Source: Candidatus Doudnabacteria bacterium
GTDB lineage: Bacteria; Patescibacteriota; Doudnabacteria; UBA920
Assembly (NCBI GenBank): GCA_023245955.1
Contig: JAHFJI010000003.1
Location: forward strand, 1-38,486
Length of the DNA: 38,486 bases
Direction of reading: 5' to 3'
The notes below the pieces were generated by a model, which saw only the letters and a list, made by a program, of their open reading frames with translations, had not been told where the DNA came from and ran no database searches. Shown here piece after piece: positions 1 to 38,486 of the stretch (positions within the stretch are counted from its first letter, which is position 1; the number at the start of each line of letters is the position of its first letter). The position numbers were made by a program, and so were the translations under genes.

Positions 1-1
1 G

Positions 2-490
2 AGAAAGTTCAACAACCATTTTGGAGCCACTTTCCCGGAACCAAAGAATCACTTACTCAAGCCGTTACGCATCATGAGTCTTAAAGACCCGAGTAAAAAA
101 ATGAGCAAGACTCATGACGAACCGCTTTACTTAGATGACTTACCAGCTGAACTGGAAAAAAAGATTAAAAAAGCGGTTACGGCAACTAGTGGTAACGGAG
201 AATCCCTTGGAGCAGAAAACTTACTTTATTTACTCTCTCAGTTCGGTACCCAGGAACACATAGCACAGTTCGCAAGTGCCAAAAAAGATGGCTCTATCAA
301 ATATAGTGAGATTAAAACAGTACTAGCAGAAAGCATCGCCAACCACTTTGCGGACTTCCGAGAAAAGAAAAAAGAACTTCTTGCCAGACCAGACAGACTT
401 GCTCAGATACTTGGTGACGGCGCGCACAAAGCCCGCGAGGTAGCAAGTGCGACACTCACAGAAGTCAAACAAAAAATTGGACTGCTCTAG
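2..490 (+). CDS. trpS: Tryptophanyl-tRNA synthetase, C-terminal part (runs off window start)
   Basis: Frame open from base 2 (RKFNNHFGATFPEP...RIMSLKDPSKKMSK). KMSKS-type motif and the typical TrpRS end (IL.DGA.KAR.VA..TL.EVK..IGL). Confidence 0.95.
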   Translation, partial: RKFNNHFGATFPEPKNHLLKPLRIMSLKDPSKKMSKTHDEPLYLDDLPAELEKKIKKAVTATSGNGESLGAENLLYLLSQFGTQEHIAQFASAKKDGSIKYSEIKTVLAESIANHFADFREKKKELLARPDRLAQILGDGAHKAREVASATLTEVKQKIGLL

Positions 491-504
491 CAGTCCAATT
501 TTTT
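471..504. terminator. Intrinsic terminator hairpin after trpS
   Basis: aaaaaattggactgct-ct-agcagtccaatttttt, perfect 16-bp arms including A/T tracts. Confidence 0.75.
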
Positions 505-526
505 AAACCCTATCAACTCACCGCCT

Positions 527-621
527 TGTCATTGCGAGGAGGCTTTGCGACGTGGCAATCTATACTTATAATTTAGACGGGTTGGATTGCTTCTCCGCCA
601 GCTGGCGGATTCGCAATGACA
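527..621. repeat. RPE/REP-like palindromic element (TGTCATTGCGA...TCGCAATGACA)
   Basis: 11-bp terminal inverted repeats, inner gcaatc/gattgc pair and tccgccagctggcgga hairpin; lies between convergent genes. Confidence 0.8.
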
Positions 622-641
622 GAGCATACGTGCATCACATC

Positions 642-1445
642 TTACCTAGCCTTACTCAACAACGCTCGAATAACTTTTTTTGTCGCCTCTATGTTAGCTA
701 CAGACACGTAGTCTACTCCGGTTTTTACCACTGCGTAGTCGTTACCGCCAGGAAATATGGCGTCCCCCACAAAGACCATGTCTTTAATTTTTACCCGTAC
801 GTATTTTTGAATTTGCCGAATGCCGTAGGCTTTGTCGGCTCCTTTTTTTGTAACATCTATAGAAGTAAAACCAGCGGCGTGGACTGCTAAATTGGGTAAA
901 TATTTCTGCATAAGTGTAACTATTCGCATTTTGGTTTTAATATGTTTGCGCCCCCATTGTTCCTTAAGCAACACACCTTTCCTTCCCAGAACAGTAACTG
1001 CATCCTGCCCGAAAACCGAAAAAGTTACTTCGGTCTTGCGGTCTTCTATTAGCTTACCGTAGGTTTTTTTTGGCTCTTTATAACCAATTTCTGCAAACAC
1101 TTTTTCAAATGTCTGTTTAATTTTTACTCGCTGCAACTTTGTAAGTGGGTGGGTGTATACTTGCTGCCACCCATGGTGGTGTTTATAAAATGCTGCAGCT
1201 GTAGTTGGGAACAAAAAAAGATTGTCTAACAAAACTCCCCGGTCAGTTAACTTCCGCAAAAATAAATCCTGGAAAACCGCGTATTTACCCCCACCAATAA
1301 TTGCCACTTTTTTTGTAGCAAGTAATTGGCTAAACAATGTAGCCATTTCTCTGTCCACAGGTGACTTAGTACGTATGAGTGTGCCGTCTAGGTCGAACAC
1401 AATTACTTTTTTTGGCTTAAGTTTTTCTGGATGTGTAACTTTCAT
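642..1445 (-). CDS. HAD-superfamily IIB hydrolase, phosphomannomutase-like
   Basis: FDLDGTL motif I, K-AYGI, and FVGDAIFPGGND motif characteristic of PMM-like HAD IIB enzymes. Confidence 0.88.
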   Translation of the reverse strand: MKVTHPEKLKPKKVIVFDLDGTLIRTKSPVDREMATLFSQLLATKKVAIIGGGKYAVFQDLFLRKLTDRGVLLDNLFLFPTTAAAFYKHHHGWQQVYTHPLTKLQRVKIKQTFEKVFAEIGYKEPKKTYGKLIEDRKTEVTFSVFGQDAVTVLGRKGVLLKEQWGRKHIKTKMRIVTLMQKYLPNLAVHAAGFTSIDVTKKGADKAYGIRQIQKYVRVKIKDMVFVGDAIFPGGNDYAVVKTGVDYVSVANIEATKKVIRALLSKAR

Positions 1446-1549
1446 ATGTAACTGTATGTACTCCGATAATTTTTGACCCTGCTCTATCTACATAAATAGT
1501 ATATACTGCCTTGGCGAAGTTACAAATTTCCTTTACACTATATAATAAT

Positions 1550-1576
1550 ATGTCATTTCAAATTGGCATAGCGTGA
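1550..1576 (+). pseudogene. Orphaned native 5' end of ychF (MSFQIG-IA*) at the left junction
   Basis: ATG TCA TTT CAA ATT GG joins to 8956 onward to give MSFQIGIVGLPNVGKST, a canonical YchF N-terminus. Preceded by TACACT/TATAAT -10-like boxes. Confidence 0.88.
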
Positions 1577-1703
1577 ACACAACCAGACATCTTATTCCAT
1601 TCGAGTTTAATATAAAAATCCCAAACCACATTTGGAAAGTTAATGCCTCCAGGGGCATTACTGGCAAATTTGAGAGGGTTAAACAAAAATAGGCTCTTGT
1701 AGC

Positions 1704-2144
1704 CTATTTTGTTTTATCAGTTGAGGTTAAAATCAATTTCCCTTCGGGTTTAGTCCAATCTGTAAATCTCCACCAATTTGGAACAAACAAGAAGCACACA
1801 TAATTTTCACCAACCGATTTGCCAAGTTTTTCTGGAAATTTGCCATGATAGACATTCTCGTACAAATCAGCTTCGCTATCTTTTATCAACCTAGCTATTC
1901 CATCCATTTGAAAAGTCTTCATATTGGCCTCGTTAGAACCGATAACTATGGATGCTCTGGTTTCTTGTTTACCAAACAATGGTTCGCTTTTTTTATAACG
2001 CTTATCAGTTTCAAAGAAAAACATCAATGGGTCATCTTGATGAGCAAAATGAACAGTTGCAGCATGAGGCGCGCCATCCATCATTTCCACCGCCAAAACA
2101 CAAATTCGTTGACTGGATATGTAATCTAAAATTTCCTTGCTCAT
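1704..2144 (-). CDS. Pyridoxamine 5'-phosphate oxidase-like (FMN-binding split barrel) protein
   Basis: CVLAVEMMDGAPHAATVHF...FFETDKRYKK and QMDGIA patterns fit the PNPOx-like family. Confidence 0.75.
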   Translation of the reverse strand: MSKEILDYISSQRICVLAVEMMDGAPHAATVHFAHQDDPLMFFFETDKRYKKSEPLFGKQETRASIVIGSNEANMKTFQMDGIARLIKDSEADLYENVYHGKFPEKLGKSVGENYVCFLFVPNWWRFTDWTKPEGKLILTSTDKTK

Positions 2145-2599
2145 AAATATGCTTTTAACTTATCAGCGTATGGTTTCTTTTCTTCCATAGTTGGCCAATA
2201 GGTATCTTTATGGTTCAAATAAAGATTGTCATCCTTATATCGAGGATAAATATGAAGATGATAATGCCATACATCTTGATTACCTGCTGGTTCGTTGTGT
2301 TGTCTTGTAGACACCCCATCACATAGATATGCCATTTTGAAAGCGACTGCGATACGCTTTGATAAATCAAAAATTTTATGGCCAATTTCTTCGGGTAAAT
2401 CGTAAAGGTTTTCTATATGTTGATTTGGAACAATAATTACATGGCCTGGATTTGACCTCCACCATTTACCAGCAATAAAGGCCGTTAACAACTCGTCCCT
2501 AAAAACAACGCTGCCTTCTTGGCTTCCATATTCGGTCGGTTCACCCTTGGCAATCTGACATAACGGACAAATATATTTTTGCGGTTCGTGGTTATACAT
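2141..2599 (-). CDS. HIT family hydrolase
   Basis: CPLC N-terminus, GHVIIVP, AGNQDVWHYHLHIYPRY histidine triad. Confidence 0.93.
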   Translation of the reverse strand: MYNHEPQKYICPLCQIAKGEPTEYGSQEGSVVFRDELLTAFIAGKWWRSNPGHVIIVPNQHIENLYDLPEEIGHKIFDLSKRIAVAFKMAYLCDGVSTRQHNEPAGNQDVWHYHLHIYPRYKDDNLYLNHKDTYWPTMEEKKPYADKLKAYL

Positions 2600-2712
2600 A
2601 TGAGAATGATAGCAAAAAATGCCTTTTTAAGCGATTTCTTATCACGAGTCCATAATGTTTACTATTTACCTAGTTTATGACAAAATTAGGGTAATTTTAA
2701 GACCATAACAGC

Positions 2713-4440
2713 ATGAAGCTTATATACCAAAAAGACTATATTTCTATTCACAAGTTCAACCCTATTGAGTTGCCAAATTTTGTTGTCCTTACAGGAGTAA
2801 ATGGTTCAGGCAAAAGCCACTTATTAGAAGCAATTGCTAATAAATCTATAGTCCTAGAAGGGGAAGAAAACGCCAAAGTTATACGATTTGATTATAGAGA
2901 TTTTTATTTAGAAAACGAGGCAGCTTATAATGCCCGTCAAATTATTGACGACAGAACAAATGCTTGGAACTTTTTCCAAAACAATATACAAAACCAAATT
3001 AAATCATTTAGGGATAGCCTTGCTCCTGATTATGAAAAATTAGCTGAAATATCTCGCATAAATTTCAAAAACTTTCTTGACCTAAAAGAAACGGATATTA
3101 ACGAGACGGCTCTTTTTGATAAATATAAACAATATAAAACAAACTTCCGTAATTTCGCTAACCAAGAAAATCATAGAAATAATCAGCAAGCGCTGGGTGT
3201 TTTTCCTATTGCCTATAGTATTCCATATAGCTTGGATGAACTTGAAAAAGAACAGTTTGATTATTTATATAAACCATATCAATTCAAAAATGATTTCTTA
3301 CCTCAACAATTGGGTAAAGTTATTTGGGACTACCAAATAAAATATCGAACAAACGAAATAAATGAATTTGAAAATGAAAAACACGGAAAAAATTACCCTG
3401 TTATTTCCGAAGAGGACTTTATAAAATTACATGGTTCAAAACCTTGGGAAATACTAAACAGTATCCTTGAAAAATTCGGAACGATTGAATATAGATTACC
3501 TTCTCCCGAAGGAAGTGATTATTATAGCGATTTTCAGTTTAGATTGGAGCATCCCAACAAACACTTAAAAATAGATTTTTCGTCCTTGTCTTCTGGTGAA
3601 AAAGTGCTAATGGCACTTGTTGCATCGATATACAAAGCATCTTCTGACCAGCATTTCCCGGACATTTTATTGTTGGATGAAATTGATGCATCACTACATC
3701 CTTCAATGATAAAAAATTTGCTGGACACTATGAACGATATTTTTCTTAAAAATGGGACTAAAGTAATTCTAGTTACTCACTCTCCTACAACCGTAGCCCT
3801 AGCCCCCGAAGACTCAATATATGTTATGAATAAATTGGGAGAAAGTCGTATTGAAAAGAAAAATAGGAACGATGCGTTAAGTATTTTGACCGAAGGTTTT
3901 GCTACCTTAGAAGAAGGTCTTAAAATTTTTGACGAAATAAGTAAACAAGATATATCAATTATTTCCGAAGGTAAAAATGTTGAGTTGATAAAAAAAGCGT
4001 TAGAATTAAACGAGATTAAAGATATTGATGTCATTACTGGTGTAGAGGGAAATTCGGGCGATAGCCAATTAAGAACGATTTTCGATTTTTTATCCAAAAT
4101 CCCTCATCAGAAAAAGGTAATTATTGTTTGGGACTCTGATGTAAAATATATCCTGCAAGCACAAAATAGCACTTATCCCTTCATTTTCCCTGTAAACCCT
4201 GGTAATAAGTTAGCGGAACGAGGAATTGAAAATTTATTTGCCAAAGAATTATTTTCAAATTTTATCACAACTGTGAAAGACTCTAAAGATAAAGAGTTAA
4301 AAAAGTTTGACTCTAACAGAAAGAGTGATTTTGTAAATTTAATTATATCTAGAAATAAAAAAGATGATTTTGCAAACTTTAAGCCTCTATTAGATAAAAT
4401 CGAGGAAATAAGAAAACAAAATGGCAGCTCCAAAGGGTAA
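2713..4440 (+). CDS. ABC-type (AAA_15/AAA_21) ATPase with C-terminal TOPRIM-like domain, OLD-family-like
   Basis: Walker A GVNGSGKS, signature LSSGE, Walker B LLLDE, H-loop VTHSP; downstream ISEGK...VWDSD...GIENLF fit TOPRIM motifs. Confidence 0.8.
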   Translation: MKLIYQKDYISIHKFNPIELPNFVVLTGVNGSGKSHLLEAIANKSIVLEGEENAKVIRFDYRDFYLENEAAYNARQIIDDRTNAWNFFQNNIQNQIKSFRDSLAPDYEKLAEISRINFKNFLDLKETDINETALFDKYKQYKTNFRNFANQENHRNNQQALGVFPIAYSIPYSLDELEKEQFDYLYKPYQFKNDFLPQQLGKVIWDYQIKYRTNEINEFENEKHGKNYPVISEEDFIKLHGSKPWEILNSILEKFGTIEYRLPSPEGSDYYSDFQFRLEHPNKHLKIDFSSLSSGEKVLMALVASIYKASSDQHFPDILLLDEIDASLHPSMIKNLLDTMNDIFLKNGTKVILVTHSPTTVALAPEDSIYVMNKLGESRIEKKNRNDALSILTEGFATLEEGLKIFDEISKQDISIISEGKNVELIKKALELNEIKDIDVITGVEGNSGDSQLRTIFDFLSKIPHQKKVIIVWDSDVKYILQAQNSTYPFIFPVNPGNKLAERGIENLFAKELFSNFITTVKDSKDKELKKFDSNRKSDFVNLIISRNKKDDFANFKPLLDKIEEIRKQNGSSKG

Positions 4441-4750
4441 TACAAACGCTATTGGAAACAGTGGCGGCAAAACAGTTAATGACCGAAAACTGGCTGCTGA
4501 AATCAGAGGCTTAGCCTTAAAGAAAATCAAAGTAATTTTGAAAGGCAAAGAGTCAGAATTTCAGAGGCAGATTTTGTTGCGTCTTGCTGGTAGTGTATTA
4601 CCTCGTCTCAAAGAAGCCGATAGTGTTTACGAACCGCCTATCATAATGTTTGACCCTGCTTTTAAGCCAGTGGTCTTGGAAAAGCGCGTATTAGAAAACA
4701 GAATAATGGATGATGATTTGAGTTCCCAAGCTATGCGAAAACAGCTATAA
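4421..4750 (+). CDS. Hypothetical protein with terminase-small-subunit-like N-terminus
   Basis: MAAPKGNTNAIGNSGG resembles the APKGNxNAxG motif of many phage small terminases; overlaps the upstream stop. Confidence 0.55.
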   Translation: MAAPKGNTNAIGNSGGKTVNDRKLAAEIRGLALKKIKVILKGKESEFQRQILLRLAGSVLPRLKEADSVYEPPIIMFDPAFKPVVLEKRVLENRIMDDDLSSQAMRKQL

Positions 4751-4789
4751 TGTAAATACAATTTAATGCCTAAACCTGTAGTAATATAG

Positions 4790-4938
4790 GCATGGCGCTA
4801 AAAACTCATGACAATACTGAACCCTACGTTCAGCTACTTGTCATGAGTCGTACCTCGAAAGGGGTGCGGGGCTGCAAAGTCCATGCTGGCGTGGGGCTTT
4901 GTGTTCCTGCCAGCGGAAACACTTAAAAGGCATGGACT
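4790..4938 (+). promoter_or_regulatory. Candidate structured leader RNA (multi-stem, GAAA tetraloop, alternative pairing over the start codon)
   Basis: Stems 4804-4814/4838-4848, 4817-4822/4828-4833 and 4849-4856/4861-4868 (GAAA loop). 4878-4886 is complementary to 4930-4938, which contains the ATG. Confidence 0.5.
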
Positions 4939-5324
4939 CAAAACAATTTATAAATGATGAAGTATTAAAAATAGACAATCGTCTATTTTGCGCACGCATT
5001 ATCGGTTACTCTGTTAGTTACTTTTTAATTTCTTGGTGGCTTAACAGCATTAGGACAACTGCCTCACTTTGGATTGTCTGGCCATTGATAATAATCCAAT
5101 TTGTATTATATTTTTCAATTTTTTATACGAGCTATTCGCGTTCAAAGGTTTTTGGTCTCAATAAGACTCTAGCGCTTATTATTTTTGTCGTACTTACTGT
5201 TGTGGGTAGAGTTAATGACTGGGAAGTATTGGTTATACCTCTTTTGGCTGTTGTTATGATTATTCTCTCGTCTCGAAATAAAAAGGTTTCTAAAGAGTGG
5301 CTATCTACTCAATCCGAAAAATAG
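4932..5324 (+). CDS. Small integral membrane protein (about 4 TM)
   Basis: Four hydrophobic segments; start moved to ATG 4932 (MDSKQF), preceded by aaaagg. Confidence 0.7.
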   Translation: MDSKQFINDEVLKIDNRLFCARIIGYSVSYFLISWWLNSIRTTASLWIVWPLIIIQFVLYFSIFYTSYSRSKVFGLNKTLALIIFVVLTVVGRVNDWEVLVIPLLAVVMIILSSRNKKVSKEWLSTQSEK

Positions 5325-5332
5325 CATACTAT

Positions 5333-5599
5333 ATGTCAGAAGACGGAAATTGCACACATGTCAGACAAGGAACTGTAATGATAGGTTATAGTCCTAAAAA
5401 GGACTCCCTATTGTATAAAATGTCAGCCTGCCTCGATTGTGGCCTGTATATGGACTCATTGGGTCATTTGGCTAGTTTTGAGCAGGATGCATCAGAAGAG
5501 CTTGGCAGAGAATGGAAATGGAAAGAAACGCATATGACGGCACAAGAATTGGAGAGTTGGCGACCAGAAGACAATACACGCATAGTCTGTATTCCATAA
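5333..5599 (+). CDS. Hypothetical protein, possible Zn-binding (CxH...CxxC)
   Basis: MSEDGNCTH...ACLDCG; follows the upstream stop by 8 nt. Confidence 0.55.
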   Translation: MSEDGNCTHVRQGTVMIGYSPKKDSLLYKMSACLDCGLYMDSLGHLASFEQDASEELGREWKWKETHMTAQELESWRPEDNTRIVCIP

Positions 5600-5708
5600 A
5601 TCCCTTCCTAATTTGGCCTTATTTGCATGGGTAATTGAGTTTACTCAATGATTTTAGATTATCCCAAATTATCACCAAATGTTAGAATGATTAAAATAAT
5701 ACTTTTCT

Positions 5709-6401
5709 ATGAGGTTAAAGTATTCAAAATCTAACGAGCTGTGGCATCGGATTATTGTAAGAAAAAAGGTGCGGGAGCTGGTCGAAAAATTCCGAACAGA
5801 ATGGAACATACCTAAGTATGGTTTTGACGATGAAGAAAAAACAAAAAAATTCATGCTTGAAAATAGAGGAAAATTTTGGAAGCCTCTCAATGAATACATT
5901 AAGCAGTGCAGAGAGGATATAAGTTTTCCAAATGATGCTCAATTTCAATATGAAATGATATGGCATTTTATCAATGGCCACGCAGACGGCGAAGGATTAA
6001 ATTTCACTGGATGCGATTTAGATTTGAGCAACTACAACAAAGATGGGACAATTGCTATTAAAATTGGTGTTAATTCAACCGCGGAAGATGTAAAAGATTT
6101 TATAAATAGCAAAAAAGGCTTCATTGTCGCATTGCAAAAAGATTATAGGAAAAAACACAATCTTAAAACTTCAAAAATTAGGAGCAGTAATAACAGGAGT
6201 AGGGATGCTTTAATTTATTACTTTGCTCAAAGACCAATAAATGAACTTTACCAAGCTGTCTTAAACAAAGACCCTGATTATGTCAGGCCTGGTTATAAAG
6301 AAGCAATCATAAAGAAACTTTTAGAAGAATTTAGGATAAAAATTAACGATACAGAAATCAAAATGATAATAAGTCGTCAAAGAAAACTACGAGACAAGTA
6401 A
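5709..6401 (+). CDS. Hypothetical protein (230 aa), basic C-terminus possibly DNA-binding
   Basis: Long ORF in AT-rich DNA followed by terminator-like hairpins; no family recognised. Confidence 0.7.
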   Translation: MRLKYSKSNELWHRIIVRKKVRELVEKFRTEWNIPKYGFDDEEKTKKFMLENRGKFWKPLNEYIKQCREDISFPNDAQFQYEMIWHFINGHADGEGLNFTGCDLDLSNYNKDGTIAIKIGVNSTAEDVKDFINSKKGFIVALQKDYRKKHNLKTSKIRSSNNRSRDALIYYFAQRPINELYQAVLNKDPDYVRPGYKEAIIKKLLEEFRIKINDTEIKMIISRQRKLRDK

Positions 6402-6456
6402 CACTTATGTTGTCTACATAAGTGTAGGTATATTGCAGTTTCAATATCGTGTTTAA

Positions 6457-6485
6457 TAAATCCATAGTGAAGACTATGGTTTTTT
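6457..6485 (+). terminator. Putative intrinsic terminator
   Basis: ccatagt-gaag-actatgg followed by a T run. Confidence 0.55.
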
Positions 6486-6497
6486 AATTTCATAGAT

Positions 6498-6570
6498 TTC
6501 CTGAGGTAAATCCCGCTAGGGATTTGGACAGCCCAACCTCAGGAACTGTCCAAGTCCTCAGCGGCATTTA
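6498..6570. other. Non-coding hairpin with loop-pairing (pseudoknot or switch potential)
   Basis: 6507-6531 pairs with 6546-6570; loop segment acctcaggaa (6536-6545) is the perfect complement of ttcctgaggt (6498-6507). Confidence 0.55.
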
Positions 6571-7003
6571 TTTTACTCTTACAGCTTAAATCTAGGCTTT
6601 AAGCGCAAGGTAAATCCTTGCGTCGCCCCAATCTCTACGAGATAGCCTGCGGACGATAAATGGCAGGTGGCAAGTGTGCCAGATAACGGAATACTCATCT
6701 GTTGCAGACAAAGGCAACGAGCGAAGCGTTAATCTTCGCCGCCGAATATCACAACATTATTACCAGATTACTACATAAATAAGAATGGACTGCAAAGATA
6801 GGAAACGGCTCGTGGGTGGTGGGGCTAAGTAAGACAATAGCAAAACAATATGCGAAACAAGCACTACAAAACTAAATGTTTTAGATTATCCGATGAAATT
6901 TCGGCGGAGCTTAAAGCATCACGAGAACTATCGAAGTTATCTTGGAACTTATATTTCAAAGCAATGCTCAAAAAAGCACAAAAGCAAAATAGGGATAACA
7001 AGC

Positions 7004-7153
7004 ATGAGAAAGAAGCCAAAAAATAAGTTAAAACTGCCTGAACTTGATTATATCTTTTCAGACAAGAATGCCCAGCGTCTCAACGCCGCTTTTGATATTA
7101 TATTTGAAGAAACTCTAAAGACTTTTGGTAATTTGACAACTAAGAACAATTAG
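7004..7153 (+). CDS. Small hypothetical protein (49 aa) upstream of the xis-int pair
   Basis: MRKKPKNKLKLPELDYIFSDKNAQRLNAAFDIIFEETL; internal ATG of ORF 6893-7153 preferred. Confidence 0.5.
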   Translation: MRKKPKNKLKLPELDYIFSDKNAQRLNAAFDIIFEETLKTFGNLTTKNN

Positions 7154-7168
7154 GAATATAATAACTTC

Positions 7169-7348
7169 ATGGAATTTATGACCTTAGAACAAGTGGCCAA
7201 ATACTTTGGGGTTCACCCTCGCACTGTTATGCGCTGGCTTCAACAGGGTAGTCTTAAGGGCTATAAGTTGGGCAAAGGCAAAACTGCCCTACTTCGTATA
7301 CCTAAAATTGAGGTTAAAAGATTTTTAGATAAACACAAAATAAAATGA
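7169..7348 (+). CDS. Excisionase-like MerR/HTH_17 DNA-binding protein (59 aa; not in ORF track)
   Basis: Translated by hand: MEFMTLEQVAKYFGVHPRTVMRWLQQGSLKGYKLGKGKTALLRIPKIEVKRFLDKHKIK*; ATGA overlap with the integrase start. Confidence 0.9.
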   Translation: MEFMTLEQVAKYFGVHPRTVMRWLQQGSLKGYKLGKGKTALLRIPKIEVKRFLDKHKIK

Positions 7349-8997
7349 ACCTGACAATCGAAAAACCAATTAAGTTGATTGCTACCTACGCTCGTGTATC
7401 TGATAACCCTGATGAAGAAGAAGGAAGTATAAAAAATCAGGCAATGACTTTTAACGAACTTGCCGAAAAAAATAACTGGCAGATAGTCGAAGAGTATAAA
7501 GACGACGATTGGAGCGGCGATTTTTTAGAGCGACCTGCGCTTGATAAACTGCGCCTTGATGCAAAGAATAAAAACAAGGTTTGGGAAGCCGTGCTTATTT
7601 ATGACCCCGACCGATTAGCTCGCCGTTATTCCTACCAAGAACTTGTAATGGATGAATTAAAAGAAGCAGGGGTGGAAGTTATATTTGTAACTGTTCAAGC
7701 TCCAAAAAACCAGGAAGATAAAATTTTGCATGGAGTTAGAGGGTTGTTTGCCGAATATGAAAGAGCCAAAATAGCTGAAAGATTTAGACTTGGTAAACTT
7801 CGCAAAGTCAGAGAAGGTCATATTCTAACAACTAAACCTTTGTATGGTTATAATTACATTCGCAACAACAAAGAAACCAAGCAACACGGATATTATGTTA
7901 TTGAACCAGGTGAGGCCAAAGTTGTTAAAATGATATTTTCTTGGGTAGCTAATGACGGCCTGACATTGAGAACGATTGTAAAGAAACTTCAACTTCTCGG
8001 CATTAAGCCACGCAACAGCAAGCGAGGTGTATGGAATACAAGCACACTTAGCACAATGTTACGACATAGAGGATACATAGGTGAAGCGCACTATGGAGCT
8101 TCTTATGCAGTCGTTCCTGAAAATCCACTCAAAAATGAAAAGTATAAAAAATTAAAAAAGACCAGTCGCAGATTAAGACCAAAAGAAGAATGGATAATAG
8201 TTCCCATTCCCCCACTCATCCAACCAGATATGTTTGAACAAGCTGGTAATAGATTAAAAGAAAATTTTGCTTTGTGCCAGAGAAACAGAAAAAACGAATA
8301 CTTACTTGCCAACAAAATATATTGTGCCTGTGGCAAGCATAGACACGGAGAAGGATATTATAATAAACCCAATCGGTATTACCGTTGTGATGACAGAGTG
8401 TTAAATTTTCCACTTCCTGCTCAATGTAAAGAAAAAGGTGTTAATGCTGTTTTGGCCGATAAACTTGTTTGGAACAAAATTTCAGGCTTAATGAGCTCAC
8501 CAGAATTGATGAAAGAACAAGTAAGTCGTTGGTTTAAGGGCAGACAAACAAAAGCTCAATCAGAACTAGTTGATACACAGGCTTTAGAAAAAGAGAAGCA
8601 AAAACTATCTGAACAAATGGAACGCTACAATAAGGGTTATGGGGCAGGCATATTCGACCTAGAGCAGTTAAGGGCATACATCTCTCCTCTTAGGCAAAGG
8701 ATGGCTCAAATCGATAACCAAATCGTAACTGCAAAAAATCATCTTAGCCAAACACAATTAGAAGAGCCCAATAAGCAACAAATGGAGAACTTCGCAGAGA
8801 AAGCAAAGAAGACCTTGCAGGGCTTGAAATTTGAAGCTAAAAGAGAGATAATAGTCAATACTGTCGAGAAAGTTATAGCTACTAAACAATTCTTAAAAGT
8901 AACGGGCTTCGTCCCAGTCACTAATCCAAATGTCCAGTTCATCTCACTCCATCGGAATTGTGGGGTTGCCGAATGTTGGCAAGTCTACCCTCTTTAA
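7345..8997 (+). CDS. Large serine recombinase (integrase)
   Basis: YARVS catalytic Ser, RPALDKL, DRLAR, recombinase domain (YGY...YIG), Zn ribbon CACG...YYRC...C and coiled coil. Last 13 aa are read from ychF DNA in another frame. Confidence 0.96.
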   Translation: MNLTIEKPIKLIATYARVSDNPDEEEGSIKNQAMTFNELAEKNNWQIVEEYKDDDWSGDFLERPALDKLRLDAKNKNKVWEAVLIYDPDRLARRYSYQELVMDELKEAGVEVIFVTVQAPKNQEDKILHGVRGLFAEYERAKIAERFRLGKLRKVREGHILTTKPLYGYNYIRNNKETKQHGYYVIEPGEAKVVKMIFSWVANDGLTLRTIVKKLQLLGIKPRNSKRGVWNTSTLSTMLRHRGYIGEAHYGASYAVVPENPLKNEKYKKLKKTSRRLRPKEEWIIVPIPPLIQPDMFEQAGNRLKENFALCQRNRKNEYLLANKIYCACGKHRHGEGYYNKPNRYYRCDDRVLNFPLPAQCKEKGVNAVLADKLVWNKISGLMSSPELMKEQVSRWFKGRQTKAQSELVDTQALEKEKQKLSEQMERYNKGYGAGIFDLEQLRAYISPLRQRMAQIDNQIVTAKNHLSQTQLEEPNKQQMENFAEKAKKTLQGLKFEAKREIIVNTVEKVIATKQFLKVTGFVPVTNPNVQFISLHRNCGVAECWQVYPL

Positions 8998-10012
8998 CGC
9001 CATTACTAAGAGTAAGGTTGAAGCTGCCAACTACCCTTTTGCGACCATAGACCCAAATGTGGGCGTGGTTAGCGTACCCGACGAACGGTTAGCAAAACTG
9101 GCCGAGCTAGAAAAAAGTGAAAAAATAGTCCCTACAACAATTGAGTTTGTAGACATTGCAGGCCTTGTTAGTGGTGCCCACAAAGGCGAAGGTCTGGGCA
9201 ACCAGTTCCTCTCTCACATTCGCGAAGTAGACGCTATTATGGAAGTGGTACGAGTGTTTGAGAACGATGACATTATCCATGTATCGGGTAAGGTAGACCC
9301 GGTAAGTGATATGGAAACCATAGCCATAGAACTGCAACTCGCCGATCTACAAACCGTAGACAAGAGGCTGGAGTCCGTAGCCAAACAAGCAAAAACCGGT
9401 GACAGAGAGTTTATAGTGAAAAAACAAGTCTTGGAAAAGTACAAAGCTGCACTAGAAACCGGACAAATGGCCAACACAGTTGTGCTTACAGAAGAAGAAA
9501 AAGCTAATAGCAAAGACACCCAGCTACTCACAAATAAACCCTTCCTCTACATCGCCAACTCAGAGTTTGATATGTCACATAAGACCTATACGTCATATAC
9601 GACCAATAGGAAGGATATGATTCCAGTGGATGCAAAGCTTGAGAGCGAACTCTCAGAGCTAACAGACGAAGAACGTGCAGAGTACCTCTCTGAGCTCGGC
9701 CTACCCGAAAGCGGACTAGATAAAATTATCAAAGAAGCCTACAAAACTCTGGGCCTTATCACTTTCATTACCGCCGGACCTAAAGAAAGTAAAGCCTGGA
9801 CTTGCATCAATGGCTCCAAAGCACCTCAGGCCGCAGGCAAGATACACACCGACTTTGAAAAAGGGTTCATCCGCGCGGAAGTTATCCAGTGGGACAAACT
9901 CCTAGAAGCCAACGGGTATGTAGGTGCAAAAGAGCGAGGCTGGCTTCGCGTAGAAGGCAAAGAGTATATCGTCCAAGACGGCGACGTGGTGCATTTTCGG
10001 TTTAATGTATAG
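8930..10012 (+). CDS. ychF: Redox-regulated ATPase YchF (Obg family)
   Basis: GIVGLPNVGKSTLFN, ANYPFATIDPN, DIAGLV, GEGLGNQFL, TGS domain AAGKIHTDFEKGFIRAE. Confidence 0.98.
   Translation: MSSSSHSIGIVGLPNVGKSTLFNAITKSKVEAANYPFATIDPNVGVVSVPDERLAKLAELEKSEKIVPTTIEFVDIAGLVSGAHKGEGLGNQFLSHIREVDAIMEVVRVFENDDIIHVSGKVDPVSDMETIAIELQLADLQTVDKRLESVAKQAKTGDREFIVKKQVLEKYKAALETGQMANTVVLTEEEKANSKDTQLLTNKPFLYIANSEFDMSHKTYTSYTTNRKDMIPVDAKLESELSELTDEERAEYLSELGLPESGLDKIIKEAYKTLGLITFITAGPKESKAWTCINGSKAPQAAGKIHTDFEKGFIRAEVIQWDKLLEANGYVGAKERGWLRVEGKEYIVQDGDVVHFRFNV
9570..9619 (+). repeat. 9-bp periodic repeat inside the ychF coding sequence
   Basis: atatgtcac/ataagacct/atacgtcat/atacgacca/ataggaagg/atatg; related array on the minus strand at 14760-14800. 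Confidence 0.6.
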
Positions 10013-10023
10013 CAACTTACAGA

Positions 10024-10563
10024 ATGGAACCGAAGCTTGAAGCTATCCAAAAACTAATATCACACGTGCATAATAACAATTATGCGGGTTTTCTTGTCTC
10101 CGGCCATACCAATACTGTTACAGAATCCCTACTGCAAGATAACTGGAAAATACAATACCCAAGCGAAACCATGCCTCCCGTTTTTTCTTTCGACGGGGAG
10201 GCCAACACGATACTCTACAAAAAAGATATGAGCGAAGAAACGCGAGTCAAAGAGGCGCAAAGCATAATAACCCGGTCGTTTCCTAATCTTAATGCACATA
10301 AAGATGACAAGCTGTGCTACGTGGACGAGACTATTAACAGCGGATACAAATACGAACGCCTGAAAGATATTTTTAAAAAACTTGGTTTCAATCACGTAGA
10401 CTTTGCCTTCTTTGCCGGCATGGAAAATCATGAATATGACAACGAAGTCTTTATAGGTGTCAAAGACGATGAGCTTACCGGAAGATTTGTCATTGAGTCT
10501 CTAGCAATACACGGATACGAATCAGACGTAAATAAAGTCCTGCCCAAAAACGCACTACGGTAA
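10024..10563 (+). CDS. Hypothetical protein, phosphoribosyltransferase-like
   Basis: LCYVDETINSG resembles the PRPP-binding loop (hhhhDDhhxSG). Confidence 0.5.
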   Translation: MEPKLEAIQKLISHVHNNNYAGFLVSGHTNTVTESLLQDNWKIQYPSETMPPVFSFDGEANTILYKKDMSEETRVKEAQSIITRSFPNLNAHKDDKLCYVDETINSGYKYERLKDIFKKLGFNHVDFAFFAGMENHEYDNEVFIGVKDDELTGRFVIESLAIHGYESDVNKVLPKNALR

Positions 10564-10731
10564 GAGGAACTACCGAATATTTAACTATTGACATAGTGTG
10601 TTTTCGGCTTAATGTATAAGATGGCTAGCAAAATCTTCATACACATATTTAAAAAATTCTCGATTTTTAAGCGAGGACTTTTTACTTTCACAAACGCGGT
10701 AACATCTGCAGCAAACAAAAGCACTGACGAG

Positions 10732-10974
10732 TTAGGGGTCGTCAGTGCGAAAGATGCACGCCACTAGCCAATAGCCAAAAGTGGCACCGCCCAGTATTGT
10801 TCTAGCTTCATCGAAATCAAGAAGCCAAGAAACATAACCAACTAGGCCGCCCACCAAAAGGCTACAAGCAATCCTTTGAGCCATTCCGGGAGGAAGGCCG
10901 ACAAGAAACGTCTGTACCCCAGCAATGGTTGCACCAACCAACAAAGTTAGCAGAAATATATAGTCTTCTCCCAA
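10732..10974 (-). CDS. Small membrane protein (about 3 TM)
   Basis: Hydrophobic ORF with TTG start preceded by a strong GAGGAGG SD. Confidence 0.5.
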   Translation of the reverse strand: MGEDYIFLLTLLVGATIAGVQTFLVGLPPGMAQRIACSLLVGGLVGYVSWLLDFDEARTILGGATFGYWLVACIFRTDDP

Positions 10975-10991
10975 AACCGCCCTCCTCTCGA

Positions 10992-11315
10992 TTATGGGAT
11001 AGTCGCGTCAGCTAGGGCGCGACTCCTCCAGCCAGATATAGCTGCGGCATCGCAGGCTTGGACTTGTAAAATCAGGCACTGGTGGGCTTCTCGGAAACCT
11101 GACTCTGCGCGGATGGCTTTGTCTCTCGCTCGAGCCGCACGCCCAACGTTAACGAGTAGACATACTTTCACAGGTGATACACCTATGAAAGCTGCTATGG
11201 TTTTAGCCGCCACATAAAGCCCGCCCGCCACGATACACAATCCAAGACAAATGGCTACTCCATAGCCAATTGTTCTACCAGAGAAATCGTCCAAATCATC
11301 TGGGTCGGTAATCAT
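10992..11315 (-). CDS. Small hypothetical membrane protein
   Basis: ATG preceded by AAGGAGG; one or two hydrophobic segments. Confidence 0.5.
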   Translation of the reverse strand: MITDPDDLDDFSGRTIGYGVAICLGLCIVAGGLYVAAKTIAAFIGVSPVKVCLLVNVGRAARARDKAIRAESGFREAHQCLILQVQACDAAAISGWRSRALADATIP

Positions 11316-11490
11316 AGAAAACCTCCTTGAAATTCAAGCTACCCCTATAGTAGTTGAATAGAGGTATGGTAAACGTTTGATTTATTTTTGCATAGTAAGC
11401 CCACTAGGCAAAATCAAAAAAACCTGGTAGAATAGTAGTAACTTGTTGTAAATAAGCGGTTTATGACAAACAACTACGTAATTAACTCTA

Positions 11491-11567
11491 TTTTCTGCTT
11501 TGAGAGTATAGGTACGCAATAGCTATCTAAGCCCAAAATAAGCAGAAATGAAAGGAAATCTTTCATG
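11491..11567 (+). promoter_or_regulatory. Putative rpsF leader structure (S6:S18-type autoregulatory RNA candidate)
   Basis: tttctgctt/aagcagaaa stem enclosing an inner stem and CCC; atgaaag/ctttcat hairpin covers the RBS and start. Confidence 0.4.
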
Positions 11568-12083
11568 CCACGATACGAGCTGTGCTACATTCTGGCTGCG
11601 CAAGTGAGCGACGACCAGGTGCCAACTGTGACCAAACAAATTAAGCAATTTGTTGCTGACTTTGGCGGTACCGAGATACAAGAAGAGCAATTAGGTAAGA
11701 AAAAGCTTAGCTACCCTATTAAGAAAACCAGAAATGGTTTTTATGTAGTGGTAGAGTTTACTATGGACAGCAGAAAAGTAAACGAACTAGAAGCCAAAAT
11801 TCGCACCCAAACTGCCACCATTATTCGCCACTTGGTTATAAACATAGACGAGCATGCCCGCAGAAGTGCTATAGACAAAGTGGTACAAAGCACGCTTTCC
11901 AAAAACCCGGAAGAGGAAGAAGAACAGGCTCCTGCAAAAAAAGCTCCTACTCCAAGACCTGCCCCTAAAGCAGAAAAAGTAGAAGCTGAGCCAACTACTC
12001 CAAAAGCTGAGCCAGTAGAAATTTCCTCAGAAGAACTAGACAAAGAAATAGAAGCAGCCTTGTCTGAAGATATTATAAAATAA
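11565..12083 (+). CDS. rpsF: 30S ribosomal protein S6 with long acidic/Pro-rich tail
   Basis: MPRYEL...LGKKKLSYPIKK...GFY...IIRHLV; first gene of rpsF-ssb-rpsR. Confidence 0.96.
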   Translation: MPRYELCYILAAQVSDDQVPTVTKQIKQFVADFGGTEIQEEQLGKKKLSYPIKKTRNGFYVVVEFTMDSRKVNELEAKIRTQTATIIRHLVINIDEHARRSAIDKVVQSTLSKNPEEEEEQAPAKKAPTPRPAPKAEKVEAEPTTPKAEPVEISSEELDKEIEAALSEDIIK

Positions 12084-12088
12084 TTAAA

Positions 12089-12184
12089 CCGATCCGAAAC
12101 AACGAATGCATCCGTATCAACGAATTTTAAAGAATGCGAATTCGTAGATATTCGTAGATTCGTTCATTCGTAGATTCGCATCGG
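12089..12184. repeat. ACGAA(T)/(A)TTCGT multi-unit inverted repeat
   Basis: Left arm has cgaa units, right arm has attcgt units; closed by ccgatccgaa/ttcgcatcgg. Confidence 0.7.
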
Positions 12185-12198
12185 ACACATTCGTAATT

Positions 12199-12681
12199 AT
12201 GGATTTAAACAAAGTCATGCTTATAGGTCGTCTGACGCGCGACCCAGAAATGCGCACCACTCCTAGTGGGGTAAATGTGTGTCAGCTCAGTATTGCCACC
12301 GGCTACGCTTATACCAACCAGGCCACTGGCCAAAAGGTAGAGCAAACCGAGTTCCACAATGTAGTCTTGTGGAGAAAACTTGCCGACATAGCTGTGCAGT
12401 ACCTAAAAAAAGGTACCCAAGTTTACTTAGAAGGCAGGCTTCAAACCAAAACTTGGGATGGCACGGATGGTAAAAAGAATTACCGCACCGAAGTAATTGC
12501 CGACAATATGATAATGTTGGGTAGACCCACAGGCAACAACGGAAGCGCTACTCAAGGCACACAAGCTCAAACCCAAGATGCGGCTCCACAAAATACTCCA
12601 GCCGGTGAAGTTCTAACCAACGAAGAACTCCCGACCATCCAAATTGCAGATGACATTAAAGTAGAGGATATCCCCTTTTAA
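12199..12681 (+). CDS. ssb: Single-stranded DNA-binding protein
   Basis: LNKVMLIGRLTRDPE, YLKKGTQVYLEGRLQT, C-terminal DIPF. Confidence 0.98.
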   Translation: MDLNKVMLIGRLTRDPEMRTTPSGVNVCQLSIATGYAYTNQATGQKVEQTEFHNVVLWRKLADIAVQYLKKGTQVYLEGRLQTKTWDGTDGKKNYRTEVIADNMIMLGRPTGNNGSATQGTQAQTQDAAPQNTPAGEVLTNEELPTIQIADDIKVEDIPF

Positions 12682-12689
12682 TAATTATC

Positions 12690-12776
12690 CACGAATACAC
12701 AAATAGCACGAATAACACTAATCCATGACACCATAATGGAAAGATTCGTGAAATTAGTAAGATTCGTGCATCCGTG
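12690..12776. repeat. CACGAAT/ATTCGTG multi-unit inverted repeat
   Basis: cacgaat-cacaaat-cacgaat-cactaat ... attcgtg-attagta-attcgtg-atccgtg. Confidence 0.7.
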
Positions 12777-12782
12777 AATTAT

Positions 12783-13022
12783 ATGAGACCACAACAACGC
12801 GACAAAGACGCACCAGTAATAAAGAAAAACTGTTATTTTTGTACCAACAAAATAACTACCGTAGACTATAAAGACTCAGGACTCATTCGTCGCTTTATGT
12901 CTCCCCATGCTAAAATAATGAATCGTAAGAAAACAGGTAGCTGCCCTAAGCACCAGCGCATGATTACCACTGCCTTAAAGCGCGCCCGCCACATGGCTCT
13001 ATTGCCTTTCGTATCTGCTTAA
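12783..13022 (+). CDS. rpsR: 30S ribosomal protein S18 (Zn-binding C+ type)
   Basis: CYFC...VDYKD...KKTGSCPKHQR...ALKRARHMALLPF. Confidence 0.97.
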   Translation: MRPQQRDKDAPVIKKNCYFCTNKITTVDYKDSGLIRRFMSPHAKIMNRKKTGSCPKHQRMITTALKRARHMALLPFVSA

Positions 13023-13034
13023 ATAATAATTATC

Positions 13035-13126
13035 TCTACGAACTTACGAAATATACGAAACTACGAAAACAGCTAAGCGCTGCGCTCTAGATTTCGTAGT
13101 TTCGTAGCTGTTCGTACTTTCGTAGA
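13035..13126. repeat. TACGAA/TTCGTA multi-unit inverted repeat
   Basis: Four tacgaa units facing four ttcgta units around agcgc-t-gcgct; ends 4 nt before the efp ATG. Confidence 0.75.
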
Positions 13127-13130
13127 AATC

Positions 13131-13685
13131 ATGGATCTTAATGACATGAAAGTCGGTACCATTATCCTGTATAACGGCGAACCGTTTCAGGTAATCTGGT
13201 CCAATCGCATGCGCACAGCACAGCGCAAACCTGTAATGCAAACTAAGCTCCGCAACGTTATTACCGGCAAGGTAATGGAGTATAGTTTTAAATTTGGTGA
13301 ACGCATAGACGAAGCAGACGTGTCTCGGGAAAAAGCTAACTTTCTGTACACAGACGAATCCGGTACGCACTTCATGAGCAACGAGACCTTTGAGCCCATA
13401 GACTTCAACAAGGAAATTACCGCCGAGCAGGAACCGTTCCTGAAAGAGGGTATAGAAGTACTAGTCTTACGCTTTAACGGTAACCCGGTTTCTATTGAGC
13501 TACCCATAAAGGTAGAGTACAAAGTCGTGGATGCTCCCCCGGGCATACGTGGCGACTCCGGTGGTGGAGTAACCAAGAAAGTCACGCTGGACACTGGCTT
13601 AGTAGTAGACGCTCCCCTCTTCATAAAAGAAGGTGAAATAATTCGCGTAGACACCCGCACCGGCGAATACGTTGAACGCGCGTAG
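13131..13685 (+). CDS. efp: Translation elongation factor P
   Basis: TKLRNVITG, FLY.D...HFM..ETFE, PGIRGDS, LDTGLVVDAPLFIKEGEIIRVDTRTGEYVERA. Confidence 0.97.
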   Translation: MDLNDMKVGTIILYNGEPFQVIWSNRMRTAQRKPVMQTKLRNVITGKVMEYSFKFGERIDEADVSREKANFLYTDESGTHFMSNETFEPIDFNKEITAEQEPFLKEGIEVLVLRFNGNPVSIELPIKVEYKVVDAPPGIRGDSGGGVTKKVTLDTGLVVDAPLFIKEGEIIRVDTRTGEYVERA

Positions 13686-13724
13686 AGTAGCTTCTAAGTT
13701 ATAGGTTCTAGCTTCCAGAAATAC

Positions 13725-13750
13725 GAAGACTGCCAGATGGCAGTCTTTTT
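13725..13750. terminator. Terminator after efp
   Basis: aagactgcca-ga-tggcagtctt plus T tract. Confidence 0.7.
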
Positions 13751-14663
13751 ATTTCGCTTTATTCAAATAGTTGCTGACTGCTATGGCCGCTTTGGCGCCT
13801 TCGCCGGCGGCGATAATTATTTGCTCACCCCAAGCGTTATTTATGTCGCCGGCAGCAAATAATCCAGGCACGGAGCTTTGCAAGTTCTGGTCTACTTTTA
13901 CTTCTCCCATCTCGTTTTTATCTGTCAGCTTATCAAAACTATTAGACGGCATGTACCCAATCTCCACAAAAACCCCAGAAGCGTTTAAAAACTCTAACCC
14001 ACCATCTGCTTTTTGGATGCTCAGCCCTGTTACCTGCACATCCCCAACTACCCCAAGTGCCTTGGCCGAGTTATAAAAAGTAATGTTTGGCGTTGCCTCT
14101 ACTTTACGGCGGAACACGTCGTCGCCTCTTAAGTGCTCGTTTACGTTTACACTATAAATCCTGCGTGCAACTTTGGAGAGGGCCAAAAGGGCGTCCATGG
14201 CGCTATTACCCCCACCCACCACCACTACGTCTTTGTTTTTGTAGAGTGGAGCATCGCAAGTAGCACACACCGCCACTCCCCGACCAAAGAACTTATCTTC
14301 TCCCGGAATACCCAAATGCCTTGGCTCTTTACCAGAAGCAATTATTACTGATTTTGCATAGAGGGTTTGCCCATCTTTTACTTGCAGCTCAAAAGTGGTA
14401 ATGTTTCGCTCTATGTTTACTACCTCCACCCCCTCACGCACTTCCAGGTCTTCTGTTACGTGTTGTAAGTGCTCTTTAAATTTAAGAGTTAGCTCGGCCC
14501 CGCTAATCATGGAAAAGCCAGTGTAGTTTTCTACATCGTTACTCCAAACCATCTGTCCACCCATTTGCTTAGAAACTAGTAGAGTCTTAAGCTTTTTCCT
14601 AGCTGTATAAATAGCTGCTGTCATGCCAGCAGGCCCAGCGCCAATAATAATTACATCGTACAT
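13749..14663 (-). CDS. Thioredoxin reductase-family disulfide reductase (TrxB/AhpF C-terminal-like)
   Basis: GAGPAG, CATCD redox motif, GGGNSA, AAGD. Confidence 0.9.
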   Translation of the reverse strand: MYDVIIIGAGPAGMTAAIYTARKKLKTLLVSKQMGGQMVWSNDVENYTGFSMISGAELTLKFKEHLQHVTEDLEVREGVEVVNIERNITTFELQVKDGQTLYAKSVIIASGKEPRHLGIPGEDKFFGRGVAVCATCDAPLYKNKDVVVVGGGNSAMDALLALSKVARRIYSVNVNEHLRGDDVFRRKVEATPNITFYNSAKALGVVGDVQVTGLSIQKADGGLEFLNASGVFVEIGYMPSNSFDKLTDKNEMGEVKVDQNLQSSVPGLFAAGDINNAWGEQIIIAAGEGAKAAIAVSNYLNKAK

Positions 14664-14759
14664 AAGCGAAGCGTGGAATTAAGTAGATAAGAATTACGAA
14701 TTAAGTATTCAGAACTTAGACATTCTTATTCCTGACTCTATTGTAGCATGACGCGTTCA

Positions 14760-14800
14760 CATATTCTCCCTATTTGTCACATGAGTCCCATGTGTCCTAT
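14760..14800 (-). repeat. 9-bp periodic repeat, intergenic
   Basis: Minus strand reads ataggacac/atgggactc/atgtgacaa/atagggaga/atatg. Confidence 0.6.
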
Positions 14801-14813
14801 AATTCTTTTACCT

Positions 14814-16088
14814 ATGAAAGAGACTTTACACCCCTCCACCCAAATACTGGAGCGCAATATTAGTAAGCTATCTGGTAAGATTTTAGTTATAAACCCTCCA
14901 GAACTTAGCTCTATTGCTACTATAGAAGCCAAAATACCTACAAGTAAGATTAAGGTGTCTTGCCAGGATTTTGGCTTGTTTAGTGAAGCCAAACAGACTG
15001 GGTACGAAAGTTATTTTGAAACTCACCACGTTCCAAAGACCCTATTTGATACAGTGGTTGTGTTTTTACCCAAGAGTGACGCAGAAATAGAGATGGTTTT
15101 AGCTTGGAGCAATGAGTGCCTAGATAAATCCGGACAACTCATTCTAATTGGTCAAAACAACGCCGGCATTAAGTCAGCCAAAAAAACTTTAGAAAAACTT
15201 ATTGGCCCTATCACATTTACCGACAACGCTCGCCACTCTGCTTTTTATGTTTCAAACAAAACTGTAAAACTAAAAAAGTTTAAACTAGACGACTATTGGC
15301 AAAGTTATAGAATAAATGTGGGAAGTATTATTCCAGATTCCACGAGTCCTCGAGGGAAGTCCGGAATCCAGCATTTAAAAACCCTTGATCCCGGCCCCCG
15401 GGCCGGGATGACAGAGGAAGAGGGGTTGCGTGTCTATTCTCTCCCCGGCACCTTTAGCCATAGCAAGCTTGATGAAGGCACCTCCCTGCTCCTGGCATCT
15501 CTACAAAGTAAGGTAGACCTCAGTCAAACCAAAACTGCCTTAGACTGGGGCTGTGGTGCTGGCCCTCTCGGACTCGCCCTCACTCTAATACGACGTAGTA
15601 TTAAAGTGGACATGGTAGACAGTAGCGCAGAAGCCTTAGCAAGTGCAGAAAAAACTATCAAAGAGAATGCACTTACCAACTGCGAAGTTTTTGCCAGCAA
15701 CGTGTTTTCTGGAGTTAAAGAAAAATATGACCTCATAGTAGCAAATCCGCCGTTCCATAAGGGACACAGCACTAGTTACATAGCCTCGGAAACCTTTATT
15801 AAGACTAGCAAACAATATCTAACTGAACATGGCCACATGGTGATAGTAGCCAATGTATTTTTACACTACGAAACTCTGTTAGAAGAACAATTTGGCTATG
15901 TAAAAACGCTAGTCAAAACCAATAAGTATAAAATTTTAGAAGTCATAAACGAGCCGGTAAGAGAGGTAAGAGAGTCTAGAAAAGAGAAAAAACGCAGACC
16001 CAAGCGTACATTAGAAGAAGCCGGGTTTATAGACATCAACGACCTAGATAAAGTTATAGTTGAAGACACCGACACCTTTGACGATTAG
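14814..16088 (+). CDS. rsmC: 16S rRNA m2G1207 methyltransferase RsmC-like (with repeat-derived insertion)
   Basis: MTS_N-like domain (G.N..GIKSA, ARH), SLPGTFS..KLDEGTSLL, LDWGCGAG, NPPFH, IVAN.FL.Y; start set to ATG 14814. Confidence 0.88.
   Translation: MKETLHPSTQILERNISKLSGKILVINPPELSSIATIEAKIPTSKIKVSCQDFGLFSEAKQTGYESYFETHHVPKTLFDTVVVFLPKSDAEIEMVLAWSNECLDKSGQLILIGQNNAGIKSAKKTLEKLIGPITFTDNARHSAFYVSNKTVKLKKFKLDDYWQSYRINVGSIIPDSTSPRGKSGIQHLKTLDPGPRAGMTEEEGLRVYSLPGTFSHSKLDEGTSLLLASLQSKVDLSQTKTALDWGCGAGPLGLALTLIRRSIKVDMVDSSAEALASAEKTIKENALTNCEVFASNVFSGVKEKYDLIVANPPFHKGHSTSYIASETFIKTSKQYLTEHGHMVIVANVFLHYETLLEEQFGYVKTLVKTNKYKILEVINEPVREVRESRKEKKRRPKRTLEEAGFIDINDLDKVIVEDTDTFDD
15326..15413. repeat. 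RPE-like palindromic element inserted in-frame in rsmC
   Basis: Shares attcca..ttccacgagtcc and gatcccgg....ccgggatgaca with the intergenic copy at 21962-22065. Confidence 0.8.
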
Positions 16089-16097
16089 ACATATTAA

Positions 16098-16133
16098 AAA
16101 AGGATAACCCTTGGATACAAGGGTTATCCTTTT
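16098..16133. terminator. Bidirectional terminator between rsmC and trxB
   Basis: aaaaggataacccttg-gata-caagggttatcctttt. Confidence 0.85.
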
Positions 16134-16168
16134 GCCTTAGCATTTATTCATAATTCACAACTCCTAAT

Positions 16169-17098
16169 TCATGACTCTTGGGCTTGCAAATACTTCTCCG
16201 CGTCCAGTGCGGCTTTACAGCCCTCACCGGCGGCGGTGACGGCCTGGCGATAGCGGTGGTCATGGACATCACCGGCCACAAACACACCGGGAATGCTAGT
16301 CTCTGTAAACTGCTTGGGGACAATATAACCCATATCGTTTATTTCTAACCCAGAGTTCTTAAAAATGGAGGTAGCTGGAGTATGACCAATGGCTGCAAAA
16401 TAGCCTTGGCAAGAAATATTCTCTTCTGCGCCAGTATCATTATGCTTTACCTTTACGCCCTCTACTCGGTCTGTTCCTATCACATCTACTACAGTCACAT
16501 CGGTTATAAATTTTATCTTAGGATTGTCTTGTGCCCGCTTAAGCATAATTTTGGACGCCTTAAACTCTGCCCGACGATGAACAATGGTTACTTGCGTTGC
16601 AAACTTAGTTAAAAAATTTGCCTCTTCCATGGCACTATCTCCCCCACCAATTACCACCACCTCTTTTCCACGAAAGAAAAAGCCGTCACACGTGGCGCAG
16701 GCACTTACACCCTTACCGCGAAGTTTTTGCTCGTTATCAAGACCCAGCCAGTTAGCATCTGCACCAGTAGCTATGATGACTGCTTTGGAGTAGAAAGTCT
16801 GGGTGTCAGTTGCAATAGCCAATGGTTTCTTACTAAAATCTACACTTACTACATTTTCGCTCACGACTTCTGTACCAAATCTTTTTACCTGAGCCAACAT
16901 CTTTTCCATAAGCTCTGGACCTTGTATACCTTCTGGAAAACCAGGAAAATTTTCTACTTCTGTAGTTTCTGTTAGCTGACCACCGGGCTTGAGCCCAGCT
17001 ATTACCACGGGCTTAAGCTCTGCGCGAGCGCTATAAAGTGCAGCAGTAAGTCCCGCTGGCCCACTTCCAATAATAACTACATTTTTTACGTCTGACAT
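16169..17098 (-). CDS. trxB: Thioredoxin-disulfide reductase
   Basis: GSGPAG, GGQLTETTEVENFPGF, ACATCDGFF, GGGDSAMEEA, YRQAVTAAG. Confidence 0.96.
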   Translation of the reverse strand: MSDVKNVVIIGSGPAGLTAALYSARAELKPVVIAGLKPGGQLTETTEVENFPGFPEGIQGPELMEKMLAQVKRFGTEVVSENVVSVDFSKKPLAIATDTQTFYSKAVIIATGADANWLGLDNEQKLRGKGVSACATCDGFFFRGKEVVVIGGGDSAMEEANFLTKFATQVTIVHRRAEFKASKIMLKRAQDNPKIKFITDVTVVDVIGTDRVEGVKVKHNDTGAEENISCQGYFAAIGHTPATSIFKNSGLEINDMGYIVPKQFTETSIPGVFVAGDVHDHRYRQAVTAAGEGCKAALDAEKYLQAQES

Positions 17099-17185
17099 AA
17101 TGTTTCAAGTTAACAATTTAGCAAATAAACATAAAAAAGCTGTATTTGTTTAATTGTTTAATAGTTATTTTGTCAAATTATTATC

Positions 17186-18250
17186 TTACTTATACTCGCC
17201 TAAAATTAGTCCCAGGTCTAGTTGCACCGAATTCCTATATATCTTGAGTAGTACCTGGTTACCAGCCACATACTTAGCAACTACTACATCCAATTGATGG
17301 TCCTGAGTAAGCGCTTCACCATTTACACTTATAATTACATCTCCAGCCCTTAGCCCAGCGTGCTCTGCCGGACTGCCGGTAGCCACCGAAGATACATAAG
17401 CTCCACCGTCAAAAGGAAAATCATTCTTCTCTTTGGCAACAGAATCTACTAGCACATACTGCACGCCCACGTAGGCGTGATTAGTTTTACCTAAGTTTTT
17501 AAGTTGGTCTATACTAGTTTTTATGTAATTACTAGGTATGGAAAAGCCTAAGCCAGTACCTTGTTCTACAATTGTATTCATTCCAACCACTTCACCTTGC
17601 ATATTGACCAGCGGTCCACCAGAGTTTCCAGGATTAATAGCTGCGTCCGTCTCTATAAGTTGCTGGTACCTGGGCCTCGTGCTGTCCAGTACCACGTTTC
17701 TATCCACCCCAGACACCACACCTTTCGTGACCGTGTGCTGATACTTACCTAAAGCATTGCCAATCGCAAAGACGGTTTGTCCAGTTTCAAGCGAATCGGA
17801 ATTACCCCACCATATGGTAGCCATGCCCGTACCATCTACTTTAAGTAAGGCAATATCGCCATACTTATCTGCACTTACCACTTTAGCAGACAAACTTTTA
17901 CCATCTAACAATACAGCTTTATAGTTCACGCCTGGGTCCGCCACCACATGATAGTTAGTCACCACATAGCCATCACTGGAAATAATAAACCCGGTACCAG
18001 AATTTGCTTGAGTCTCTGCACCATTGGTGCCGTACGGCCTGTTACCAATTATACTTACCACAGCCGGCTTCACGCTCCGCACAGCCAGTATCCCTTGCTG
18101 GTCGTCTGACAAGGCCACGCCTTTTGTTGGTACAGAAGAACGGAATGGAATACTAGCAGTCACCCCTGGTCTCGCCCACCACAGACCTATATTCAGACTG
18201 GTGACTAAAGTAATAATTAAAATCAAACTTTTGCTAGAGCTTTTTTGCAT
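17186..18250 (-). CDS. HtrA/DegP-family trypsin-like serine protease with PDZ domain
   Basis: N-terminal TM, TNYHV, DIALLK, DAAINPGNSGGPL, PDZ GSPA..AGL..GDVI. Confidence 0.94.
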   Translation of the reverse strand: MQKSSSKSLILIITLVTSLNIGLWWARPGVTASIPFRSSVPTKGVALSDDQQGILAVRSVKPAVVSIIGNRPYGTNGAETQANSGTGFIISSDGYVVTNYHVVADPGVNYKAVLLDGKSLSAKVVSADKYGDIALLKVDGTGMATIWWGNSDSLETGQTVFAIGNALGKYQHTVTKGVVSGVDRNVVLDSTRPRYQQLIETDAAINPGNSGGPLVNMQGEVVGMNTIVEQGTGLGFSIPSNYIKTSIDQLKNLGKTNHAYVGVQYVLVDSVAKEKNDFPFDGGAYVSSVATGSPAEHAGLRAGDVIISVNGEALTQDHQLDVVVAKYVAGNQVLLKIYRNSVQLDLGLILGEYK

Positions 18251-18380
18251 ATATTATAGAGGTTTTAAATAAAGATAGAGTCATTATAGCATACGGAAAT
18301 CAGGCTATCGGATGGTGCATAGATGACCAGAAACCTATAAAATCAAGTCGAGTATTGGGTAATGGGTTATAATTTAATGT

Positions 18381-18521
18381 ATGAGAAAAACTAAAGCAGA
18401 AACAAAAGCCGAAAAGCGCGAGCAAAGAAACCGGAAACGCATGCACCTGCATGGAGCCAGTCTAAGAACCCCGTCTAAGTTTGCTGGACTGTCCATTATA
18501 AAAAAACGGATAAAAAAATAA
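18381..18521 (+). CDS. Small highly basic protein (46 aa; not in ORF track)
   Basis: MRKTKAETKAEKREQRNRKRMHLHGASLRTPSKFAGLSIIKKRIKK*; TATAAT 7 nt upstream, stop abuts a terminator. Confidence 0.55.
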   Translation: MRKTKAETKAEKREQRNRKRMHLHGASLRTPSKFAGLSIIKKRIKK

Positions 18522-18548
18522 TCCCGGCTCAGAGCCGGGATTATTTTT
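18514..18548. terminator. Bidirectional terminator
   Basis: aaaaataatcccggctc-a-gagccgggattattttt. Confidence 0.85.
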
Positions 18549-18559
18549 AATTATTAAAG

Positions 18560-19204
18560 TTACTTCAACATTATATTCCAGGCAGAGAGAGTGTGGAGAA
18601 TGGTATCCCATAGACCACTAGCTTTTACTTTAGCGCCCACAACCACATCGGCAACTACAGTCCCGCTGGTGCCGTCGGCCTTCACTACATTCGTACTAGC
18701 GCTAGTGTTTACGGTGACGCTTTTATTATTCTTAGTTTGCAACGTAACCGTACTACCATTTACGGCGGTCACAGTACCCTTGGCCTTAGCTGGTACTTGA
18801 TTAGCCTTAGTAACAAATACCACGCTCGCATCAATGGTATTACCTGCTAAGTTACCCGAAAGAGTCACAGTGTCATTTACCCCAATTCCACTCAAGCTAA
18901 TTACCGCATTTGGTACCTGTACTATTTTGGCAGAACTAGTTGTAACAGTATAGATTGTTCCCTTTTTATTCTTAAAGGTAAACCCAGTACCCGAGGTGGC
19001 TGTTACGGTACCACTATAAAATAACCCAGGAAAGCCCGTACCGCCCCGCACTTGCACACCAAACTCATTTAAACTAGACGAGTGTTTTTCCATGCCTTTA
19101 TGCATGCCCATGTCATCATGACCCTTGGCGTATGCACTTACTGGCACAGCCAAAACTGTAATGGCCATAGCCGAACTCAATACTTTATTTATAATTCTGT
19201 TCAT
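18560..19204 (-). CDS. Secreted protein with tandem DUF5666-like OB-fold repeats
   Basis: Signal peptide (..SAYA); two G.VTA..G..T.....VG..V...G repeats. Confidence 0.75.
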   Translation of the reverse strand: MNRIINKVLSSAMAITVLAVPVSAYAKGHDDMGMHKGMEKHSSSLNEFGVQVRGGTGFPGLFYSGTVTATSGTGFTFKNKKGTIYTVTTSSAKIVQVPNAVISLSGIGVNDTVTLSGNLAGNTIDASVVFVTKANQVPAKAKGTVTAVNGSTVTLQTKNNKSVTVNTSASTNVVKADGTSGTVVADVVVGAKVKASGLWDTILHTLSAWNIMLK

Positions 19205-19247
19205 GCTTTTTCCTTTCTTTTTTGTTAATTGTTCTCCCAGCCTGTAC

Positions 19248-19273
19248 ATCGCACAAGGCTCCCGAGTGTTACA
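19248..19273 (-). promoter_or_regulatory. ECF-type promoter TGTAAC-N16-CGAT for the DUF5666 gene
   Basis: Matches the motif upstream of the divergent sigma gene. Confidence 0.6.
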
Positions 19274-19364
19274 AACTCCCCCGTCTCCTCTTAGATATAA
19301 GCAAAAATATTTTACCTGCCTAAAAAACCGGGTAAAAGCTTTTATTATGATTAAGACCAGCTAG

Positions 19365-19390
19365 TGAAACTACTTCATTTCGTATACGAT
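19365..19390 (+). promoter_or_regulatory. ECF-type autoregulatory promoter TGAAAC-N16-CGAT
   Basis: SigW-like consensus (TGAAAC-N16-CGTA), 7 nt before the sigma ATG. Confidence 0.65.
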
Positions 19391-19397
19391 ATATAGC

Positions 19398-19943
19398 ATG
19401 GAAGAAAATTCTATAAACAATCTAGTGGCCCTGGTCAAAGCAGGCGACGAACAAGCTTTTGGCTTATTGTATGATGAGTACGCAGATAGGCTGTACAGAT
19501 ACATCTGCTTTAAGATTACAGACAGACAGGAGGCAGAGAACCTACTCCAAGAGGTTTTTGTAAAAGCCTGGCAAGGTTGCAGGAAGCTGGAGCAGGAAAA
19601 CCTGAACTTTACTTCCTGGATATACACTATCGCCCACAACACCGTAAATGACTACTTTAGAAAAGTTTATCGGCGACCGCAGACCGTTCCTCTAGAACCC
19701 AACTTAGATATAGTAGCCAAGGATGACACAAGCGAGGACACTCAAAAGAGTTTTACAGAACTAAGTATAGAAAAAGCCTTAGCCAAGTTGCCAGATAAGT
19801 ACAAGCAAGTACTGGAACTCAGATTTTTACAAGAATTATCGGTAGAGGAAACCGCCAAGATACTGCAAAAGAATAGCATATCGGTCCGCGTGCTGCAGCA
19901 TAGAGCAGTAAAGCAACTACAAAAGATATTTACAACTTTATGA
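19398..19943 (+). CDS. ECF sigma-70 factor
   Basis: Region 2 (AF..LYD.Y..RLYRY...QEVFVKAW, WIY.IA.N...DYFR) and region 4 (L.KLP..YKQVL.LRF...S.EETA). Confidence 0.95.
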   Translation: MEENSINNLVALVKAGDEQAFGLLYDEYADRLYRYICFKITDRQEAENLLQEVFVKAWQGCRKLEQENLNFTSWIYTIAHNTVNDYFRKVYRRPQTVPLEPNLDIVAKDDTSEDTQKSFTELSIEKALAKLPDKYKQVLELRFLQELSVEETAKILQKNSISVRVLQHRAVKQLQKIFTTL

Positions 19944-20713
19944 ACCAAGAAGAATTAATTAGGCAGTTTAAAAGCTACTCAAGAAGACAAATGCCTCCGC
20001 TGTCTTTAAGTGTAAAAGAAAAAGTAAAACAACAGGTTCTAAACAATCTGTCTAGAGAGCAATACCCGGAAGCAGACATCCAAAGAAGTCCATCTTGGAC
20101 ATTTGTCTTCACCCGTATAGCCGTCATGGCAGTCTGTCTTCTTATATTACTCACTGGCAGCACCTATGCCTCGTTTGATTCACTTCCAGGTGATACATTG
20201 TACCCACTCAAACGAACAGTAGAAGACACTCAAGTTAAATTGACTCAAAATCCTGTAGCCAAGACTAAGCTACAAGTTAAGTTTGCCGAAAAACGTTTTC
20301 AGGAACTAGAAAGTTTGGAAGCAAAAAGCCCTAAGAAAATCGCCGCACCAGTTATCACTAAAAAGGTAGAGGTAAAAATAGACACCCCTAAGATAGATAG
20401 TTTAACAGCGAGTCCAACAGAAACTGAAAAACTAGAAACTGAAGACAATCCAAAAGAGAACTTTGCAAAACGAGAGATATCCCGGGCTATATATAATCTA
20501 GAAAATACCAGAACAAAACTAGAAAAAGATGGCCATACCGAAGAAGCAAACAATCTGAATGCTACCATAAAGGAATTTACCAGAAGGGTGGACAAACACC
20601 GAGAACGAAAAATAGTACCTAAAGAAAAAGAGATACCAAGCTTGGAAATTAAAAGCAGCAATAGACAAAAGGAGACTAAGCACGAAGAAAACAGCAAAAG
20701 ACATCGTCAATGA
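19940..20713 (+). CDS. Putative anti-sigma factor, DUF5667-like membrane protein
   Basis: ATGA-coupled to sigma; TM followed by SLPGD.LYPLKR..E...A.KR..E motif. Confidence 0.8.
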   Translation: MNQEELIRQFKSYSRRQMPPLSLSVKEKVKQQVLNNLSREQYPEADIQRSPSWTFVFTRIAVMAVCLLILLTGSTYASFDSLPGDTLYPLKRTVEDTQVKLTQNPVAKTKLQVKFAEKRFQELESLEAKSPKKIAAPVITKKVEVKIDTPKIDSLTASPTETEKLETEDNPKENFAKREISRAIYNLENTRTKLEKDGHTEEANNLNATIKEFTRRVDKHRERKIVPKEKEIPSLEIKSSNRQKETKHEENSKRHRQ

Positions 20714-20770
20714 AGACCTATCCACACAGAATCAAAACTGCTATAATTACCCAGTAATTATAGCCAGTTT

Positions 20771-21949
20771 ATGCCAAATTCAGAAGCAGTCATCTTAAAA
20801 CAGGGTCGAGAAGTGCACGCGAGGAACCATCACCCTTGGGTTTTTTTAGGTGCCATAGCCCAGTTCCCAGAGTTTGAGAATGGTAGCATATTGCCGGTAC
20901 ACGACTATCTAAATAACTTTTTAGGATACGGTTACTTTAACCGAGGACAGTCCATCGTCGGTCGCATGATAAGTTTTAGGCAAGAAGACCCGCTAGAAAC
21001 TATAAAAAATAGCATTAACAACGCCATTAGCCTACGCACCCAAAACATCAAGCAAGACACAAACTGTTACAGGCTCATAAACGGCGAGGGTGATTTTCTA
21101 CCAGGACTTATAGTAGACAAGTACGACTCCGTACTCGTAGTCCAAATAAACACACTGGGTATGGAACGCCTAAAGTCACTCATAGTAGAAATTCTTACGA
21201 GGAGCCTATCCCCCAGTGCGATATATGAAAAATCTTCTACCAGTACGCGCCAAAAAGAAGGACTACCAGATGTAAGCACTACTCTTACAGGAAAAGTAGA
21301 AGGGCCTATAGAGGTCATGGAAAATGGTTTAAAGTTTTTGGTAGACATGACACATGGTCAAAAAACCGGATGGTTCTTAGACCAGCGTAACATGCGACAA
21401 CTCGCGCAAACCCATGCACAAGGTAGAAGTGTACTAAACTGCTTTGCTTATACTGGCGGCTTTAGTGTATATGCACTTTCTGGAGGCTCTAAAAAAGCAG
21501 TTTCATTAGACACAGACAAGCGAGCCAGCACGCTCACAAGAGCAAACTTAGAGCTAAATGGTTTTAACGAAATAGAGAACGAAATAATCTCCGAAGATGT
21601 GTTTAGCTACTTAGAAAGAACCGGCCAAGATAAAACTTTTGATTTTATAATCTTGGACCCCCCAGCTTTTGCCAAACGAGCCAGCGATATAGAGAATGCC
21701 AGCCGTGGCTACCGCGAGCTAAATAGGCTAGCCCTAGGAAAGCTACCTCCAGGTGGCCTGCTACTCACTTCCTCCTGTTCTTCCCACATAGACAGGCAAA
21801 TGTTCCAGACTATTATTTTCCAGGCAGCTAAAGACGCCAGGCGTAATGTAAAGATTTTAAGCTATCACCTGCTTGCTCAAGACCACCCCGTAAGCCTGTA
21901 CTACCCAGAAGGTGACTATCTAAAAAGTTTGTTGCTTTGGGTAGAGTAA
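20771..21949 (+). CDS. rlmI: 23S rRNA m5C1962 methyltransferase RlmI family
   Basis: HPWVF PUA domain, RLINGEGD.LPGL.VD, GQKTG.FLDQR, LN.F.YTGGF, DPPAF, SSCS, YLK. Confidence 0.92.
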   Translation: MPNSEAVILKQGREVHARNHHPWVFLGAIAQFPEFENGSILPVHDYLNNFLGYGYFNRGQSIVGRMISFRQEDPLETIKNSINNAISLRTQNIKQDTNCYRLINGEGDFLPGLIVDKYDSVLVVQINTLGMERLKSLIVEILTRSLSPSAIYEKSSTSTRQKEGLPDVSTTLTGKVEGPIEVMENGLKFLVDMTHGQKTGWFLDQRNMRQLAQTHAQGRSVLNCFAYTGGFSVYALSGGSKKAVSLDTDKRASTLTRANLELNGFNEIENEIISEDVFSYLERTGQDKTFDFIILDPPAFAKRASDIENASRGYRELNRLALGKLPPGGLLLTSSCSSHIDRQMFQTIIFQAAKDARRNVKILSYHLLAQDHPVSLYYPEGDYLKSLLLWVE

Positions 21950-21961
21950 TTCACCTCCGTC

Positions 21962-22065
21962 TGTCATTCCAATTTCCACGAGTCCGCCAATTGGAAGAGA
22001 AGTAAGACTATAATCCATATTGCTTTTTATTAATACTGGATCCCGGGTCATAGCCCGGGATGACA
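21962..22065. repeat. RPE/REP-like palindromic element (TGTCATTCC...GGGATGACA)
   Basis: Terminal inverted repeats and an atcccggg-tcatag-cccgggat hairpin. Confidence 0.8.
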
Positions 22066-22099
22066 AAACATATTAAGTTGTTAAATTGAATTCCTACCT

Positions 22100-23086
22100 A
22101 TGCCCACAGAAGAGTCACAATTTGAAATAATCCTTTTCTACAAGTACGTCCACATAGAAAGCCCAAAAAAGCTACAAAAGGCTCAAATGGAGCTTCAGAA
22201 TAGGCTTGGACTCAAAGGCCGTACACTCATTGCAAGCGAAGGCATCAATGCCACCATAGAGGGTACCAAAGAAAACATTGACTTGTACTTACAGGAATTT
22301 TTAAGCGACCCTAGATTTACCACTACACACATAAAAAGAAGCCCCGGTACCGGTAAAGCCTTTGCCAAATGCTTCGTTCGCATTAAACCAGAGATTGTAT
22401 CTCTGGGACTTGCGTGCGACATAGACCCCAATAAGCAAACGGGTAAGCGACTATCCCCAGAAGAACTACATGACTGGATACACGAGGGTAAAAAATTCTA
22501 CATTGTAGATATGCGCAATGCCTACGAGCACTTGGCCGGGCACTTTAAAGGCTCCGTCCTACCGGCCATGGATAACTTTCGAGAGCTACACAAGTTTCTA
22601 GACTCGCTCGCCCACCTAAAAAATCAAACAGTAGTAACTGTGTGTACTGGGGGCGTGAGGTGCGAGAAGGCCTCTGGATATCTCCTTGCGAACGGCTTTG
22701 CAGACGTCTATCAACTAGATGGCGGTATAGTAAGCTACATGGAACAATTCCCCAATGAAGACTTTTTGGGCAAACTATATGTATTTGATGAGAGAATGCT
22801 CATAGGCTTCTTTACGGATGACCCTAAGCATCAAGTAGTCGGCCAGTGCATCGTCTGTAGTAAGCCTTGTGAGCGCTTTACCAACTGCATAGACATAGAT
22901 TGCCACAGACAAACCATAGCCTGCCTAGAGTGCGAGCGGGGTAAAGGTCTAGATTTCCTCTGCCGTAGTGGCTGTAAAGAAAAAACTCGCAAGAATTCTA
23001 TATACAAGCTTCGTGACTACTTAAAAGATGCCCATCTAGACACATTCTTAACCAAACTCAAAAGTTTATTCTATCAATATAAATAA
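22100..23086 (+). CDS. trhO: tRNA uridine(34) hydroxylase TrhO / UPF0176 rhodanese-domain protein
   Basis: LFYKY, GR.LIA.EGINAT, D.RN.YE...GHF, CTGGVRCEKAS, QLDGGI..Y, GKLYVFDER. Confidence 0.9.
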   Translation: MPTEESQFEIILFYKYVHIESPKKLQKAQMELQNRLGLKGRTLIASEGINATIEGTKENIDLYLQEFLSDPRFTTTHIKRSPGTGKAFAKCFVRIKPEIVSLGLACDIDPNKQTGKRLSPEELHDWIHEGKKFYIVDMRNAYEHLAGHFKGSVLPAMDNFRELHKFLDSLAHLKNQTVVTVCTGGVRCEKASGYLLANGFADVYQLDGGIVSYMEQFPNEDFLGKLYVFDERMLIGFFTDDPKHQVVGQCIVCSKPCERFTNCIDIDCHRQTIACLECERGKGLDFLCRSGCKEKTRKNSIYKLRDYLKDAHLDTFLTKLKSLFYQYK

Positions 23087-23111
23087 CCCCGACTCTGAGT
23101 CGGGGTTATTT
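23081..23111. terminator. Bidirectional terminator
   Basis: aaataaccccgactc-t-gagtcggggttattt. Confidence 0.85.
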
Positions 23112-23352
23112 ATATTGAGACTAATTTTTCTTTTTTAGCCTTAGACCAGCGTTTTATTTCTGCTTCTCTTTTTAGAGCTTCACCCGTAGTCTTAAACTTT
23201 TCTGAGTATACAATTTTTCCACCCCCGTGGGCCCACACGTACTTAGAACCCTTACCCGCATTATGTACTTGTTCCCTATTTTTAAGATCTTTGGTGCTAC
23301 CGCTATAAAGCGAACCGTCTTTACACCTAAAAAGATAGAAATTGTACGCCAT
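23110..23352 (-). CDS. GIY-YIG nuclease (UPF0213/YazA-like)
   Basis: YLFRCKDGSLYSGST.DL..R...HNAGKGSKY, ALKREAEIK. Confidence 0.92.
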   Translation of the reverse strand: MAYNFYLFRCKDGSLYSGSTKDLKNREQVHNAGKGSKYVWAHGGGKIVYSEKFKTTGEALKREAEIKRWSKAKKEKLVSI

Positions 23353-23358
23353 GGGTTG

Positions 23359-23616
23359 CTATTGATGGTTGTCTATTTTAAAAATTATTAGGTCGCCAGC
23401 CTGGTTAAAGACTCCAAGAGCTCTAAATTGTTTATTTATTCGAAAATACCAGATACCACTACCTTTTGGATTTCTTTCTTTAAATCTCACACGCAAAGAC
23501 TCGCCTTGTAACAAAAATAGTTTAGCTTTCTTGTACTGTTGCAATAAGCCACGAGCTTCCAAATATGGCAGTATGTCCTTATGCTCAAATATGCTAATTA
23601 TTTTAGGCATGTTCAC
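23359..23616 (-). CDS. Putative RelE/ParE-fold toxin
   Basis: Basic 85 aa; GIWYFRINKQFRA...IDNHQ; downstream of a Phd-like gene. Confidence 0.7.
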   Translation of the reverse strand: MNMPKIISIFEHKDILPYLEARGLLQQYKKAKLFLLQGESLRVRFKERNPKGSGIWYFRINKQFRALGVFNQAGDLIIFKIDNHQ

Positions 23617-23619
23617 TTA

Positions 23620-23877
23620 TTAAATATTAATAAGCTCTTTTTGTTTTAGTTTACTTGCCAATTTTGCTTCCTTTTTCAAACTCTCACTAACTTCACTGGC
23701 CTGTAATTCCACAAGCTTAGGGGCGAGAAAACTTTCTTCATACACATCAATATCCACCAACACTGCAATTGGTTTATTATTCACCAATATATATTTGGGA
23801 TTTCTTTGCAAGCCCTGTAAAGACTTTTTGGTTTTTGTTCGTAAGTCTGTAACAGAAATAAATTGGTCTCTTAACAT
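23620..23877 (-). CDS. Phd/YefM-like antitoxin
   Basis: ISVTDLR.KT...PKYILVNNKPIAVLVDID.YE. Confidence 0.8.
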   Translation of the reverse strand: MLRDQFISVTDLRTKTKKSLQGLQRNPKYILVNNKPIAVLVDIDVYEESFLAPKLVELQASEVSESLKKEAKLASKLKQKELINI

Positions 23878-23900
23878 AGCAGTAAATATAGTTATAAATT

Positions 23901-23920
23901 TAGTATTATATTTAATACTA
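23901..23920. promoter_or_regulatory. Palindromic operator candidate for the TA operon
   Basis: tagtatta-tatt-taatacta directly upstream of the antitoxin. Confidence 0.45.
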
Positions 23921-23963
23921 CTATTTTATCCTATTTACTAGATTTGTCAAGGCGACGGCCTTA

Positions 23964-24248
23964 CTACTCCTGGCAAATTATGAGCCCTACTGCCACGCAG
24001 TGCTGGCAAAATAAGTCTTTTCTAGAACTGCAAGTACACTTCCACTTTATGCCTTTTGGAGTAGACAACACATCTACCGTGCGAGTCTGGGAGTTTCTAA
24101 ATTCTACGCGAGCGGTCATGTGTAGCACATCCGACTGGCTAAAGCTAACCACCCCATTTTTAGCGATATCCTTACCCAAGCGAAAGTTAGACCTAGAAGC
24201 TAGATCCTTTAGTAACTCCTCTGTGACTTCAGTTTTGATAGGTTGCAT
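23964..24248 (-). CDS. SWIM zinc-finger protein
   Basis: CTC...FCQHCVAV. Confidence 0.85.
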   Translation of the reverse strand: MQPIKTEVTEELLKDLASRSNFRLGKDIAKNGVVSFSQSDVLHMTARVEFRNSQTRTVDVLSTPKGIKWKCTCSSRKDLFCQHCVAVGLIICQE

Positions 24249-24307
24249 AGAGTAAGTTGGTAGTTACAAATATATATGTAGTATAATATATACACGAGTA
24301 AGTAGCC

Positions 24308-25039
24308 ATGTTTAAAATAAAAGCACATACAAAAAGAAAAATTCGTAGGGGCACTAAATTGGTAACTAAGTTAATAGAAGCCACTGGCATCCCAGACGGC
24401 TATTCTGCCACCATTGCCTGGTTTGCCGAACGCATGGTGTTGGCTTTCTTGTGCCTCATGGTCCTCTCCTTTGCCCTGGGTGTCATATTTGTGCTCAGAT
24501 GGTCGGAACCGATTGGCAACAGTAGATTTTATAATGCCGCAGCCACAACCACCGAAGAGGGTATCCGTACCTTCTCCCAGCAAGTCATAGATATTACCTC
24601 TCCTATATTGGCAGCCTTTGTAAAAGATAACCGCCAAGAAGTAGACCTAGTAGCCACAGAATTAGCCGTTCGTAAGAGCAAGCTAAAGGCCTACCTTATA
24701 AGCAAACATTCTCCCTTTGCAGACGACGAGACTACCTTAGATGCATTTGTGGCCTCCAAAAACATGCGCATGATGGTAGCTATCTCGTTTGTAGAAAGTA
24801 CCTACGGCCAACACTGTTACTACTATAATTGTAGTGGCATAGGTGGCACTCCCCCAACCCTCAGAAAATACAACAACTATGCCGAGTGGGTAAAAGACTT
24901 TGACCAGCTACTTGAAAAACGCTATAAAAATGTACCCCCAGAAAAGTTTATTGGCTTTTACGTGCAACCTGGAAGTCCCAACTGGATATATGGCGTCAAA
25001 CAAGTCCTCCGCGAATTCAACGAACAAGGCATTGAGTAA
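24308..25039 (+). CDS. Membrane-anchored protein with possible lysozyme-like/glucosaminidase domain
   Basis: One TM; AISFVESTYG...YNCSGIG resembles the lysozyme-superfamily catalytic Glu region. Confidence 0.55.
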   Translation: MFKIKAHTKRKIRRGTKLVTKLIEATGIPDGYSATIAWFAERMVLAFLCLMVLSFALGVIFVLRWSEPIGNSRFYNAAATTTEEGIRTFSQQVIDITSPILAAFVKDNRQEVDLVATELAVRKSKLKAYLISKHSPFADDETTLDAFVASKNMRMMVAISFVESTYGQHCYYYNCSGIGGTPPTLRKYNNYAEWVKDFDQLLEKRYKNVPPEKFIGFYVQPGSPNWIYGVKQVLREFNEQGIE

Positions 25040-25075
25040 TGCCGGAGTCTAAGTGTCCCCATAAAACTCCAACAG

Positions 25076-25112
25076 AACAAAAACTCTGGACGCACTGTCC
25101 GGAGTTTTTGTT
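25076..25112. terminator. Bidirectional terminator
   Basis: aacaaaaactctggac-gcact-gtccggagtttttgtt. Confidence 0.75.
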
Positions 25113-25151
25113 GATAACACTACTGTAGGTCAAGCAGCCCACGATGGATTT

Positions 25152-25490
25152 TTATTTTTTTATGCCGCGGGGTGGTTCATGGATCTTCTCTTTAACTTTC
25201 TTCACGGTTGAGTATACTCCATAAATAATCATAGCTACTAAAACCGCGTATACCCACCATGGTACATTTTGCCCGACTATTAATAGATAAACATAAGCAG
25301 AGATAAAACACAATCCAGCTGTAAGAACGGGTAGAATTATGGATTTTCCATTTTTATATCTATGAACAAGCCATGCAATAGAAAGACTAAAAAATGGAAT
25401 AGCTCCTATGTATACGCTTCCAAAGATTAAAGGGTTAACATGGTAATTGTTGCCGATCGTTTGAAAATAGTTTTGAATCCAAGTTAGCAT
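25152..25490 (-). CDS. Small membrane protein (3 TM)
   Basis: YHVNPLIFG..Y...IPFF, SAYVYLLIVG.NVPWWVY; hydrophobic. Confidence 0.7.
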   Translation of the reverse strand: MLTWIQNYFQTIGNNYHVNPLIFGSVYIGAIPFFSLSIAWLVHRYKNGKSIILPVLTAGLCFISAYVYLLIVGQNVPWWVYAVLVAMIIYGVYSTVKKVKEKIHEPPRGIKK

Positions 25491-25681
25491 TATAAATTGA
25501 AGTCCATTATTATTTATCCATACGCCCATGCGCCGTATGGATTCATTCTATCACGAATAACCACAAACGCTTTTCCACGAGCAAGTGTATTTGTACTATG
25601 ATGACCATTGATTTTTAGGACTTTGTGGTGTAATGCATTCTTTCATAAAAAACCCCGGCCAATTCAGCCGACGTTTTTTGT

Positions 25682-25756
25682 TGGTAGCGCTACGGGGAAT
25701 CGAACCCCGATTTAGTGGATGAAAACCACTTATCCTAACCATTAGATGATAGCGCC
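25682..25756 (-). tRNA. tRNA-Glu (anticodon TTC)
   Basis: GGCGCTA acceptor/TAGCGCT-A-CCA, D-arm TCTAATGGTTAGGA, anticodon arm AGTGG-TTTTCAT-CCACT, T-arm CGGGG-TTCGATT-CCCCG. Confidence 0.96.
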
Positions 25757-25908
25757 ATGAAAACCTGTAAAAACGCAACTATTAATTATGAATCATATAT
25801 CTATTGAACCAGAAATTCTTGCCTCTAAGTTCCTGCTTATAATACAATATTATTACTATTTTATCAAGCTCAATGCCACCATTGAAACTGCCAAGCTAAC
25901 GTGCTACT

Positions 25909-26994
25909 ATGCAACATATGGCACTTACTAAAGGCGAATTAAAAATTTTAAAATCAATTGTAGTTGCGTCGGAAAATAATCCGCGGAAGCCAGAGTTCCC
26001 AGCTGAGAACCCTAAGTTCCCTGCTACACCCACGTACAAAATGAAAGTACCTGGTTTTAATAATGTCTGGTTAAAAGATGAAAGCAAAAACCCAACTGGA
26101 ACGCATAAGGATAGAATGGCTTGGGAAATTATTGTTACCTATCGCCACATTCTGTTGGCCAAACAACGCGGACAAATTAGCGGACCACTCCCCCGCATGT
26201 CCCTTATCTCTTCTGGGTCTGCTGCACTTGCTATTCAAACACAATTTAACAAATACAAACTACCACCCCTCAAGGTCCTGGCAGACTACAAATTGCACAG
26301 CGACATTAAGATAGCTCTTGAGCGTGTGGGCGCAGAAGTGTATGAGGTAGACCTTTCCAGGCGTTTGCTAAAGACACAAGACATACTACAAATAACTAGA
26401 AATGAAAACGGGTTTGATATTACTTCGGCCGAGGCACTAGACCCAACTACGCGCTTCTACGACTGGCTTTCATACGAAATTTTAAATAGTTCGCCCGAGT
26501 ATTGTTTTGTTCCATTTGGAACTGGAAATTTGTACGAGAACATTTTGAATGTTACCAAGCGAGAAGTAACAGGTAGCCATCACGACCCGCGGTTTAAAGG
26601 CAATGTGCGCACACTACAACAGTGCCACTTTCTGGGTGCTACCACAAACAGCCCTGCCTCTCTCGCTACAAAACTATATTCACCCCACCTACCTTTTGTG
26701 CACTACAACGAGCAATGGATTCGCCTGTACCGCACTGCCGGCTACTGTGGTTCTAAGTCAGACGTGTACGTATTTCAAGAAAAATTTTTACAACAGGCAC
26801 TTAAACTAACAAACGAACAAAATATTCAATGTGAACCTTCTGGCATTGCCGGCCTTGCGCTCTTACTACAAATGCGCCGCCAAATACCAAGCAAGGCTAA
26901 AATTCTAATTATAAACACCGGCAAAACAAAATATACTACTGCGCCCAACGTGAAAACTCTAGCGCGTCATGCAAACACTACAGCAAACAAATAG
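25909..26994 (+). CDS. PLP-dependent enzyme, fold type II (threonine synthase/Trp synthase beta superfamily)
   Basis: TP...LKDESKNPTGTHKDR, SSGSA, VPFGTG, CEPSG.AG, INTG. Confidence 0.85.
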   Translation: MQHMALTKGELKILKSIVVASENNPRKPEFPAENPKFPATPTYKMKVPGFNNVWLKDESKNPTGTHKDRMAWEIIVTYRHILLAKQRGQISGPLPRMSLISSGSAALAIQTQFNKYKLPPLKVLADYKLHSDIKIALERVGAEVYEVDLSRRLLKTQDILQITRNENGFDITSAEALDPTTRFYDWLSYEILNSSPEYCFVPFGTGNLYENILNVTKREVTGSHHDPRFKGNVRTLQQCHFLGATTNSPASLATKLYSPHLPFVHYNEQWIRLYRTAGYCGSKSDVYVFQEKFLQQALKLTNEQNIQCEPSGIAGLALLLQMRRQIPSKAKILIINTGKTKYTTAPNVKTLARHANTTANK

Positions 26995-27377
26995 ACTTGC
27001 CTGGGTTACAACTCTTACGGTAATCCTTATTAGGCTTGGGGTATGGCTCGGCCCACATGTGGGTTTTACAGCAGAAGCCTATGCGGGTAGTCTGCGCTGG
27101 CACCATGTATACGGGCATAGCGGTACTGCTCGTTAGTTTTATATTCGTGCGTTGGCAAAAAGTACGCACCCTACTTTTAGGCATTGGGCTCGGACTAATA
27201 ATAGACGAAGTAAATATTTTAGTATCGTGGTTTGGCCTACCCTTACTCCCCTATTGGCAATTTGGTACCATACTTCTAATAGCGTTCCCGCTCGCCATAC
27301 TCCATAGCATCTCACTACACCCAACCGAAACCCCTAATATTCCAATAGTGGACAATTCGCGCGAATGGTCATATTAA
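26969..27377 (+). pseudogene. Frameshifted membrane protein (HH..G ... GLGL..DE family)
   Basis: Frame from ATG 26969 (MQTLQQ...SLRWHH) continues in another frame as MYTGIAVLL...GIGLGLIIDE at 27105. Confidence 0.65.
27345..27375. repeat. Palindrome family A, degenerate copy
   Basis: atagtggacaattcgcgcgaat (22 bp) identical to 27706-27727. Confidence 0.85.
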
Positions 27378-27417
27378 TAACAGTGTGCTATAGTGTCAAT
27401 AATATATACGCCCATCT

Positions 27418-27684
27418 ATGACAAAACGCTGGACTATACTTTTTAAGGTACTCTCAAATATCAACCGAACCAAAATTATTCACATGCTAGCGCATGGCGA
27501 TACCCTGAACGTGACCGAGATTGCGGGCAAACTAAATATTTCTCTCAAAGCAACTTCTAAACACCTTATTATTCTCCAGAACTTAAGCATCCTCAACAAC
27601 GTGGGTCGCCAAGGGCACGTATTCTACACCCTCGGACAAAACATACCGGCAGACGCCCGCAAAGCGATTAAACTTTTTTGCTAA
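27418..27684 (+). CDS. ArsR/SmtB-family winged-HTH regulator
   Basis: FKVLSN.NR.KII..L...LNVTEIA..L.IS..ATSKHL..L....G..VFY.L. Confidence 0.92.
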   Translation: MTKRWTILFKVLSNINRTKIIHMLAHGDTLNVTEIAGKLNISLKATSKHLIILQNLSILNNVGRQGHVFYTLGQNIPADARKAIKLFC

Positions 27685-27706
27685 TCTTTTACTCCAAAAA
27701 TATCGA

Positions 27707-27736
27707 TAGTGGACAATTCGCGCGAATTGTCCACTA
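27707..27736. repeat. Palindrome family A, perfect 30-bp copy
   Basis: tagtggacaattcgc|gcgaattgtccacta. Confidence 0.9.
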
Positions 27737-27900
27737 AAGTAAATACAGCTGTTAAAGATAATAAGCGGCGCCAGCAAATACACCGCCAGCACTGCAATGG
27801 GCTTGGAATCTATGGCTAATTTTTTACTAGCAATATACCCAAGCAGTACCAATATGTAGAGCGGAAGCATACTGGTAAGCAAGGGAGTGGCTGTATTCAT
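27737..27900 (-). pseudogene. N-terminal fragment of an AEC (auxin efflux carrier-like) transporter
   Basis: MLPLYILVLLGY....L..Y.LAP.IIFNS matches the AEC TM1-2 pattern; similarity stops at the palindrome. Confidence 0.65.
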
Positions 27901-27934
27901 ATGCACATTGTAGTATTACTACACTATATTATAG

Positions 27935-28477
27935 TTAGGGCGTAGTAGTAGCCAGTTTAAATAACTTCCGGCGGAGTAGTTTGTAGTTAGGCGTGGTTAG
28001 CGCAACAAGCGACCAAAACTTTTTTGAATGATTCATTTCTCTTGTGTGACACAATTCGTGTACTAATACATAATCGCGTACTTCGGGAGAAACAAATAAA
28101 AGCCTATAACTAAAACTTAACGTACCACTCTTAGAACAACTCCCCCAGCGAGTTTTTTGGTTGCGTATGCTTACCCGCTTGTAGGAAAACTGATAGTGAG
28201 CATTTAGTTCCAAGAGTCTTACCGTAAAGACCCACAAGGCTTCTTTTTTGTGTTGGTTATACTCTGTTCTGCTCCCGGCTCTTTGGGCTGGCACTACGTT
28301 TAGCATTTTGGCTCGCGCCCCAGCTATCCAACTAGACTGGTTAGCTACAAACTGCTCTACCAAAAACCGTGGCATCCGCCACGGCGTACTTACTACTACT
28401 CGTCCACCTGCCAGCACCCGTATGCGCATGTGCTTGGAGCGTTTGTACTTCTTTATTGTGTACTCCAGCTCGCTCAT
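27935..28477 (-). CDS. M48/SprT-like zinc metalloprotease domain protein (YgjP family)
   Basis: IRNQKTRWGSCS, DYVLVHELCH..EMNHS..FW. Confidence 0.92.
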   Translation of the reverse strand: MSELEYTIKKYKRSKHMRIRVLAGGRVVVSTPWRMPRFLVEQFVANQSSWIAGARAKMLNVVPAQRAGSRTEYNQHKKEALWVFTVRLLELNAHYQFSYKRVSIRNQKTRWGSCSKSGTLSFSYRLLFVSPEVRDYVLVHELCHTREMNHSKKFWSLVALTTPNYKLLRRKLFKLATTTP

Positions 28478-28554
28478 CTTTTCTTTTATACCCTTATATA
28501 ATTTAAATATCTTATCGTACTAAAATACTCAAAAGTAACTAAGCTCTTAAAATA

Positions 28555-29145
28555 TTACTTCCTACTCAACCGATTTTCTCCGTGAGATTCTCGGCCAATC
28601 TCCCCGCGTAACTCACGCAATTCTCTAGTACTATGCTCTTTCATGTGCCATGATTCTGCATTTTCTTTTAGTTGCCAAGGTGGAATTTCATATAATGTAT
28701 ATGGCATTTGTAAGTACCGACCGTTTTCTACTTCTATCAGTTCGTGATTAGTACCCCATTCATACTTTCTTACTTCCCCGTATTCTGGTGATATAGAAAC
28801 GACATATCCATCTTCGCCCGCATACTTTAGGGCAATTTCCAAAGAGTCGCTGAACTGTTGAGAAAATACTAAATGAGAGTCTTCCGAAGCTTTCTGTAAG
28901 CGATGCAACGAGTGTAAGGTAGGGTCAGGTAAAACTCGTTCACCCACCCGTGCTGTTTCAAGACTGACTTTTCGCAACCCGCTTATTACCCCTTGCCGTG
29001 CGTGCGCTGTTAATTTCTTCTGTTCAATCTTCCGCTCACGTTGAGCAATTTGTAAAGATAGATAAGCATCTAAAAATTGTTCCTGGGTTGTTTTGGGAAT
29101 ATGTTGCGATTCTTGCAAGCCACGATATAAAATAATCTTTGCCAT
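28555..29145 (-). CDS. Hypothetical protein, possible ADP-ribosyltransferase-like fold
   Basis: ILYRGL and FSDSLEIALKYAG..GYVVSI motifs. Confidence 0.5.
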   Translation of the reverse strand: MAKIILYRGLQESQHIPKTTQEQFLDAYLSLQIAQRERKIEQKKLTAHARQGVISGLRKVSLETARVGERVLPDPTLHSLHRLQKASEDSHLVFSQQFSDSLEIALKYAGEDGYVVSISPEYGEVRKYEWGTNHELIEVENGRYLQMPYTLYEIPPWQLKENAESWHMKEHSTRELRELRGEIGRESHGENRLSRK

Positions 29146-29187
29146 ATTAGTAGGTTATGTGTACTGGTTTCCGAAAAAATCCACCTA

Positions 29188-30855
29188 TTAATTTCGAGTG
29201 TCTAATTTAGCTTCTTTTACCCGCTGCTTAGCTTCACTGTCTGCACGTGACCAATAGTAGTCGTTGTGGTCTACAAACTGCATTGCATTTGCTCGCCAGG
29301 GCGTTTGTGCCTCTATGAATTTATGCATAGCTTGCACAGCCTTGCGGTAATGCGGGTGGCCTTGTGGTGTACTGCGCAGTTCAAACATGTGCATAGCTGA
29401 CCTGTCGTTTAAACCAATTGTCCAACGCACCAAGTGGCCATGCAACACCGCATATTGCGCTAATTCCGGGTTATGCGCATGCATAATCTTGTACAATTTT
29501 TCGCTCCTACGCACACACTCTTCTACTTCTGCTTGCTTGCCAAGTGCAATAAGTTCTTCCGGCATTACAAACCCGTGCCGAACCGTAAACAGTTGCCGCT
29601 GTTGCGTAGACATACGGTGGCGTTGCAAATCCTTATACACGCCAAAGTCTGTTAACATATCAAAAGTATACGGGTAGCCGTCCTCCAATGCCCGCCCCGG
29701 TCGGTCTCTCCGCGTAACTCGGTTGCCTAAATAAGTTTCTATAATATTCTTGCGCTCTATTAGATCTAGTCCTACCACCATTTGTATTAACGCGGATAAC
29801 GAAACTTCTGCGTATGGATAGAGCATGGCGGCTATGACTTGTACATCCGTAGCTTCAAGCAATGCTTCTTGTACAGATTTTCCCAAGTTTAAAAATCTTT
29901 CAATTAACTCCACTGTGTTAATAAGTTTATACTGCGCCGATGTAAACTCACCCTCTTTGGGAAGATCGTACTTACCCGCCAACACACGCATATTGCTACG
30001 GACAGACACTACATATTCACTCCGTTTAGCTCTGCGCACATACATGGGAATTATTTCTGCTAAAGCAGCCTGTGCCCCAGATGCAAGCGCCTGGTCTTCT
30101 GGTAAGTCGCTAGAGAGCATGCTAGAAATCATGTTTTGGAAAAACCGTCCGTTGCCATACACCCCAACATTTGCAAACGCAGATATGGGTAATAAGTAAC
30201 GCAAAATATCGCATGCCTTGGCGCGCAAGTCAAAAGTGTAGGTACGATTAAAATCTTTTATTTGGCGTTCATCAGTTAAATCTGCCAATCGCTGTTTCAC
30301 CCCGCCACCTTGCAAATCGTACTCCGCCTGTGCAAGTGGTTTTTGCTTTTCCAAATAAGCCTTAAGAGGTTCAACTAGCGACGCGTATGTTTCAAAACAA
30401 AAGTCCATAGTGGCTGTGTACTCTTTGCCAAATGGAGCGCCTAACAATTCCGCGCCACGATAATATAGCCAATTACCCTGTTCATCTTTTTGGTCGTAGA
30501 GTACATACCGAGTAGACTGCACTATAAACGCGCCACCAATTCGGTGGTCTACTATAGATTTTTCCGCGACCCAAGAAACGTTTTCAAAACTTACATGAGC
30601 ACCTTCTAACTCCCCCACGCTGTCGTCCCCATAAGCAATTAAAATTCGTTCAATAAGCTCGTTAGCGTGCACCGGGTCTACCAGACCTTCTTTAATAAAC
30701 TCTTTAAGCAATGTTTCCCGAAACCCGCCCTTTGCCCGAGAGTACCGAGCGTAGGCCGCACCCACCAAACCCTCCATTTCTCTCACCGCAAACACATTTG
30801 CTTCTGTTGAAGTAACGTATTTTTCTAGCAGTTTTTTTTCTTCTGGCGTAAACAT
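29188..30855 (-). CDS. thyX: FAD-dependent thymidylate synthase, tandem-domain ThyX
   Basis: ARYSR, YGDDSVGEL, QSTRY, LRYLLP; second domain DLQRHR...ELRSTPQGH..YR; co-located with tmk, dut and dcd. Confidence 0.9.
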   Translation of the reverse strand: MFTPEEKKLLEKYVTSTEANVFAVREMEGLVGAAYARYSRAKGGFRETLLKEFIKEGLVDPVHANELIERILIAYGDDSVGELEGAHVSFENVSWVAEKSIVDHRIGGAFIVQSTRYVLYDQKDEQGNWLYYRGAELLGAPFGKEYTATMDFCFETYASLVEPLKAYLEKQKPLAQAEYDLQGGGVKQRLADLTDERQIKDFNRTYTFDLRAKACDILRYLLPISAFANVGVYGNGRFFQNMISSMLSSDLPEDQALASGAQAALAEIIPMYVRRAKRSEYVVSVRSNMRVLAGKYDLPKEGEFTSAQYKLINTVELIERFLNLGKSVQEALLEATDVQVIAAMLYPYAEVSLSALIQMVVGLDLIERKNIIETYLGNRVTRRDRPGRALEDGYPYTFDMLTDFGVYKDLQRHRMSTQQRQLFTVRHGFVMPEELIALGKQAEVEECVRRSEKLYKIMHAHNPELAQYAVLHGHLVRWTIGLNDRSAMHMFELRSTPQGHPHYRKAVQAMHKFIEAQTPWRANAMQFVDHNDYYWSRADSEAKQRVKEAKLDTRN

Positions 30856-30859
30856 ACAC

Positions 30860-31453
30860 TTATAGCACCAACTTAATATGCGACCAGGCCTGGTCACTAA
30901 CCTGTTCTATACTTGCGTTTGCATCTACATGTTTCCAGCCGTACTCCGCAGCCAAGTGCTCATGCACCTGTCTTACTCTTTCTACCAGTTCGCTATTCGA
31001 CTCATGCGTATGCCCTTGCTCTATGCTTTCGACAAACCGACTTCCTCTAAATATAAGCGCCAAGTCCTCACGCAGGCAAAATTTATTTATACTCATTAGA
31101 AAATTAAAATCTACACCCGCTCCAGTACCCCAAGACACGCCCGTACCCCAATAGTCTTCAGCAACTACAAAATCTACCCTGCCTAAAAGCTCTTCAAGTC
31201 TTGAAGCATACTGCCCTCGGTTAAAAGTATAAAAGATTTGCGCCTCTCGTGGAGTAAGCCCCCACGGATTCCCTTTTCTCAAATAATCGTTCAAAATAAT
31301 ACCGCTTGGGTCTTCTGCATACAACGGATACTTAATATACTCCGATGTCTTGCCGGCCTCCTTCAACCGCTGAATCAAAAGCCTTGCCTGGGTAGATTTA
31401 CCCAAATTATTTATACCATATAGCACAATAAGTTTACCTCTGGATTCCTGCAT
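30860..31453 (-). CDS. tmk: Thymidylate kinase
   Basis: GKLIVLYGINNLGKSTQ P-loop, KYP, NR, hhhEDY..TG; operon context. Confidence 0.88.
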   Translation of the reverse strand: MQESRGKLIVLYGINNLGKSTQARLLIQRLKEAGKTSEYIKYPLYAEDPSGIILNDYLRKGNPWGLTPREAQIFYTFNRGQYASRLEELLGRVDFVVAEDYWGTGVSWGTGAGVDFNFLMSINKFCLREDLALIFRGSRFVESIEQGHTHESNSELVERVRQVHEHLAAEYGWKHVDANASIEQVSDQAWSHIKLVL

Positions 31454-31511
31454 TGTGTATTTAAATCGGATGTTAGATGTTTACTGACAACTGACTACTA
31501 TATTCTGACTA

Positions 31512-31952
31512 CTAACTCGTATACCCACCGGTACTGCCCAGACCTCCTCTACTCTCTTCACGAATTCGAGCGACATCTTCCCACTCAACCTGTTGTACGG
31601 GTAAAAATATACCCTGCACCAAACGTTCTCCCTTTTCTATTACCACCTCTTTATCCGAAAAATTATGCAAAATAATAAATATTTCGTCCTCCGAGCCACT
31701 ATAGTCGCGGTCTATAGTTCCCACGCCATTAGCCAAATCCAAACCTTTTTTGGAAGACAGACTACTCCTGCAAGTAAGCATTAAAAAATACCCCGCGGGT
31801 GCTTCTATAACTAAACCAGTACGCACTTTTTTTACCTCGCTCGGATTTATTACCAAACTCTCACCAGCAGCAATATCAAACCCCGCCGACTCACTCGTGT
31901 GGTACTCGGGTAGCTGTACATCTGGCAAAACTCTAGTAATTTTCGCTTTCAT
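31512..31952 (-). CDS. dut: dUTP diphosphatase
   Basis: SAGFD, RSSL, GTIDRDYSG, GERLVQ, RGGLGSTG. Confidence 0.96.
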   Translation of the reverse strand: MKAKITRVLPDVQLPEYHTSESAGFDIAAGESLVINPSEVKKVRTGLVIEAPAGYFLMLTCRSSLSSKKGLDLANGVGTIDRDYSGSEDEIFIILHNFSDKEVVIEKGERLVQGIFLPVQQVEWEDVARIREESRGGLGSTGGYTS

Positions 31953-31967
31953 ATGTTGTTCGCTAAT

Positions 31968-32051
31968 ACACTAATTTCACAAATACCACGAATTTACAAC
32001 CAGCTCTCGTATAATAAAGATTTACATCGGTGATATTCGTGTTATTCGTGT
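31968..32051. repeat. CACGAAT/ATTCGTG multi-unit inverted repeat in the dcd-dut spacer
   Basis: cactaat-cacaaat-cacgaat ... atcggtg-attcgtg-attcgtg. Confidence 0.6.
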
Positions 32052-32644
32052 GTTAGGGGATAATCCAGCCACTCGTTATTTTTTACAAAGTTCTTGTAAT
32101 ACTGACTAGCCTTAGGTTTCATATCTTTAAAGTACTTACTACCCAAGTCGCCCGTGGCATAGGGCACGTCTACCGGGCTGGTTAGTTTTACAAACACTGC
32201 TTGTGCCACTGGCATTTTGTAGTAGAGCTTTATTGGCAGATTAGCCAGATTCACTAGCTCTAGAGTTATCTTGAGTACATTACCAGGGTCTATGTAGCCG
32301 GCAGTAGTGTGTACGATAAGCCCTACCCGGCCAAGACTGGACTTACCGTTGAGTTGAAGTACTAAGTCATTTGGCATAGACACTGTTTCGTAGGTCATGC
32401 CAAGCGCAAACTCCCCCGGATGCAAAACAAACTGGCGAGACTCGTCTATAGTTACTTCTTCCATCATAGCGTCTGTGGGCTGGCCTGGGTCTATACAAAC
32501 ATGCTGGTTGTTTTTAAACACCAAAAAGTCCCCACTCAAATGCAAGTCTACACTAGCAGGTTGAATACTATTAGGGAATAAGGGGTCTATTTTTATATGC
32601 CCAGTTTCCAGAGCTTTTTTTAGGTCACGGTCGGATAGAATCAT
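32042..32644 (-). CDS. dcd: dCTP deaminase
   Basis: MILSDRD, QPASVDL, HPGEF.L..T.E, GKSSLGR.GL..H.TAG.IDPG, ITLEL.N. Confidence 0.95.
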   Translation of the reverse strand: MILSDRDLKKALETGHIKIDPLFPNSIQPASVDLHLSGDFLVFKNNQHVCIDPGQPTDAMMEEVTIDESRQFVLHPGEFALGMTYETVSMPNDLVLQLNGKSSLGRVGLIVHTTAGYIDPGNVLKITLELVNLANLPIKLYYKMPVAQAVFVKLTSPVDVPYATGDLGSKYFKDMKPKASQYYKNFVKNNEWLDYPLTHE

Positions 32645-32721
32645 AAGTACACTTTACTTCCAAAACTATTGTACCACGAAACTAGAGTCTTTATCCCCCA
32701 GCTCCTAAACAAGTGTTAAAA

Positions 32722-33177
32722 CTATGTTTTAATATTAAGAGGCATATGCCATTTTTTAAGCCAACTTCTTGCCTTTTGCTTACGAAAATCCACCACTCTG
32801 GTTTTCAATATCTCATTTAGCTCGCCTATGGCTGTGTGATAACTGCTTTGCAAGCCAGCGTCAATATAATCTGGACTTAATGCATTTACCCTAGCAATAT
32901 TATTTTTCCACTCAAAAGCATAATCAAACACATCTCTAACATATTGACCAGGTACTTCTTCTGCATTGTTATTTTGGATAGCTCTCAACATGGGCACCAC
33001 CATAGCAGATAACCTATCCATAGTTGAATGTATATCTCGCTCAGTCTGCTCCCTCTCTCGGTCTTCTGCGCTTTTGGTTTCTGGGGTAGGCCGAGTGGAT
33101 TGTGCGAACTGAGCTTCAAGTCTTTTTTGTTCTATGCGTTTCTTTTCCTCTTCAAAACGGAATATTTTTTCGGGCAT
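32722..33177 (-). CDS. Hypothetical protein
   Basis: 151-aa ORF co-directional with neighbours; no family recognised. Confidence 0.65.
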   Translation of the reverse strand: MPEKIFRFEEEKKRIEQKRLEAQFAQSTRPTPETKSAEDREREQTERDIHSTMDRLSAMVVPMLRAIQNNNAEEVPGQYVRDVFDYAFEWKNNIARVNALSPDYIDAGLQSSYHTAIGELNEILKTRVVDFRKQKARSWLKKWHMPLNIKT

Positions 33178-33195
33178 GTCAGTACAATAATTAAC

Positions 33196-33735
33196 CTAGG
33201 CAAGGTCTGGCTTGAGTAAAGAACCAAACTTGTCATGGAACTTTTTAATCTTCGGTGAAATAACCAGCTGGCAATACGGTTGCCCTGCATTTTGGTTGTA
33301 GTAGTCTTGATGGTAATCTTCTGCAGAGTAAAACGCTTCCAACGGCATAACCTCAGTGACAATATCGTCTACATATTCTCCCTGCTGGGTTAGCTTTTGT
33401 ATATACTGCAAGGCTTGTTACTTCTGCATGTTAGAAGTGTAAAATATGGCTGACCTGTACTGCGTACCCGCATCGTTACCCTGCCTATTTAGGGTTGTTG
33501 GGTCGTGAATGGTAAAGAACATAGCAAGTAGAGTCTCGTAGGATACGATATCGGAATCAAACTCTAGCTTCACTACTTCTGCATGGCCACTTCGCCCACC
33601 GCCCACCTGCCCATACGTTGGGTTAGCCAACGCTCCCCCAGCATAACCAGAAATTACTTTGCTTACGCCATGTACTTGCTGAAATACGGCTTCTAGACAC
33701 CAGAAGCACCCACCGGCAAAAACTGCTGTTTCCAT
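33196..33735 (-). pseudogene. msrA: Peptide methionine sulfoxide reductase A interrupted by an in-frame TAA (33418-33420)
   Basis: [25 protein letters not shown], then * and same-frame FYSAEDYHQDYY...YC. Confidence 0.9.
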
Positions 33736-33837
33736 ATGTGTTGTTAGTAATAAGTAAATAGTAATAAGTAGCTAGCAAAACCAACGTACTGAACTGCTAA
33801 ACAAGTGGTTTAAACAATTTAGCAATCAAGCAATTTG

Positions 33838-34233
33838 TTACGACTCCGTAGCCGTGCCGTCGAAGACTTGCTCGGTTCGTATAGCCTCTGCCTTTGTAGC
33901 TTGGACCTCACCATCTTTGTGGTCTGGTGGAGCATAGAGAGTGTAGAGCTTCATGGGCTCCTCACCAGTATTTATTATATTGTGCCTTACCCCCTGCGGC
34001 ACCACCACAGCAGACCCATCGCCAATTTCGTGTTCCACACCATTGAGCACAGCCTTGCCGGTCCCTGCATCTAGCCGGATAAACTGGTCAAGCTCGTGCA
34101 CTTCTTCGCCTATTTCTTCTCCAGGCAACAGGCTCATGAGTACCAGTTGAATGTTCTTTGCCGTGTACAAAACTTTGCGAAAATTATTATTCTCCTTAGA
34201 AGCCTGTTCTATGTTTATTATGTATCCGTTCAT
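33838..34233 (-). CDS. Cupin domain protein
   Basis: NNNFRKVLYT...QLVLMSL.PGEEIGEEVH..DQF...HNIINTG..PMKLYTLYAPP.H. Confidence 0.9.
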   Translation of the reverse strand: MNGYIINIEQASKENNNFRKVLYTAKNIQLVLMSLLPGEEIGEEVHELDQFIRLDAGTGKAVLNGVEHEIGDGSAVVVPQGVRHNIINTGEEPMKLYTLYAPPDHKDGEVQATKAEAIRTEQVFDGTATES

Positions 34234-34307
34234 ATAAATAGCGGTTAGTCCGCCCAAGAGGCGGATTAATAATTTAAGTGATGGTTATAAGGTAGAAAGT
34301 TGGCATA

Positions 34308-34598
34308 TCACCTACTCCCCAGTGCTATGTATGCTAAATAGATAAGCAGGGTTTGTTCAAACAAGAGCAGACCTATACCTACTGGGAAATATAGTTTTTG
34401 AGTCTTGTGACGAAATACGTACATACCAAGCAGTACTCCAAATGATGCAAAAAACACCGAAAGGAAAAAGAAATAGACTTCTGGGAATCGCTCCGCACGA
34501 GCCACACTTCTCGCCTTGTCCTGCCCCACCAGCACAAAACCCACTAAGTTAAGCAAGCAAAACACGCCAATAATTACCCAACCGTAAGTCTCTATCAT
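34308..34598 (-). CDS. DUF1294 family membrane protein
   Basis: N..GF...G.DK..S....RFPE...GMYVFRHKTQK..F. Confidence 0.88.
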   Translation of the reverse strand: MIETYGWVIIGVFCLLNLVGFVLVGQDKARSVARAERFPEVYFFFLSVFFASFGVLLGMYVFRHKTQKLYFPVGIGLLLFEQTLLIYLAYIALGSR

Positions 34599-34619
34599 GC
34601 CCTAAGTATACCACCCCCA

Positions 34620-34666
34620 TGTCAAAGATGACCATTGACAGTTACTGTCAATGGTCATCTTTGACA
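34620..34666. repeat. 47-bp perfect palindrome (TGTCAAAG...CTTTGACA family)
   Basis: 23-bp arms with a 1-nt centre; ends shared with 38204-38226. Confidence 0.9.
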
Positions 34667-34684
34667 CTTGGAAATTTTAAGAGA

Positions 34685-34990
34685 TTACACACAAACCGAC
34701 ACTACGATACTTACTATTTTTCCTACTGAAACATTTTCTTTCTTCCGAACTTCAGCCTTAAGTGGAAATAAAAAAGTACCAGTTTTTTTATCTGGAAAAA
34801 TGGAAGTCTTCCAGGTAGTAGCACCAATAGTCACTGCTACCGGAAACGAGCCCCAGCCTCTTTCTAAGCCCGCATACAAACCGTTAATCTGCTTGGCAAT
34901 TTTTACTGGCACACTTACAAAGTGCCAGGCAGAATCATCCTCATATAACCAAACCTTGGCCTTAAATGTAAATTTCGCATCGTACATCAT
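34685..34990 (-). CDS. DUF1905 family protein
   Basis: FKAKVWLY...WHFV.VP, GWGS.PV..TIG.T.W.TSIFPD....PLKA.VRK.E. Confidence 0.88.
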   Translation of the reverse strand: MMYDAKFTFKAKVWLYEDDSAWHFVSVPVKIAKQINGLYAGLERGWGSFPVAVTIGATTWKTSIFPDKKTGTFLFPLKAEVRKKENVSVGKIVSIVVSVCV

Positions 34991-35256
34991 AATGTTTGCT
35001 CTAAAAATATCTCCAAAGCACCGTCGCCACCATCCGAGATTTTGGACATGTGGAATCTTACACCGCGCTGCTTTAAGTAGCTTTGCACAAACGTACGCAG
35101 CACCGGTCCATTACGTAAGTCTCCCTTACCGGTAATAATCCGCACATGTCGATACTTGCGCTCTTTTAGTAATAGGTCGAGCACAATACGCGCCTCCCTA
35201 GTAGTATGCCCATGCAAATCCATTGCATGCTCTGGTTTTTGTTCATACTTGTTCAT
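34987..35256 (-). CDS. Smr/MutS2 C-terminal domain protein
   Basis: DLHG, IITGKG, GGDGAL. Confidence 0.92.
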   Translation of the reverse strand: MNKYEQKPEHAMDLHGHTTREARIVLDLLLKERKYRHVRIITGKGDLRNGPVLRTFVQSYLKQRGVRFHMSKISDGGDGALEIFLEQTL

Positions 35257-35301
35257 GAATTATTTTATATAACCATTTTAGCTAATACGTTATACCTGGT
35301 T

Positions 35302-36318
35302 TTACCAAATCTTATCAACAAACTCTTCGCTCCCGTGTCTATGAAAGTACTTTAAGTATAAAATGTTACCAGATAAAAACTTGTCCGGTCTAAAGTCATA
35401 GTTTTTATAATGTTCACGCTCTATCCACAAAGATAATATGTGCCTATAGTACGAAATCTGAACCGCGGATATGATTTCGCTTTTTGGTATAGTATATACA
35501 TTACAATAGGCGCTGAGATATATATGCGCACGTCTAAAATTTTTAATATTGAACTCTTCTGAAAAGAATATAATATTTATAGACCTCACTACTTCAAATG
35601 CCCGTGGCTGTATATCCGATTTTTCAAAATCAAATACATGGGAAACTGTGTTGTCGGGATTAAAAAAGACATTACGTTGATGAAAATCTCCGTGTAAAAA
35701 ATGAGGTTTCCCTAGCTTGCGCATGTTAAAGGCAATAGGCATATCGTTTAGTAACCTTAACTTCAACACAAGCCCTCTCTCTGCCTGCAAATCAAACTGT
35801 GTCTTTCTCTTTTTTGCACGGATAATGGCCAACATCTCGTTTGCGCCTAAGACAAAATCTTGTTTAAGCTTCTTTACATAGCCAGCACTCCAAGGTGTTA
35901 CGCCAACAGAAGCAACCTTCGGCAACCTCTGCCTGCTCAGGCCGTGCATATGCGCTAACATGCGAGCCACGTTCTGTATTTGCTGAGTGTTAAGCTCATG
36001 CCCATTTACAACCTGCTTGCTGTTTATATAAGGAAACAAGGCATACGCATCCTTTCCCAGTTTTACATAGGTTACACCACTCTTTGTAGGCAAGGGTAAC
36101 ACTACCGGCACACCATATTTATAAAATATCTGTTTTGCTTGGTGGACATATTGTACCCGACCTGCCACCGTAACACGATAGTGCTTTAAAAAATACTTAA
36201 CCCCAGACGCCTGCACAATATAGTTATTACTAAGCACTCCATGCTTAACCCTCCCAACCAGCTTTAAACCTTTAAGCCCATACGCCTTAGCTAACTTGTT
36301 TAATAATTCTATATCCAT
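35302..36318 (-). CDS. APH/homoserine kinase type II-like phosphotransferase
   Basis: G..SNNY, YFLK.Y, LA.MH, HGDF...NV, FDFE. Confidence 0.88.
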   Translation of the reverse strand: MDIELLNKLAKAYGLKGLKLVGRVKHGVLSNNYIVQASGVKYFLKHYRVTVAGRVQYVHQAKQIFYKYGVPVVLPLPTKSGVTYVKLGKDAYALFPYINSKQVVNGHELNTQQIQNVARMLAHMHGLSRQRLPKVASVGVTPWSAGYVKKLKQDFVLGANEMLAIIRAKKRKTQFDLQAERGLVLKLRLLNDMPIAFNMRKLGKPHFLHGDFHQRNVFFNPDNTVSHVFDFEKSDIQPRAFEVVRSINIIFFSEEFNIKNFRRAHIYLSAYCNVYTIPKSEIISAVQISYYRHILSLWIEREHYKNYDFRPDKFLSGNILYLKYFHRHGSEEFVDKIW

Positions 36319-36329
36319 ACTGTGAACAA

Positions 36330-36695
36330 CTAAAGTTTTTTATAAGCCTCATAACCACCTATTACATCACATACATTTGCAAAGCCCTGTATGTGCATAA
36401 TTCTCCCTGCTCTTCTGCTACGCACGCCTGTTTTGCAATACAAAACATACTTCCCCGACTTATCTAGTTTGGCTATATTACGTGCAAAGTCTGGATTGTA
36501 AAAATCTACCAGCACGGCACCAGACACGTGCCCAGCCTCATACTCAGCCTTAGTACGCACATCCAGCACTTGCCAGCCTGCTTTAACTAGTTCATCTAAC
36601 TGACTCACCCCAACCCTCTCACCTCTACCAAGCACATACCAGTAAACTATAAACGCACCAGCCACCCCCAAAACAATGTAAATAATATTATGCAT
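36330..36695 (-). CDS. Rhodanese-like domain protein with N-terminal TM
   Basis: LDVRT..EY..GH..GA, YCKTGVRS, GGY. Confidence 0.92.
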   Translation of the reverse strand: MHNIIYIVLGVAGAFIVYWYVLGRGERVGVSQLDELVKAGWQVLDVRTKAEYEAGHVSGAVLVDFYNPDFARNIAKLDKSGKYVLYCKTGVRSRRAGRIMHIQGFANVCDVIGGYEAYKKL

Positions 36696-36712
36696 AAGTT
36701 TTTTAAGCTACC

Positions 36713-36748
36713 AATCATTCTGACATTCTGCAGAATGTCAGAATGATT
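36713..36748. repeat. Palindrome family B, perfect 36 bp (contains the ArsR stop codon)
   Basis: aatcattctgacattctg|cagaatgtcagaatgatt. Confidence 0.9.
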
Positions 36749-37025
36749 TAGCAAAGGTAAAGAATCTTTTACCATATGGCGAAAGCGAATGCGCCACAGA
36801 TCTACCCACGTACTTTTTATTCACTAGACCAGAGCCAACTAGCTTTTTAACATGCTCAGAAATAGTCTTTAAATTGCAACCCAAAGTCTTAGCTATTTCG
36901 TCTAAGGTAATACCACTATTCCTACCAACCAAAAACAATATTTCTAAGCGCCTATGATTAGCGACCCCCTTAAAATACCGTTCTAACTGCTTGGGTGTTT
37001 TGTCACCTTTCACTTTTTGTTCCAT
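36738..37025 (-). CDS. ArsR-family winged-HTH regulator
   Basis: KTPKQLERYFKGVANHRRLEIL...ITLDEIA..L....TISEH.KKL..SGLV.K.Y.GR.V.H.LSPYG; start set to ATG 37025. Confidence 0.9.
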   Translation of the reverse strand: MEQKVKGDKTPKQLERYFKGVANHRRLEILFLVGRNSGITLDEIAKTLGCNLKTISEHVKKLVGSGLVNKKYVGRSVAHSLSPYGKRFFTFAKSF

Positions 37026-37039
37026 ATACTCATTATATA

Positions 37040-37071
37040 ACATTCTCACATTCTGCAGAATGTGAGAATGT
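37040..37071. repeat. Palindrome family B, perfect 32 bp
   Basis: acattctcacattctg|cagaatgtgagaatgt; compensatory change relative to the 36713 copy. Confidence 0.9.
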
Positions 37072-37201
37072 CTTGACCAAACGGCGGACACGTACCCTGC
37101 GGACTTACTTGCCACAAGGTTATTAAATTCACCCTTGAAGCTACCGCCAAAAAAGTCTCCGCGGTGGTAAACCCGTGCAGGTCAATTATCCTATCCGGTT
37201 T

Positions 37202-37547
37202 TTACTGGTATTTATTCATAATCTCTTTTTTAGGCTTGGGTGCAGGTAGAGCCTTGGTAGTTACGCGAACAAGTTCGTACACCAACTTCTGGTCTTCTAA
37301 CATGTCCCCCGCTTATGTGCATAGGCGGTTTAGCTCCCGGGTACGGAAATCCCTCTTGGTACTGCTTGCCTATAAACTGCTTGCCCGGCTCGGTAACTTT
37401 TACAAATAACTCATCGTCGCAGACCAAAGCCACCACCTTGTCCTGGCAGTACACTGCGTACTCTCCAAACATCTTCCTTGCTCGCACGTCCCGCACCCCA
37501 CTGAGTTGGTCCAATATGTACTCAATTGTAGATTCTTTAGTTGCCAT
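37202..37547 (-). pseudogene. TfoX/Sxy N-terminal domain protein with a 1-bp frameshift near the C-terminus
   Basis: RKMFGEY..Y...V.ALVCDD.LFVK...PYPGAKP. Removing one G from the G5 run (37306-37310) gives GDMLEDQKLVYELVRVTTKALPAPKPKK, a typical end. Confidence 0.75.
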
Positions 37548-37565
37548 GGTAATGCGCGCTCTTTA

Positions 37566-38180
37566 CTATAGTTTTTTCTCTCTACCCCACAGCTTGTGAA
37601 CAAAAAAGAACGCAGCTATTGCGCAGAGAGCGCCAAGGGTATCTGCCAGCATGTCTTTTTGCGCATCCCAGATGTCCCCCTGACTACCCAAGTACGCTGC
37701 ACCCGCTTCCGGTGCCGCACCTGCCGCATATACCCACTCCACCAACTCGTAAGCCATAGCAATAGTGGCTATAACAAATACCGGGTAGGTAAACAACAAA
37801 AACTAGTTAGCCACCAACTTCCGCAGGTACAGCCATTCCGCTATGGCAAACGCGTAAAAGCCCACACTAAAGTGTGCCATCCGGTCAAAGTGGTTTCGGG
37901 CAAAGTGAAACGTGTCGGTTACCCAACCAAACGGCACCAGGGCGAACGTATAATGTCCGCCGATAGTGTGGAGGTATATAAGCACGAACATCAGTGCGTA
38001 AGCAAAATTAGAAAACCGCACTCTACGCCAATATAAAAGCAAAATTGCGCCTAAAATAATCCAGACTGTTAAGTTCTCCGCAAACCAGGTTCCCCGCTCC
38101 ACAGGGTTCACCGCCAACACCGTAAACAAAACCGCATACGTCCCCACCAGCCACCACAAAACATTTGATTTTTCTTTCAT
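37566..38180 (-). pseudogene. DUF2238 (YjdF-like) membrane protein interrupted by an in-frame TAG (37803-37805)
   Basis: W.AEN, LHTIGGHYTF..VP, RNHFDR.AHF..G, then * and same-frame YEL.EW...LGSQGDIWDAQKDM. Confidence 0.88.
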
Positions 38181-38203
38181 ACTTATATTTTACTACTTCC
38201 AAT

Positions 38204-38226
38204 GTGTCAAAGGAAATCTTTGACAC
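38204..38226. repeat. GTGTCAAAG-N5-CTTTGACAC REP-like palindrome
   Basis: 9-bp perfect arms; same ends as 34620-34666. Confidence 0.7.
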
Positions 38227-38291
38227 GAACATTTTATTTTGTGAATTATGTATTATTACATGCTAAAAGGGTAACCCTTTTTGGGTACAAT

Positions 38292-38465
38292 ATGCCACTA
38301 CTATACCCAAACCAAAACAAAAAAGCCAACGGGCAACCGCCCAGTGGCTTCTTTTACAAAACAAACGTGCCGAAGGTGACCATTTGCATAGTGATAGTCC
38401 TCTGTCTTGCCTTTATTTCTTTTCTGTATGTGCCAAGCAAGACGAATACCCCAAACGCTAACTAA
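38292..38465 (+). CDS. Small membrane-anchored ORF, possibly the truncated start of a longer gene
   Basis: TACAAT directly before the ATG; one TM; ends 21 nt from the window edge. Confidence 0.35.
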   Translation: MPLLYPNQNKKANGQPPSGFFYKTNVPKVTICIVIVLCLAFISFLYVPSKTNTPNAN

Positions 38466-38486
38466 AAGTCCTACCAAAAGTCCACG

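Follow-up and report, generated by a model that had tools for sequence, protein, structure and literature searches.

A probable integrative island of Patescibacteria whose serine integrase gene spans its own attP

A low-GC island in the first codons of ychF

The window, the whole stretch of 38,486 nucleotides that was analysed, belongs to a metagenome-assembled genome in 84 contigs. It carries a 7389-bp island (window positions 1565–8955) inserted at codon 6 of the GTPase gene ychF, with a GC content of 0.30–0.41 in most 500-nt bins, compared with 0.43–0.48 in the flanks. The host sequence to the left holds a gene for a HAD-family hydrolase (642–1445, reverse strand; Pfam Hydrolase_3 and PMM), a promoter-like site of the native ychF (1519–1546, forward strand; 10 of 12 in a consensus scan, a pattern match only) and the orphan 5′ fragment of ychF. 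This fragment runs from the ATG at 1550 to a GG at 1565–1566 and its frame extends past the island border, forming a leader open reading frame of 8 codons (1550–1576, forward strand). To the right of the island, ychF has been rebuilt: the gene at 8930–10012 (forward strand, 360 amino acids; Pfam YchF-GTPase_C and MMR_HSR1) takes its ATG and seven further codons from the island and is host sequence from the GG on.

The cargo block (1704–7153) includes a PNPOx-like gene (1704–2144, reverse strand), a HIT gene (2141–2599, reverse strand), an ABC-type ATPase gene resembling the defence ATPases PtuA, AriA and mad3 (2713–4440, forward strand) and several open reading frames without a family. Genes for phage structural proteins or conjugation were not recognised in the block, and the cargo is likely to serve defence. 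A promoter-like site (7133–7162, forward strand; 12 of 12 consensus matches, again a pattern match only) precedes an operon of two genes, the first of which encodes an excisionase-like HTH_17 protein of 59 amino acids (7169–7348, forward strand; Pfam HTH_17, 3e-13; PHROG excisionase families); its stop codon overlaps the ATG of the integrase gene. At 89 of 122 integrase N-termini (duplicate places included), an HTH_17 homologue stops no more than 120 nt away from the start of the integrase, and the gene is kept in most islands. We regard its product as a candidate directionality factor or regulator.

A large serine recombinase

The integrase gene (7345–8997) encodes a large serine recombinase (LSR) of 550 amino acids in its integrated form. 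Codons 1–537 (7345–8955, forward strand) make up the body, which comprises the catalytic and recombinase domains, a zinc ribbon with a coiled coil, a last β-hairpin and the start of a linker. The remaining 13 codons and the stop (8956–8997, forward strand) are host-derived and read the P-loop region of ychF in the +1 frame. Pfam identifies the N-terminal catalytic domain (Resolvase, 8e-28) and, in the position after helix E that is expected of LSRs, the Recombinase domain (PF07508, 7e-18, above the cut-off), whereas the match to Zn_ribbon_recom is weak (21.8 bits, under the cut-off of 25.3). In an alignment of 40 integrase sequences, Y15, R17 and S19 are invariant, as are C323, C325, C344 and C357; these cysteines, long helices at 364–502 in the AlphaFold2 (AF2) model and a fold match at E 1e-20 identify a zinc ribbon with an inserted coiled coil. 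Foldseek matched the fold to the integrase–DNA complexes of SPbeta, phiC31, Bxb1 and LI, with E values from 1e-20 to 1e-12. The order of domains is that of LSRs such as A118/LI, SPbeta SprA, phiC31 and Bxb1, and the att site is equally typical, with an attP of about 50 bp, inverted repeats and an asymmetric 2-bp crossover. The enzyme is assigned to the serine recombinases on sequence and fold; recombination is seen here through its genomic end states (empty sites, integrated islands and one natural attP junction), and attP × attB recombination and the need for a directionality factor are predictions.

The attachment site within the integrase frame

At the left junction, attL (1545–1592) consists of the host B arm, the GG core (1565–1566) and the island P′ arm (1567–1592), which has a conserved outer motif and is conserved among the five relatives for which both island ends are available. 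At the right junction, attR (8928–8975) consists of the island P arm (8928–8953), the GG core (8954–8955) and the host B′ arm. The P arm is double-coding, for the integrase linker and for the new start of ychF. A sequence-only reading of the window had proposed that attP lies inside the integrase gene and that integration exchanges the C terminus of the enzyme, and the ychF fragment, integrase gene, rejoined frame and attP symmetry that it described are all where it placed them. When the two ends were rejoined at the GG by script, the integrase frame remained open for 41 codons, to the TAG at 1690–1692, and the other two frames closed immediately. The excised form, as rebuilt, is a full-length gene of 578 codons; the integrated form loses the 41 codons and stops 13 codons past the junction codon. 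The GG falls in codon 537, in a linker that is predicted to be disordered.

The 26-bp arms of attP are inverted, as had been claimed: a recount gave 16 of 26 positions, against a background mean of 6.6 (s.d. 2.3; z = 4.1). A symmetry of at least 16 occurs at only 16 of 38,426 centres of the window, and a centre shifted 3 bp to the right of that of attP scores 6. One locus (L080) is a natural unrecombined attP, in which the islands' right end is joined to their left end; BLAST matches it in two pieces, with their meeting point at positions 759–766, and perfect 10-bp inverted repeats (ATGTC...GACAT) flank the GG at 14 bp on each side. Because the base after the GG in L080 is that of attL, the crossover is fixed at the GG, in agreement with the 2-bp core proposed earlier; an AT core, considered as an alternative, is ruled out by the same junction. 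L080 could alternatively derive from a tandem array. An attP-like site occupies the same linker even in integrase copies outside ychF. Contiguous integrase copies also occur on large chromosomal contigs of other phyla, so a contiguous gene alone is no proof of a free circle. The public runs holding the window DNA, which are stored as assembled contigs, contained neither a circular junction nor an empty-site joint.

A conserved C-terminal module, detached on integration

The orphan module (1567–1692, forward strand), the last 41 codons of the integrase and the stop, is contiguous with the rest of the gene only in the excised attP form, and together with the ychF fragment it now lies downstream of the native ychF promoter-like site. 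A terminator-like hairpin (1686–1710, forward strand) spans its stop codon and would be the integrase terminator in the circle; a comparable hairpin follows 4 of the 14 tails examined. The tail frame is open in all six rebuilt junctions (41–52 codons), with the other frames closed in five of them, and in each of the 12 integrated islands examined the orphan tail is open and contains the motif IPFxFxIK. This motif is also kept across phyla in contiguous genes. Within a close subgroup, dN/dS of the tail is 0.04–0.21 at dS 0.26–0.78; between the window and the L051 island, the integrase of which has decayed, dN is 0.27 with synonymous sites saturated. Judged by these ratios, the orphan tail is under purifying selection, which covers its part outside attP; the earlier reading had named conservation of the tail (dN/dS < 1) as its test and a lack of it as grounds for rejection, and the tail passes. 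The tail matches no Pfam family, and language-model look-alikes are weak only.

The ends that replace the module are of a different kind. Across 71 intact integrated copies, they range from 5 to 62 residues (median 13), follow the +1 frame of the ychF P-loop and are not conserved. The tail donated by the host, as the sequence-only reading had it, is therefore indeed read from the P-loop of ychF, but as variable read-through. The difference between the states lies in a conserved C-terminal module of 41–52 residues, which is lost in one and regained in the other, and the two state-specific integrase isoforms, encoded by the free and integrated elements, are real at the level of the coding sequence.

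Structure prediction suggests what the module might do. In the AF2 model of a full-length homologue (P0031; mean pLDDT 74, low pTM of 0.39), residues 523–544 are disordered, and three strands follow at 547–579 with moderate confidence (block means of pLDDT 60–81). When the body (1–522) and tail (540–580) were predicted as a complex, the score was 0.63, compared with 0.00 for the best of three controls; the chains are two parts of one polypeptide, and such pairs tend to pass. Of 80 solved complexes, 58 come up to the score mark used, as do 2 of 110 mismatched pairs; these counts hold only roughly here because we used our own alignment. At least 74% of contacts are shared between runs, and the partner pLDDT is at least 61. 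Predicted contacts on the body fall at 509–521, 360–392 and 471–476, which places the tail on the last β-hairpin and the base of the coiled coil.

Distribution of the island family

Among 11 relatives, ychF is intact in ten and starts with MSFQIG or MSFKIG followed by IVGLPNVGKS, consistent with the earlier expectation of an MSFQIG-like start; in the eleventh, the start is of the island type and lies at a contig edge. The expectation that ychF would lie next to the HAD gene proved uninformative, as the two adjoin at just 3 of 10 empty sites. The five relatives for which both ends are available carry islands of 7.0–7.7 kb with the same junctions. Each of the 18 close integrase homologues from the same order abuts ychF in this manner. 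The arrangement recurs at 22 of 32 loci from metagenomes and at 50 of 77 from species genomes, and about 11 of these 77 are contiguous; among the 120 best database homologues, about 106 are integrated and 11 have the tail contiguous with the integrase. After removal of duplicates, 85 distinct ychF sites remain from related genomes and metagenomes, and 72 of them have at least 480 open integrase codons upstream, an intact integrase body fused as in the window; the earlier reading had suggested a search of relatives for serine recombinases that end over ychF. Only about five occupied sites are clearly disrupted, though synonymous divergence between copies exceeds 0.5.

The repair of the target was not part of the earlier reading. 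Of the 71 intact integrated copies, 70 have an island ATG within the P-arm repeat, and in 61 it lies 8 codons 5′ of the G codon. In rebuilding ychF the island uses a start codon of its own, and this arrangement is common to a large family.

A proposed mechanism and its alternatives

In our judgement, the window probably holds an integrative 7.4-kb island of a Patescibacteria type, with an LSR gene that straddles its own attP, from a large family that targets the first ychF codons and swaps the C-terminal module of its integrase. On this account, attP sits in DNA encoding the flexible linker between the last β-hairpin of the zinc ribbon and the small C-terminal β module. Integration parks the 41 codons of the module and the terminator-like hairpin at the attL end, beside the orphan ychF start, and fuses the integrase body to out-of-frame ychF codons, producing a short non-conserved end. 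It also provides ychF with a start codon taken from the P-arm repeat, leaving the gene intact downstream of the HTH_17–integrase operon. Excision restores the full-length gene.

How the two forms might differ is a more tentative matter. The extreme C terminus of the SPbeta integrase is reported to pack by the inter-hinge helix, to contact the recombination directionality factor (RDF) and to be essential for excision, whereas integration largely does without it. Given this published role and the predicted docking site, the difference in directionality or stability suggested by the sequence-only reading becomes more plausible. We hypothesize that the base of the coiled coil is where the module docks, that the full-length enzyme of the free element is proficient in integration, and that the integrated form has altered directionality control, being dependent on the HTH_17 protein or differently responsive to it; this version is possible, if a little short of an even call. 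The SPbeta comparison also runs against a module for integration only: that C terminus is needed for excision, yet the module is absent here in the state that excises.

Integration might instead be suicidal, with the truncated integrase inactive as in the archaeal SSV type, integrated copies as dead ends unless full-length enzyme is supplied, and persistence through a free or otherwise carried attP form. SSV-family integrases are described as carrying the site in their open reading frame and disrupting their own gene, the C terminus of the SPbeta enzyme is reported to be essential for excision, integrated copies far outnumber contiguous ones in both counts above, and the L051 integrase has decayed. 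We nevertheless consider this rather unlikely: bodies remain open at most occupied sites despite the synonymous divergence, the HTH_17 gene is retained in most islands, and the loss is limited to 41–52 residues past a flexible linker, leaving the catalytic and DNA-binding domains untouched. The overlap with attP might also be a by-product of target repair, present only because the P arm has to supply the substitute ychF start, with a dispensable module and two forms that behave alike. C-terminal ends vary among serine integrases, the host-derived ends are variable read-through, the island ATG belongs to the P-arm repeat in nearly all intact copies, and islands are reported often to regenerate the gene they split (PMC4383910). 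Purifying selection on the tail outside attP, conservation of its motif across phyla, the specific docking predicted and the attP-like site in the same linker away from ychF all make this account unlikely.

A split enzyme acting in trans is quite improbable. The body would be expressed from the island promoter and the module, as a peptide of 39–50 residues, from the promoter and start of host ychF through termination–reinitiation at TGA/GTG; docking in trans would license or block excision, so that ychF expression gates mobility. In its favour, the promoter-like site of the native gene is still in place, and the complex prediction has the tail binding the body when supplied as a chain of its own. 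At 7 of 10 attL junctions, the TGA of the 8-codon leader shares one base with an ATG or GTG at tail codon 3 (GTG in the window). However, the overlap is missing from the other three junctions and lies inside the conserved P′ arm, where conservation may reflect integrase binding alone, and the complex test is prone to pass for parts of one polypeptide. An assembly artefact or a chance open frame across the rebuilt junction, which the metagenome-assembled origin of the window might suggest, has a negligible probability, and is already contradicted by recurrence of the same junctions in dozens of independent assemblies and collections; the frame is open at every rebuilt junction, and a natural contiguous junction exists.

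Relation to known systems

The attachment sites resemble those of other LSRs, with imperfect inverted repeats in attP, little symmetry in attB and a protein-coding gene as target. The asymmetric GG core is shared with the A118 integrase, for which a 50-bp attP is reported and palindromic cores are reported to lose orientation. Unlike in known LSRs, attP here lies in the integrase's own frame, a conserved C-terminal module is lost and restored, and the island repairs its target through a P-arm start codon. A position-based parallel to the predicted docking is the 'molecular toggle switch' of SprA, in which a C-terminal segment beside the inter-hinge helix at the coiled-coil base is reported to affect directionality; the equivalent region is contacted in our prediction. 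The SprA segment is permanent, whereas the module depends on integration state, and the two are compared by position, not homology.

Archaeal elements of the SSV1/pT26-2 type are described as sharing the site inside the integrase gene, the partition of that gene and a full-length enzyme available only from the free element. They use an unrelated tyrosine chemistry and leave two inactive pseudogenes; here 41–52 residues are detached past a linker and the body frame stays intact. Membership of that type was rejected: the gene is partitioned, but the enzyme is a serine recombinase and has no tyrosine catalytic domain. In the integration-dependent immunity of mycobacteriophages of the BPs and Brujita type, attP is likewise reported inside a gene, with a shorter prophage C terminus set by host sequence and a functional consequence. 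There, a tyrosine integrase splits the repressor gene and a degradation tag is lost; here a folded module of the integrase is lost and no repressor spans attP, and that class was rejected as well. Islands in tRNA genes (tDNA islands, Islander) are described as carrying a replacement for the displaced target end, with the displaced fragment marking the other end; in this case the insertion goes into the 5′ end of a protein-coding gene, that of a GTPase, and the substitute sequence overlaps the integrase frame.

We found no published description of this serine integrase arrangement in the literature. Among bacterial serine recombinases, it would be the first counterpart of the archaeal self-splitting integrases, with a milder and possibly regulatory outcome: only a small module, predicted to sit at the established directionality-control point of serine integrases, would be removed and restored in each cycle. 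One natural protein pair makes a long-standing question, the sensing of integration versus excision and the role of variable C-terminal ends, directly testable. Where serine integrases are harvested from integrated elements, pipelines will assign this large ychF-targeting family a wrong, host-derived C terminus, and its true enzyme sequence is obtainable only after attP has been rebuilt. The family also provides a widespread and precisely mapped mobile island in Patescibacteria, a group with poorly known mobile elements. The carriers of the island are tiny groundwater bacteria.

An integrase gene that spans its own attachment site

The window carries an insertion of 7,389 bp (1565–8955), lower in GC than its flanks, that interrupts ychF. 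Its last gene (7345–8997) encodes a large serine recombinase, identified by Pfam domains, by invariant catalytic and cysteine residues and by fold matches to the integrase–DNA complexes of SPbeta, phiC31, Bxb1 and LI. At the left junction (attL, GG core at 1565–1566), an orphan ychF start consisting of an ATG, four codons and GG (1550–1566) lies 104 bp past a divergent HAD-hydrolase gene. At the right junction (attR, GG core at 8954–8955), ychF is repaired: the island supplies a start codon (8930) and seven more codons ahead of the host P-loop, which resumes at 8956, and the product is a complete YchF of 360 amino acids. The integrase frame crosses the same junction and stops after 13 codons of ychF read in the +1 frame. 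Among ychF genes fetched from relatives, 10 of 11 have a start that matches the orphan start of the window, followed by the P-loop IVGLPNVGKS. The HAD gene adjoins ychF in three of ten empty sites of relatives, and this adjacency is therefore uninformative as a test.

The sequence-only reading held that joining the island ends at the shared GG rebuilds attP within the integrase gene, and on recomputation all of its coordinates and counts were correct. The arms are symmetric at 16 of 26 positions, a value equalled by only 16 of 38,426 centres in the window (z 4.1). Joining at the GG in a script extends the integrase frame by 41 open codons to a TAG at 1690–1692; the other two frames shut at once. 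Integration thus detaches these codons (1567–1692, plus strand) at attL as an orphan tail. The two public sequencing runs that contain window DNA, one of which may be its source, exist only as assembled contigs, which are blind to rare forms, and list no joints. One of them (X1) has a 58-nt contig of higher depth (1509–1566) whose final base is the end of the GG core, as expected if reads diverge there, a divergence that assembled contigs cannot demonstrate.

The arrangement recurs at ychF

Eighteen close homologues of the integrase (53–74% identity) were found in genomes of the same order, and all of them adjoin ychF in the same register, each with an island-supplied ATG and an integrase frame that continues into the P-loop. 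The same arrangement was found at 22 of 32 metagenome loci and at 50 of 77 loci in a one-genome-per-species collection, in which the record titles mostly name Patescibacteria lineages. Removal of duplicate places left 85 distinct ychF sites: at 72 the integrase frame upstream of ychF is open for 480 codons or more, at six it runs off the contig, and seven have fewer than 480 open codons (one unoccupied and one just three codons short). The host-derived end of the integrase ranges from 5 to 62 residues (median of 13 in 71 intact copies), and its sequence simply follows from reading ychF in the +1 frame. At one place, represented by two records (L087 and L023), the integrase body has an in-frame TGA, which leaves 310 open codons before the junction; either decay or recoding would account for it.

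Five relatives, each examined over 20 kb of context, have the orphan ychF start together with the sequence beyond it, which delimits islands of 7.0–7.7 kb. The islands at L062, L066, L077 and L079 reach roughly 9–11 kb, as estimated from the distance between orphan tail and integrase; cargo size differs among islands of the ychF family and both ends are conserved. In a same-genus genome (G002), an island-type ychF start lies within the first 50 bases of a contig, 23 nt from its edge (L007; G002:C15). A search of that genome gave no integrase at E 1e-30 with the query used, and its island is probably unassembled. A scan of the viral_contigs collection with P0031, a full-length homologue of the integrase, found no relative.

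A natural attP places the crossover at GG

Up to its position 766, a 2.2-kb metagenome contig (L080) is collinear with the right end of the integrated islands, and from position 759 onward it follows their left end. At its junction, the arms of a perfect 10-bp inverted repeat flank the GG, each separated from it by 14 bp, and the site resembles in size and symmetry characterized attP sites of serine integrases. The base 5′ of the GG is that of attR and the base 3′ of it is that of attL rather than attR, which limits the exchange to the GG. The window alone leaves GG and AT undecided as the core, since both preserve the reading frames; L080 resolves the choice. Crossing over three bases to the right, at the AT, is excluded by the attL-type base that follows the GG, and is further disfavoured by symmetry around the AT centre at only 6 of 26 positions. 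Work on the A118 integrase also counts against AT, as palindromic cores there lose orientation; a GG core is common to A118 and the L080 site. Either a circle or a tandem array could be the source of the contig, which is the substrate form in both cases.

The detached tail is a coding region under selection

A peptide search for orphan tails added six loci, giving twelve integrated islands including the window. All twelve tails are open and share the motif IPFxFxIK, followed by prolines, and in all six rebuilt junctions the integrase frame stays open for 41–52 codons. Substitutions were counted only in the stretch past the attP arm, so that DNA binding could not account for conservation. For four orphan tails together with one contiguous tail, Nei–Gojobori dN/dS is 0.04–0.21 at a dS of 0.26–0.78; between the window tail and its nearest relative, dN is 0.27 and synonymous sites are saturated. 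The open frames, shared motif and low dN/dS show that the tail is a working coding region rather than a chance open frame. Among the best 120 database homologues, 11 have a contiguous tail, about 106 (by eye, from printed protein ends) finish by reading through into the P-loop, and three are atypical. The tail matched no family in Pfam, a PDB sequence search hit nothing but the catalytic domain, and look-alikes in a protein atlas reached only weak scores of 0.84–0.85, one of them a DUF4368 cluster.

Transcription and junction layout

A promoter-like site (7133–7162) with 12 of 12 matches to the sigma-70 consensus in both hexamers and an 18-nt spacer precedes an operon of two genes, an excisionase-like HTH_17 gene (7169–7348, plus strand, 59 amino acids) and the integrase, whose start is overlapped by the HTH_17 stop. 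The HTH_17 gene occupies the same position at 89 of 122 integrase starts, duplicates included. In the free form, transcription of the operon would continue across attP and the tail until it meets a terminator-like hairpin (1686–1710). Such a hairpin follows 4 of the 14 tails examined, and we dropped it as a family feature. In the integrated form the operon leads into ychF with no terminator between, and the promoter-like site, start codon and first codons native to ychF face the orphan tail. At 7 of 10 attL junctions (the window at 1550–1576, L042, L043, L047, L051, L057 and L062), the native ychF start opens an eight-codon leader. The TGA that closes this leader shares one base with an ATG or GTG, which is codon 3 in the frame of the tail. 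This termination–reinitiation layout could express the tail separately; the overlap lies within the conserved P′ arm and may have no significance.

Predicted docking of the tail

An AF2 model of P0031 (mean pLDDT of 74, pTM of 0.39) has coiled-coil helices up to residue 502, a β-hairpin (503–520), a disordered segment (523–544) that includes the attP-coded residues, and three short strands (547–579; pLDDT block means of 60–81). The model thus suggests that a linker bears the sequence constraints of attP. Folded as two chains, body (1–522) and tail (540–580) scored 0.63, whereas the best of three controls scored 0.00. Among solved complexes, 58 of 80 reached the mark, as did 2 of 110 mismatched pairs; these counts are approximate here, where our own alignment was used, and two parts of one polypeptide are a case prone to pass. 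At least 74% of contacts agreed among runs, with a partner pLDDT of at least 61. The motif strand is predicted to pair with the last strand of the body (509–521) and to touch 360–392 and 471–476 as well, where the coiled coil starts and returns.

The extreme C terminus of the SPbeta integrase is described as lying in a pocket beside the inter-hinge helix, touching the directionality factor. Excision depends on it, integration can largely do without it, and it may act as a toggle. In phiC31, the extreme C terminus belongs to the surface that binds the directionality factor. Integration therefore strips the integrase of a piece that, on the predicted docking, sits where directionality is set.

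Consequences of two integrase forms

The architecture and its recurrence, the GG crossover, the repair of ychF and the selection on the tail are established by the sequences; from them we infer that the full-length and integrated-state integrases differ in function. Changed control of directionality is the likeliest consequence of tail loss, and one that we put forward tentatively. Alternatively, the truncated integrase may be inactive, as described for archaeal suicidal integrases; the orphan peptide may complete the truncated integrase in trans, a reading built on the leader overlap at attL; or the two forms may not differ in function at all. The SPbeta precedent does not decide among these readings; taken literally, the analogy would lead one to expect that the truncated form excises poorly. 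Simple decay is opposed by the near-universal intactness of both the integrase body and the excisionase-like gene in integrated copies.

Cargo, precedents and contiguous copies

The cargo includes an ABC-type ATPase (2713–4440, plus strand, 575 amino acids) that matches the ATPases of defence systems mad3, AriA, AbiLi and PtuA (E values of 1e-25 to 1e-17), a HIT-family protein (2141–2599, minus strand) that matches ThsC, and a PNPOx-like protein (1704–2144, minus strand). No partner nuclease for the ATPase was recognized in the island, which, from these matches, may be a small defence island.

A full-text search of the literature, including passages of PMC9203015, PMC9934374 and PMC10083194, returned neither a serine integrase gene that spans attP nor ychF as a target; supplementary tables lay outside that search, and members of the family may appear in Supplementary Table 1 of PMC10083194. 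The nearest precedents are archaeal SSV-type tyrosine integrases, whose gene spans its own site, and mycobacteriophage repressors that span attP. The arrangement is of high interest to research on site-specific recombination and to the mining of integrases for tools.

Copies with a contiguous tail occur in Bradyrhizobium, Limisphaerales, Bacteroidota, Omnitrophota and alphaproteobacterial records (for example, the integrase 3′ regions of L085, L086, L103, L104, L107, L113, L131 and L153), on large contigs of up to 2.25 Mb, and no ychF lies within 6 kb of them. A GG-centred ATGTC...GACAT site within the same linker is the most symmetric site of the gene at 7 of the 13 contiguous loci examined, and at two more it ranks second or third. 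Retention of the linker site in these copies suggests that the site-in-gene arrangement may be ancestral to the whole clade. Unrecombined attP-like sites thus stand in chromosomes without a nearby ychF.

Follow-up and report, generated by a model that had tools for sequence, protein, structure and literature searches.

A mobile element integrated in the 5′ end of ychF very probably rebuilds the start of the gene that it interrupts, and this is the best explanation of the arrangement as a whole, from recombination, through the ychF start and its transcription, to the splitting of the integrase gene (int). The window is the whole 38,486-nt stretch of Candidatus Doudnabacteria DNA that was analyzed. 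The two junctions, the reading frames across them, the intact ychF, and the split int can be read directly from the DNA, as can their conservation throughout a family of related elements.

Insertion site and junctions

The integrated element (no strand assigned) spans positions 1567–8955 (7389 bp), each end being ambiguous by 2 nt owing to its 2-bp core. Its GC content is low, at 0.32–0.39 over 1001–9000 versus 0.44 and 0.47 in the flanking kilobases. The insertion point lies 15 nt into ychF, with the crossover at GG. The left junction (attL) reads atgtcatttcaaattGG followed by catagcgtga and contains the native ATG at 1550, the core GG at 1565–1566, and a TGA stop at 1574–1576. The right junction (attR) reads ATGTCCAGTTCATCTCACTCCATC-GG-aattgtggggttgccg, with an ATG at 8930 and the core GG at 8954–8955. 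The displaced native 5′ end of ychF (1550–1576, plus strand) consists of the ATG, four codons, and the GG core of the host and then continues into the element, forming an 8-codon ORF (MSFQIGIA and a stop). The attL core is followed by the right arm of attP, CATAGCGTGAACACAACCAGACAT (core and arm, 1565–1590, plus strand), which is conserved in other elements and in attP-form contigs. At the opposite end, the left arm of attP with its core GG (8930–8955, plus strand) carries the element ATG and seven codons (MSSSSHSI) for YchF and at the same time codons 529–537 of int.

Comparison with eight relatives supports the assignment of the host half of attL. The 17 nt from the ATG to the GG matched their intact ychF starts at 13–16 of 17 positions, whereas the 60 nt upstream of the ATG matched at only 11–20 of 60. 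The native five-residue lead was found in 24 of 30 relatives' ychF loci (22 with MSF[QKS][IV]G, one with LSFKIG, and one with MALSIG), and the HAD-hydrolase gene to the left of attL is the immediate upstream neighbor of intact ychF in five of the relatives' loci. One contig (5861–9004) of the probable source run spans attR; among the contigs compared, neither the empty-site joint (1566–8956) nor the circle joint (8955–1567) was reported. Three X1 contigs diverging before 8951 were considered as empty sites and rejected, their consensus resembling the ychF starts of other organisms and not the attB of this strain. The sequence shared by attL, attR, and the relatives' intact attB is confined to GG and a few adjacent bases at the switch point. 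Recombination of dissimilar attP and attB sites across only 2 bp, where an extended direct repeat is lacking, would be the product of a large serine recombinase.

The ychF start supplied by the element

The downstream gene, ychF (8930–10,012, plus strand), encodes 360 amino acids with the P-loop and the YchF C-terminal domain. Its assignment to YchF/OLA1 is based on the P-loop motif GxxGxPNVGKS, PF06071 (E 4.8e-36), and PF01926 (MMR_HSR1 G domain, E 3e-23), and the gene is present in 38 of 41 related genomes. The ychF ORF is in frame 2, and 8930 is the first start codon past the in-frame stop at 8900–8902. This ATG lies within int, which ychF overlaps by 68 nt, and opens the frame MSSSSHSIGIVG... 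into ychF. After integration, the N-terminus becomes MSSSSHSI-GIVGLPNVGKS in place of the native MSFQI-GIVGLPNVGKS, and the N-terminal peptide predicted for YchF read from ATG 8930 is (M)SSSSHSIGIVGLPNVGK. The new ATG has no Shine–Dalgarno motif, which is normal for ychF, since the motif was also absent, as judged by eye, at all eight native ychF starts of relatives that were inspected. Taken from the reading frames, these features support the view that the element supplies the start of ychF and that the gene is severed from its native upstream region, and we infer that ATG 8930 is used as the start codon.

These results agree with an earlier sequence-only reading of the window. It had placed an element-supplied start at ATG 8930, which fits the intact frame and the same layout family-wide, and had assigned three roles (att arm, int coding sequence, and new YchF N-terminus) to one stretch of about 25 bp, as the reading frames bear out. 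The Ile that it considered restored before Gly is Ile or Val at every family junction, and its reconstructed attB with a GG core corresponds to both junction sequences and to the relatives' intact ychF starts.

Insertion could instead have inactivated ychF, leaving the downstream ORF as a decaying remnant whose rescue is coincidental. The native start and upstream region are indeed 7.4 kb away; however, ychF is intact and of full length, it shares 89% identity with its counterpart in a same-genus relative, and the genome has no second copy. Moreover, ychF is broken in none of the 70 distinct junctions that show this arrangement, although their hosts differ widely, which makes inactivation extremely improbable.

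Conservation of the junction among related elements

The survey covered 96 loci: the window, one locus from the relatives, 14 from genome_contigs, and 80 from metagenome_contigs (the best 80 of 232 relatives). In 74 of the 96, ychF overlaps the 3′ end of int, giving 71 distinct junctions from other genomes and metagenomes; the loci are akin to one another, and these counts do not represent independent events. The check proposed with the sequence-only reading, on whether attP retains an in-frame ATG throughout homologous elements, came out positive for 69 of the 71 junctions, with the ATG located 24 nt before the core in 67 and 21 nt before it in two. One of the remaining two has only a usable GTG at −12, and the other has a separate native-type start, so that none of the 71 leaves ychF without any start. 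Shine–Dalgarno-like motifs 4–18 nt before the new ATG were not enriched (4 of 71 junctions versus 15% of background windows). The four junctions that bear one (L100, L127, L129, and L134) form a distant subgroup with strong motifs such as GAAGGAGG.

All 72 distinct left arms have A-24 and T-23, and 69 of them have G-22; the ATG is part of ATGTC, the most conserved block of the arm (T-21 in 67 and C-20 in 70). The base before the ATG is free (A in 30, C in 15, G in 2, and T in 25), and hence the overlapping int residue varies while the ATG stays. Because its mirror image, GACAT, recurs in 8 of the 12 known right arms, a set extended by the L049 attL only, conservation of the ATG is by itself no proof of selection for a start codon. 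The ATG might be kept only as a recombinase recognition motif, its use as a start being a lucky by-product and ychF being perhaps poorly expressed or dispensable; according to the accessible text of one study, ychF is nonessential in some bacteria, and a pneumococcal deletion mutant grew normally (PMC6375853). We consider this reading unlikely. The left-arm ATG is retained in all four attP forms whose right arm has no CAT (L088, L114, L120, and L123). Where the ATG has moved, in L105 and L113, the shift is exactly one codon and stays in frame, and in L118 the ATG is followed by a stop and then by an in-frame GTG. Every junction leaves ychF a start, and the promoter-like site embedded in int, described below, is under synonymous constraint, both of which also count against this reading.

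No decay of ychF was seen among 70 distinct junctions, of which 35 have complete ORFs, 30 have ORFs open to the end of the locus, and five have a shorter ychF (267–318 aa); two of these five were checked and still align to the YchF C-terminus. The carriers are diverse, with host YchF proteins 43–92% identical to that of the window. A degenerate sequence pattern matched at least 5 of 401 genomes in the phylum, a lower bound because the pattern excluded GTG codons and missed the window itself. For seven longer elements, the flanks examined (up to 10 kb; shorter for L045 and L055) did not contain the left end.

Integrase and its severed tail

In its integrated form, int (7345–8997, plus strand, frame 1) encodes a large serine recombinase of 550 amino acids, of which residues 1–537 are coded by the element and the last 13 (NCGVAECWQVYPL) by ychF read in another frame. 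The resolvase-type catalytic domain with its serine motif (PF00239, E 8.4e-28) covers residues 13–159, and Y15, R17, V18, and S19 are invariant in 11 int family members. A Recombinase domain (PF07508, E 7e-18) was also found. The zinc ribbon (PF13408) scored 21.8 bits, below the cut-off of 25.3, and its C327, C329, C348, and C361 are invariant in the family alignment, from which the L049 int, having an internal TGA, was left out. The modeled relative L123 has long helices at 381–466, as expected for the coiled coil inserted in this domain, and the model aligns to the full-length SPbeta and Bxb1 integrases. The catalytic domain, Recombinase domain, and zinc ribbon with coiled coil are those of large serine recombinases. 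In a structure comparison (Foldseek and VIA-align) that covered the model up to residue ~546, the full-length relative matched the integrases of SPbeta (Z 17.2), Bxb1 (Z 14.0), and LI (Z 12.1); a sequence search of solved structures matched the catalytic domain alone.

The severed 3′ end of int is located at 1567–1692 (plus strand), beyond attL, and comprises 41 codons and a stop in the int frame across the core, with the tail motif IPFEFNIKIP. In four integrated elements, the tail frame continues for 41–52 codons from the attL right arm and contains the motif IPFxFxIK[LI]PPP, and in seven attP-form contigs this tail follows int without a break. As attP lies inside the int frame, integration exchanges this conserved tail of 41–52 residues for junk read from ychF, and only excision as a circle would rejoin the severed tail to int. 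Since the canonical fold appears complete in the model before the crossover, the integrated form may well be active, and the exchange of tails might affect the integrase. The cut in int made by the crossover was not seen in the sequence-only reading.

Transcription of ychF

A promoter-like site, TTGAAA-17-GATAAT (8824–8852, plus strand), is embedded in int, where its −35 TTG is the codon of Leu494 and its −10 ATA that of Ile502. It scores 10/12, and 77 nt separate the end of its −10 from the ychF ATG. A simple scan detected a TTGAAx-17-xATAAT-like site at the homologous place in 27 of 59 distinct loci, less than half, with the −10 ending 68–83 nt before the ATG. Site density at this position was 0.51 per locus per 100 nt, compared with 0.02–0.15 across most of int, whereas promoter-like sites in 6400–10,100 overall were not clearly above chance (11 versus 6.9 ± 2.6). 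The hexamers also encode conserved int residues (LKFE..KR.II). TTG encodes Leu494 in 44 of 53 cases, whereas its share is 24% across 26 conserved Leu columns and reaches 56% in the next-highest one. Likewise, ATA encodes Ile502 in 43 of 50 cases, whereas its share is 35% across 19 Ile columns, with 61% in the next-highest one. Of 334 columns, no other non-serine column outside attP deviates as strongly in synonymous codon use, and the two codons point to a promoter for ychF embedded in int, and the internal promoter that the sequence-only reading had raised as an alternative gains support. ATG depletion in the presumed leader was the lowest of 23 windows, with another window nearly as low.

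Upstream of the HTH gene lies a perfect (12/12) sigma-70 consensus, TTGACA-18-TATAAT (7133–7162, plus strand), which is likely to be the promoter of the HTH-int operon and to read through into ychF; no terminator was found between int and ychF. Read-through from this perfect promoter, with no terminator in its way, might be the sole source of ychF transcripts. In that case 8824–8852 would be no promoter, and its bias would come from another cause, e.g., binding of the HTH protein or the recombinase near attR. The score of only 10/12 and the ATAGT in place of ATAAT at the −10 of several members fit such an account, but the two most biased codons coincide with the −35 TTG and the −10 ATA, 17 nt apart. 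In addition, the embedded site points toward ychF with no evident use in the excised circle, and L117, the sole alignable close relative not at ychF, has GTG and ATC at these codons (n = 1). Transcription by read-through alone thus appears possible but somewhat doubtful, and we favor the embedded site as the main source.

On the native side, the promoter-like site 5′ of the displaced start, GTTACA-16-TATAAT (1519–1546, plus strand, 10/12), is doubtful as the native ychF promoter because its −10 ends only 3 nt before the ATG. The scan covering it gave 7 sites versus 5.1 ± 2.3 in shuffles, and further weak promoter-like sites occur at 1473–1502. The earlier proposal that the native promoter now drives an 8-residue peptide therefore holds for the ORF, which exists, and is doubtful for the promoter coordinates. 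A terminator-like hairpin (1686–1710, plus strand) at the stop of the severed int tail would also end transcripts from the region upstream of native ychF. In the metatranscriptome of the same sample (X3), nothing matched 1–12,000, and none of the sequencing runs listed for 1300–9300 was an RNA run.

Other genes of the element

The cargo includes a PNPOx-like protein (1704–2144, minus strand; PF01243), a HIT-family protein (2141–2599, minus strand; PF01230, also matching the PADLOC ThsC HIT model), and an ABC-type ATPase of 575 amino acids (2713–4440, plus strand; AAA_21/AAA_15) that matches mad3, AriA, and PtuA-type defense ATPases. A small ORF (6893–7153, plus strand, 86 aa) has a similar counterpart at the same place before the HTH gene in 19 loci. 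The HTH_17 excisionase-like protein (7169–7348, plus strand, 59 aa) overlaps the start of int; its gene is directly 5′ of int in 60 loci, and it is a candidate for the separate directionality factor that serine integrases require for excision. Identity with pipolins was considered and is unlikely: no polymerase domain was detected in the 11 element ORFs scanned against Pfam.

Discussion

We propose the following course of events. A serine recombinase would have joined the attP of the element to an attB consisting of the first ~15 nt of ychF and the P-loop-coding stretch behind it. The crossover would take place at the GG dinucleotide within codon 6 of ychF, and the element must consequently replace the portion that is removed; the left arm of attP may do so by providing an in-frame ATG 24 nt before the core. 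Transcription of ychF would then depend on signals of the element, most likely on the site at 8824–8852 in the last 170 nt of int, with read-through from the HTH-int operon promoter (7133–7162) adding to it. The native upstream region would be left driving an 8-codon ORF that ends before the hairpin terminator. The same crossover cuts int, so that the circle encodes the conserved 41-residue tail and the integrated copy a 13-residue tail derived from the host. We suggest, only tentatively, that the crossover is a two-way switch, in which the circle integrase with its extra C-terminal strand favors integration and the tail-less form suits excision, while the gene overlap holds ychF hostage in an addiction-like manner. 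If so, a host from which the element was lost imprecisely would no longer have ychF.

The principle of rebuilding the start of the target gene is already known. In dusA islands (e.g., IMEVchUSA3), the 5′ end of the target is rebuilt, as a lacZ fusion showed for dusA, and the same is stated for SXT at prfC, with credit to Hochhut and Waldor 1999 (bioRxiv 10.1101/2021.06.18.448947; PMC2791158). Like these, the ychF element inserts in the 5′ coding region and supplies an in-frame start and N-terminus. Whereas SXT and the dusA islands, as far as those sources describe them, use tyrosine recombinases, have longer identical cores, and carry an int that does not overlap the rescued gene, the ychF element uses a serine recombinase and a 2-bp core and has the start inside the int frame and a putative promoter within the int coding sequence. 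The likeness is in mode of action and not by descent, since the integrase here is a serine recombinase.

Location of attP inside int also has a precedent in Myxococcus phage Mx8, work that is reportedly due to Tojo 1996 and Magrini 1999. In Mx8, according to the accessible part of a review, attP lies within the int coding sequence and integration yields a recombinant gene with a new 3′ end (PMC6070905). The ychF elements resemble Mx8 in that attP is inside the int ORF and integration changes the integrase C-terminus (four integrated elements and seven attP-form contigs). Unlike them, Mx8 Int is described there as a tyrosine recombinase acting at other host sites, with no host-gene start rebuilt. 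The domain order and fold of the integrase are the same as in the SPbeta, Bxb1, PhiC31, and Listeria A118-type LI integrases. In the model, the SPbeta, Bxb1, and LI chains end at residues 518–523, whereas the ychF-element family is predicted to continue past this point with a disordered loop containing the crossover and then the conserved extra strand.

Two reports concern ychF itself. In pneumococcus, the level of ychF mRNA fell when a prophage integrated between dnaN and ychF and rose when it was excised, in the part of the report available (PMC6375853). There too a mobile element beside the ychF start alters ychF expression, but the same text describes an intergenic attB, a change in a predicted −35 only, and an untouched ychF coding sequence, and that element is unrelated. 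Pipolins with large serine recombinases have ychF named as an integration site (bioRxiv 10.1101/2024.05.22.595293). The accessible portion of that source reports them in Actinomycetota, defines them by a primer-independent PolB, and says nothing of a rebuilt start, a promoter embedded in int, or a split int. No paper was found on a ychF-targeting element family of candidate-phyla bacteria. Searches on ychF with attB, judged mostly by titles and abstracts, gave nothing on serine recombinases acting at the beginning of the ychF coding sequence. Those on serine-recombinase mobile elements of Patescibacteria yielded nothing related, and those on a serine-integrase attP within the integrase gene or an integrase truncated upon integration nothing relevant. 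What is new here is the promoter-like site inside int and the loss of the int tail on integration.

With its split int, the element offers a testable model of how a serine integrase could have its directionality controlled by a tail swap; the precedent found (Mx8) is a tyrosine integrase. In addition, the family provides a natural collection of serine integrases with a highly conserved coding target, and its members are possible genetic tools where few exist; as the right arm of attB codes for the P-loop and is near-universal, almost any bacterium could in principle be open to the family. Should the embedded promoter prove real, the elements would determine how strongly their hosts express a conserved translation-linked ATPase, and integration and excision would alter the level of ychF, as in the experiment on the unrelated pneumococcal prophage. 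A stretch of about 25 bp serves as an arm for recombination and also codes for the end of an integrase and for the first residues of a host protein, a design shared by about 70 related elements of ultra-small bacteria, and a whole candidate-phyla family depends on such packing.

Junctions of the element with ychF

At the left junction (attL; 1400–1800 read), atgtcatttcaaattGG opens at the ATG at 1550 and gives way to foreign sequence (catagcgtga...), and the ORF from this ATG encodes MSFQIGIA with a stop codon at 1574–1576. At the right junction (attR; 8700–9300 read), the sequence from the ATG at 8930 is ATGTCCAGTTCATCTCACTCCATC-GG-aattgtggggttgccgaat, which is translated as MSSSSHSI-GIVGLPN and continues into ychF (8930–10012, + strand). 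The resulting 360-residue ORF contains an MMR_HSR1 G domain and the YchF C-terminal domain, and is the single ychF match in the 1.0-Mb genome. The serine integrase gene int (7345–8997, + strand; 550 residues with Resolvase, Recombinase, and zinc-ribbon domains) uses a different frame and overlaps ychF by 68 nt. The GC content is 0.32–0.39 between the junctions, compared with 0.44 and 0.47 in the kilobases on either side. Both junctions are as the sequence-only reading had described them, with a truncated native start at attL and an ATG reading into full-length ychF at attR.

The empty host site (attB) reconstructed in that reading is also sound. Among 30 ychF loci in 41 related genomes, 24 have a native five-residue lead (22 MSF[QKS][IV]G, one LSFKIG, and one MALSIG), an eight-residue lead is seen in five, among them the window, and one lies on a contig that begins exactly at IGIVG. 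The 17 nt from the ATG to the GG in the window match the intact starts of eight relatives at 13–16 of 17 positions, whereas just 11–20 of the 60 nt upstream of the native ATG match in the same relatives. In five relatives, the upstream neighbor of intact ychF is a HAD-hydrolase gene, as on the left of attL. Only the GG and a few adjoining bases are common to attL, attR, and attB, as a 2-bp crossover by a serine integrase would predict.

Some other features were noted. In five relatives (G009, G010, G013, G016, and G021), ychF gives two match stretches within one open frame (349–395 aa, split near residue 225), which suggests a lineage-specific middle-domain insertion. The element in the window carries genes for a 575-aa ABC-type ATPase resembling defense ATPases (mad3, AriA, and PtuA models; 2713–4440), a HIT protein matching the Thoeris ThsC HIT model (2141–2599), and a PNPOx-like protein (1704–2144). 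These may form a small defense cargo, and none of them was found in the other loci compared. GC dips at 23001–24000 (0.35) and 25001–26000 (0.38) adjoin tRNA-Glu (25682–25756, − strand).

Conservation of the supplied start in the integrase family

In two related genomes (G019 and G037), a homologous integrase gene lies directly upstream of ychF and overlaps it; a third (G021) has an integrase fragment at a contig start. Scanning genome_contigs gave 14 related loci. An alignment of 11 integrases, used to scan metagenome_contigs, retrieved 232 relatives, and the 80 best were taken. In the analyzed set of 96 loci, limited on the metagenome side to these best 80 of 232, ychF is found at the 3′ end of int in 74. 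Of the other 22, the contig stops before or at the junction in 10 (the ATG is still visible in three), eight (seven distinct) are attP forms, in which int continues across the core into its own tail, and four (two distinct) have a differing C-terminal region without a recognizable site. Two pairs of close integrase relatives (L087/L097 and L117/L130; 55–56% identity) have a differing C-terminal region and lack the ATGTC arm and downstream ychF; they probably use another target. By record labels, taken as given, the hosts are Saccharibacteria, Doudnabacteria, Nomurabacteria, and ‘Patescibacteria group’, with some MAGs labeled Bdellovibrionales or Gammaproteobacteria, and their YchF proteins are 43–92% identical to that of the window. 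The attP-form contigs have no ychF within 3 kb and carry genes for type IV coupling-protein-like, methylase, NYN, AAA_25, KAP, and zeta-toxin domains, consistent with free or plasmid-like forms. Many contigs stop right at the int–ychF junction or a few bases from it (G002:C15, G011:C27, G020:C39, G038:C107, L044, L046, L066, L083, and others). Populations with both occupied and empty sites, or a repeated att region, would be expected to give such breaks.

The sequence-only reading had asked whether homologous elements keep an in-frame ATG, and 69 of 71 distinct junctions do: 67 at −24 nt from the core and two (L105 and L113) at −21 nt. In the third exception to the −24 position (L118:4480–4640), an in-frame TAA comes after the supplied ATG (the related L050 has TCA there), leaving a GTG at −12 nt from the core as a possible ychF start. 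In the fourth (L119), a native-type start (MNLSIG) lies ~100 nt past an attR-like remnant. This junction (L119:4480–4790; MSSSKLTVGIVGLPNVG) stops after nine ychF codons, and the complete ychF ~100 nt on has an intact-looking attB; the arrangement may have arisen by duplication of the target or as a scar left by an earlier event. The codon preceding the core is Ile or Val in every junction. None of 70 distinct junctions has a visibly broken ychF: 35 ORFs are complete, 30 are open to the end of the available sequence, and five are shorter (267–318 residues), two of which were checked and still align to the YchF C-terminus. A single internal TGA interrupts int (about 10001–11641) in one locus (L049 = G037:C22), where the ychF junction and the attL of the 11.4-kb element (MPLSIG) are both intact; this element may be locked in place, making its ychF start permanent.

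Conservation of the ATG could also reflect recombinase binding. ATGTC is the most conserved block in 72 distinct left arms (A 72, T 72, G 69, T 67, and C 70), and its mirror image GACAT is present in the right arm in 8 of 12 known cases; the ATG therefore belongs to a probable recombinase recognition motif. Three points suggest an extra constraint on the ATG beyond this motif. The preceding base is free, the overlapping int codon being Asn, Tyr, His, or Asp with AT unchanged; the left-arm ATG is kept in all four attP forms without CAT in the right arm; and shifted ATGs are displaced by whole codons. The loci are mutually related, so these points fall short of proof.

Candidate promoter and leader of ychF

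Consensus scanning found a perfect sigma-70-like site (TTGACA-18-TATAAT; 7133–7162, + strand) before the HTH_17 gene preceding int, and TTGAAA-17-GATAAT (8824–8852, + strand) within int. The number of promoter-like sites in the region (11, versus 6.9 ± 2.6 in shuffles) is not clearly above chance. A site of the latter type occurs at the homologous place in 27 of 59 distinct loci, with the −10 element ending 68–83 nt before the ychF ATG, and embedded sites at this place reach a density of 0.51 per locus per 100 nt, versus 0.02–0.15 across most of int. Synonymous codon choice was tested because the hexamers fall on conserved residues. Of 53 sequences, 44 use TTG for Leu494; across 26 conserved Leu columns the share of TTG is 24%, and the next highest column reaches 56%. 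For Ile502, 43 of 50 use ATA, compared with 35% across 19 Ile columns, the next highest reaching 61%. Among 334 columns, the top synonymous-entropy deficits are at V530 (GTC in 55/55, the TC of ATGTC) and R537 (the core), followed by serine columns, whose low entropy is an AGY/TCN artifact, and then L494 and I502. TTG and ATA are each present in five of seven attP forms; the single alignable close relative not at ychF (L117) has GTG and ATC. On this evidence, 8824–8852 is a reasonably likely outward-facing promoter written into the int coding sequence.

By eye, no ATG was seen between 8853 and 8929 in the window, and no Shine-Dalgarno motif at the native ychF starts of eight relatives. A distant subgroup (L100, L125, L127, L129, and L134) has strong Shine-Dalgarno-like motifs (AAGGAG, GAAGGAGG) within int codons, 8–14 nt before the supplied ATG, which may be an adaptation to hosts using such motifs.

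Splitting of the integrase gene

The second G of the core closes the int codon CGG. Translated from 1567 in the int frame, the right arm of attL gives 41 codons (HSVNTTRH LIPFEFNIKIP...), whose end at 1692 falls within a terminator-like hairpin (1686–1710, + strand). The same tail is found in three other integrated elements (50–52 codons) and is encoded contiguously in seven attP-form contigs; its motif IPFxFxIK[LI]PPP is conserved across synonymous differences and linkers that vary in length. In the AlphaFold model of L123, a relative with a full-length integrase (mean pLDDT 76; 51-row alignment), the C-terminus has strands at 503–508 and 512–521, a low-confidence loop (523–547) containing the crossover, and a strand at 548–557 (block pLDDT about 83). 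Solved structures of the SPbeta, Bxb1, and LI integrases match the model only up to residues 518–523, where those chains end; the canonical enzyme is therefore predicted to be left whole by integration. Integration swaps the family-specific tail for 13 residues of out-of-frame ychF, and the length of this host-derived junk tail varies with the host (int/ychF overlap of 44, 53, or 68 nt).

Comparison with known systems

Rebuilding of the 5′ end of a target gene is of a known kind, and is done here by an element with a serine integrase. It is stated for SXT at prfC and supported by a lacZ fusion for dusA-specific islands (bioRxiv 10.1101/2021.06.18.448947; PMC2791158), attP lies within int in phage Mx8 (review PMC6070905), excision of a pneumococcal prophage adjoining ychF changes ychF mRNA (PMC6375853), and ychF is among the targets of LSR-bearing pipolins in Actinomycetota (bioRxiv 10.1101/2024.05.22.595293). 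In the literature covered, neither this family nor its overlap design was found; supplements of the large LSR surveys might list ychF as a target.

The junctions, frames, and intact ychF confirm that the element rebuilds the 5′ end of ychF. Comparison with the related loci supports the proposed interpretation, in which ychF would be expressed from the start supplied by the element. The element combines a serine-integrase version of 5′-end rebuilding, in which three functions overlap in 25 bp, with an apparent promoter embedded in int and a self-splitting int gene.
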